Shown in pieces: positions 1-64,000 of a DNA stretch of 64,000 nucleotides. The stretch covers positions 62,001-126,000 of the forward strand of contig NMRA01000064.1 in assembly GCA_002633005.1 (NCBI GenBank), read 5' to 3'. The first letter of the stretch is position 1; each line of letters begins with the position of its first letter. A program made the position numbers and the translations under genes. The notes under the pieces were generated by a model. That model was not told where the DNA came from. It ran no database searches and saw nothing but the letters and a program-made list of their open reading frames with translations. This stretch comes from Phoronis australis (Eukaryota > Animalia > Phoronida).

Positions 1-227
1 CCCGCTTTCCTCGCAGCTTCATAGTTCGCACAAGTGGGAACGATACACCACACCATAGCGGCACTCACTCTACTGAATAACAACTGTCGCCGCTACGTCA
101 TTTCTCACCTTCCTCACAGGTTAACATGACACTCTCGGCAAGGTAAGATTGACCGTATATGAGGTGATGTGAATATAGACCAATTAAGACAGTAAAAATG
201 ACTAATTAAATCGGGTGACATTCTCCT
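1..227 (-). mobile_element. Left end of a second copy of the same Kolobok-like element (cut by window edge)
   Basis: The reverse complement aligns with 11193-11420, TTAA lies at 228-231, and the THAP start MVWCIVPTCANYEAARKAG begins at ATG 56. Confidence 0.8.
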
Positions 228-3200
228 TTAAAGTGACAGCTAAATGCCAGGTGAAATGCACCTTTCATTTCATCACACCCTTCACAGTGAAAGGAAAGTA
301 AACGTTGATTCCTATCCAACATACATGTTTGAATTTTAATGTGTTAAAGAGACTGGTCGCAGTAGCTAACCTTACTCATGAGTTGATAACTTACCTGTAG
401 ATCGAGTGCGGCAGGTCCCTTCCTGTTTGACTGAACTAGGAGTAATCCTCTTACTAATGATGTTGCACTATGCACTACTTAGAACTGGTATGGGTGGTAA
501 GATGAACTCTTTGTGGTTGTGGGCACGGCTGATACCAGTTTATGAGCAGGTCAACTTGTAGGCAGGGAAGAAATACAAAAGGCTTATACAAGCGTGTTTT
601 TAAGTCACGATATTGTAAATAGCATTAATGCAGGACAAAATTAATTGCCATATTTTTTCCTTTTTTAATGTTTTTATATTAGGACACCCCCATAAATCAC
701 GTAGGTGTTATATCCAGGTTCTAGTTCACTCTCATGCATGCGTTCTTTAGTAACACTGAGCAATGCTAGATTGTCTGCCAGCAATGCCAGGATTCAAATT
801 CAGCTCTCCCAAATAGTACTCTGGAACTCAAACCATTGAGCCAAACTGTTGCCTAGCTTTATTTTGAATGCTAGTGATTTTTCAAAAACGTTGGCTGTAT
901 CTGATGTTGTGTTTGCTATAGACCTTGACAATGAAAATGCAGTACTTTGGTGTCATAACGCTTAATCGTCGTGAGAGACCGTCCCGAGTTAGTATGTGGT
1001 GCAACTCGGGACAGTCTGGGGTCTACAGAAAACCATAGTTCAACTGTGAGTCTTCACCAATGTGATAAACGAGAGTAGTTCTACTTGCTGCGTCAGCTGC
1101 TGGTACGCTTATCTCTTTTATGATACACAATGTGCGACTGGGCAAAGAGTTTTCAAAATAATGTGGATAAATCAGTGGAGTGTGATACCCCTGAGGTCCC
1201 TGTCAAGTCCTCACGGCAATTTTACGTTATGGTCACTTATCGTTTAGGAAAAATAGAAAAAATAAGATTTCAGTTGTCTGCCATATTGTGACCTAAATTA
1301 GCATGTTGTTAGTTTATCGTCTTTTGTAATGGTTAAATAAGGTGGTGACATCCTGATAAATGTACCATGAATATGTAATGCATGAAGCTATCATTACTTT
1401 GCCCATTTGCTTAGGGTTCCGTAGGACCTTGTTGACTCAACTTGCTGGTGTATTTGTTAAATATTTATAAAACTATTGTTTTAAAAGTATGTATTTTCTG
1501 AACTTAGAAAGTCTAAAATTTGATTCTTGCTGTTAGCTGCCATTATTTGGACCATGTGATCATGTGTTTTTAGTACACTTGGTGAAAAATGTATGAGTTT
1601 CCAGAGTAAAACACCAGTATCACTAACATGACCCAATGTTTTTGATGTAAATGTTCAAGATGAAATTTCAAGAACACTGTTACAGTATTCTAAATTATTT
1701 GTTTTTACGCGTTTATTGCCCAGACATTATAGAAAGGCTAGTCTGAGTTAGATGCCTCAGATCTAGTCTTTATAAGACATTAAACAATAATTATATATTA
1801 CGTAAGTCAACATATAACGATCTATAAATGTCCACATTTGTGTCCAAGGTATCTAAATAGTCGTTTTGTTTTTGTTTTATGCAATTAGGCGTTTCTTTCT
1901 TAACATTATAAAAGTCTCGTTTTTGATGGCCCCTCCTGCAAAAGTGGAATCATTTCAAAACAATTGAAGAAGAACGCACGAAGCAGTTTCATATGAATCA
2001 CGGATCAGCTATTTCTGAGATGATGCTCCGAAGTTTGCCAAATTTATTGTTGACAAAATTGGGCAATGTATTTAGAGTGAGATATGTTAAGAGTACCCAC
2101 TCCACTTTGTCTGAGCATGAAGATAGTGGCAAATGACATAATGCACTTTTAAACTTATTTCTCGAGTGTTCTGTGATAGCGACTTGTCAGTTCTTTCCAA
2201 TCCCTAAAAGCACTTCTAATTGGAGCAATGTATATGACACAACAATTATTTGGTGATAGATCGTCCTCAGTGGCCAGCACACCTGCTCGGGACAGTCAAA
2301 ATTCCTGCGCAAGCTGCAAATCTTTGTTTGGTAGATGGCTTGGGATTCCACCCCGTACACATTAGGGTAAATGAATCACATAAGATAAGAATTGCCTTAC
2401 AAATTGAATCATTTGTTTTCACGTTGTCAATCTCTTGGAAAAAAAGGGTATTCAAGCCAATGGTTATAGCATATTCAATTCGTAGTTACTCAAGTCAGTA
2501 CTGTTGCATCGTGGCCAGTTTGCATTGTGGAAAAATGATGATTTTGTTTAGAAAGCTGTTGTTTATGACTAAAAATCACTGCAGATGTGTTGTTGTTTAA
2601 AAAACAGGGATATTCCTGAACTGCGCTTTTGCGCCATTAGCGCATAAAAAAATTAAAAGGCGCAATTACAGACCAGCAGTCTTTCCCCAGGCGCATCTTT
2701 TAAAATGCAAGTAGTCTTTCAAAAATGCAAGATTCTAGTCAACTTACAGCCAGTAAAACATGACTTAGTTCTTATTTCGATTGCCCTTGGGGTTTCTGTT
2801 TGATATGTTACCACTTTAATTACACTTAAGTCTGCTGCGCACAACCTTTTGACATAAAGCACACTTTCTTTCATCAGGTGTACCCAAAGGGCACAGGTTC
2901 AAACTTGGTTAGGAATATTGGTGCAAAAGCAAGACAATATGAACACTGTATGATACTACTTTCAATGATACTCCCAAGACATGTATGGATGTTCTCCTCA
3001 ACAGAATCTTCATAATTCATGAGCATGCTTGAAAATCCAGGGTTTGTAGCAGGTAAAACTTTGGGATCGGTACACAGGACTGGTGCCAAAAATCCTAAGT
3101 GTCCTTTGTGCTGAAGAAATGACTAATCTACGAGTCACATAATTGTATTTCAGTCTTGATGCAGCTGAGCCAAACTCATCACTGTGACTAGTCGAAACAA

Positions 3201-5545
3201 TTTGTGATGAACACTGATGTGTGTAATGACAATGAATAATACAAAATATTTTTTGTAATAGTGATAGTTACCATTGAAATAAATAACATTAGTGATAATA
3301 GTAATATTTATCTAACTTTAATGATAATAATGTACACTAATAGACCTAAAACGGCAGTAGACGCGTACTGGAGTCCCAAGCTATGATAACCAGATTGGTG
3401 CCTGTTACTCAGTGGATATAACTGGTTCTCAAAATGTTGGGCTCCTGTAAATAAAACAATTGTAGGCATACATTTGATGCGATGATTTGACATTGAAAAT
3501 GTAGTGCTTTGGATAGGTTTATTTTGTATGCCAATGTTTAGAGTATGTCATTGCCAAATTCGTTGCAGGTTAATAGGTTTTAATGCTGCTAAGTCATGGG
3601 TAATTTTTGACAATGCATTTTCTCAAATCGCTTTTCTAACTAAAACCAGTTAACTGACATAAGTGGTAATCAATACTGATAATTTCTAAAATGATTTTTT
3701 TATTCAATCAATATTAAAAATAAAAATAATAAAAAATTATCTGGTTGGGAAATTAATTACTTTGGGAACTTTGAAATTAGTAATGTGTAATAATTGCTTA
3801 ACATTTATAGGGAGCTTCAGATGGCAGGAAAGATGATAGAAGATTTCATATTACAGCCTTGACAAACGTGCCCACAAGGAAATTTCCTAAAAATACTGCT
3901 AGGGACCATTGCGTGTGAAATAATGTAGATGTTGAACCATGAAAATTCCCAAGTTTCTCAGGCAAGTGAGATCAAAACAATCTTTTGCGTCACAACCAGT
4001 GGGAACAATAGTTCTTAGTACACTGCATTACGTATTGAGTTGAATGTCTCATGAATTTCCCGTTACACTAGGCGACACAGGTTGGGCAACAGTACAGTGG
4101 TGATATGGAAATTTTAATTTGATTCAAATGAATATTCTTTCGATACCAACTACTTTGAAACTGTTGTTGCTATAATTTGTTATTAGAGTGTGACTTGTAC
4201 TAAGGTGTAGGTAATTCCTTTAATTGTTTTCAACTTTAGTTTCAAAACTTAACATACCAGTATGAAAATACTAATTAACTTATTGTAAACATATTTCAGG
4301 GTGGTAAATGCACCCAGATTTCGCTTGTCTGGACATTAGGTTTTTTTGTCATGTTTTACAAAACTGGAAATATTAGGTGCACTTTTAGTTTTTAATTTCT
4401 CTGTGTGTTGTGCTAAGGTATGCGATGTGCACTGATATTTTGTCCATTTCAGACAAGACTAATTGCCAAGGGCATTGTATTGTAAAGCCCACAGTTTTTC
4501 GGCACATTTTTTGCTGGTAGGTTCGTTGTACGTATTATGTGAAGCGATAATGAACTTGTGTTGCAATGAAGAAAATAAATTTTGATCTAACCACTTCTTT
4601 TATAGGCCATTAAAGTCTACATCTTTATGATTAGGGTAAAATCCGAGATCAATTTATCTAACCGCAAGAGGTACAAATCAAAAGTTGTTTTTTGTGACGC
4701 AAGGCTCGTTTTTAGCCACTTCAAAATTTCTGTTGTGCTGCAATACATCCCAAAAATAATCTGACAAAATACCATTTCCATCATGACGGGCGATAACTTG
4801 TCATGAGGAGTCATTCAAGATACTCTGGTGACGAATTCTGCGTATGCCCAACTCCGGTTCATGTGTGCATTGCATTCAGCGCAGATTACTGTTTTAAAGT
4901 TTACCACTAGAAAGAGCAATAGAATTATTAGAAAACCTTCTCATCAAAGAGAGATGGCTTGCTCTATACAGGTGAAACAGTACTGAAAAAAAATAGCGTG
5001 TGTTTCTGCCCAGTCACAAACACAATGGCTATGCTGACGCTTGTTTGTATAAGTTGGAAGTTTCCATGAACTATCAAACAATATTTGATTTAAAAATTTC
5101 CTCAAGACAGTTAACCAACATCTTGTACCAAGCTCGTGAACTTATTGTACAAACATTTTAACATCGGGCTAAGTGCTTTTGCTATTAATCAAAACACCAG
5201 TTTCTTCTGTAAATTCCCCATCTTCATGGACCACTTTACACAAAAGGATATAATCGAAGAGCAGACTACGGTTACTTCCTTGTTAAACAACACCTTTTAT
5301 CTACAGAAATGTTTGTAATCTTAAGATCTCTAAAAAGGAAATCTATATAATGGGCATTCATCTTGTTATACAACAGCAAAACTGAGAGTGGAATTAGGTA
5401 ACCAGAAAACGGCTTTTGGTAAAAACATTCTGGGGATAGAGTTTATGCTCTGACTGAACATGGGTCATCCTAAAACTGCTTTGAGGTGGTGAGGCAGTAA
5501 CATCACTTCCAAAATCTATTGGTCTGTGTACATTGAGGTTAACTT

Positions 5546-5617
5546 GACTCGGTGGTGCAGTGGTTAGAGAACTGGGCTGATGACGTAAAGGTTCCTAGTT
5601 CAAGTCCAGCTCCTGAC
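5546..5617 (+). mobile_element. tRNA-derived SINE-like head (degenerate)
   Basis: A-box-like TGGTGCAGTGG and B-box-like AGTTCAAGTCC at tRNA spacing, but the acceptor stem does not pair. Similar relics near 14925-14985 (-), 15134-15162 and 46063-46120. Confidence 0.5.
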
Positions 5618-7639
5618 AATGAAAAAAGTGCTTGTTATTGGGCACCATGAGTGTATCATATGTACCAGCTCGTTCTTAGAATGCTGTAACACCTGAAGAT
5701 GGGTGGAGAAATACCCACTGAAACAGTGGGATTATTTTAAACTGAGGATGTTCCTTATCCTGAACAGATTTGACAATACAGGCTTTACACTTGCAAAACA
5801 CGTGTGCTAAGAAAGCTTGCATGTTGGTTTTGTTATACAGCAATATCCACACCGTTAATTTATGTATTGTGCGGATTAACAAATCCTTGGAATGTTGATC
5901 ATACTAGGTAATCAAGGTGTGTTAAAAAATACTATTTTCACTTCAGTGGTTACTTTTAAGATCCAAGTTACTAGTAAAATCTTTGTTTTGCAAGTGAATC
6001 TGTCTGTATCCTGTCCCTCTCTATGCGTTTAGTTTTGAAATTTGTCTGCAATTAGTCTTGGGGGAAAATAGTTAATGAATCCACACCATTTTCCATCACA
6101 AACAATATATATCAACATTAATTAACATAAGCATTGTTTTCAAACATAATCATTGTTTACAAATAGTCAGGATCAACATTAATAACAATTAGGCATTGTT
6201 TACACGTGATGCACATGAACATAGCTAAGCATATCTCACTGTGAGATATGCTTACCAATGCTTACCACTGTTCATGAGGGTCTTGTTGTAGTACTACAAA
6301 TAGCGCCACCTACCCTGAAGAAGACTTTCAAAAACTTCTGCTGAGCTTAAAGTGGAACTTGGAGATTAATTACACATCTCTGTTTTTTCTTAGCCAAATT
6401 AGTTAGAAACATAACATATAGAGATGATGTGAATATAACATTGTTTGAAAATTGCCAAATATTGTTAAGAATATAAGTTCTATGGCAAAAATTATGCGCA
6501 GCAAATTGCTGAACCATATCCAGTAAGTATCATGACGTGGTGCGGTGGAATAATACTGCATGGTGCTGGCTATGTGAGCTCACGAGGTATATCATTAGTG
6601 CAAAGGTCACCTACTTGCAGAATTTTTTGTTTTCACATTTACAAATTGTTAGTGAATACAACTTCACTTTATTTAGCGTAGATTATGTTAAAATAGTATT
6701 GTTGTCTAGGTCTTGCCATACATTAGCATAGTTAGGAGCATGCAAATACATCTTAAAAGTAAACCCTTGGATGTGCTTTAAGAACTGAGAAGTATAACCA
6801 CCATGGTTAGTCGTTCCTTAAGCAAACATAGAATAGCCACCATCNTCATGAGATGAGGAGTGTGTATTGGGAGGTTATTTCACTGGACCCTCTTACTAAA
6901 ATGATTGTTTCATTGTTGTTGCACCATTCTGCAATTTAAAGAATTTTAAGTTGTTAAGCACCTTAAGTTGTGCTAATTTCCTCGTGTGTAGTCATGAAAA
7001 AGGAAGGAGAAATTCACCAGAGGTCAGTAATTGTGTCACAGATAATCCAGTTCAAAGTAAAGATTACTTACCGATGGGACATCTGGTGCCATCGTGACAA
7101 TCTACACCACATGTTACATTTATCACAGTGCATCAGACCGCTTAAGCCACCGAATGTAAATACCGTTTTCGTGCATTGTCCTTTTTATATGCACCTTCTC
7201 AATTGACCAGGAAATTTGTAAATGCCGGGGGGAGGGGGGGGAGACCAAGCGCTGAAGTATTCGCGTCCTCTCTATGTAAAGTTCAATAATATGTCATGGG
7301 TCAACAACAGGTTTGTGTTTTTTGGCAGAATGTGAAGATTGTGAACTATTTGGATGTTTCAGGTGGAGTGGGCATGAGAGCTCCATAGGTTGTGTTGTCA
7401 GGAGGGATAATCCATAGTTTTAGCAGGGTATTTGAAACTACTTATCTGAACTTGAATTGATAAATAAGCCATGAATATGGTATGTTATAATGAGCTGTCT
7501 TGCCATGGAGTTCATAAATGGCTCTATGTTTTCAGATAGAATTTTTAAAACCGTCTGCTAAAATCTACTGTTTCTTGAAAGTAAAAATTGATTTACTCCT
7601 TAGGTAATTGAGTGTTGCAAAGTTTCGAAACGTTCTTTC

Positions 7640-9626
7640 TATTATATATAATAAAAATGGAGATCCTTTCTTGCAGGGAGGAAACTTGCTATAAATTAGT
7701 TTTAGCTAAATTTAATATTCCCTGTAGACACTGTTGATTTCCAGATTTTAACCAATTCCTCAACAACCTATCATATATCATTCTTCAAGCATGCTTTTTC
7801 TAGAAAAATGTAATATTCAAAAAAAACTGTTGCAAGATTGTGTGGTAAAAGCTACAGAAGGCCAGGGATTAACCTTTTTTAGTTTTGGAAGTCCAAGTTT
7901 TGCACCAATTGTCAGACCACTGTTGTAGCAACAAATGCATCTAACAAACCACTTCTATTGGTAACGTCAACAAACACTAACAACTACATCAGGTTAACGT
8001 TGAAAGGCTACAAAATTGACATTTGTACAAAAGCAAAATTAAGCAAAGTTGAGTAGTTTCCAAAGTTAAGTAATGCTCAGGTTTATGCAAAAATTGTGGG
8101 GACTGCTTTTTTCTGGCCTGATTTTATTGTGCACCATATTAACAATGGGTAAGTTTACTTCCCTGGTCCAGATTCCTTTGTTACAGATTTCCAGGTGACG
8201 TCGAATCACCCCATACATACAATAGCCTTCCCATTGATTAATATTATTTCAAGTCTTCAGGCACCTGGAAGTGTTCCGAAGGTGATGCATTTGTTTTGAG
8301 GGTGGAGTCTATAAAACCTATTCATGCGTTTGGGTTTATTTGGCCTTTAGCCACTGGTACCATATGAGTCATAGTGCTAAAAATGTCACCCTGTATTAAA
8401 ATATGCTCTTGGGACCTGTCAAAATTGTTCCCAGGGATGTCTTGTGCGTGCCTGTTTCCTCATTTCATTTTCTAAATAGACCATTGCCATCTTCAGTGTT
8501 TTGCTTGAATGCCTTGCAAACTGTGCTTAAGACTCTTTTTTGTAATGATGGCTGCAAAACTGGATGTACTTAGAGGGGATTATGCGGAGTCTCAACAGTT
8601 TTGCTCACATGTGATTGGTCATTGTTTGCATCGNTATTATATATAATAAAAATGGAGATCCTTTCTTGCAGGGAGGAAACTTGCTATAAATTAGTTTTAG
8701 CTAAATTTAATATTCCCTGCAGACACTGTTGATTTCCAGATTTTAACCAATTCCTCAACAACCTATCATATATCTGTCTTCAAGCATGCTTTTTCTAGAA
8801 AAATGTAATATTCAAAAAACTGTTCCAAGATTGTGTAGTAAAAGCTACAGAAGGCCAGGGATTAACCTTTTTTAGTTTTGGAAGTCCAAGTTTTGCACCA
8901 ATTGTCAGACCACTGTTGTAGCAACAAATGCATCTAACAAACCACTTCTATTGGTAACGTCAACAAACACTAACAACTAGATCAGGTTAACTTTGAAAGG
9001 CTACAAAATTGACATTTGTACAAAAGCAAAATTAAGCAAAGTTGAGTAGTTTCCAAAGTTAAGTAATGCTCAGGTTTCTGCAAGAATTGTGGGGACTGCT
9101 TTTTTCTGGCCTGATTTTATTGTGCACCATATTAACAATGGGTAAGTTTACTTCCCTGGTCCAGATTCCTTTGTTACAGATTTCCAGGTGACGTCGAATC
9201 ACCCCATACATACAATAGCCTTCCCATTGATTAATATTATTTCAAGTCTTCAGGCACCTGGAAGTGTTCCGAAGGTGATGCATTTGTTTTGAGGGTGGAG
9301 TCTATAAAACCTATTCATGCGTTTGGGCTTATTTGGCCTTTAGCCACTGGTACCATATGAGTCATTGTGCTAAAAATGTCACCCTGTATTAAAATATGCT
9401 CTTGGGACCTGTCAAAATTGTTCCCAGGGATGTCTTGTGCGTGCCTGTTTCCTCATTTCATTTTCTAAATAGACCATTGCCATCTTCAGTGTTTTGCTTG
9501 AATGCCTTGCAAACTGTGCTTAAGACTCTTTTTTGTAATGATGGCTGCAAAACTGGATGTACTTAGAGGGGATTATGCGGAGTCTCAACAGTTTTGCTCA
9601 CATGTGATTGGTCATTGTTTGCATCG
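7640..9626. repeat. ~1-kb direct duplication joined at a single N (probable assembly overlap)
   Basis: 7640-8633 is nearly identical to 8635-9626, and the junction is exactly the N at 8634. Confidence 0.9.
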
Positions 9627-10051
9627 CTCTACCATCTCCATGCACAGAGAATTGGCCAATCAAAATTTCCAAAGTGGAAAGAAAAATCTAACTTGGATAG
9701 TTTTTTAAGGTAGCGCACTAGGTCTCTGATTATAGAAAATTGTTTAAAAGCAGGAGGCATAGTAGAATTAGAAATACACACAAAGGTAACATTTGAAATT
9801 AACTAGGGAATAATCATGTTTATGGTAAATATACAGATTTGTTGCTGTTAGTTAATGTAGTAGTGACGAAAAGGTGGCAAATATGCCAAAAAGGATGTTC
9901 CCTTAGAAAAAGATTGTGGCTTTGATGGTTGCCCTCCTTGTGCATGTAAAGAATCATTGATCGCAAATGATATGCATGTTGTGTTTTTGTAAAGGATAGT
10001 GCAAATGTATTCGCCAAATGTTATGTATCTAATCAATGTCCACTGTTGCAG

Positions 10052-13000
10052 ATTGTTCGAGATGGGTTTTCAAGAACAGATGCATGAGAGCCTTAAACGC
10101 TTATCGGACAGTCGACAGACTGTGTTGTTCTCGGCCACTCTTCCAAAACTATTGGTGGATTTTGCCCGTGCTGGACTACATGACCCCATCCTCATACGGT
10201 TGGACGTCGACTCCAAGCTTAGTGAACACTTGCAGGTAAGCTGTTATGACCATTTGGTTGCAGACTGATGGCTTGATTTAATTTGAGTTAACAGTGAGAA
10301 AGGTTGAAACTTATACTTATCAACTAAGATAAAGTTGCATTTTTGCAATTAATGTGTAAATTTTGTTTATATGTTACAGTGGAATCCCAATTTTCAAATT
10401 TGTGCTTGCAAGCAAATTGTTGTGTTATCGCATACTTATTTTTAAGCTTTTCTTTGTGTTAAGAGTGTTTAGTTTGCTGTTATCAGTAGCTCCCTCTAGT
10501 GTCAAATCCCACTGTAAATGTAGCTCTTACAATATTGATTTCATTAAAAATTCCTGACTTGGCTTCTTATGACATGTCCTTTTATTTTAAGAAAGTGAAT
10601 TTTTGGATTACATAATTTGTGATCAGATTGGAGATTATTTGTGAGAGATTGAACCTATGTTAGCTGAGCTCGTAACAACCAGTCACTTGAAAATTTACCT
10701 GTTACGTATCGCACTCTGCCTAAATTTTTGATTTTGATGTGATGTGATTGGTCAGTGTTGGTGTCTTGGCTTGAGTGAACTTGGGAAGTCACAGGCATTA
10801 GTGTGAAGTCACAGGCACTAGTGTGCTGTCATAGGCACTAGTGTGAACATAAACATTGCATCAAATTTTCTGTTGCCAAAATTATATTAACTTTCTGGTT
10901 AAAAGACAAGTCTAGCTAACGCTGGCTTTGTCGCTGCTGCTGCCCCCTGGTGATGACCTCTTGACATTTCCATTATCTACCCAACCATTCATGTTCACCT
11001 GTGCTTCTATTTTTGCATTTATTGATACTGTTTACATTTTATTCTTCCCTGGTTTCTTTGTTAGGCCACAATAGAACTGCCACTGTAGAGAGGCAGAATG
11101 GTATGCTTTAGTTTGCTATTTTTGGCCAATGGTGATGTATATTGCTTACTTGCTGATGTGGTCCAATACAGACTCACTATCTTATGCCTTAAAGGAGAAT
11201 GTCACCCGATTTAATTAGTCTTTTTTACCATCTTAATCGGTCTATATACACATCGTCTCTTATACGGTCGACCTCACCTTGCCGAGAGCTGTCGCGTTAA
11301 CCTGTGAGGAAGGTAAGAAGCGACGCAGCGACATCAGTGGTTCGTCTGCAGAGTGAATGCCGCTATATTGCGGTGCATCGGTTCCCGCTTGTTCGAATTA
11401 TGAAGCTGCAAAGAAAGCGGGTATATCGTTTTTTCGACTTCCTCGAGAGCCCGAAATTCCTAGGAAATGGCTTGCGGTGGTAAAGAATGAACGGTATTTC
11501 GTCGACAGTGATTTCTCTGACGAATTCCGGCTTACCAAAGAACTATCCATACGTTCCGTTGCCTATGCATATTCACGGCGCCTCTCTAGTATTTCTTGAT
11601 CAGTGTATTCCGGTTCAAACTGATAGCCTGTGAATCCTAATGATCCGACCCGTGAAGTCTTCATCGGATGAGCTCTTGACTAAGTCGCGATTGGCGACGG
11701 GCGAGTTGCCATGTAGCCATTTATTATTCTGCGCTCTGTTTCAAAATGAATTATTCTCATCCTAACCAATGGTTATATGAAACTGAAACAAAGTATGTCT
11801 AACTAGATACAATTAGTAATGCATTGGAGTGCTTGTGAGTGCAAATGTTTTGAGAAGCCACTTATGAATAAACCACTGCGTTACCGGCTTTTGATGCTGG
11901 CAACAAAGGCAATTGACCGGGCACCGAGGCCGTGTGAGCGCATGCTAATTCAGTGTTTGCTGACAGAAAGCTGTTGTGAAACAATTACTCGATTTTATAT
12001 GCTATGGTCACATGTTAGGGGAATGTTTATTTAGAAATACAACTACATTATTCAAATCATTGTTACTGTACAACCATTGTGGAAGGGGAACTTTGCGGCC
12101 CCGGACAAGTAAGTAGATTTTCAGTTTCGTGGCTAATTCACATAAATAAATATATGCACATTATTTCTTTGGCTCACTATTATAGTCTTTTCGTGACTGG
12201 AGATTTAGTTTCCAACTCAAGCTGCTTTGTGTTCTTGCCAGTCTCGGTGGCCGCGACGGGCCTGATCAGGTTCCGAGCCACTGGCCGCCGGGATAACAAG
12301 CGTTTTGTGTGTTTAGAACTAAAAAAATCACGAGTATAAACAATACAGATCTAGGTTCTCCTGCCTACATTTCACGGAAGAATATTCGGAATTTATCTCT
12401 GAACAGACCTCAAACTCCTGCTACGGACCTTGGTAAATTAATTGGCCTGCCGAACTTTGTAGGCTACGGTGTGTCCAAATACCAATAAATCCGTAACAGC
12501 GAAATAAAGCAACACGTTTTTATAAGAACTCAGTGTATTTTTAAGGGTTTTACATCGATGTTTGATGATTTATTGGTGTTAAACGATGAATTCAAGCGAT
12601 AAGCTGACACCACTAACCCGTGTTGTGAACTGCTGAACAGACTACGTGTGAAACCACCTGGGTCACTGGATAATTTCAACACCTCCGTCTGCCGTCAGGT
12701 GTCAGGTAACGCAACCGAACGTGCCGTTATCGAGTAGAACTACTCGATCTAAATTGATACAAAATAGGTTGTTTTTTGAGTGGCATTCTCCTTTAAGTTT
12801 GTATGGCTGGTAACTGTAACAAATCAGTTTACCTTCTTTGTTACGTTCACAACTTGTTCATTTCNCCCCCTTTTCAGCATTCTCTCGTACTTCCGCGTGA
12901 CCGGTGCTTTTTTTATTACCCATCTTACCAGAGTTATAATTTTTATTTTTCTTATTTTTATTCACTATTTGTTACTTGTAATTGTATTCGTCATACTAAA

Positions 13001-16000
13001 TGACATATCACCTACGGTACCTCTGTCTTCTTTTCGACTAGTAATGACCTTGTGATGCCTACATCATTTATGTATTTTTCGAGACATAAGTCTCGACTCT
13101 TTAAGTTAGACCAGTTTCTTCATTTTGTTGAAATTTTATTTTCTGCCCAAGTCATTTAACTCCAGATGTATCTTAAATTTGTGTCACTGAAACCATTACT
13201 TTTATTTGATTTTTGTTACTCATTTCAAATTTATGTGCATGAGCTCTTCTTTCTAGGAAAATTTCAATGTCAATACTAGAGATTCTATTGTAACAGGCCA
13301 TGCGTAAACTGTTGGATGGCTGCCACTAAATATTTCCTGATTGGTTTTATTCACCTGTTACTAAGAACACTAATTTTCTCTTAAACTCATCCGGACAATG
13401 TCTTGTACTTAACATGCCATGTGTTAACGGTCCTCAGTAATGCTTTTTATAAGCCATTGTTAAATTTTAAAATTATGATTCATTTGTACTTTTGCAAGTA
13501 GTGCGTTAGTGAATGGGACATGGTTCTCCCTGATTGTGGGATAACTGGAAAACCTGGCGTNGAGACATAAGTCTCGACTCTTTTAAGTTAGACCAGTTTC
13601 TTCATTTTGTTGAAATTTTATTTTCTGCCCAAGTCATTTAACTCCAGATGTATCTTAAATTTGTGTCTCTGAAACCATTACTTTTATTTGATTTTTGTTA
13701 CTCATTTCAAATTTATGTGCATGAGCTCTTCTTTCTAGGAAAATTTCAATGTCAATACTAGAGATTCTATTGTAACAGGCCATGCGTAAACTGTTGGATG
13801 GCTGCCACTAAATATTTCCTGATTGGTTTTATTCACCTGTTACTAAGAACACTAATTTTCTTTTAAACTCATCCGGACAATGTCTTGTACTTAACATGCC
13901 ATGTGTTAACGGTCCTCAGTAATGCTTTTTATAAGCCATTGTTAAATTTTAAAATTATGATTCATTTGTACTTTTGCAAGTAGTGCGTTAGTGAATGGGA
14001 CATGGTTCTCCCTGATTGTGGGATAACTGGAAAACCTGGCGTATGGCAAGTGCTTGCTTGGAACCTCACGGAAAATGAAAGGACACCAACCTGTGGAAAA
14101 TTTCGTTGTCATATGAACAGAGAATCCTGCACTCGTCTTAAGTTTATGACATGGGCAAAACCTCTTGGAAATTTCGTAAAATCCTGAGACTTGCCGAGAA
14201 CGCATTATGCTGTCGTCCACATCCGTCTGGCTTCCGCTGCTCTATCTCCAGAACCTGTCGACGTATGTTCATGAAATTTTGCACGTGTTCGTCATGGATG
14301 GGATGGCATGAGTGAACTTTCGGAGGGATCCGACCACCGGTGTGACCCCTAGTGACAATTTTATTTTTTGTGTTTACCTTTGTATCTTCAAAGGTCCTCA
14401 ATGGATTTTCATAAAATTTGGCATATAGGCATCTATCAGAAAGATGATTCTGTCCCTCCGTTTTCGAATGGATTCAAGTTATTTTGTGCCACCTTTTGGC
14501 CATATTTACTGTTTTTGAGTCAGTCCTGTATCAACCAAATCGCTCTAAGGATGGTTGTGAAAATTTTCTTGTATATTCTTACCTTCTATGATGAATTCAA
14601 CTACTGTGGCGCCTCCTAGTGGCAGTTTTGTTTTGTTTTGTTTTGCGCCCATGACTGTATCTCCTAAACGCACTGCAGAATATTTATTAAATTTAGAAAG
14701 TGTATTTATATGAAGTTAACAACAGACAACGACGACTTTCAGATGGATCCTACAAACGCTGTGCCCCCTAGTGGCAATTTCTTTTTTTCCGTTTTCTTTT
14801 TTCCTGAAGTTCCTTGACAGATTTTTATGAAATTTGTTAAATAGCTCTCTATTTAAGAAACGATTAGTAAATACATAAGCGCTCAGGTTGGCTAGTAGTG
14901 AAATGTATCAAATAGACACAGAAAAATCAGGAACCCTTACTCGGAATCAAACCACAGGTCTCTAGATTGCCAGTCTAGTGCTTAGTGTCTATGTATTAAC
15001 TATATGTAATTAACACATACTGGTAAGTTGCTGATTGCATATAATTATCCAAATCTCATGTGAAAAAGGCATAATGCCGCTCATGGGATGTATGACATAA
15101 CACTTGGCTGTAAATAGTAATTGCACATATATCGGGTCCTCAGTAGCTCAGTGGTAAGAGCACATTTGTGGGTGCATTTCAATGGTCCGCGTCACTCTTG
15201 TTTATACTTGGCAACACGTATTAGGAAAAGGTAGTTCATTTCTACTTTCTGTGAAAAACATAAATTATATTTTGGATATTGAAGTATTGGAAAATCATGA
15301 AAAATGAAACCACAATAAGAGTGGAAACTATGCGGGAGATTTTTGAAATGCTTGTGTCAAACAATCACATGTGACTAATCAGTACCTACTGCTATATATC
15401 GGTATTAGGAGGTACTTTGATTTTTCAGCTGTTGGCATGGGAGCCACACTTTGCTTTATTAATTGGAGCTGTACTTAAATCTCATCAATTTAGGGCGTAA
15501 TATGGCAAACAAGTGAAATTCTGTATGTGATCATAATTCTTTAAAAGATAGGCTTCACTAAGCTGATGTTTTTCCATGTATACCATAATTACCATAACAT
15601 GATTTTTAAAAAATGTAACAATTCCTAACAATGCCATAAGCACTTGAACAATGAAAAGAGACAATTTTGGCAATAATTTTTTTACGAAATTAGTGAGATT
15701 TGACGGCAATTTTCACAAACTTGGATTTGCGTAATTTTCATTCACTAGAGTACAATAAAAATCGCAGATACCTTGTGTTATTTCTCCACTGATCATTTGA
15801 AAATAATCTTTAAAATTAATGTAAGTCTTTGCCTTATTGCAGACATCCTACTTCTACTGCCGTTTGGATGACAAGTGTTCCCTACTGCTCCATCTTTTGA
15901 GAAACGTGGTCAAAGATGGACACCAAACTGTTGTGTTTGTAGCCACTAAGCACCACGTGGAGTATCTTAACCAAGTAAGTTTATGGCGCAACTACTCGTT

Positions 16001-19000
16001 ATTGTTCGCTAATTTTGCTCAAGAATTAGTTTCCAGAAACGTGGAATGTTTGAAATTGTTACAAAACTCATATGATATGTCTCTAGCAGATGATCGGTGG
16101 AATAATGTGACTCAAAGGTTGAGCGATAAATCTGTGACCAACAGAGGTCATTCTAAGAGAAACTTAGGTTGGAAATGAAAATCCGAAACATTCCAGACGG
16201 ACTATCTGTGAAATAGACACTATATAGATTGTAGTATAATGTCACCAGATTTTGACAAAAATAATTGACTTCAGCTTACTACGCTCGCCAACAGTGAATA
16301 GTGTTGTGTGATACATGACTATGCTTGTATCCTATGATTGGCTAAAATGTATCGTATAAGGTGATGTTGACCAGCCAGCTGTGGAATATATGTCTTCATT
16401 CATGCTTCCTGGACATCTGATGTTGCTGTTCCTACTCTGGCCTCTTACAGGTTGTACAAACCATAAACCCAACATTATAAAAAGCAAGGAGACAATGACA
16501 GTATATCAAATCTGGTAACAACATGTCAAGACGAAGAAATGAGATGACGCTTCTGTCGTCATATAGTAGCAGATATATACTGATCCAGAGAGAGAAATGC
16601 TAACTGAAACTGAAGGCCCATGTGACCTGATATCATCCTGAGGATTGGATCGCATTTGCATTATAACCTCTCTCCCCAAACTTTCAGTTGCTGGGTCAGG
16701 CAGGCATCCCCTGCTCGTACATCTACAGTTCGCTGGACCAGACGGCCAGGAAGATCAACATTGGCAAGTTCCAACACAAGAAGACCAATGTTCTGCTAGT
16801 CACTGATCTCGCCGCCAGGGGTATCGACATCCCCATGCTTGATAACGTCATAAACTTCCATTTCCCTGCCAAGGGCAAGCTGTTTGTACACAGAGTCGGT
16901 ATGTGCTTCTTGTCGGTCACCGACCTTTTAATCTCTCGTTCTGTTGACACTCCTAGTAATAGTCCTGCATTTTGAAAACCACTTTTTTGGTACTGAAGAG
17001 CAGGCATCAAACTGGTTCTCAAAAAATCTTGGACCCCTATAAGTGACTATTGCCATTATCCCTATGTTGCAGTGGCTCTCTTGGTTTGTTTTTATTTATC
17101 GACCCCTTGATGAGGTGATGGTTTTACCTTCTGAATGTTTGCCTTGTGGAATCAATAGGTGATATGGTGTTCTATATGTGATCATGATAATTTTGTAGAA
17201 ACAAGAAAGTAAGTAGAGTACATGCCTAAGGTAATCAGACAAAGTATCATTTCTTTGTCAAGACAAGTAATGACACATTGAGATATATGAGCTGTAGTGT
17301 TAAAAGGGTTACAAATATTTAAATAAAATATGTTGTCATTAGTATTAGTTTAGATAATAACTTGCCTATTTCCTGGGTTAGTGTGTTTTCCTGTGGGAGA
17401 CATTGACCTATTTATAGTGCATGAACATTCGGCAAGCACTGTGTCTGACTTTTTCAGGTCGAGTGGCGCGCGCTGGTCGTACTGGCACAGCCTATTCATT
17501 TGTCTCCCCTGATGAAACAGCACTTCTGCTTGACCTTCATCTGTTTCTTGGACGACCTTTAAAAATGGCATGCACAGAGAAGGGTAAGAACTGACACTGA
17601 AGATGATTAAAAATCTTACATGATTGGTGACTGTGAATGCATTTGATTGATTTTGCTGGTCCGGCTAGGACAACTGGTTAAGACGTCTGGTTGGTTGGAA
17701 AGCCAGAAGTTGCCATGGAGAAGCAATCAACTGTATAAGCCAGTTGACGTTGACAAACCTTCAAGGAGAGTCAGTTGCTAGTATTGTGTGGTGTAAAAAG
17801 CTGATGCCATTTGACAGTCACTTACCTTTTCCATTGTTCCACTTCTGTTTGTAGCAGTTAGTTTAGACTAGTTGAAAGTCTGAGTCCTTCGTCTGCTCCC
17901 CACGACTGTACATTGGTCACCGTTTATGGCATGTTTGCTGAGTTTGAATTTAGAACACAGGAGTGGAACATTTTATGACCCTTCAGTTTTAATTTGGATT
18001 TGGATGTCCTAAATTTTGGAGACTTTCCATCATGTGTCATTTCGACACATTGTTTGGCTTATGTACAAAGTGAACGCCACTGATGATATCATTGCTACCA
18101 TATACTCCACTAACTGTAAAGATTGGTCCTCATTTCATATGTCAATGTCCTTTACCCCTGTTTCCAAAGGTAAGCCCTGGCATATATTTGGGTTACTAGA
18201 AACTTGTGAAAATTTCCAAATATACACCCTGTGGTTAATTTGTACAAATTATTAGAAAACATAGTAATTGTTAGCAAATTTCTACTACAGATGATGGTCT
18301 GTTTGGATGTGTGCCACAGTCCTTACTGGATGACGTGCATGAAGAGATCCATGTTTGGCACAAGACGTCATCTGACCTGGTAATAAATCATATATATTTG
18401 TATATCTTAGATTCTTTTCCATGCCATAAAAGTGATACTCTTTGTTAAACTTTTAACTTTTAATAGATTTTAGAGCATTTTTCTACAAAAGCCAAAATTT
18501 GAGTCTGAGCAAGATATTTGAGTTTTTCCTTTAAAATCATTTGACTAATAGCCATTCGTATCATTTTTATTATAATCCCAATCCTCTGAATTTAAGCCCT
18601 CATCTCGAGTCATTGTTGAATGTATTGGTTCCATTCCAGTTCATTTTCATTGTTTTACAGCAGGTACATAATCCAAAGAATAACTAATTATAAGTGTTGT
18701 CTAATCTTTAGCAAAACATGAAGAAGGTTTGCGCTAATGGTTATAAAGCCTACCTGCGTTCAAGGCCCTTGCCATCAAAGGAATCGGTCAAACGATCTAA
18801 AGAACTGGACATCGCAAAGTTGGCAATTCACCCTGTTTTTGGTGAGTAGCTTGGTAGGATGAAATTACAATTTTGGATGTGTTTTGGAAGTATCCAGGTG
18901 TGGGTTACGTAGATTGTTTTGCAAAAATCAAAAGCGAGAAATCACCATGTATGACATGTGAGGCAGGTGTCTGATCGCACTAGCTTCTTCTTGTGTCTAC

Positions 19001-22000
19001 AGAGCTCAGCTCAGAGCTTATTGTGAGCCACTTCAGATCCCAGTTAAATCCTACTAATTGGTTCTCAACATTTTTCTGAAGATGAGCATACACCAACAGG
19101 TGGTGTAGAAGTTTGACAAAGTTGGCAGCAGTTGTTGATCCTAAAATAAGCCCAGATTTGGAATTTTCTTTCGTAATACTTCATCAGATTAATGATAATG
19201 CGCACATGGATATTGTGTCTTACTAATGAATGCTTGTTCTCTGTGAAGGTAATGTAGGAGTAAGACTAATGTGTTTAGCTAAATATCTGCAAAATTACCG
19301 TAATAGATTGTAAATCGGGAAAAGTAATAATTTCTGGAAGTTCAAAGCCTGTACAGTTTGATGTTTGGCTTTATACCAACATCTGGTATTAATTGGGTCG
19401 CTTGACAATGTGTTGTTATTAAAATTTTCAAAAGAGAAAGATGAACCCATAGTAATACAATGGTATTAATTGCACAAACAGAACGTCATGTGATGTAAAG
19501 TTACACGATGATAACTCAAAAATGCTGTTTCGGGTTTCTAAATTATTTCGTTTTTGTTAATAAGTGCAACTTTTTCATAAAATTCTTAAAAGTCCTATTG
19601 TGATAGCCACTTATACAAAAGTGCGACATTTTAAAATAGAACAGTGTATTAAGCATGGAATGTGAAAACTTCATATAAATCTGACATTTCAAAGATATGA
19701 TGTTCAGAAATTTGCCACATTTGGACATTTTTCTAGTCTCTTGCATCATCTTAATTAAGTGCCTCTCTTATGTGTAGTTCATCCATTGTGTTATATTGGT
19801 AGTCCTAAAGTATACACAGCACAGTTGGATCAGTTGACCCATCGTGTTATATTGGTAGTCTTAAAGTCTATACAGCACAGTTGGATCAGTTGACCCATCG
19901 TGTTATATTGGTAGTCTTAAAGTATACACAGCACAGTTGGATCAGTTGACCCATCGTGTAAACTCATTCCCTATTCAGATGAGAACGAGATTACGCGTGT
20001 GGAGTCTTAAGGACAATAACTTATTGGTGCTTTCATTGTGATTAGAGCAAGAGACTGTAATGTTGTGAGTTGTGTTGAATTGTCTGACATTAACATGCTT
20101 CTTGTTGATACAGGGACTGAAGAAAATGAATTACAGAGGATACAGATACTGGACAGTATGAAGAACTACAGACCTAGTTCGGTGAGACATGAAGGTGTTG
20201 CCTGTCTGGCTTGATTAAGATAATTAGTACTCTATTATGCAGCGTGAATAGGTGCACGGATTGTGACAAGTGAAACCTTATTTTCTCATTTTTTCCAAAA
20301 AATACGTATTACCAAGTTATTGCTCTCCTGTGTTCAAGATCAGCACAACAGCTACAACTAGACAATATCTTGAAAACTTGCGAAATAAGAAAAATTTCGG
20401 CAATTATTTTTGTTTAGAATTGGTTTTACTGTACTATGTGTTTTGAGATTGCAACAAGTTGATTGGAAGGGGCAGAGAGAGTTATCTTCGGTGAAGTAAT
20501 TGTATCTTCTGTATCAGCAGAAATGATATCAATTGAAAGTCAGTGAACATGTTGGTAAATGAATGCCTTCAGATGTAGCTGAAATAATGACTGATATCAT
20601 GGTACTGGTGACTCTTATCTCCACCTGGTTGTACCAGGAGGTACTAACTTCTTCTTTGTAGCGGTTGGAATTGGGGTACATTTCGACGAAAAAGATCCTT
20701 TTACAGACAGTGTATGTATTAGACGTGATGTGTTTTAAACAAGAGTTAAATTGCCTCATTGTCCTCTAGAGGACACTAAAGTCTAGTCCCATGTGATCAG
20801 TTGTTATTTAAAGGTCTCCTGTTACAATGCCTTGATGGTTTGGGCTGCCCAGTGCTTTTTAATTAAAATTATCATATTATACTTTTGTTTTGTCCATTAG
20901 ACAATTTTCGAGATAAACTCCACAATGAAGAACAGTGCATTTGGTGTGATGAAGACCAAGCGAGACAAACATGAGCAGACAATTGAGGCCAGAATGAGGC
21001 AAAGGCAAGAACAGACGTCTGCCACCAAGGAGAGCAGACAACAGGAGTCTGATGAGCTTGACATGGAGAATATTGAGGTACTGGTCAACTGCAAGGGAAA
21101 ATGTATCTAAGTTAGTTTGCTAAAATCTGCCCAATTATGGTGCAAACTTATACCAAAGTTGCCTGTTTTGAAATATTTCCTTTTTCAAAATGCTTCTAAT
21201 TGAATGCAAATATTTTTTCACTTGGTATTACAATGGTACTTGTGGTATGGAACTTGAAACTTGGTAGGATAATCAGTTTTTCACCATAAGATTACTAGAA
21301 ATGAAACAACAAAACTTTTCACGATAATATTCATTATTTGGATATACCATATGAATGTAATAATAAAAAAGTTGGTTTTTGATTTTATTCTTGAAAATGG
21401 CGCCTTCTTAATTTTACAATTCTTTTTGTTTTATTTGTTCAACATATTGAGTCATAGCTTTTTAAAACTGCTTAGACATAATTATTTCTGTTGTTGTCCG
21501 AGTGGAATTTTGTCAAATCTGTGAAAAGAATGAGAATATTGGGAAGGAGGTTACTAGTTGCTGAAACTCATCTGTCAATATTTGCAGTATACATGATGAT
21601 AGCTTATAGATGAAGGTAGCAAAGCAGAAATAAACGAGTTTCAAAGATTATTTGATGTTCAGAAAAGTGTAAATGGACATTATCAGGCGATAAAAGGGAT
21701 TTTCTGAGATCAGCAAATCAAACCTGCAATTCCTTGGTCACTGCCTAATACTCTGCTATCCAGACTAAATCCCTGTCTAAGGTGTCAGAGTATTTTAAGT
21801 TAAAACTGGTAAAGTGACCAACCTTGATTTCAGTGGATGTTAGGCAAACAGCACTGAGGCCAACAACACTGAGGCCAACAACACTTAGGCAAACAGAACT
21901 TAGGCAAACAACAGCAAATCACAAAAAGAATGAATTTTGTTGTTATATCTCTGGTCAAAGCTACTAACTTCAAGAAGTCTATCCCATCCAGCAATAATCA

Positions 22001-25000
22001 CAAAAATGCATCTGTAACATCATATCATGGTAATGCTTGTGATTCGGTGTAATGTTTGTACGGTGTAATGGTTTTCAGTTTCAGTTTTCATTCTGCAACA
22101 TTCAACTTGTATCTCTTTATAATTTTCTTTTAGAGCGCTTTTTCTAAGGTTGTGGCACCAAAACGCAAGCTTGACACGGGAGATAACTTCCAACCAAGGC
22201 AGAAGAAAAGGAAAAGGAAAAACATCCAAATTCGTGACGAAGAAAACTTCCTTCAGTACAGACCCAGCGATTACCAAACAGAGAAAGGGTAAGGTCACAA
22301 TATGACCTTGATGTTGAGCTCAGTCTCATGCCACCAACAAATAATTCAAAGTATCCAGTCTGTTAGACAAGTTTAGACAGCGTTGTGAAAGTGATCTCGG
22401 AATATTTCTTGCTCCAAGAAGTGACTTTTATATCATTTGACAAACTGACAGTAAGTGATTGAGACCATGTTAGGTGCTCTGTGGTCTGTTTTATAAAACG
22501 TGACTCAAGACAGAAATTTGGTCTTACGCTACACTTAGTTATTTCTGAAAAATAATTAAGACTCACTTCAGCAAACAAATAAAGTATCTCAGAACATACC
22601 CATAATTGTATTAACTGATAAGCTATTACTCATGTCTAAAATGATGGAATAATGTTGAAATATTTCTACGATGATCCGCCTTCTTGTGACTATGTGGCAT
22701 TGTCGTCTGGACGAGTTTATTTTTTTCCTGATAAGGTGGATGTATATTTTTATTATGTGTGAACAGCGGCAGATATGCTTTCATTAATAAACTCATAAGC
22801 TTTACTTTAATATTGAGAAAATGTGTACAGTGTTAATTATTTCTAGGCATGACTAAACCTTTATTTGGAAACCATGAAATGAGAGCGCAAGACCAAATTC
22901 CTGTCTTGAGTCTTTACTCACTTTCTTGAAGCAGGCCCCTGAAGGGGTAATAAACTGCCAGATGAGTTCTTTCCTATATCAGTCATCCTTGCTAATCTGA
23001 GTGAAGAGAAATTTATAATGGCAACTGGTCTTAATCATAAGTTAAGCGTTTTATGGAAAGGAGGTTTATAGCAACTTACTGAGAGATCTATTGGAGTCTA
23101 CTCATCCAGTTACCTGAAACAACTTACATATATCCAACATGTTTGATTTTTTCAGGTTTCTCTCATAGAATAAATGCACATTTGTGTTTCCAGCATTGCG
23201 AACAAAATACACTTTGTGGTGTTCATATAGTCAATAGCCCAGTATTCACCGCACAATGAAAATTGCTTATAGTCGGTGTAATAATGTTGCTGTAGTCTGT
23301 CCAGTCGCTGTGGGTGTGAATGAATTTCCTGCGAATTTGTTTGAGAATAGAAGACATGTTGCCCATTCCATACCCTCTGTCAGAAATTCTTGTTTTTCGT
23401 GAAAACCTTTTCCTTCGTAGTGTGACCTGTCCCAGTTTTAATGTGGAAAAACAGAGACATCGGGCAACTTTTGGTCCTAAAAAGCTGGTACATGATGATC
23501 ATTGTAAACACTTAGAAAAATAAAGGCTACTGATTAGTTACCGAAGATAACAATGTACGTTAACCACAATATTCGATAACCAATGTCCCTAATTTTATTT
23601 CACATTGTTTTGTGCAGTCGTGATTTCTTTGTGACCGTAATTCAACTCGCGTCTTTAGAGAAAGTTAACCATCATATGTCTAGTTTGCTGTGATGATGAC
23701 TTTGGAGGTTTTTACAAATACTCCACGCATCATTCCCAGTAACGTACAACAAAGCCAGCTGTGTAAGAGTGAGGCAGTATGGTGCGTCATATGAGATGGT
23801 TGAAATCTAACAAAAGGTTACATTCTTTTCCCTTTATTGTTAAAATGTGGTTGTATTGATTCAGACTTGGTCTGCAGACATCATTTGAAAGAGAGGCTGC
23901 CGGAGCTGTTCTAGACTTGACTGGCGATGATGAGAAACAAAGTCAGAAGATGAAAAACACCATGAAGTGGTAAGAGATGTTGAGTCGCGAGTCATTTAGC
24001 GGTTCATGGATTTTTTAGGGTATCAGCTGCGGTGTAATTTTTTGTTATTCACTCTTAACTTACTAATAATTTTACTGTACTGTTGAAAATTTAACTTTTT
24101 TGGTTTCTCTCCTTCACGTTTACATAATTCATATGATTGTCTAAGAATAACTTCAATCTCTAGAAGCAATCTCGAATACTGAAAGTTACTTTAACCCAAT
24201 TTCTTACATCATTTTTTAAAATGCGCTTTGGTCGTGTGCGCAAAACTGATTGGTAATGGTTGCTTAAAGTGTCGAATCCATGCTCATTTTGCTGCGACTA
24301 GATAAAATGCGCCAAAATACCTGTTTTTTTCCTCCGACATTACTGGCTTTTAATTGAATTTCTTCCTTCTAACGTGCACACAATCAAACCAAAAGAAGTC
24401 TCACCTCTGAACATGTCCCACATAAGCCGTGAGCTGGTGCTGTGCACGTGTAATTTGGTATTAAGGTTTTTGCATGCCTTGCAGGGATAGAAAAAAGAAG
24501 AAATATGTATCTATGAACAAGGACATGGAACAGAAGAAGAAGATCCGTACAGAGTCGGGTGTCTGGATTTCAGCCTCGTACAAATCTAATGCGTATCCTT
24601 GCAAAATCATCATTCTCTGCCATACCTGGGTTTCCATTTATTGCAGGACCCGTTTTTTCAAAAGTTGCACTATCATTTAGATAAACACAGTGGCTTCATG
24701 CATCACATTTCAGTTGGAGATTTAATTATTGATTGGTGATGCTAATGAAGAAGGGTCTTATTTCTAAATATTAGACGGATGTTCTACATTGATGGGATAA
24801 GGCCTTATGTAACTACCAGAGTACATTCACTTGATTCCACTCGCACCACTTATTACACTCCAGTGATGTAGCTACCAGGATTATTGCCCCACCTAGTGTC
24901 CAACTCTTAAGTGATTCCCACAGTCCATTCCCCATTCATCTGACACCAGCATTGACTTCAGTGCATAAACATATTATGAAGTCCAGCTTAGCTGTAAATT

Positions 25001-27374
25001 AAAGTTGCATTTGGTGTCCATGTACTCAAGATATGTGATATCAGACAAAGGAAACATTTTCAGTAGCAAATACGACATAACAACAAACTAGTAAACCTCC
25101 CAAACATTTCTGAGCTGAGATTGACAAGAAAAGAATGCTATTTTATTAATGTTAGCTTTTCAAAATTTAGTGTCAGCATTGTAAAACACTTTATTATAAT
25201 TATAGTAAAACTTTGCTAGCATCAGAATTAGGAATGTCATAATAGTTTTGTTGTAAAATAGTGATAAGCATGACAGCTGTGCGCTGCTGCCAGATGAGTG
25301 CCTTACTGGTGCATTGTGGGTAAATACTGCAGAGTACAAAAGGGTGCGGTGGTATTTTAGGGTGTTGTTAGTCGCCTGTTCTCAAGTAGTAGGTGGTCTA
25401 ATTAAAAAATTAGTGTTTTTGTTGTTGGAAATTGCTGAAAGTTTGGTAAGTCTCCTTTTGACGCCATAACTATGTCCGTGTAACTGACTGTCACTATCCT
25501 TAACAAGGCTGCAGGTACAAAGACTGGATGAATAAGACGAAACAAATGAGCCAGGATAGCGATGACAGTGGTGACGAGGGGACTAAGAAGGGACGGAGAG
25601 GCAAGGTGACGATACTGGGTCACAGAGGTGAGGCTTGGTTCATATCATATGATGGCATACATTACATGAGACTGATGTTATAGTCATTTCTCCTTAACGT
25701 TTGTAATTGTCCAATGGCTTGTGATTAGATGGCTATGTAATGTGATTAGTAAACCTTATTTTGTTACCTGTTTGTGAATGAATAGTGCAGGTAGAAATTT
25801 TTGATAGTCACCAATTTAGGACACAATATGGCGGACAGATGGAGTTTATTTTCCCTCTTTTCTATAAAAGATATTTGGCACCAAACTAATGCTTTTTCAG
25901 ATTTTTTGAATATGTAATCTCCTTTGGAAATTGTTTGAAGATCAAAAATCAGATAGATTTTCTTAACCAACCTTGTGGTTTAGCAGTGACCTGCAGGCAG
26001 GGGCAAAAAGTATTTTCTACAGGAATTGGTGCCGTGGAGGCATAGTCTTTATAAAGGACTTGTTTTCCCCAGACGGTAATATTTTGAACTATAGATTTAT
26101 TGGGGATGTTTTAGGTATCAAAACAAACTTTATGGAGTATAATAGTCTTCTAATTTCAGTGATATTTAAGTACCAACAGAAACGTGGTATTGATACAGTT
26201 GTTAGTTTTGATGCATATTGTCCTGTTATGCCAACGATTTTAATGAAACTGAAAAGTGGTGGGAGAGGGTGTCGACATATTTGTACACAATTAAATTATA
26301 GTTCCTAAGTCTCAAAAGCGGAGTCAAAATGGGCCAAAGAATTGAACGTAAATACAAATAATGTTTCATGGGAAGATGTTTATTCCCTTCTATATATCAC
26401 AACAAGAGACCTAAGAATTAGGTGGTTTCAGTTCAGACTCTTGACGAGAATTTTGACTACTAACTCATTTTTAAAAATAATTCAAGTTACGGATGACGAC
26501 TCTTGTTCCTTTTGTGGACAATCAAAAGAGTCTTTGAAACACTTATTTTGGGAATGTGAAATAGTAAATTCATATTGGACAAAAGTGAATAATGAAATTT
26601 TAAACAAAGCAAATCCCCAGTGTGTTGGCAGTCTCTCCTGCAACAATGTTATTGTTGGCTTTTTTGATGAAAAGGAAAATTTTAAAAACATTGTTTTACT
26701 ATTGGGTAAACAGTTTATTTATACCCAAAAGTTCGGATCAAAAAGATTACTTTTAATTAGATTTTTTAACTTCATCAAACAATACTGTATGAGTGAAAAG
26801 TATAGTGCTTGTGAGGATTTGAATTCATATTTTGTACAAAAAAGATGGTGTAATTTAATTTGAAACTGTTTTTCTTAGTAGTCAAGAGGATTAGTTGTGG
26901 GGTATGCGTGCTTGCGTGTCTATGTTGCAATGTGTTTTTGTGTTATTGTAAAATGTGCTCATTGCTAATAAATGTATAAAAAATTAATGCTTTTTCATGT
27001 TCAAGGGCTTTGAAAATGAAATAGTGCCAGGGTTGTCAATTATTTTGTTGTCTGAAATAGATGAGTTATTACTGTACGTTTGACTCGAGAGTGAGTGCAG
27101 AAACTATCAGTGTCTGTATGTGTAGTTACGTGTGAGTTCTCTGACTGTCATATTGTATTTTTATTTCATCTAACTTTCAGGAAGACAAAAGCATCTGCCT
27201 GATCAATCAAAATTCGCTGGCAATAAAAGAAAATTCAAAACGGAGCTCAAGTCCAAGGATAACATAGTGAAAGACAGGATCAAGAGGGAACAGGTGTTCA
27301 AGTCACAGAAGCGACGGCAGATTTTGCGACAGAAGAGAAAAGGTGGCGCTAGTGGTGGAAAAAAGAGACACTAA
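10052..27374 (+). CDS. DDX54: ATP-dependent RNA helicase DDX54/Dbp10 (5'-partial, spliced)
   Basis: Exons with AG/GT ends and compatible phases: 10052-10235, 15843-15974, 16688-16898, 17458-17583, 18291-18379, 18712-18841, 20114-20181, 20901-21077, 22134-22288, 23865-23969, 24485-24592, 25515-25627, 27181-27374 (TAA). They translate to RLFEMGF..LFSATLP (motif III), [22 protein letters not shown] (V), [15 protein letters not shown] (VI), the DBP10CT-like [41 protein letters not shown], and a basic tail. Exons for motifs Q-II were not found in the window. Confidence 0.95.
11193..12792 (+). mobile_element. Non-autonomous Kolobok-like DNA transposon with decayed THAP domain
   Basis: TTAA on both flanks (11189-11192, 12793-12796). 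TIRs are AGGAGAATGTCACCC and (reverse complement) AGGAGAATGCCACTC. The internal ORF at 11357 has THAP-like C..VP.CSN...[10 protein letters not shown]...KW. TTAA target plus purine-purine termini plus THAP matches the Kolobok superfamily. Confidence 0.8.
13081..14042. repeat. ~480-bp direct duplication joined at a single N (probable assembly overlap)
   Basis: 13081-13560 is nearly identical to 13562-14042, and the junction is exactly the N at 13561. Confidence 0.9.
19782..19959. repeat. 56-bp tandem repeat, 3 copies
   Basis: CCATCGTGTTATATTGGTAGTCTTAAAGTATACACAGCACAGTTGGATCAGTTGAC x3. Confidence 0.9.
24593..25514 (+). other. U12-type (minor spliceosome) GT-AG intron of DDX54
   Basis: 5' site GTATCCTT at 24593; branch point TCCTTAAC at 25497-25504, 10 nt before the terminal CAG (25514); no polypyrimidine tract. 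Splicing gives in-frame SYKSNA|YKDWMNK. Confidence 0.93.
25900..26984 (+). mobile_element. 5'-truncated L1/Tx1-clade LINE (C-terminal zf-RVT region) in last DDX54 intron
   Basis: ORFs 25973-26308 and 26342-26863 are in the same frame, separated by one stop. Motifs [39 protein letters not shown] and an A-rich end. 13-bp direct repeat TAATGCTTTTTCA at 25887-25899 and 26985-26997. Confidence 0.88.
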
Positions 27375-28164
27375 TCTGTGATCAGATAATAGGAATTTTA
27401 GTGGACTATATTTAAGGACTGAATTATTTTGAAAAGTCCTGTTGAAAATAGTGAAATGTAGTTTTCATTCAGTATTTGAGAGATTGAAAATACACATTCG
27501 CAAAAGATTGTTTTTTATTTATATGCCATACTTGTCTGGGTAAGAACACAGGGCATTGTAGTTAAATAGTATTAAGGGGGTTGTCGTTAAGCCAAGTATA
27601 AGTGTGTAGGCAACAGTCATAACATCGTAACCAAGCTGCCTGCAAAATGAAGCCTTCCTCTTGCAACTTGCTTGAATGTGGGCAACAATACAAGTTTCTA
27701 AAAGAGCTTTTGACTTTTTTCCGAAAGAGCATTTTGTATTCAAATATTTTTCCCTCAAGATGACAAGTCAACATTTCCTCATTGTGTTATGTCATGTAAG
27801 TGTTAGTAGTCTGGAGTGAATCCCGTTCTATAAAAATACTCCATGAATTAGTGTTGTAGTCACTTGTAAAATGATTGAAGTAATGCAGAAAATCGCTTGT
27901 CAAGAAGTGGCACCTTGCAGTTTTCCCACAGTAAATCATGTCATTTAACAGGCAAAATGGAAGACTCTTGTTCTTCAGTTCACAGAATAGTTTTGCTAAA
28001 CTCCAACATGGTTGGAATCTATTTTTGAAGTTCGTTCTTAAAGCTGTTATGAACCAAGATTCTGTTAAAGTATTTCATTTAGACGACTTGCTGTTAAATA
28101 GTTGGATTCAATTGTTGCTCAATTAGATTAGAAATGATTGCTGGGTTTGATTAGAGCTGCGGTT

Positions 28165-28548
28165 ACTTAGGTTGGCTTGGCCTAGTAGGTTATTCTGTAC
28201 GTCAACCTTGGGTAGGGCAAGTTTGTCCTAGTGTTATTCTATAGGTCAGTCTTGGGTCGAGTTGAAGCTGGTTGCATACTTAGTTAGTTTGTCGTAGTGG
28301 TTATTCTATAGATCAATCTTAGGTTGAGTTGAGGTTGGTTGCATAGGTTAGTTTGTCCTAGTGGGTTATTCTATAGATCAGTCTTGGGTTGAGTTGAGGT
28401 TTGTTGCATAGGTTAGTTTGTCCTTGTGGGTTATTCTATAGGTCAATCTTGGGTTATTAAAGTTGAGGTTGGTTGCAAAGTTTTATGTGGGTTATTCTGT
28501 AGATCAACTGTGGGTTTAGCTGAAGTTCCATAAGTTAGCTTGTCCTAC
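28165..28548. repeat. Degenerate ~57-62-bp tandem repeat downstream of DDX54
   Basis: Recurring GGTTATTCTATAGATCAATCTTGGGTTGAGTTGAGGTTGGTTGCATAGGTTAGTTTGTCCTAGT-like units. Confidence 0.8.
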
Positions 28549-29842
28549 AGCAAACTAAAAACTAGAAGCTGACTGGACCAGTCAAGCTGTCTGGAAAGAG
28601 GACAAAGACAACAAAAATCTGATCGCTGTAATGGTTTTATTTATTGACTTCTACAAAAGATATTACCAAATTGAATATTTTTGTTTTGATGACAAGAAGC
28701 ACAATCAATGGTATGTACAAAACTGTGAAATATCAAAATTGGACAAAAATAATTTCAAGCTGGCTGTTAAAGTTATAGTTGAGCATTTCAACATATAACC
28801 CGATTTAATTTTATTGAATACCACTACCTGAGAAGTCTATCAAATTCATCTTTCTGTTCCTTTGAGAGGCTATAGAACTGATCTCAACATGCTCCCAATG
28901 AGAAGTAGTGGTGTCTGGGTTTTGAACGAACTGCCAGTTCATTTAATCGCTTTAGACCATACTTGGGGCACAACATGACCTGCTGTGACAGACCAACTTA
29001 TAGAACCTCAGGTTTCAACTAAATAACCCAGTTCTTTCCAAACCCAGAGATCATCCCACGATTGAGATAGCAAAGGAAAAATTTGACATCAATGTTAAGC
29101 ACTCTGAATCTGAAATAAGAATTTTTGCTATAAAAGGCAGGTTGGTATTCGCTTCATAGGGACGTTATTGTTAAGTTTTGTGATAGCAGGCAGGTTGGTC
29201 GCCACTTTATAGGGACGTTATCGTTCAGTTTTGTGGCCGAAAAATGATTTTTTTTGGATTTGGATGGGATAAAATATTTGAAAATTTGCTTTGACCAGAG
29301 CTATAAAACAATATAATCCAGTATTGCTTTCATTTTAATACAACTTAACATTGTCTGCCAGAAATTTACTGAAATCAAAGCTGATGATTTTACCAGTAAA
29401 ACATATCACATATTGTCGTGATAACTCTTACTAAATGCCAACAACTTAATAATTATGTAGTTGGTATTTCCGTGAAATTGCATGACATCCGCTTATGGTT
29501 TGCCCAAGAATTCCAACTGACCCTAGTGGGCTTGCTGGCTACTTGGGATGGTTTGTCACAGTAAAATGGTGACACGTGTTTAAAATACTCTGCAGACCAT
29601 TTGACTGCCACCTCAAAGTACTAAAATATCTCTAGATTTTATGAAAAAATTCAATGCCAAGTTTGCTGAAAAGCATAGTTATATTTTTCAATACCAAAAT
29701 CCTGATAATGCCCCTATTGGCATCAACAAGTTACCCATAGAAAGGAATAATTCGTTACTCTAATCCGGAGTTAAGGAAGCCTTATCCAAACACCTTTTAC
29801 AAACACCATCAACAGGGATGTCTGGATTGAGTTGCCACACAT

Positions 29843-32800
29843 TTATAATCGGGTACTGACTGTACATGAACCAACATCCGGCAATGATTCGTCAGATGAC
29901 AAGTTGTCTTCAGCTGATGGGTAAGATGTGTAACCACTGTCCTTTCCAACCTGTTTATTACCCTGCCGCTTCTTATGGGTCCTTCTCTGCACCTCACCCT
30001 CCTCACCCTCAGGCTGCCGAATAACAGGGTTCGTCTCCGGATAACAATGTTTTTCAATATCTAGAAGAATGGAGTCTGGATTGGATTGAAAATGTGCCAT
30101 CAGTATCTTCGGGCCATCTACGGCGGGTGATTTGTCCAGTCTCTTCAGAGCCATTTCAAAGATATCCACCAGGTATCCATTGCCATATATACGTTCAGCC
30201 TCTTGATATTGATGAAGTTTTTCAAACTCATCAATCACTTCTTGTGCAACTTTCAGTTCCTTCTTCAGCAATTTTTCAAATGCTTTTTTTTGTTCGGGTT
30301 CATTCAGAATTCGGAGAATTTTGAATCGCAGTTCCATCCGCAGGAATGTTTTCTCAACCTGTAAAAATCACGCAGTGTATCATTGTAATGATTCAGAACT
30401 TGCCCATTCATAATGTGGAGTGGTACCAAATCATATTGAAAATTTAATGATTTCACAACTCCTGTCACTATTACATAACAATAGGTTACATAGGACACTA
30501 GAAACAATAATTTCCAAATTTGGCTTATTTCAGATCATATCTCAGAAGTGGCTGATCATAATATGCAACTTTCTGATTCTATGTTTTATACAATGAATGG
30601 CTACCAAAAATAGAAAATTTATGATTTTTATGGAAAACTCAAAAGCTGCATGAAAGAAAAACAAAATTTTCCATTGACTCATGCAATCAACACACTGACT
30701 CCAGTATAAAAGTTAGATCAGGCTTGAGCAGGCTTTCTCATTCTGCTCCACACAAATTGTTCATACTAGATTTATCATTTTACCAGAGTTTGATTTGTAC
30801 ATTGATGTAGTGTTGTTTGTGTAGTTATAACACTTCACCTTTAGGTTAGTGGTTGAGGTAGATGGAATCAAGACATCCACTTTGTTCCCTTGACGGTCTT
30901 GCAGAATGCATAAGCGGAGGTTTGTTTGGTGTGTCGCAAAGGTGACATCTATGCAACTGTATCCATGCACGATCACATCACCTACCCTGACGACTTCATC
31001 TTTCACCTGCAGGAGGAAGCAATGTTTAATTAAGTTTCATGGTAATTGTAATTGGCTGTACTTCGGGAGCAAGTTTTCCAATATCCAAAATTGATTAAGT
31101 ACACGACACTTGTCGTTATTAACAGTCTACTCCATTCTCTTCCTATCCTCGGAAAAAAGTTCGACACTCAACAGAACAGTGGGACACGGCAGGTGTGAAA
31201 TACAACAAAGAATGACAAATAAAGAGGGGAAACACAGGAAAGTCACGCAAATAAGTGTAACATGCAACGCAACCCTGTTTGCTCCTCATTCAAAACAGGC
31301 TTCTCAAAAGCAATTAAAAGGGACTCTAATGCTTTCAATCGCAGCACATCGTGCTCCACGTTGCGAATTGACGTGTTTTCCACAATTTCTTGATGGGTGA
31401 TTTTACATTCGTGACATTGCAGAAAATGATCTTGGATGGCGCCATTTTGAAGATGTACAGATATCCGACAGGGAAAGACTGCAAACCGTTTGACCAATAT
31501 AACGTTGTTTGACATTTGAACAAACACATTCGTTCATAGGGCATACAAACTCTTAAAAAACAATACACTGGGCAACGTGGCAGACTTTCACTTCAGAAAT
31601 GTTAGTTTTCATGACCAAGTTGGAGGACTTCCTATTCCGATAATAAATAGTAATAACCGAGGTAATCATCCGGCTTACAAAATTTAACATAACTTATGAT
31701 TATCCCTAATGATTTTCTTAATGGCGCGTTCGTCCTGGAAGTAATTATTGGACATAACACCTTTGTAAAATACCTTTTTGGTCACACCAGTTTGACGTGC
31801 AATTAAGTTTGGACATAAATCTACTAATTTGGAGGCCTACAAAAGCATTGGTGTACCCATTATTCATTGTAATTGTACAAAAGAGTTGGTTGAGCCTACA
31901 GGAGAACCGATTTTGTGTTATTTTTACTAAAATTACAAATTAACAGCCACTATATCTCAAAACATTTCAATCAATGACAGAAGTACCTTGGCTGCTCTTT
32001 GACACAGGTTTGGATGTGTGCAGTTAGTCTGATGCTAAATGTATATTAAATACAACAACAGCAACGTAGAGTATTGAAATGTGCCCACAACAGCACTGCA
32101 AATGGTGTGCTTCTACGGGCGTTTTTAATACCATAAAAATGGCCATTAGGAGGTGCAAAATGTGTCAAACCAGTCTGAATTGAGAAGTTAGTCCCGCCTC
32201 TTAATACACAACTATTTGCCAAATGTCGTGAAAATAAGCCAAGTAACTCCTAACATATAGAGGCATCTATTGCCATATCTACAGGAGACCATCAGCCAAT
32301 TTTTGTGAAGAGGCTCAAAGGCTTAAGGAGATACAGCCAAGCCATAGATGTAAAAAACCAAAATTATCCCTAGGGGATGCCAGAATAGTCGAAACTGTCC
32401 AAAAGTCAACATCAGTTGGGGTCTTTGAAGGGACACCACCGCCAATTTTCATAATGATACTTTGAGTGCTCTGGCAGACAGATAGACAGACATCAAAAAC
32501 ATAAATGCAAAAATTTTTTTAATTAAATGGCCACCAACATCATATCTGTCAGAAAATGAGAACGCGTTGATGGCTACTTTTATTAATAGAAACTGATTCG
32601 CCGAATTTCATGAAAGCACATTCAAGAAATCTGAAGATACAGAGGTAAACAATAAAAAATTGCCACTAGGGGGCACAGTGGTATTTGGATCAGTTCAACA
32701 CTTGTTACCGTTTGTTGACAGCTCCATAAGATTAATACATCTTTCAAATTTCACAAAGCGACCTTCAAAGGGTTTAGTAAATTCGGCCACAGAGGCAAAA

Positions 32801-35800
32801 AAATAAAATCGGCACACGTACCACACGTGCGCAGGCTTCTCAGGCAGGCCCATTGCACTGATCTCCTTGAACTATTTTCAAATATGCTTTATAAAACTGA
32901 GCTGAGGAACTAGAAACCAGACTCAAGGGTCTAGCAGTGTTCTCCAGACGGACTCAAACTCCTGACTGGGGCACACTAGCAAATGAGAGCATTACATACC
33001 ATTCTCCTGGAGTGTAAAAATCAACTTGAAGAAATTTCTACAATCACAATCTAATCTAGAATCACGCTCAATTAAACTTGTCAAGCAAGCCTTTTGCGTT
33101 GGCACACAATAGTGTAGTTAAGCTGGTCAGACCTTACAGACTCAATAGAATGATGAAAGTTAGGTCCAATTTCTCTGAAAGTCTACCGTTTTTCTCCATT
33201 TGAAGTTTTTTGGTGAAAGTATTTCATACAAAACACATCTGCTTCACAACATTACGTGAGCTTATCAGATGAAAGCAGACAATGAGAGAGCTGGATTATA
33301 TAAACATTGGCATGCCACTGTCAGACTTATAATGACATGGCTGTAACCGACAGGCCACTGGGTTACTCATTCCACAGCGCGGGTGCGTAACTGATAGTAG
33401 TTCCTAGGGAGTACCCCTACTGAAAAGGTATATGAGACGTGCCGATTAGAAAGGTGACTTTTCACGACCAGCTTTCCTATACTGTGCCTTATCAGACAAA
33501 ATTCCATAGGAAAAAGTGCTTTTCTGACACCATTTCCCACAAAAGGGTCCACTTTTAGTGTCCAAAACTCTACAAAAAACTCCTTTTCTGAAGATACAAA
33601 TCTACCAGTACTTAAAAATTGGTTGTTTTTTAAACGTGTGTCTGTTTAAACTTTTGTTGCACAAGACCCATCTCTTCTTGTATAAATATTGTTTCAGGCT
33701 TTATTGGTTAAAAGTACACTTGCGCACTGGAATCCAGGAATCAGATTGATTACATACTATAAATGGCTTTTACAGTGACAGACAGTCACTACTGGACTAG
33801 AAAGCAATGTGTGGATCAAGCCATTACGTAGGGTGTTCTCCCAATCAATGTGTGGACCAATCCCTTATGTAGGGTGTTCTCCCGTTCAATGTGTGGATTA
33901 AGCCATTACGTAGGGTGTTGTCCCATTCAATGTGTGCATCAAGCCATTACATAGGGTCTTCTCCCATTCAATATGTGGATCAAGCCATTACGTAGAGTGT
34001 TCTCCCGTTCAATGCGTTTATTAAGCCATTACGTAGGGTGTTCTCCCATTCAATGTGTGGATCAAGCCATTACGTAGGGTGTTCTCCCATTCAATGTGTG
34101 GATCAAGCCATTACGTAGGGTGTTCTCCCATTCAATGTGTGGATCAAGCCATTACGTAGGGTGTTCTCCCGATCAATGTGTGGATCAAGCCATTACGTAG
34201 GGTGTTCTCCCGATCAATGTGTGGATCAAGCCATTACGTAGGGTGTTCTCCCGTTTAATGTGTGGATTAAGCCATTACGTAGGGTGTTCTCCCGGTCAAT
34301 GTGTGGATTAAGCCATTACGTAGGGTGTTCTCCCATTCAATGTGTGGATCAAGCCATTACGTAGGGTGTTCTCCCGTTCAATGTGTGGATTAAGCCATTG
34401 CGTAGGGTGTTCTCCCACTCAATGACTTTATCAGACTTGTGCTACTTGCCAACATCCCATAATATCTGGCTCCTTTGTTAACTGCTGAATGCAGTCTTTT
34501 GTCTGGTATGACAACAGGAAGGCCAATTATCTACCACGCTTCATTGGCTGCATTAAGTGTATAAACAATGGGATTAGAAATCTTTAACATGGTTGGGTAC
34601 ACAAGAGATTGATATGAATCTACACAGACTGGAAGTCTGGACCAGACTTGATGCACTCATCCTGTGTCAGCTGTTATACTTACAATTTCTCCTTCAGACT
34701 TCATTTGTATTCTTACATCATGACGATGATCTTCATGCAAAGAAAATGGCCGAGGTAGAACTATTGCCTTGAAGCCATTCACGTTTGATAGTTGGACCTG
34801 AAACCATGTAAGCAGATTCCTAAATGATTGAGTAAAACCTAGGGAACAAAGTGTCCACGGCCCCGTCTTCTACAAAAATATGGTGTATTTAACTTATAAA
34901 CAGCTAGCTCTTCTTGTGGTTAAATTATGCCTTGTTCCAAGACAACTTGATTATGCCTGGTTCCAGTTGTTGTTAAATTATGCCTTGTTCCATGACAACT
35001 TGATCACTTCTGAGTTGACTGTGACTGATTGCCTAAGCCATATTCTACCAGGATGTCAGCTTAAATGGACTTAGTTATTGTACAGTTTAGTTGTTTATTG
35101 CAACTGGTCGACTCAAACTTACATAAGGCATCATGAACTTACCAGGGTTTTTAGGTCCTTTGCAATGCCGATTGTCAATAAAAGTGGGTCAGAGTTCAGG
35201 GAGCGTTCATACACTGCCACGTAAACTGTCTGATGATTTGAGGCATCTGGGACTGGTGTATGCATGGCCAATGGTTCATTTGAGGCAGATGGATTGAGTA
35301 ACGACAGATCCTGTGCTTGGACTGGTGTATGCCCAGCATCGCCAACAGCGGCAGCTTCTTCCAAGCCTCTGCCTTGATTTTGTTGTTCGCGAGCTCTGAT
35401 ACCCGTAAAGTGCCACAAGCCAATGATTATCACCGTCTCATTGACATAGTAAATGGCGTCTTGTTTATCAGCATGTTTCCATTCATCATTAGTCTGTTTG
35501 ATATCAACACAGACCTTTCCTTTGCTACTGTCATTTTCCCGTTGGTAGCAGACGTACACAGGTTGCTTGAAGTGAGTTCCTTCTGGCCCCATCACAATAA
35601 TGGGCATAACATGCTTTTTTGTGGGTGTATCCTGTGGTTGAATGATTCTCATTGTTAACTTGACAGACTGTGGACTGGTCAGTGCCCCTGGAGGAACATA
35701 CAGCAGCAAGTTTTGTTTAGGGTGGACAAAGAAGCCACCGGATTTGTCAAATGCTCCACTGACCTCGCAGCTAATTGTGCTAAGTGTAACATCCTGGATG

Positions 35801-35970
35801 GAGTCGATTGCTGTTTCCTTTCCGCGAGCAACTGTGCTGCTCTCATTGACGGAACCTTCATGCTTCATTGCATTATTATGAGTTTTGCTCATTGCTTTGA
35901 AAGTCTCCTTTTCACTATTGTGAAAATGGCTATGATTATAACAATTTCTTTCTTGTTGCTTTGCCAACAT
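29843..35970 (-). CDS. ZU5-domain protein with UPA-like and putative death-fold C-terminal regions (UNC5CL/PIDD-like architecture)
   Basis: Exons 35978-35143 (ATG 35970), 34797-34684, 31006-30839, 30358-29843, joined by phase-0 GT-AG introns with an open frame throughout. ZU5 signature GAFDKSGG..LLLYVPPGAL..PIIVMGPEGTHFKQPV..WHFT. It is followed by a beta-rich segment (VYVAVY..LLLTIGIAKD) and a helical last exon. A possible 5'UTR exon lies at 37962-37912. Confidence 0.8.
31243..31575 (-). mobile_element. Penelope-like retroelement relic (GIY-YIG endonuclease)
   Basis: Frameshifted translation VY..EFVCPMNECV....RYIGQT..L / RISVHLQNGAIQDHF...RLKALESLLI..KPVLN..Q, typical of the Penelope GIY-YIG C-terminus. 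Confidence 0.75.
33805..34424. repeat. 41-bp minisatellite, about 15 copies
   Basis: Unit CAATGTGTGGATCAAGCCATTACGTAGGGTGTTCTCCCATT, head-to-tail, with no spacers. Confidence 0.95.
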
Positions 35971-36495
35971 TCTGCCGCCTGTAACAAAACAGAAGAATTA
36001 TAATGCTTTGAATTCAATGGTAAAATAACTAAGCCTGCAGTGAAATACCTAGTAGTTAATTTTGGTGATGTAGCTTTCCAATTATACAATTCCCAAAACT
36101 TAAAATTGTATTTCCTCGGTATTGTAAGCCACATTTCGTCCTGTGTAGTTGGCAGTTTTTATGATAATAATAAACACCCCTAGAAGCATACCGTTTGCGG
36201 TGCAGTCGTGAGTGCATTTTAAGGCGACGAATTGCTGTTGTATGTAAATGAAGAAGTGTATACACCAAGGACCACTTTGAAATTGGTATGTGACTCCTAG
36301 CAGGAAAACATTTGCCAGGCAAGGACAATTGGCAAATCAACAATTCTTAATGAAATTTCAGAATTATTGCTAAACAGAGAATGAATCAACTCATTCCATT
36401 AAAGTAATCCTTCAACAGAATGTGATAACTTTTGTTGTTCTAGGACATTTATTAATGGTATAACTGTGGCTTGAAAATGTTGATTTTAATGCACA

Positions 36496-36569
36496 ACTAT
36501 CGGAAGTTTCCACACGCACACTATCGGAAGTTTCCACACGCACACTATCGGAAGTTTCCACACGCACAC
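36496..36569. repeat. 24-bp tandem repeat, 3 copies
   Basis: ACTATCGGAAGTTTCCACACGCAC x3. Confidence 0.9.
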
Positions 36570-39500
36570 CCAGATATACCGTTGACACATAGATAGTGTT
36601 GAGGTCAAATACATATAGGTCACGTGTATGCGCTTCACCAGATGAGTTACTATAATGAATCATTTAAAGTCTGTTTCTGAGCATCATGCAGTGCGGGTAA
36701 CTGCGCTAGATTCCAAGCTGTAAACATCCCCTTAAAATTAGGTAAGGATTCTACAATGACAGGGGGCGCACCCAGTGGTGTATCAAGTCCGTGAGATACG
36801 GACAAAACGGCTGCACACTTTCTACATCAATGTACGGTTTCTTTGGTTCCAAAAGGGATCTTTACTCAATATTTTTATCATTTGAATGGAACCCAGTAAA
36901 TAGTCTCATGGGAATAATTGGTGTTCATGTGTTCCACTTCTGTATGATTGAGTGCTTTAAAAATAGGAAAATAATGATTTTTACAAAAAAATAAAAAGTT
37001 GCATAAAACGAAAATGAAGTGTTAGCATTTTTGAGATTTCATCTTGAACATTTATACCAAATGATATATCAAGCGTAAATTGATGAGACATTTGGTTGTT
37101 TTAATATCGATATTTCTTTCATCTTTGCTAAATTTTGCTAAAGACATGATCATGTGACCCACACAACAGCAGACTGGAAAAATCAAATTGGGAATTGGTT
37201 TTAGTATTAACACTGTCAATTCTAGTTGTCGGCAGTGACATCATTGTCAGCTCATTGGTGATGTACGGGTGACACTGACATCATTGTCAGCTCACTGGTG
37301 ATGTCTGGGTGACAATATCATCATCTACAATGTCCTTGCCATTGTTGTCAGCTATGCCGTATCAATGGCGTCTATGGTGACACATCAGTGACATCAGTGA
37401 TATTATGGTCTTCAAGCTCATCTTCTGTATCATCAAGGATGTCATGAGCAGCATATTTGGTATAATTTTCATTGTCCTTGTCACTCTTTGCTTAATTTTG
37501 CCACTGTCTTTCCTATGTGTAGTGCTTAATTCAGTTATTTTTATTGCTGATAAAATCATAGAGCTTAGGCAAAGTGAAACTCACTTTTTTGTCATAATTG
37601 TCATGTTCCCATTGACACCGCCACTCCAAAAGCCATGGCAACTCCTCTCAAAATAGGTGGATTAAAAACTACAGAGTTATGCAACTAATGGGAAAGGTTA
37701 ACTCCAAGTGGAATAATCACATGCAACACAGGTGTTCAATCCAGAGTGCGACTCAACTACGCCATCTGGTGCTAATACCTAGAAGCAACAGGTGATGCTG
37801 GATTAGTGGGCAAGGTAAAGGGATGGCTAGGATAGAGCTGTGATAGAGCGAGGTGTAACTGATGAAAGTAACACAATATTTTGTTAAACCCGTCTCTACC
37901 AACCAACTTACTTCAACTTGTGATGTACACCTTGACTTGACTCTGTTCTCAACACCAGGCTTCTGAAAATATGAAAATACATTAATTCTTTTATTAGTGC
38001 TTGGAATTTCCCAAGCTTTCACTTTTGATGATTTCAACACAAACTATGGAGAATGGTCGACTTCTAATTGTAATTCCTCACCTGTTTAGCAGTGCATAAT
38101 TCAGCAATTATGTTTACGAGAAACAGTTGAGCAATTAAGGTGCCCTGCTCAATGAAACAAAGTCTTCAAATCTGTAATGTGACGCATTAATGTAATGCTT
38201 TTTTCATTTCACTATTGAAACTCTGTTATACTTTTTGTTGTCGAAGTTATTATACACCTGTCAAAAGATTTAATATACTTCCTGGTTCAAAAGGAGGTAA
38301 TAACCCTTCTGAATAAAAGAACTCAATGCAGTTAAGACCTGCTGGATAAAAAGAACAGATATCAATACAACCAGGAAATAATATATGGTCAAATCTCATC
38401 AATTTTGAACACAAATTACCTGTACCAAATTGAACCTTTTCCAATCTTAAGGAATTTTAACACTCTTATTGCGAATGAGCACAATAAGTGAACTATTGTC
38501 CGATTGTAGCTATGACACAGAAAGGTGGAGCATTTATTTGATGCTACATACTTTTATGACAAGAATGTGATTTTGACACTTTTTAAAGTTACGTCATGAA
38601 CACAACAAATACCATTAGTGCCCAGAAATCGATAAATAACAAAATAAATTGTCTTTGATACTCTTCATTTTTTATCATCTTTATTTTTTTTTCTCTCACA
38701 CTTTTAAAACAGCGGGGACACCCCAAAGGGCACGTGTGTGTAGACAAATAATACACAGTAGTTTGATGAAAACAAAACAACATGGATGAATAAGAAAAAA
38801 CCATAACTAATCTGTTCAGACAATCTCTTTAATCTTTAGGTGGTAGACACTGATGTTTAAAGGTGTTTAATCTAGTAGCAGACCAAGAGACAATATTCTT
38901 ATAGAAAGCAGAAACATACAGTCTAATGTTAACATGATTCAACTCAAATTGTTCATTTAAAAAAAAAAATTATCATGCACGTATGATGTGCATCACAGAT
39001 TTTGGGTTAACAGGAGTTTTGTTGATTCAAGGTGTTTGCTTAAAGCTATGTCAGTTTCAGGAAATTTTAACCTCTGAGTGTTTGAGGAAATTTCCACCTT
39101 AGTTAACATGGTTCAAGGAAATACATAACACAATTGTCTGTTGACCTGTTAACAATACATGGTTTTCATTACTGCTATAAAGTGTCATCATTCAAAGCCG
39201 TTCTCACAGATTTTGATGCGGAAGATTTTTGATTTTTTCATAGTGTGTTGACTTGCCAAATTTCATCAGATCGTACTTAAGCAATTCTGTTGCTTTATAT
39301 GACATATGCAATCAAACGTAAAAACAGTTGTACAGTTTTCATTTATGAAAGTATTCCATGCCAAGTACTTTAATGCACAAACTAAATCTTCAACAGCATC
39401 ATTTGCTTTGGACCTTCTGGACTTCAAATGGGCGTTTCATTGCTATTTAGCTGTCAATAACAAATTCTTATTGTAAGTGAAATACTTTGGTGTTTAAAAA

Positions 39501-39849
39501 CATTACTGCACTTATTGGATTTTGAATTATTGCCAGTTGAGTCAGCAACTTACTTAAGTCACAAGCAATGAGTACATTGCACTATTTTGGAATTCACAAT
39601 TTTAAGGTTGACCAGCCCCAATGAAGTCTGAATTATTTTCTTTGGTAATGATTCCATTTTTGTTTTTTAGCCAGCTAAACACAGAGAAATGCAGCATTAA
39701 GAAATATGTCATGTTATGTGTTTTACATGCCATTAAAATTGGGTACTAATTAAATCTGGCGCAAAAGCTGGTAAGACATTTTTGGCTTGGAGGGGGTAAC
39801 TAGTCCTCCTAGTGGGACGGTTGTAAATCATTAGTGTCCTTCGAGTCAT

Positions 39850-41230
39850 ACGTTTATTTGTATTAAAGGCCTCTGGCCCAAAGTATAATAACCAAAAATT
39901 AAACAAGCACATTTAATTAGCACATGCAGTCAACCCATCAAGAGTTGTTCTCTTCTTTTAAGGGCAGAACAGGTATTTAATGATCGATATATCTGGTTTA
40001 GCTAGGTGTATACAGGATTCTTTTTCCATTAAAACGTGACCCAAGTTCATAATATCCCTTGCAAATCAACAGGAAGTGGTATTCATCCTCTGCAAGACCA
40101 TCATTGCAAATCAAACATAATCTATAATTATATTTCACTTTCTCGTGTCTACCCACTTCACAGTCTATGGTTGGAGCAACGTAACCGAGTAAATGCTTGA
40201 ATACGACTATTATGTAGCGGTAACTTAAGATATGGTTCGAAACAGTATAAAGTCTTTAAAGTTACAGTTGTAGTATTTAAGTTTTGCATTATGCTCAATT
40301 TCTGATCATCAACCTTGCGCATAGCAGTCATTAACTCTTTGCGCGAAGATACTTAAAACACGAATTCGCACGTGACACCTTGATTCAACCAAATTTCATA
40401 AAAACTGTATTTTGATAGCAATTGTCTAACAGAAGATACCCAAATATTTCTCCTATTCCAATCTAAATCAGCTAACATGTCATAAGTCGCTTTAGCGTAT
40501 CTAGTAGGTGGCATTTTCAAAAACTTTGCCCAATATTTTACACGTGTGACATAGTACTTTGCATTCCACATTCACCCAATACAGCTGCGTTTGAGCAAGA
40601 GTTTCCAACTCCAAGAGCAATTTTACAGAATTTAACATATACATTTTCAACCCATTCAATCATATTCTTTGAATCCCCAGATTTCCACACCGTAGCACAT
40701 AGTTGGCACAACAATTTTATCAAACAGTTCAAGTGATATGGTCAATGGTAATTCCGTGCATCAGTTTCTAATTTTAGAGATAGACCTAGCAGCTTTACTA
40801 CCTTGACGTGCTAGAGTTTAAGTCGCTTTGGACTAAACTAATCTTGGTGTAAAAATATTCTAAGATATTTATTTTGGAAGACAACCTCCACTTATTGATT
40901 TCCGTAATACCACTTCTCATAGTTACGCACTGAGTGCCCCGCCATTTCTAAAAACAATTTTTCAGATTTACACTCATGCCCCAAGAAGAGCAATAATCAT
41001 AAAGACAGCTTAACATTCTTTGCAAATTAATTTGAGTGCTCAAACACAGCACCAGGTCATCAGCATACAACAGCAATTTGACTTACGGTACATCTTCATT
41101 GATATAAATCCCTGTAATGACATGGGCATCAGCTAGGACTTCCGAATCGATAAATTCATTCAGACACATGATAAAAAGTTGTGGGCTGATCATACACTTG
41201 TCTGGTGACCTTCCCACACAATAGAACTAT
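39850..41230 (-). mobile_element. Degenerate CR1/L2-group LINE (RT and C-terminal region)
   Basis: Minus-strand fragments ISPQLF, LLYADDLV (~41050-41075), KFCKIALGV..SNAAVLGECG, VKYWAK, and C..C.DGLAEDEYHFLLIC; many stops and frameshifts. Boundaries are approximate. Confidence 0.8.
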
Positions 41231-42899
41231 TAAAATTGGCATACAAGGTCAATGAAATCAATCACTTTTTGTGTAAGGTCTTTTTCACTGGCTCAAAAGC
41301 TTCAGTATTACCAAAGCTTTGGTCAATGGGAACACTTAACTTAAATCAAAGTTAACAGTGCCAGTTAACTCCAGAGTAGAAAGGTGGATTGAACAACAGA
41401 GGGAATACTTAACTTCAATGCCATCAGAGTTATAGGTAAGGATCACTGCTGCTGTTGGCTACTTTGAGCGGTTGACGTTTTAGTTTGTGTTTGGGCAGAG
41501 GGAGAGGTCCATGCCATTTTTATGGTAAGGACAAAAACACCAAAGATATGAATGAATGTCATATTAGCGCGAGCAAATGAAGATCAGAAAAGGCAGCTCC
41601 AAAAACCGTCGCTGGGGTGCTTTAAATGAATTATCTTTGCAAGGCTTCCGGTCTAAATTCTGTTGAAAAGTATAACAAAGTTCTGAATATCTGCGATTGT
41701 AAGCATTTCTATCCAGCTGAATTTGATTTTTTTAGTAAATTTTTGTTTAACTGTCAATGGAACTGGGCCATGGGCAGGTACCACTGTAAGTGTTATGTAC
41801 CATTGCCAACTTGGCCATCTACTTTCCCTTTTAATAAGAATAAGCCTGGCCATATTCACATGTTCCTATTGTATCTTAAGGGGCTTCAATTTATCACTGA
41901 ATTCTGTTTAACTTTAAATTCCTATTTTGGGTTTTGCCTACAACAATATTGAAAATAATGTGGGTCAATCAAATAGTTTTTCCGTTGAAACTGACTAAAC
42001 AAATGCACCCCTGGCAAAGTGTGAAAGTCGCTGCTGAAAAGCCAGCTCTAAACAAATTAATGATTAAAATCTTTTTGAAAATGAACTAATTTCCTTGTAC
42101 TGCATCAGTCTTATATTTTAATGGTTTTAATTATATTTCTGGGTTTACAGTTGGTGTAATTTGTGGATTTTGAGAAACTCAAATTTTAGCACTTTGGCTT
42201 CTACACAAAATGTTATACCATTGGATTTTCTTCTCTTGTATTTTATTTTAATGTCAATCATGTTTTCTATGAATTTAGAAAAATAGAGGGTCATCGGCTG
42301 TATTTTTGAGCTATTTTATCTATTAAACGTCATCACATAAGAAAATGCAAAAAGCGTTCCAAATTTAAACTCAAAATTATCGTCAATTTCAAGATCACGT
42401 TTACCTCAGCATTGCTCCACAAACATCATCATCTTATGGTGAATGGACCGAATCCTCCTTGCTACCACTAGCAAACAAATACAAAGGCGACCACAGGAAG
42501 TTGAAAAACCAGCCCATCAAAGGCAAAGTCATACCAGGTATACTCAAACCCTTTTGTAAGACTGGAAGAGTGGGGGCAATGATTTGTAATACACATTACC
42601 AATGACCGTATCTGCGACAGAAGGTCGTAACAGTTTCAGAGTGGATCTGCTAAATGAGAATGATTTTGTATGGCAGCCTGGCAAAAATCCGAAGTAGCCA
42701 TGCACTATTTTGAGAACACGCTAAAAAACACTAGAGGAAGTAAACAAATTATAATCAGAAAAAGGCAATCTCAGATGCTCAGTTTGACTGTTCTTCAATA
42801 GGGCCGTCGGTCCCGGATTACACAGCGATAGACCTCTCCTTTGTCTCAGACATAAGAAAGCGCATGACCTAGTTCTGGAAATCGGGCACGTTTCTGTGT

Positions 42900-43020
42900 C
42901 TCTTATTGCTGTCGGGAAGGGGAAGAATTTCAGATCACGCGTCCGCTGGTATTTGTCCAGTTTATCAAAAACTTTTTCACGTCGATGTTGCAGCCCACAA
43001 CACAGCAGTGATTCATCGTT
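42900..43020 (-). mobile_element. Possible THAP-domain transposon relic
   Basis: MNHCCVVGCN followed after a stop by FFPFPT, resembling a THAP N-terminus; no termini identified. Confidence 0.4.
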
Positions 43021-43839
43021 GGCAGTGGAAGGAAGAACAGTAATTTAATCGAGAAAAACGTGTAAAGAATCAGACAACAAATAACACGTGAAACTCCAGT
43101 GGCATGAAAACGAGGCAGCAAATGAGTCTGACGAACGTTTACGGCATTGCGGGTAAATACAACGAGATTCTTGTGTGGCTGTGTTATCTGGGACAGCCCT
43201 ATTATGGTAATCCTGTTTCTTCATTTTTGCCTGTTGCCAACTGCGCCGAGTCCAGGACTTTCTAATTCCTACATACAGGGTTTCCTAGTTTTGTCGAGCT
43301 TATGTTATGCTAAGCGTCAAGCCCCGAGTTACAAAAAATAATGCATTGAGCAGAGTAGGATACTCAGTTAACTGTACTGAACATGAAGGTTGAACCATCA
43401 GTTCAGTAAGACAGCATAATCAAAAATTGACGTAAGCAGTTGTGAAGAATCGACGTACAAGTGTCATACCAAAATGACAGCTTTGAACATAAATCTAAAT
43501 TTAAAACATTTATTAATAAGATAAAACACAACAATCACAGCAAAAAACTATGGAAAACAAAAAATTGAAATACTTTAACAAACCTCAGAGGGGCGTGCCA
43601 GTGTAGATAAACAAGCAATAAATTCAAATTCATTCATTGCCTTTCTAGAGTCTTCCATCAGTAGTATTCTCATTCCTTAGATTTGCACATCAGATACATA
43701 TAATGTCTGGCCATGCCTCAGGCAAATCCATCTTCCATAAGCGTATTTCCCAACATCCTGGCTCTACTATATCAGTAAGATGCATTAGCTGAAACGGTCA
43801 TTTGTCAGCTGGAATGTGCAACAGTTTCAGGCATACACA

Positions 43840-46800
43840 TCATGACACTCCTTTTTGTGCAGTTTCTTTGTCAAGTCTACTTTGCTGTAAACAGTGCTGT
43901 GCAGATTCAAAGCAAGGGTCTATCTTGAGGGCCTCCTGCATATCTTCTATTGCCAATCCAAAACGACCTGTAAGTAAATAGTAAATAATCATGAAAAATT
44001 ACTATCACCAGTGCAACTAGTTAAATTGAGAGCGATTGCATTTCACTTTATTGCATGCTTCTTCAATGCAGTGTTGGTTAAATGTTGTTCAGAAATCAGC
44101 GATCAAAAGACCTATGAAAATGACAGCAGCCATGATTATGCAGCCCATCTTTGTACACTTGTAAATAAGTTTATAAAACAATAAGTCGATGCTATCTTAA
44201 CCAGTGTGGCCAAGAACCAACTTGATTCAATGGTCAAAACTGCACACAAAAAACTGTTATAAAGCCACCACCAATCCTTGTGTAAAATTACTAACGTTTG
44301 ATTTAGTTCCTTTACACTTACAACTAATCTTAATTAATTAATTATATTCAGATTAGACGCGATTACTGGACTGTAGAACAACTTCAGTTCCTTATTCCTC
44401 ACAGACCATGTGTAGAGCCGAGTGTCATCCAATGAAGAACTTTCATTTCTTCCAGAGTCTAGAAATTGCACCAACTTAAGTAATGGGCAATTTGATACAA
44501 TTTTCACAGCGATAAGCAGTCTAAATCAAACGTTATGGTTTAGACAAGAGGCGGGTGCCTAGCAACTTCTTAATTATAATCTAAATTAAATGTGTTCTGT
44601 TAGAATACCTAGCCTGTAATGGATTAATCCCCTGTTATAGTACGTCACAGCTGTTTTCTGAACATTCAGTGCTTTGGTATAATCTTCTATGGCTTCGTCG
44701 AAGTCAACTTTCAAGTACTTCACTAGCCCTCGGCTGTTGTAGGCTTGACATAATAGGTCTCTGCAATAAGAAATTGATTTGAGTGAACAAACAATTTTCC
44801 CATGAAGATGAAATTGCTCCAATGCAATAACACTGCGAACCTATTTGAAAGTGGTCTGCAAAATAACACATAAAACTTGTATTCACCAAGTGTAAAACAA
44901 CAAGACAATAATTACTGTTAAAGATTCCAACGTAAATTGACTTAAACACATGACCCTCTAGAATAAGACTCAGTAGTGAGCCTGGTGTCATAACCACTTG
45001 GGTAATAGAACAATTACCCATGGGTGGGTGATTGAAGCAACCAAGAACCTTCGATTTGGCAAACCGAACTTTAGATTTAGATCACTTATGCTTATAAAAT
45101 TGGTCTCAACTTGTTTCTTAGTCAGAAGAGAAGTCATTTCTGGGCCTGCAGCTTGATATTCCTCAAGCCATGATCAATGCATAAAATGACACGCCATGAC
45201 AAGACATGTAAAGCCTGGTCTCAAGCAATAACGAACTGCCAGTTCATTCGCAGTCCCCAATTCACCTCTAAGGAACAGTACAAGACTTAATTCATCACTG
45301 CAAGTGAACTAAATCAAAATATAGGTCGATTTTAAATGTGAGTTTTTAGCCATTTTAAACAAAAATCACACAAGCAGGGGTACCATATAACCAACATGTA
45401 TGCTGCATACATTCTGTAGTAGGCCAGTGTCTTTTTGCTGTTTTGGCAATGTTGATTTTTGAGCTTTTCTGAATTGAAATCACACATAAATTTTGTCTGA
45501 TTCTTCACCAATCACAAGGAATCCTATTCACTAAAACAAACTTATTTTAAGCCTGTTCTGAAGTGTTAATCTTTCGAAAATGCAGTAGGTATTAATGCCA
45601 AGATTTGTGGGTTATTCGCCCGAGTCATTGATATCCTGAGTCTTTAACTGTCTCATATCCAGCATTAAAGTGTGGTAAACAACTTGGGGCCACTTGGTCA
45701 CACTTTTCACAGAGCTAAGGTAAAATCTGATTTGCAAGCAACTTTCTCTTGGTCAAAGGGTTTGGATGCTTGAGTCGCACACAATTAGTCTCAGTACTTT
45801 TTCCAACATTTGGCGCTCAACTAAGGTTAGACCAACAAAACTCTGCGATGTGAGTAGGGCTTCCATGCAGGTGGTGGCGGATCCACAGCACAGGGAGAGT
45901 GCCGCTGAGGGCAAATTCCAGGAGTGCAGGAGTGCTGGTAAGAGATCGATAGCCAGGAGGTGAGCCTGTTGCACAGAAAGAGCAGGAGGGTTGTATCATT
46001 TGACTCAGGTGTGACATATGATCAAATAAAGCCTCTCCAAATCGCTTGCCATGCACTGAATTGTGGTCGATTGGTTTAGATGCTATACATCGGAGATGCC
46101 GGGTTCAAGTGTCGGTCACTGGTGGATTTTTCAACATCTGGTACAAATATCAATTCCTTTTCCATCATTCCAATATTGGTCGCTGTTCCTTTCGCATAAC
46201 CTTAATGAAATACTAATCAAGCAAAAGCTTAGCATAGAAAAAACAACCAAGTCGAGTTGTAAACCTCACCATGGCATAACATTAATAAGTGGTTGGATAG
46301 ATGCCATGCATTGCACAGCTACGTGGGAGGCAATATCCTTAGTTGACAAGATTCCTGACAGCACGTTGCACATTGTTGTTGTGGCGCGTGACGGGTGAGA
46401 CACAGAGTCGTATAAAGCTATATCTGCAGCAACTGCGTCTTAGCCAAACAATTTGGATACTTGGCTTTTTTCACACAGGAAACACTGGTTCAAGTCTCAG
46501 CGTTAGCAGATTTGATGATAAAAGTGGAGTAAACGGGGTCCCTCTTCAAAATGGCTACATGGAACCAGTTTCACTGAATAACAGACATTGCCGTTATTCA
46601 GTGAAAACTGGTTCTCAACAGCTAATTTCAAGAGGGACCCGTTTACTCCACTTTTACCAATTCCTCTACATGGGTACATCATAGTAATACCAGGAACAAT
46701 TATCTCTTCCTGGTAATACTAAACAACAACAAAAGCCCTCTGCACCAGTCTGGTACACAACTTCAAGAATGGGATAGATATTACGCAACATCTATGAGCC

Positions 46801-47799
46801 CCTGCCAACCCCAGTCAGTGGTAAATTAATCCTGAATCTTAAACAGCTGATTGCTGACTGCTGATGACATTGACCTTGTTCAGGTGGCAGTAGACAGTGA
46901 CCACTGCCTCTCTGCTGGCACCATCCGTAGAGACAGTGAAGCTCCTATAGGCGCTTCATACACTGGAAGCTTTTCGGCGAATTATGCCTCGCACTGACTA
47001 AAACATCAAAGTCACGTTGTTATAAATACCTTTTGCACATAGAGAGACACCTTAGGAGGCCGTCGATGTATAATTCCTTCCAACTCGAACAAATATTCCT
47101 GTTATCAAACTTTTTCTTCGAACAGTCCCTCTTTCAGTTCCTAAAATCGATAACTCGACATTTTCACTCTGCGCATACCAGGGGATACGACGTCATACCA
47201 CCTGGTGGGTTACCAATTTTGGGAACTGAACAAAGGACTGCTCGAAGAAAAAGTTTGAAAACAGGAGTATGTGTAGTATCATAGTATGTGTTCCAGTTGG
47301 AAAGAATTATAAGTCGACGGCCTCCTAAGGTGTCCCTCTATGCGCAAAAGGTATCTATGACAACTTGACTTTGATGTTTCAGTCAGTGCGAGGCATAATT
47401 CGTCTGACTCTAAAAGCTTCTGGCATATGAAGCGCCTATACTAGGAGCGGCGGTGCCAGTAGGGCGGTGTTCACTAAGCCTTCTAAAGAGGCACTAGGCA
47501 ATGACCATCGCCTCAGTTGGCCCGAACCTGGTTCGGGCCAACAAAGGCGATGGTCATTGCCTGGCTAAGGTGGCACCTGACTTGAAGTCTTGATTCAAGA
47601 CTTGAAGACAAGGCCTGGGTCATGCAGTCACCAATCAATCAATAAATGAATAGTTGCAGGCAAACAGTAGCAACCTCTGGTCGCCGATGGGCTTTTGTCC
47701 ATTAATGCCGTTGATTATTGAGGAATATAAAGCCTCGGCTTCATCATATGACGCTGATTTTCGCAGCTGTTCGGCTTCAACAAACACGTCGTTCGCCAT
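43840..47799 (-). CDS. TTC32: Tetratricopeptide repeat protein 32
   Basis: Exons 47799-47675 (MANDVFVEAEQLRKSASYDEAEALYS..), 44760-44609 (DLLCQAYNSRGLVKYLKVDFDEAIEDYTKAL..YYNRGLIHYRLG), 43967-43840 (RFGLAIEDMQEALKIDPCF..TGA). Phases 2 and 1 are consistent. Motifs match vertebrate TTC32 as I recall it (EAEALYS, AYNNRG, VDFYEA, YYNRGLI.YRLG). Confidence 0.9.
46946..47440. mobile_element. ~500-bp foldback/MITE-like palindromic element in TTC32 intron 1
   Basis: TATAGGCGCTTCATA...TATGAAGCGCCTATA termini. Internal arms also pair (GAATTATGCCTCGCACTGACT / AGTCAGTGCGAGGCATAATTC; ACACCTTAGGAGGCCGTCGA / TCGACGGCCTCCTAAGGTGT) almost to the centre near 47190. Confidence 0.8.
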
Positions 47800-47895
47800 T
47801 TACTCTCACGTGTTAGGAGGTACATTCTGACTTCCGGTTGTTGTTATTTTGATTTCGTTTTTCGTTCTCACGGACGGAGATCGACCCATTTACAA
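47800..47895. promoter_or_regulatory. Bidirectional promoter region shared by TTC32 and GDE1
   Basis: 96 bp between divergent ATGs; locally CpG-rich; E-box CACGTG at 47807-47812 and ETS/GABP-type ACTTCCGGT at 47830-47838. Confidence 0.75.
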
Positions 47896-50800
47896 ATGTA
47901 TGGACACATGTTATTCACGAAGAGTATTCCTAGTGTTATTTTATTAACACTAGGTATTCAAATTCTGGTTCAAAATCTTGCTGTAGCTCTTTGCTCTTCA
48001 GCCTTTGTTCTTGCTTTCCTAAGATTTTATCGTCTTCCAAAGTCGGCGTCGGCGGTCAGTTCCTTCGCAGCTGCTGACAAGTCGACAAGTAAGGATAACG
48101 GAGAGGAAGATAAGCACTTTGTCATTGGTCATCGTGGTGCTGGGTTAGATGCACCAGAGAATACACTTGCTGCAATCAAATTGGTATGTTAGTGTCAGAA
48201 TTTAGACTGACACTGTTCTTGGTTTATTTCGTTTTATTATTGTTCTGTTTGTATTATTGATTGGCATGACCCCTGAGATCAGTACAGTGATGATGTAATT
48301 TGTTTATTAATATAGTGTGGAATTTTCTAAAAGACTCTAGCAGTTATTAATGCAGTCTGGAATATCCTAGTGACTAGTATATGTTTGTACAATGATTGCA
48401 TGGGAATTCCGGAAAGAATGTGCTTGAATTGTGAAAAGTTGTAGAACGTTACATGAGAGACTATAATTAAATACCCAGTCATGCCCAGTGTGGGACAATC
48501 AGTTAAGCAGTTAAAGCTTTGCTGTGAAGAGAATCAGCAAATACAGCGAGAGTCAATAGAAAGCCAGCTACTAGAGACAGCAGGTTAATGAATCACCACA
48601 AGACGAGTGTAACAGTTGCTGGAAGTGTCGCCCCTTGTTTTTAGACGTGTAATTTTTCTAAAAGTCCAGAGTTAAGAATTGCTTGTTGTAATGTTGATTG
48701 TTTCCATATGATTAATGATTACATTATAATCAAAGTACATGGCAAGTGCATCAATCTGCAGGCAAAATCTTGTGGAGCCCATGGTGTGGAAGTTGATTTG
48801 GCCATGACCAAAGATGGCGTGGCAGTTCTCTTGCATGATGACACAGTAGACCGTACTACAGATGGTAAAGGACGGATTAGTGACTACAGTCTGTGTGATG
48901 CCAGGAAATTGAATGCTGCTCACTACTTTGAAGGGTAGAGTTGTCTACAGTCATACGATTCAGTCCTTGTCATTCACTTTTTTCAGAATCATTTACAATC
49001 AGTATACCTAGTCTTACATACGGAATTTGCTTTTTTTATTTTTTGGTATCAGAACCAATTTCTTGTTATAGCAGAGAATTGAAAAGAAATGCACAATGAG
49101 AGCCTTGTGAAACTTTGTCAAGACAAGGAATTGAGCTTTAAGCACAGGACCACTGATTAAAGACCTTGACATGGTCAATTCCTTGTTTAGTGGATGATTA
49201 CGAATTTCCAGATTTCTTTTCTTTTCCAGTTCTAGTTAAGTAAAAGAGTATAATGTGTTGATTTGGCTTCTTGTTCCAGGAACAGATATTCGTTTGAAAA
49301 GATCCCTACACTAGAGGAAGCTGTCCAGGAATGTATCAAGTTGGATCTGATGCTCATCATTGATGTCAAGTCCTTGTCACAACAGGTGGCGCTGTAAAGC
49401 CTAACAAAATACTAGTTTCATTCACCAATGTGAAATTTATAAGAAATTGAGCTCAATCAATGCTGTTGGCACTGACAAAATTAAGTTTGTTTTCAGTCAT
49501 GCTTCGCAGATCTACGTTTTCAGTGAGGGAGGTTTAGGAATCGCGTGAATCCGAGGTGCATAGCACCGAGCATGGGAGGTCGGAGTTGGTTTCCCCCTTC
49601 CGTGTAAGATTTTTTTGTTTGTTGTAGCTGATTTCATTTTCTTGACAATGTTTTTTTTTAATTTTTATTTTTGACTCTGTCCCCCTGGTAGATCCGCCTC
49701 TGCTTGTGAAATGTGTTTTAAAACGTGTTTTCATTTAAGTCAAGGAATCTGTTTTGATTCTTGCGATTGTTACAATAGTGTTTTACCTGTTTGGCACACA
49801 ATGTGGCGTACAAGCAAAATTTTTATTTTGTCAAGTTTTCTCAAAAGATAAAGACTAAGAAACTTTTAGTCTGATAATAGCTTGGTTTGTTGTGTATAGT
49901 TGCCGTAACACAACAAGTGGTAAAGTTTTCAGTATTTGTTGCAAGGTAATCAGAGATAGGAAAATAGAAAAACAACGATTTTGGTAATTGTATTTGTACA
50001 ATATAAGTGAATATTATAGTATATTTTTATCCTGTTTTTCGTGAATTAATTTCACAAACTAGCAATCTTTGTATCTGAACTCTTTTCACTTATGTTCTAC
50101 TGGTGAGGAAGGCAGTCAAAACAAGAACATTCCACCTTTTTATTTTATTTATGGACTTTAATGATTTTTATGGAAAAAATAAAAGTGGCATAAACTCAAA
50201 ATGAAATGATAATTTAAAATTTATAACAGCGTTTTGGAGATTTCATCTTGTACATTTAAGTCGAGCAAAATTTGGTCACATTATTGATACCATTATTGAT
50301 ACTATTATTGATACCGTTATTGATGCCTTTATTGATACCATTATTGATACCGTTATTTTATTGTGGATGTACCTTTCTTTTATGTTAAATTTTACAAAAA
50401 AACATAGTCCTGCGATCATATATACATAATTATACTGAATTAAAATCTATGGTTTTGCAAATATTCGAACACCAGCTGAGTTGACAGTGAAATTAGACAC
50501 AATTTATTTCATTCTTTGGCATTTTGAGATATTGGACATTTTGAGTAGCCCACCGCTCAGTAGTAGCTGTTTATGCAAATAAATTTTGAACTGACTCTTG
50601 TCACTTTCCTGCTTTCAGGCAGTCAATGTGTTGGTTGGCCTCTATCACAGGAATCCACAACTTTACAAAAATGGCGTTGTTAGTTCCTTCTTTCCTCAAG
50701 TTATATACAAGGTACTGTGTATGTGTGGTGTCAAGTTATATACAAGATACTGTGTAGGTGTGGTCTCAAGTTATATACAAGGTACTGTGTAGGTGTGGTC

Positions 50801-53724
50801 TCAAGTTATATACAAGGTACTGTGTAGGTGTGGTCTCAAGTTATATACAAGGTACTGTGTAGGTGTGGTCTCAAGTTATATACAAGGTACTGTGTAGGTG
50901 TGGTCTCAAGTTATATACAAGGTACTGTGTAGGTGTGGTCTCAAGTTATATACAAGGTACTGTGTAGGTGTGGTCTCAAGTTATATACAAGGTACTGTGT
51001 AGGTGTGGTCTCAAGTTATATACAAGGTACTGTGTAGGTGTGGTCTCAAGTTATATACAAGGTACTGTGTAGGTGTGGTCTCAAGTTATATACAAGGTAC
51101 TGTGTAGGTGTGGTCTCAAGTTATATACAAGGTACTGTGTAGGTGTGGTCTCAAGTTATATACAAGGTACTGTGTAGGTGTGGTCTCAAGTTATATACAA
51201 GGTACTGTGTAGGTGTGGTCTCAAGTTATATACAAGGTACTGTGTAGGTGTGGTCTCAAGTTATATACAAGGTACTGTGTAGGTGTGGTCTCAAGTTATA
51301 TACAAGGTACTGTGTAGGTGTGGTCTCAAGTTATATACAAGGTACTGTGTAGGTGTGGTCTCAAGTTATATACAAGGTACTGTGTAGGTGTGGTCTCAAG
51401 TTATATACAAGGTACTGTGTAGGTGTGGTCTCAAGTTATATACAAGGTACTGTGTAGGTGTGGTCTCAAGTTATATACAAGGTACTGTGTAGGTGTGGTC
51501 TCAAGTTATATACAAGGTACTGTGTATGTGAGGGGAAGTTGAATATTTCACTTCAGTTATATGTAGCTTATATTTCATTTGCCTTGGATTTATACTTGAC
51601 ATCCATTTGAGGTGTTCTTTCTTTGTAAACAAACAAATTCATTGCTGGTAGTGTGATTGAATGATCACAACTGGTTTTGTTAATGTCACTTGATGCGTCA
51701 TTTTTAAACATTTCACATATAGCGGCAAGGTTAGATTTTTTGATATGTTGAGTAATTGTAAAAACTTAAAGGGTGAAATTGAAATTATTTTTAATCTGAA
51801 TTAGAGTACAATGTTCTAAATGTTATCTTTACTACGTTTACCTTTGGTACAATGCTTTTGTTGATGAGGCTTTAAAGTATAGATTGTTTTTTAACAAAAA
51901 ACATTCATTTAAAAGTTAAAATTTTGAATCAATAAAATTGTCATTTTCAAATTATTGAATATAAATATATTCTGTCAAGGTTGTACGAAATGAATTAAAA
52001 TTTGAAAATTATTCACGTCCTCCAAAAAACTTTCAAGCAATACACAGGACTTGGTCATGTGATTGAAAGATAATACAAACTGTCACTATCAGTCTTACAC
52101 TCACCTGAGGCAGATGCTTGGGTAAGTGTATTTTAAATACTGTATTTATTTGTGGAGGTGACTTTTCTGTTATGTTTTTCAAGTTGAGTTCTATTCCGAG
52201 TTGTGCACGATATAACAGCGTTACATACATTTTGTCTTTACTAGGTAAAAAAGGCCGACCCAATGGTGGTTACTTCATTAGCATTTCGCCAAAACGTCAT
52301 GACATTTGACATTGATGGTGAACAGCGACAATATCCCTGGCATATACGTTTCATAGTACCAATACTAGATTTAGTGCATGAGTGGTCCCTGTATACTTGG
52401 CTTTGCTATTTATGTGGGAACAACATTCTTGTCTGCTACTCCACCATGATTTCAAGGTAAGAGTTTCAACTTTTACCCAAATCCATCATTTTTTATTACC
52501 AGGTGAAACGTGCAGACAGTAAAATCAAAACTTCATTGGCTTATCATTCCCATTTGTTGGAGAAAAGGGGTGATGGTTCAATACGCAACGAAGAATTATG
52601 GAAACGGGTTGTAGCCCCAGCTGGTGATATTGTGTACGAGTGGGCTATTTACTCAGTTCTCTGGTTTTTCTGTGGAATCTCTCATGTAGTGGCTTACAAA
52701 AATATGGTGTCTAGGTAAGGAGTCTACTTATTATTTTCATGCTCAATATTTTGTAATTTGTCTTTTATTATTTTCTAAGAGTGTTGCAGTAAAATTCACC
52801 CAATATGGAAGACAAATGAAATTTCATTTTTACAATATTCAAGCTCTGCATCATAGTTATCATCAAAAAATATTTTGAAAATTTGTGAGCATTCACAGCC
52901 ATGTTAGAAGCCGGCCTTGAAAATTTAAAAAGGCAAATTTGGCATTCTTTTTGTCCAGAACTGGCAATATTTATTGTGGTTTAACTAAGAAAGTGTGCAA
53001 CTGTTCAATTTTATTACATTCTGAAATCCTGGAATAAAATTTTGAAGCCTTTTTATTTTTATTTATTTATTTATGTAAATTTCTTTTAAAAGACTGGGTG
53101 ATCACTTCAGTGTATCCACTGATTTTCAAGTGAGCCCAGTTGGAAATAATTACATGAAGTAAAATACAGAGTTATGTACACTTAGACTGAAAATATTAAT
53201 AAATAAAATAAATTAGTATGAAAATTAGTTAATATGTACAATTAGATGAATAAATAAGATATAATAGATGAGCTGAGGCCTACAGTCCCGAGAACCGCGC
53301 ACAAAGTCCCAGTATTTCTGTTTGGAGACGTGGACTTGATGGCAGTCCCCAGCCCGTTCTATGCGATAGCACCTCTGTAGACAAGTTATTTTACCTTAGT
53401 TGTTTTTAAATAGCATTGCAACAATTTCCCGAATAATCTTTTGCTAATACAGTGTTAGAAAACTGCAAGAACTTGGATGGCCAACTGCAGGTAATTGTAG
53501 TAACTTGACTTGTGTTAATTTTGGATCATGCAAGAATATACTATCAGATAACTCCATTGATCATCTATTATCTGTTTGGTTTCAGAGATTTTGTGGACTA
53601 CTGGAGAAGACGTGGTATCGAAGTTATTCCATGGGGTGTGAACACGGAAGATGAGAAACGATTCTTTGGAAACACATTGGGAATATCGTACATGACGGAC
53701 ATTATGGAGGGGCATCCACAGTGA
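47896..53724 (+). CDS. GDE1: Glycerophosphodiester phosphodiesterase 1 (GDE1/MIR16)
   Basis: Exons 47896-48183, 48762-48934, 49280-49385, 50619-50711, [52245-52456 or 52503-52714], 53586-53724. N-terminal hydrophobic segment; GDPD motifs IGHRGAGLDAPENTLAA, GVEVDL..TKDGV.VLLHDDTVDRTTDG, EKIPTLEEAV, SSFFPQVIYK, W..RGIEVIPWGVN..EK..LGISYMTD. Confidence 0.93.
50695..51530. repeat. 35-bp minisatellite, about 24 copies, spanning the GDE1 exon 4 donor
   Basis: Unit TCAAGTTATATACAAGGTACTGTGTAGGTGTGGTC; internal copies are identical. Confidence 0.97.
52245..52456 (+). CDS. GDE1: GDE1 alternative exon 5a (predicted mutually exclusive)
   Basis: ttactAG|GTA...TCAAG|GTAAGA; 212 nt, phase 0 to 2, open frame VKKADPMVVTSLAF..EWSLYTWLCYLCG..MISR. 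Confidence 0.88.
52503..52714 (+). CDS. GDE1: GDE1 alternative exon 5b (predicted mutually exclusive)
   Basis: taccAG|GTG...TCTAG|GTAAGG; 212 nt, phase 0 to 2, open frame VKRADSKIKTSLAY..EWAIYSVLWFFCG..MVSR. Confidence 0.88.
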
Positions 53725-54576
53725 ATTCTAGGACATTATTTTAATAAAATCTTGGATTTCTAGTTGACAATATTGCCCGTGTCAAAATACTCTTTGAATC
53801 CCATTTTTGCCAACAGGATTAATGGTAACTTATATATTTCCTAAAACAAAAGATGCTGTCCAATTTTGTTTTTTGTTTTTTTTGTTTTTTTTGAAGCAGT
53901 TGACATCCCTCGTCACGCTTTCTATGAAAATGCTATATTCACTCTCAAGACACTTTTTATGCTAACCTTTCCTATGAATGGCGTAACTTGTGCTGCATGG
54001 AGTTGCTAATTTCACAACATATTTTGAATGAAGTGTTATGGTTTCAGATAGTCCGCTTATGGGCTATCAAATGTTGCAGAAAAGTGATGCCTAACAGGTC
54101 AATAACACATTTATCCAGCAAAAGGTTTATTAAAGTTGTGTTATGTCTCCAAAATTTTACATTTTCAGTGTTCAAGTTTGTTTCCTATTTGCACAGGAGA
54201 GATCATTGTAAACCTCCTCACACTAAAATAAGAATATTCATTCCTCTGAACTCGTGTAAAAAGTGTACACTTTTTGTGGAAGTAAGTTTAAAGCGAAAAA
54301 CTTTTGATTTAGATCACTAACCACTAGAAATTAGAAATTTGGTCTTAATTTGTTTTTACTGATGATTTGCTATTCCTGGAGATCATTTTCTCCAAATACA
54401 ATGACACGCACAACAAGAAAGCTAGTCTGTTATAAAAAGTGTTTCTAGTCTTTGGTTCAATAAACATTTAATATTTGAAACTGAGTTGAGAGCACTTCAC
54501 TCAGTGTAATCAAGTCGGGACATTTTCAGAGACCCAGAAATGTACTACTTGAAACATGTTGGGGCCTGTTTAAAAT

Positions 54577-54698
54577 GCCAGGTGTATTGCCTTGGAGTCC
54601 CATCCTGCCAGGTGTACTACCTATGAGCCCCATCCCACCAGGTGTACTGCCTGTGAGACCCATCCCACCAGGTGTACTGCCAACAAGCCCCATCCCAT
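54577..54698. repeat. 30-bp tandem repeat, about 4 copies
   Basis: CCAGGTGTACTGCCTGTGAGCCCCATCCCA-like units between the GDE1 and ankyrin-gene 3' ends. Confidence 0.85.
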
Positions 54699-55479
54699 GC
54701 AGACATGATACCAACATGGACAACTACAAGTTGGTGTAACTTTCCTCATCCCAGAAGTTTCCTTTAGCAAACATAATACCTCAACAAAATTCACAATCAA
54801 AATGTACATGTGCCTACGTAATAGCGATTCTACCAGTTAAAACAAGTTATGCACTAGCAACTCACTGCTGTGTTGATTTAATAAATTCCAGAAACCAGTG
54901 TTTTGAAATTTTTTGCTGTAAAAAATTAAAAAATTTTCTTTAAATTTTAATACACGTGAACGAAGTGAAATTAAATTCCTGTAAAACTGCAATAAGTTAT
55001 TAAGTCTAGAATGCCAGGGAACTAAATTTATTTTCGAATTATATTGAGCACATACTTAAACACAGACAGTGGTCAATAGAAAAAGGGTTAACCATAACAA
55101 AAATAATTGACCACAACAAATGACATGCAACAAGCTATAAGAGAACAAATATGAATCACATAACATGATAATACAAAGATTGATAACAACCACATTTAAA
55201 TCTGATACAATTTCTCCAATTTGCCATCTCATAGTCTATGGCCCACGAAGTATAGCACTGCATTTGATAAACAACGGACAAACAAAGCAACAAAAAGAAA
55301 ACACAATCATAAGCAAACTGAAAATAAACAAAAACATCACATCTTCTGAGACTAGATAATAATTTCACGAAGAACTACTTCGAGACAAAATGTCAGCGAT
55401 ACAAATTGAACAACAGTAAATGCTTTGAATATTCAGTGGATATGAATCATGATCAGTGAACAGTACATAAACGTCCTGT

Positions 55480-58400
55480 TCAAGTGGAGTTTTCAACTGT
55501 TGATGTGCCTTCAGCTGACAAGGAAGACGTTTTTGAGTTCGATCTCTTGATGAGGTATTGGGTAAGGTTGACGTTCTCAATACCAGCCAACAGGTCTTCT
55601 ACATCTTTCCCAGCATCCTCTGCCAGACTCGCACCAGAGGTCACATCACTACTCGCAGGCTGATTGAGAATGGAAGCACCAGTCTCTTCTGCAGAATTTG
55701 AATCAAGATGGACACTACCATCTTTCAATCCACCTCCATTATAATCCTTGTTCCCATTCTGACCTCTATCGTCATCACATTCATCAACATTCCCCATTCC
55801 CACACTGCTTTCAGCATTGAGCGGACAATCTACAATTTCAACCTCTGTACTTTCGTCACCGACATCATCTTCAACTGCACTATCATTTCCATTTTTTGCG
55901 CTCGATACATCTGTGGAACCCAACTTCATGTCTTCCCTATTGCCATCTTCTTCAACATCTTCAGTAGTTTTCTGACAGTCATCGTCAGTGGCTGCTGCTA
56001 CAGCACAATCCTCCTCACATGCATTGTTTGGGTTGTATTGTCCCATGTCTTCCTTAACACTTCTCCCATCAGCATCATCAACGTCTGCCTCACAAACCAC
56101 AGTCACAACAGGATCATCTTCAACTCTCTTTTCATCATTGTTATCTCCAGCACTTTCAGATACACACCCTGATTTTTGGCCATTTTCCTCATCCTCTTTT
56201 TCTGCTTTAGTTTCCACCTTCTCATCCTTTTCTTCCTCTTCCCCAGCTTCTTCCTTCTCATCTTTGCCAGTCGAAGGTGATGAAGAAGATGCCATTTGTT
56301 GGCTCTCATTTTCTTGCTGGTCATCTGCATCCTTGGTTTCAACAAAATCTGCGGACTCCCCCGTCGGTGAATTCTGATCTTTATCTTTCAAACCATCACT
56401 GCTCGAGATGGTTGGTGGAAGCTCCTCTTTTTCCGGAGAACTGAGATCAGGAAACAGTTGCCTGACTTCTTCAGACCTCGCTCTGTCAACAGCAAGCTCA
56501 CCTCTCTGCAATATGACACAATTGTTCTAGGGTACAGTAAGCATGTACATAAATGTGCGTTGTTTTAATTTAACAGCAATCTTTAATGGATGACATGCGG
56601 TATTTTGCAAATGATTTTTCTTGAAGCAAACCACAAATCACCTTTGTTCACTAACTCGGGTAAAATTTCTATAAAAGGATGTTACACTAGCACACTGTTA
56701 GGTTAACCTGATATGGAGATCAATTTTAAGGCAATAGTAGTGTCCTTAATTCAAAACCAGATGCTTTTGACAGAAAAAAATGCTGAGTATGGGTACTTTT
56801 TTAAGTATGCGCTGAAAGAACCAATTACTCCAGATTTGACTTGACCTTAAAATTATAACTTACTCTGCCTTTCAGTGATGAATTAATGCCAGACTCCAAA
56901 AGGAACTTCACAATGTCGGCCTGATCTCTGTCAGAAGCCCAGTGTAGAGCTGTCCAACCATTCTGAAAAGGAGCATTGAAAATTCAGTTATAAAGGAAAT
57001 CGTGTAAAACTGAATACATTTCAAGGTAGTCAATTATGCAACAAAATCAACCACTGGATATTCAAGGCTTATTAAATGCAATTACAATTGACTGAATTTT
57101 AAAGAACACATGCCCAGCGTCTGTCTAGCTCAAGGTGGAAAATTTTGCCCTCGACAAAGATATCAGTTCCACAAAAATAAAACTGTTTAAAATTATGAGT
57201 CTTAAGAGTTGCTAAGTTTCATATTTTGACGCTTTAACTAAGAGAAGTTCTATCAGGCCTGTCCGATTATATTGCAGCACTTGTTGATGATTCTTTAATA
57301 CTTGTGTTATTATAATGCCACACTTTTTGATGGTTCTCACATTCAACTGACAAATTACAACTATTGTGGCATAGAAATTAACACGATTTAACAAAATTCA
57401 TAAATTCATTTTAAAGGGTGTTAAATGGCTAATAAACCCAAACCTTCGGTCAGAACACTAAGACCACATACTGTTATAAAATCATTTAAATTCTGTTTCT
57501 TACTTTCGAGGTTAGAAATGCTTTCTAAGCTTGAGAAGAACTAATGAGCTCATTAAGTTTCTCATCACCTGTGGTTAGTTTCAGTCGTCTATACACCATG
57601 GCCATCAGGGTAATGCCAAGCAACTCTATGTATTAACCAATTGTAATGCAATCAAAGGATAAGACAATGAAGTTACTTGGGAGTACGCCTATGACAAAAG
57701 TTAACATTTTTTAAACCGGGCCCGGGATGTAATCTTTTTACTTGAACTTGAACTCGAAATTATTTTTGGCATTTTCTATTCTTTTTCGTGCAAACAAATT
57801 ATCAGTGTCTATTAGTCTGTACTCGAGTATATAATGACTTGCATGAATAACTTTCTAATCCAGGTATTAAGATTAAAAGCTAGTCTGATTTCAAAATTTC
57901 AAGTTTTTATTAAAAATCTCGAGTTTTTACTAGAGTTTGCAGCTCAAATCTAGAGGTTATCAAGTGCAAATTTGAACTAGAAACTCATTTGCATAAACCA
58001 TAATATACTCAAGGACAGAATAAGAGACACCATTCTTAAATTTGCACAAACTTAGGCAGACTAGAAAATGCCAAAGATAAGTTCGGTTTCAAGTACAAAG
58101 ATTAGATGCAGGGCCCAGGACATGTTTCATAGGACAGTTTGCCCCAACTAGATCCATCTTTCTGAAACGCTCTGCACTTAACCAATGAACACTCACTGTG
58201 CCTTGAGAATCGATCAAACAGCCACTCTGTACTAGTTGCCTGGCAACTTCTAAGTGTCCATGGTAACAGGCAAACATGAGAGGAGTGAAATCTGCCTAAA
58301 ACAACAGCATTCAATTTGATAACTCGAAGTTACGTTACACTGAAGAAGGCACCAAGTTCCATCAAATTCCACCACTTCACACAACAGGCAACATACAACA

Positions 58401-61400
58401 GAATATCCTGATTCAATGTAAAAATACACTTACCGGTAATTCATCAAAGCCAATGGTCGGATAAAACGTGCCCGAATTTTGGGAACCATTTTCTCCACTG
58501 AATAACGGGCATCAAATTGGTTCTCAGAATACGGGCACTGTATATCCGACTATTGCCCAAAGCCAAAGCAATTTTTATTAAACTTGTTTCAACGTTCAAA
58601 CAAAAATTTGTTATGGGATTTACAAATTTCTGATGTACAATTCAGGAGATGAGGAGCAGTAGTTTTCCAATTGGCAAAACTCAGTGGAATATTCAACATG
58701 CTTTGCTTCAATTTATTTTGAAAATTAACTTTTGCATAACTTTGTATAAGCTCTGTTTCTTCCCTTTAGGCAGCCTTGAATTACAGATTTGCTGTGACTG
58801 TCTAAGACTCATTTTTGTTTGGTGTCTCGGATATTTTTGTTGAGAGTTTGCACTTGAGGAAGACCAAGACAAATGGATTATGACTTCTCTTGGCTCCTTC
58901 TGTCAATATCTCATGTTGTTTTGCTGTAATATCCCATGATGCTTTGCTGTATTTAATACACCACAATGGGTGTACAGTAAGTCTTACTCTATTTAACCAC
59001 AATGGGTGTATATTAAGTCTTACTCTATTTAACCACAATGGGTGAATATTAAGTCTTACTCTATTTAACCACAATGGGTGAATATTAAGTCTTACTCTAT
59101 TTAACCACAATGGGTGTATAGTAGGTCTTACTCTATTTAATCACAAGGGTGTATATTAAGTCTTATTTTATTTAACCACAATGGGTGTATATTAAGTCTT
59201 ACTCTATTTAACCACAATGGGTGTATAGTAAGTCTTACTCTATTTAACCACAATGTGTGTGTACATTAAGTTTTACTCTACTTAACCACAATGGGTGTGT
59301 ATTAAGTCTTACTCTATTTAAAGTGGCTATAACCCCACCTTCCGTCACAAATATCTTTATTCAGACCACCATTACAAAATTTGCCTCAACTTGTTCTTTA
59401 GTCGAAATAGACTTCTGGGTTTAGAAAGAACCTGACAGTTAGTGTCAATTTATTCACCAAGCATGGCCTCAAGCAATATCAAACTATCAGTACTTTGTAA
59501 GATCCAAATCCCTTCTCATCCCACTACAGAACAACTTGATGAACACTTTAAACCAGTAAGTGCTCTAAATCAGAAGTTAGTTTCTTCGACGAAGTGTGGA
59601 TTTATTGCTGGTTTACACTGCTGTAGACGTTCAAGTTACACTCCACTCACCTCACCAAGGTCACTACTCTTAGCGTTGATGTCACATCCAGCTTTTATCA
59701 GTTTGGCAGCTATCTCTCCCAACATGTCCTGGTCTGCGCTAGGGCTGCGTGCACACTCATGTAATGCAGTGCGCTCATCCTGCATGAAGACCATTAAAGT
59801 TACAATGAACATGGCTTTGACAGGTCAAAATGGCAAAATTTAAATTAAGACAAAAATAAGAATGAAGCTGTTTATAAACAAAAATAATGCCTGTGAGCTC
59901 CATTCTGACCACAGAAAAACCATAGAAAATATGAAATGTGTTAATAGTTTACAGCCTTGAACAGCTGCGTCAATGTCATTGTGTCCAACTACTTTTGATG
60001 TGTACTGTACCTTGTTTTTCAGGTGTACGTCACATCCTCGCTCAAGAAGAACCTCCACAGCAGAAGGTTGGCACCAGTAGGCTGCCATGATGAGAGGTGA
60101 CCAACCAGTCTAGAACATAAAACACCCACCATGAAAATGGCAAGGCTATACCAAATCAGTGGATAAGGAAAAGGATTGTGCAACTTCAACAGTACAAGCC
60201 CAACTTAACTGAATCCCAAATCCTTTTTATGAACATCGATGCACTATACACTTTCATTGCAAGGCACACGTAGCACCATAAAGACATGAATTAAACTGAG
60301 GATGATTCTAATGGTTTTAATGTCAACTCATGGCATGCAACCATAGTGTGCAACAGAATTTGGCTATGGATCAATTTATTTACAAGTGTAGGGGTGATTA
60401 CACAACATTCAGCAAAATATTCAATCAAGGAAGTCGTTGATTCCCTACCAACTTGGTAAATCCAAGAAAGCTGGTTGTTTAAATAGTGCCTAACATTTTG
60501 AAACTAGCGCAAGCACACAGGGAAAATAAAGTCTTGTCAAACCCTTACGACAGAACTTGAAGATTTCCAACCACACTCGGGTATCTGGGGATTTCCCAGG
60601 CTCTTGACAGATTTCCCCACTGGACAGAAAAATTCCCTAACATGACCAAGAGCCCGACACAAAAACCTAATGGCATGTTTCCCTGGTCTGTGAATTGACG
60701 CTAAGAAATAGCTTTTAAAAGTTTCAAGTTTTAGTTATTTTGAAACCAACCTTGTCAACTGGATTGAGCTGTGATTTATTGTCTAGAAGAATATTGATGA
60801 TCTCCCCAAAACCTTTCATGGCAGCATGATGAATCGGAAGACATTCTCTCTACAAAAAAGAAGACTTTCAGGATGCCTACAAGAGAACCAATAACACGAC
60901 TGCTCTACTTCAATTCTGCATAGCTTAAATGCAGCAATCTCACGTGCTCCCATGTTTGTCTATTTTCAGACCCCCAAGTAAAACGCATCCTTTCAAATAA
61001 CTTGACAATGGTTCATAATGCAAATTTTTGTTTGCAGTTTGATCGTAAATGAGACAAGAACTTTAAGACATAAAACTATCGAAGCACTCCAAGGAAAGAA
61101 CTACTATCAAGATGTGTACAAACAGCAAGACAGGAATTCACCATTGTCAAACAATATAATAATTTGAAGTCAACCATCAGAACTTTTAAATAAACCATTC
61201 TTAGATGTTTTCTGCACTTCAAACGCTGGGATATTTACAAGGTCCCCAAATGAAATCACATTCATGCCAAGACTTGTACGATGACACTTGGCTTACCTCA
61301 AAATCCTACTGCTGCTGCTGATTTGGTTATTGGTCCAACTATGTTGCACACCCAGCAGAATTAATGAGAAATGTAATATGGCAATATTGTACAAAAGTTT

Positions 61401-62575
61401 TAGGTTGTAAAAGTCATTACTTGTCCGATTTTCAACTTCAAAAACCTAACCACGAGTACTTTACACGAAATATTCACATACATTATTTATAAATAAATTT
61501 CAAATCGAAAATTTGAAAAATACTATTGTCGCCGCCAGTGTGTTTATGATGGGTCTGATTATCTAGAGAACAACATCAGCAGCCTTTGGCATCCAGAGGC
61601 GATATAATTGCCTACAACTGCATGGTGCCTTTGACCATAGCAGCAGATTGTGCAGTACGCAAACCAGTTGAGTTACCCAATCTCAACCAGTAAGGGTGTC
61701 CATGTAGGATTCTTTTCATGTTGTCAACCCAATCAAGCAATGATAATCCATGATTGTTACAACCATGCTTGAAAAAGAATATGTCTGCTTGATACTGACC
61801 TCGTCTTTGACATTTACATCACACTTGGCTTCGATAAGAAGCTTGACAATATCTGGCTTCCCTTGTGACGCCACGTGAATAGCGCAAGAATTATGCTGGA
61901 AAATCAACAGTCTATGTTTAACAAAAACTCAAAATAGTTCACTCTCATATTGAATGACAGGAGAGACTTGAAAACAATGAATAAGCAGACTTTATAAACC
62001 CAGGAGTGGTGTGAAGAATAGTTAACTTGCAGTGAAAAAAGTTACTTTGTTGGGCAAAAACCCATATCGTGAATTCAACACTCTACTATTCCGGAGGTAG
62101 AGAAACGCATTGTATAATAACTTCCAAAAGTTTAGGCTGCACACCTCTGAGCCGAGTTGGATATTTTGATGTAACATTTTGATACGTTCTTCGATAAGTG
62201 CCCTATGGATATGCAGCATAGATGCTAATATACAGCAGAATCAGTGTGGCACTTTGGAATTTCACTAAGTGGCTATTTGTGGTAACCATGCAGGGGAAAG
62301 TTTGGGTATCTGAACAAAAATCTTGCCACTCTTCAGCCAACAAAGTTTGTCTAAAACAACGTCTCTGAATGACACCTTAAGTCCATGTTTCACACAATGC
62401 AAACCAACCTGAAAACAGAATAGCATGCTTCTGAAATGTTAACATCTTAACCACTTACAGTATAAGAGACCCAGTTCACATCTATTCCTTCTTGTAAAAA
62501 CTTCTTGACCTTAGCTGTATGGCCAAATCCACACGCCTCCCAGAAAGCTTCTTGTTTACTGTTGGCTGCTCCCAT
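55480..62575 (-). CDS. Ankyrin-repeat protein with N-terminal MGxxxSK motif and acidic disordered C-terminus
   Basis: Exons 62575-62459, 61895-61800, 60849-60751, 60109-60011, 59779-59651, 58295-58197, 56962-56864, 56505-55480. All introns are phase 0, and four exons are exactly 99 nt (one ankyrin repeat each): LPIHHAAMKG, GWSPLIMAAYW, FTPLMFACYHGHLEV, GWTALHWASDR. The last exon is D/E/S-rich. Confidence 0.9.
58960..59321. repeat. 36-bp minisatellite, about 10 copies
   Basis: Unit CCACAATGGGTGTATATTAAGTCTTACTCTATTTAA, in an ankyrin-gene intron. Confidence 0.93.
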
Positions 62576-64000
62576 ACTGGATAATCACTGAAATCAAATG
62601 AGCAAGTCGTGTCATATTATTGCTACTATAATAGACAAGTAATTTACACTGCCAGTAGCTATTGTTTCATAATACCTCATGTGACATGGGTTCCACTGTT
62701 GTTGGGCACCAATGTAGAAAACTCCACAAGTACAGAGATTTCAACACAGGATCTTTGGTGTGCAAGTCAAGCGTTGAAGCCGATAACCCAACAGCAAATT
62801 GTCCATTGGAAGCCATTTGAGGAGGCTTTACTCAACTGTATGTCACACTCGGTAGTCACGTACCGCAATATCAACAGAGTCTTGAGATGGCTGTCCATGA
62901 TCGAGTGCAACCATGGTACAATACTGTACAAGTAAACAGCTTTGAACCAATGTAGGTAAAAAACTGGCCAAATAAAATGTGACTCAAAATTACTAACCAC
63001 ACTCTTATGAATGCTAAAATAACTATTTTACCCTTAATCTGATCCCTAATTTATGGAGTGGTAAGATGCCTAGGCTTTCACCACCATAAAAGAGTGACAC
63101 CTATTGACCAATTATTTCAAGCAACAGGCTGCGTACAATTAAAAAAAATATCACAATAGGTTTCCATTCATTATAAGTCTGTAGTATTTAATTAGGTAGA
63201 AAACCAAATAACTGAGCAAATTTTGCTTCAGAAAAGCTGTCGTCTCCCGAAAGATGTTGCAAAAAAGATTAACAAATGGTGTGTGTCACAAGCACATGTT
63301 TTGAAATTGATGACAAACTTATCTTTGTAACAAAAGTTAGAGAATGATTTAAGAAAACGATGTTTATAAGAGTGTTTTTCACTTAAACGGCAGTAATGAG
63401 CAATGGCAGTGTCAGTTGACTACGAGGTCTGTATAAAATTAACACGCATCAATTCCTGGCTACATTTTGACAAAAGTCTTCATACTGGCTAGCTCAACAG
63501 TAGGTGATGACATATCAGCCTGTATACTGCAAGATTTTCTGTAAATTATGCTCAACTCTGGCTAAACTCCAAAGTCACGTTACTATATATAACTTTCGAC
63601 TGTAGATTGACACCTTTGTAGACAGTTGGAGTCTACCAACAATAACAAATATTCCAACAGTCAAGACCTTTTCCCAAATAGTCCTTCATTCACTAATGCT
63701 CAAAAGATGGCTGCCAAGACTGCACCTCCTGCCACAAAATGGAGTCGTTGGCACACAAAGACACGGACCAGAAAGAAATCTCAATTACCGATGTATAACC
63801 TTTTTTAACTGGAAAGATTTAAAGACATCAATGACCTCCAAAGGCATCCTTCTATGGTTGTACAGTACCACAAACTAACGTGACTTTGATGGTTTGATAA
63901 TGATAACCAGGTAAAATGTTGTAGTAATAGCCGAGATTACTCAACCTGGGAACCGAACTAGCAACCTGAATAAAACCAGCATTATACGTGCTAACCATTC

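What the first reader, a model, noticed from the sequence alone, without database searches (positions are those of the whole stretch)
52245..52714. Anciently duplicated, mutually exclusive exon pair in GDE1, enforced by a 46-nt intron
Seen: two tandem exons of exactly 212 nt with the same phases (0 to 2), canonical splice sites and no stops. Their peptides align without gaps at 26/71 identity (VK.AD....TSLA..DG..R..EW..Y..L...CG....Y..M.SR). They are separated by only 46 nt (52457-52502). Including both or neither shifts the frame. Known: very short spacing between a donor and the next branch point is a classic steric mechanism for mutually exclusive splicing (alpha-tropomyosin type). As I recall, vertebrate GDE1 has a single equivalent segment covering the late GDPD barrel and a hydrophobic membrane-associated stretch. 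Inference: deep divergence with both frames intact implies selection on two isoforms, perhaps differing in substrate (glycerophosphoinositol versus GP-NAE/lyso-lipids) or membrane targeting. I know of no description of this switch but could not search.
Basis: partly seen in the sequence, partly recalled or inferred. Interest (0 to 1): 0.85.

Follow-up and report, generated by a model that had tools for sequence, protein, structure and literature searches.

The report
Either-or twin exon in GDE1 enzyme
An invertebrate gene for the lipid-metabolism enzyme GDE1 carries two old, diverged copies of one exon and splices in one or the other, which is predicted to give two enzymes with the same catalytic residues but a different, likely membrane-facing segment; the mechanism is of a well-known kind, but we found no report of it for this gene.

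Summary
Confirmed. Exons A (52245-52456) and B (52503-52714) are 212-nt homologues (26/71 aa, BLASTP E 9e-17) 46 nt apart. Either completes a 336-codon GDE1 frame; both, neither or retention stop early. RNA-seq of three samples shows A>exon 6 in 9/16/4 reads and B>exon 6 in 2/4/7, with no A>B joint at the 3-read threshold. A related species assembles both isoforms, and both exons are under purifying selection (dN/dS about 0.13 and 0.07). In a model of a homologue, the exon supplies barrel strands 5-6 and a GDE1-specific loop plus long hydrophobic helix; the catalytic residues lie in constant exons. Exclusion is likely steric (any branch point is under 46 nt from A's donor), backed by nonsense-mediated decay; the data cannot separate the two. 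A predicted 9-bp hairpin pairs A's donor with B's likely branch point (post hoc). The age is not dated and a substrate difference is untested. GDE1 is absent from a human catalogue of such events. New member of a known kind.

The parts
47896..48183 (+). GDE1 coding exon 1 (288 nt from the first ATG): N-terminal hydrophobic helices and the HRG...PENT motif
   Evidence: the start codon is inferred from the alignment, not from reads
48762..48934 (+). GDE1 exon 2 (173 nt), GDPD core
   Evidence: Pfam PF03009 E 4e-15; boundaries from AG/GT and frame
49280..49385 (+). GDE1 exon 3 (106 nt)
   Evidence: frame and alignment
50619..50711 (+). GDE1 exon 4 (93 nt); its donor is used to exon A, and to exon B in the relative
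   Evidence: loose read ends matching exon 4 in 9/5/4 reads at A; the relative's contigs at A and at B
50695..51530 (+). 35-nt x 23.9 tandem array at the start of intron 4 that repeats the exon 4 end and its donor (23 exact matches of the 16-nt donor context, the real donor included)
   Evidence: reads to exon A use the first copy
52245..52456 (+). Alternative exon 5A (212 nt, phase 0 to 2)
   Evidence: junction to exon 6 in 9/16/4 reads; from exon 4 in 9/5/4 reads; conserved in the relative, dN/dS about 0.13
52457..52502 (+). 46-nt intervening intron; the only well-placed yUnAy branch motif has its A at 52475 (intron position 19, 27 nt from the 3' end)
   Evidence: the branch point is predicted, not mapped; no A>B joint listed
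52456..52477 (+). Predicted 9-bp hairpin (4-nt loop, -9.5 kcal/mol) pairing exon A's donor (-1..+8) with the branch motif
   Evidence: found post hoc; 12 of 1000 and 344 of 5000 shuffles do as well
52503..52714 (+). Alternative exon 5B (212 nt, phase 0 to 2)
   Evidence: junction to exon 6 in 2/4/7 reads; exon 4-B-exon 6 contig in the relative; dN/dS about 0.07
53586..53724 (+). GDE1 exon 6, coding part to the TGA; read depth continues to about 54200 as 3' UTR

Best explanation
This GDE1 gene has a tandem-duplicated exon 5 whose two copies are spliced in one at a time, which is predicted to give two 336-residue enzymes, and double inclusion is likely blocked because the 46-nt intron is too short to splice, with nonsense-mediated decay likely removing any leak. 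Shown: the junctions exon 4>A, A>exon 6 and B>exon 6 in this species' label; both full exon 4-(A or B)-exon 6 paths in a relative; early stops for every other combination; purifying selection on both copies. Inferred: U1 on A's donor and U2 on B's branch point (about 18 nt apart) cannot assemble together, and a hairpin that pairs the same two signals may add to this (about 35%). Inferred from a homologue's model: the swap replaces strands 5-6 of the barrel and the GDE1-specific loop and long hydrophobic helix while the catalytic residues stay the same. The isoforms would therefore run the same chemistry and differ in membrane docking or in access for lipid versus soluble substrates. Each copy has lost a different set of family-conserved residues, as expected if they share out or tune the ancestral function.
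For: Junction reads A>E6 9/16/4 and B>E6 2/4/7, GT..AG, in 3 of 3 raw runs. E4>A in 9/5/4 reads; two 268-nt contigs E4-A-E6 and E4-B-E6 in the relative; no joints inside 52150-52780. dN/dS 0.13 (A, 51 codons) and 0.07 (B, 52 codons), Fisher p about 4e-5 and 3e-5. Both isoforms open for 336 codons. The intron is shorter than the roughly 50-nt donor-to-branch threshold (passages of PMC5740500 and PMC7969005); the gene's other introns are 345-1791 nt. Model of P0010, pLDDT 89.7: exon 5 is residues 227-297, covering E235-240, H258-283 and E287-291. There are about 29 extra residues here against the bacterial GDPD 2pz0. Of 26 invariant or near-invariant columns only G284 lies in exon 5. Complementary losses among 67 other segments: A lacks W54 (55/67), S60 (60/67), W33 (45/67) and K66 (42/67); B lacks R15 (58/66), W52 (38/67) and P6 (42/63).
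Against: Read counts are small and come from one study, with about 18-19% of each run read; a joint needs 3 reads to be listed, and an A>B product would be an NMD target, so its absence does not prove steric exclusion. The E4>B junction is not displayed for this species (one loose-end row was hidden), only for the relative. Skipping of both exons was not measured. The smallest spliceable intron of this organism is unknown, and nematodes splice about 40 nt. The structure is of a homologue (Ptychodera), not of the two isoforms. Helix hydrophobicity and moment are nearly the same in A and B (mean KD 0.86 and 0.90), which gives no sign of different membrane affinity. No enzyme data exist.
Confidence: 0.72

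Rival explanations
1. The exons are real alternatives, but exclusivity is kept mainly by frame and NMD: the 46-nt intron can be spliced and A+B transcripts are made and destroyed.
For: A+B stops at codon 292, well upstream of the last junction. In human, 60% of MXE clusters have lengths not divisible by three and only 9% fit steric interference. In C. elegans, introns of about 40 nt can be spliced and 14 clusters rely partly on NMD.
Against: No A>B joint at 3 or more reads in any of 3 runs against 29 A>E6 reads. The predicted branch A is about 18 nt from the donor, and the gene's other introns are 345 nt or longer.
Confidence: 0.15
2. The donor/branch-point hairpin, not distance alone, is the working switch: A's donor and B's branch point are the two arms of one stem, so opening it for one factor leaves the other signal unusable, and proteins that melt or hold the stem set the ratio.
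For: 9-bp stem with pair probability 0.85-1.0 in three sequence contexts; the donor is 2% unpaired against 15-40% for the other five donors; 12 of 1000 shuffles mask the donor as well.
Against: Found post hoc; 344 of 5000 shuffles give a stem as long, and the exon 4 donor also has a 9-nt stem. A U/C-rich intron pairs easily with a purine-rich donor. A is the major form in 2 of 3 samples, so its donor is well used. No intron sequence of a relative was available for covariation.
Confidence: 0.08
3. One copy is a redundant or decaying duplicate, and its inclusion is splicing noise without a distinct function.
For: B has almost no coverage in X2 and low coverage in X3. Both copies have long branches (about 1.0-1.1) and have lost conserved residues.
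Against: Both frames are intact in two species about 10% apart, with dN/dS 0.13 and 0.07. B reaches or passes A in X4 (7 against 4 junction reads) and has the deeper contig in the relative. Both score within the family range against a profile of 22 homologues (66 and 60 bits; leave-one-out range 43-117).
Confidence: 0.04
4. Long-range competing RNA pairings (docker/selector, Dscam type) choose the exon.
For: One weak duplex between the 46-nt intron and 51510-51550.
Against: None of 9 region pairs clearly beat dinucleotide shuffles (best 3 of 40; the candidate 12 of 40).
Confidence: 0.02

Closest known systems
Tandem duplicated exon substitutions / homologous mutually exclusive exons (e.g. PKM, OGDH 4a/4b; PMC5740500, PMC8373072, PMC9741552)
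   Same: Two homologous exons of equal length and phase, one per transcript, embedded in a folded domain, both conserved, core function kept.
   Different: GDE1 and GDPD genes are not in the human catalogue's supplement (0 hits; OGDH and PKM found as controls). Here the exon pair is only 37% identical, about the distance between GDE1 exon 5 of different phyla (34-37%).
Steric exclusion by a short donor-to-branch distance (alpha-tropomyosin exons 2/3; OGDH 4a/4b; C. elegans egl-15, let-2)
   Same: The branch point must lie under 46 nt from the upstream donor, below the roughly 50-nt threshold cited in PMC5740500 and PMC7969005.
   Different: In OGDH the branch points are distant from the 3' splice site inside a longer intron (the same for tropomyosin is recalled); here the whole intron is short, as in the C. 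elegans cases, but at 46 nt it is above the nematode minimum of about 40 nt. The branch point is unmapped, and a donor/branch hairpin is predicted as well.
GDE1 (MIR16) glycerophosphodiester phosphodiesterase family, Pfam PF03009
   Same: N-terminal hydrophobic helices, GDPD barrel, conserved His/Arg/Glu/Asp/Lys/Trp positions, 41-52% identity to named GDE1 proteins in the constant exons, same exon 5 start in unnamed genomic ORFs.
   Different: Two versions of exon 5. No second version was seen in 86 of 92 stored proteins that carry the segment (a weak test, because clusters are cut at 90% and the two isoforms are 87% alike).
Amphiura filiformis XP_072037751.1 (two GDE1 copies in one 758-aa model)
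   Same: Also keeps two diverged versions of the exon 5 segment (41% identical).
   Different: The whole coding unit is doubled (41% in the constant part too), not one exon; the model may be two fused neighbouring genes.

Membership tests
Mutually exclusive homologous exons (criteria of PMC5740500) | Homologous exons of like length, same phases and splice sites | tested here: met
   212/212 nt, phase 0 to 2, E 9e-17
Mutually exclusive homologous exons (criteria of PMC5740500) | Junction from the first exon that bridges the second (A>exon 6) | tested here: met
   9/16/4 reads in 3 of 3 raw runs
Mutually exclusive homologous exons (criteria of PMC5740500) | Junction to the second exon that bridges the first (exon 4>B) | tested here: met
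   Contig exon 4-B-exon 6 in the relative. For this species only implied: depth rises from about 1.5 to 7 at B's start in X4 with no A>B joint, and one loose-end row was not displayed.
Mutually exclusive homologous exons (criteria of PMC5740500) | No joining reads, or joining shifts the frame | tested here: met
   No A>B joint at 3 or more reads; joining stops at codon 292
Mutually exclusive homologous exons (criteria of PMC5740500) | Encoded region embedded in a folded domain | tested here: met
   Starts inside helix 221-230 and holds two barrel strands in the homologue's model
Steric-interference type exclusion | Donor-to-branch distance under about 50 nt | tested here: met
   The intron is 46 nt; the motif places the branch A at position 19; predicted only
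Steric-interference type exclusion | Branch point mapped, and the intron unspliceable when NMD is off | not testable with these tools
   Needs lariat mapping, NMD inhibition or a minigene
Steric-interference type exclusion | Intron shorter than the organism's smallest spliceable intron | not tested
   No genome is held; only this gene's other introns, 345-1791 nt, were measured
Docker/selector competing RNA structures | One intronic element pairing with a selector at each exon | tested here: not met
   No duplex clearly above shuffles in 9 region pairs; conservation could not be tested
U2/U12 incompatibility | Flanking introns of different spliceosome class | tested here: not met
   All three donors are GT with U2-type sequence; the U12 donor consensus is recalled
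GDE1 family | GDPD domain with conserved catalytic and metal-binding positions | tested here: met
   PF03009; the HRG, PEN, E.D, HD..VDR, K and W positions are present in the alignment
GDE1 family | N-terminal hydrophobic helices and best matches to named GDE1 proteins | tested here: met
GDE1 family | Hydrolysis of glycerophosphoinositol and acylated glycerophosphodiesters | not testable with these tools
   Mammalian activity from passages of PMC11314389; no assay here

The most novel reading that the evidence does not exclude
The exon choice is a regulated substrate switch: one isoform prefers water-soluble glycerophosphoinositol and the other acylated substrates (GP-NAE or lysolipids). The ratio is set tissue by tissue through a hairpin that locks exon A's donor to exon B's branch point. 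The pair would then be a natural domain-swap experiment that locates what makes GDE1 accept lipid substrates.
Probability: 0.15. Interest if true: 0.72.

Novelty: new member of a known kind. Interest (0 to 1): 0.45.

Why it matters
No animal GDE1 chain appeared among the solved-structure hits, and mammalian GDE1 acts on both soluble and acylated substrates (PMC11314389, passages). Two natural isoforms that differ only in the GDE1-specific loop-helix module, both kept by selection, give a ready pair for testing what that module does. For splicing it adds an enzyme example of a homologous exon swap in an invertebrate, with a borderline-length intron and a candidate donor/branch hairpin that a small minigene can test. 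The class itself is well known, so the surprise is moderate.

Tried and rejected
No genome is held for the window, so the organism's intron-size floor and paralogues could not be checked. Pfam and PDB searches with the 70-aa exon peptides alone gave nothing useful; a search of longer proteins with B found none among 8 candidates. Two metagenome scans found no related locus. The protein Atlas gave no answer. The run index listed no RNA holder; the evidence comes from laying the reads. Earlier findings: three look-ups, nothing shown. Docker/selector pairing was not above shuffles. A third exon copy was not found. Use of the repeated donors in intron 4: one to six extra units all give early stops with exon A, and the reads use the first donor. 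A different membrane affinity from helix hydrophobicity was not seen. Dating by trees failed: A and B were sisters at 78/91 with 24 rows but split in trees of 69 and 27 rows, A falling near Capitella-like segments at 80-89/95; the A+B clade is neither shown nor rejected (p-AU 0.85, 0.49, 0.20). The phylum was not settled: the constant exons are nearest to echinoderm rows by path but without support, while the best named exon 5 matches are lophotrochozoan. The specificity residue F211 of the bacterial lysoplasmalogen PLD (PMC8016129) seems, by spacing from K177 and from W282 = 2pz0 W217, to match the 'SF' motif in constant exon 4, so it does not support a switch in exon 5 (my inference). No complex prediction was run, as no binding is claimed. 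Literature searches returned no GDE1 papers in their listings.

Full report
1. Observation. The window shows two 212-nt segments, A 52245-52456 and B 52503-52714. Each has AG before and GT after, is open in frame 1, and they are 46 nt apart. They align without gaps at 25/70 aa (26/71 with the junction Arg), E = 9e-17. Nucleotide identity is 103/212; by codon position it is 37/71, 43/71 and 23/70, and 5 of 14 four-fold sites match, so silent sites look saturated. tblastn of all seven exon peptides against the window finds no further copy.

2. The gene. The exons are 47896-48183, 48762-48934, 49280-49385, 50619-50711, A or B, and 53586-53724. With either A or B the frame is open for 336 codons. 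With both, or with the 46 nt retained, it stops at codon 292; with neither, at codon 243. Exon 2 hits Pfam GDPD. The named homologues found are GDE1 proteins of echinoderms, hemichordates, amphioxus, molluscs, an annelid, chelicerates, a priapulid and a nematode, at 41-52% identity in the constant part. The phylum of the window is not settled: the constant part is nearest to echinoderm rows by path, without support.

3. Expression. Three raw RNA runs of one study, of which about 18-19% each was read, and contigs of one run with another organism label were laid twice. All exonic depth is on one strand. Junction A>exon 6 has 9, 16 and 4 reads and B>exon 6 has 2, 4 and 7, both GT..AG. On the narrow stretch (32, 28 and 36 reads laid), exon 4 sequence precedes A in 9, 5 and 4 reads, and no joint is listed, so A>B has fewer than 3 reads in each run. 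Exon 4>B is not displayed for this species; one loose-end row was hidden, and depth in X4 rises from about 1.5 to 7 at B's start. Skipping of both exons was not measured. The A:B ratio differs among samples (chi-square p = 0.024; small counts, tissues unknown). X4 also has a few unspliced reads upstream of A and in the short intron. The other organism gives two 268-nt contigs, exon 4-A-exon 6 and exon 4-B-exon 6, with 23 and 19 differing letters.

4. Selection. The tool lists differences only away from contig ends: 19 of 23 for A and 13 of 19 for B. Over the 51 and 52 codons covered, A has 12 synonymous and 7 non-synonymous changes (dS 0.48, dN 0.061, ratio 0.13) and B has 10 and 3 (0.34, 0.026, 0.07), Fisher p about 4e-5 and 3e-5. 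Neither has a stop or a gap. Of 5 same-species variants in the two exons, 4 are silent.

5. Age and origin. A and B are about 1.8 changes per site apart, some 30-70 times the dN to the relative, so the duplication is much older than that split unless a burst followed it. Their 37% identity matches that between exon 5 segments of different phyla (34-37%). They share residues that are rare among 67 other segments (S11 1/64, A13 0/65, M68 0/67, V63 2/67, Y65 2/67), which points to a common stem within this lineage. The trees do not settle it: sisters at 78/91 in one, apart in the larger ones, with the A+B clade neither shown nor rejected (p-AU 0.85, 0.49, 0.20). The 27-row trees used 27 of the 69 segments, chosen by me to keep the closest and the named rows.

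6. What the exon encodes. An AlphaFold model of Ptychodera GDE1 from a 33-row alignment (pLDDT 89.7) is a GDPD barrel: 2pz0 at Z 30.1, rmsd 1.9, 230 aligned. Exon 5 corresponds to residues 227-297: the end of a helix, strand 235-240, a 17-residue loop, a 26-residue hydrophobic helix and strand 287-291. Counting the model's barrel strands, these are the fifth and sixth (my count). Between these strands GDE1 has about 29 residues more than the soluble 2pz0. Of 26 invariant or near-invariant columns only G284 is in this exon. A and B differ most in the loop (3/17 identical) and the helix (9/26), while the helix keeps its hydrophobicity. They have lost different family residues: A lacks W33, W54, S60 and K66; B lacks P6, R15 and W52. 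The relative's A has Ser at position 60. A barrel with neither or both copies could not fold normally (inference). That the helix faces the membrane is inferred from its hydrophobicity, not shown. In a bacterial relative a single pocket residue switches substrate (PMC8016129, passages), but by spacing it seems to map to constant exon 4. I therefore favour tuning of docking or access over a clean substrate switch.

7. How exclusion likely works. Any branch point inside a 46-nt intron is under the roughly 50-nt donor-to-branch threshold (PMC5740500 and PMC7969005, passages). The only well-placed yUnAy motif puts the branch A at intron position 19. The gene's other introns are 345-1791 nt. Against this, C. 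elegans splices introns of about 40 nt (PMC4165533, passages), this organism's floor is unknown, and NMD would hide A+B. A 9-bp hairpin pairs A's donor with that branch motif (-9.5 kcal/mol; pair probability 0.85-1.0). It was found post hoc: 12 of 1000 shuffles mask the donor as well and 344 of 5000 give as long a stem, so it is a lead. Long-range docker/selector pairing was not above shuffles. Confidence: real mutually exclusive pair 0.95; steric block as the main barrier about 0.75; measurable functional difference about 0.6; clean substrate switch about 0.2.

8. Prior knowledge. Ten literature searches were run; those naming GDE1 with splicing terms listed no description of this event. Of one search's two hits I read passages of PMC13310073, which names mouse Gde1 among alternatively spliced genes without giving the event type in those passages (its supplements were not opened), and saw the other only in the listing. 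GDE1 has 0 hits in the main text and 10 held supplements of PMC5740500 (long files may be cut), in the supplement of PMC8373072 (supplement search only) and in the main text of PMC9741552 (passages). PMC11314389 was read as passages. Smith and Nadal-Ginard 1989 was seen only as a reference. The library lacks most subscription journals, and a genome annotation may already list the two isoforms.

9. Verdict. A real, expressed and conserved either-or exon pair in an invertebrate GDE1: a new member of a known kind. Interest 0.45.

Noticed in passing
window 50695-51530: A 35-nt x 23.9 tandem array (99% matches) begins inside exon 4 and repeats its 3' end and donor, giving 22 further exact copies of the 16-nt donor context; reads to exon A use only the first, and one to six extra units would stop early.
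   Followed up: partly
window 52457-52477 and 52715-52733: The first 20 or so intron bases after A and after B look alike by eye, and B's donor has a weak 6-bp stem in the same register as A's hairpin (not significant).
   Followed up: partly
window 52085-52244: Sense-strand intronic reads at depth about 3-4 just upstream of exon A in X4 only: unspliced precursor or an upstream extension.
   Followed up: no
P0003 (Amphiura filiformis XP_072037751.1): Two whole GDE1 copies in one 758-aa model; the second lacks the HRG motif as annotated, so it may be a fused model or a catalytically altered paralogue.
   Followed up: partly
window 16667-16972 (+): Exon with a Helicase_C hit, E 2e-15; the name DDX54-like is recalled, not from a call.
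   Followed up: no
window 33370-35997 (-): Gene with a ZU5 domain exon, E 3e-10; the rest was not modelled.
   Followed up: no
window 44589-46439 (-): TPR-containing exon and further open stretches without a Pfam hit, head to head with GDE1.
   Followed up: no
window 56106-61928 (-): Ankyrin-repeat exons of a gene converging on the 3' end of GDE1.
   Followed up: no
window 25967-26860 (+): Retroelement remnant with a zf-RVT hit, E 3e-09, split by a stop.
   Followed up: no
window 52797-52899, 53055-53300, 54298-54330: Short dispersed repeats that draw reads from other transcripts (loose ends).
   Followed up: no
window 13081-14042: A 482-nt unit in two copies at 99% identity: a recent duplication or an assembly artefact.
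   Followed up: no
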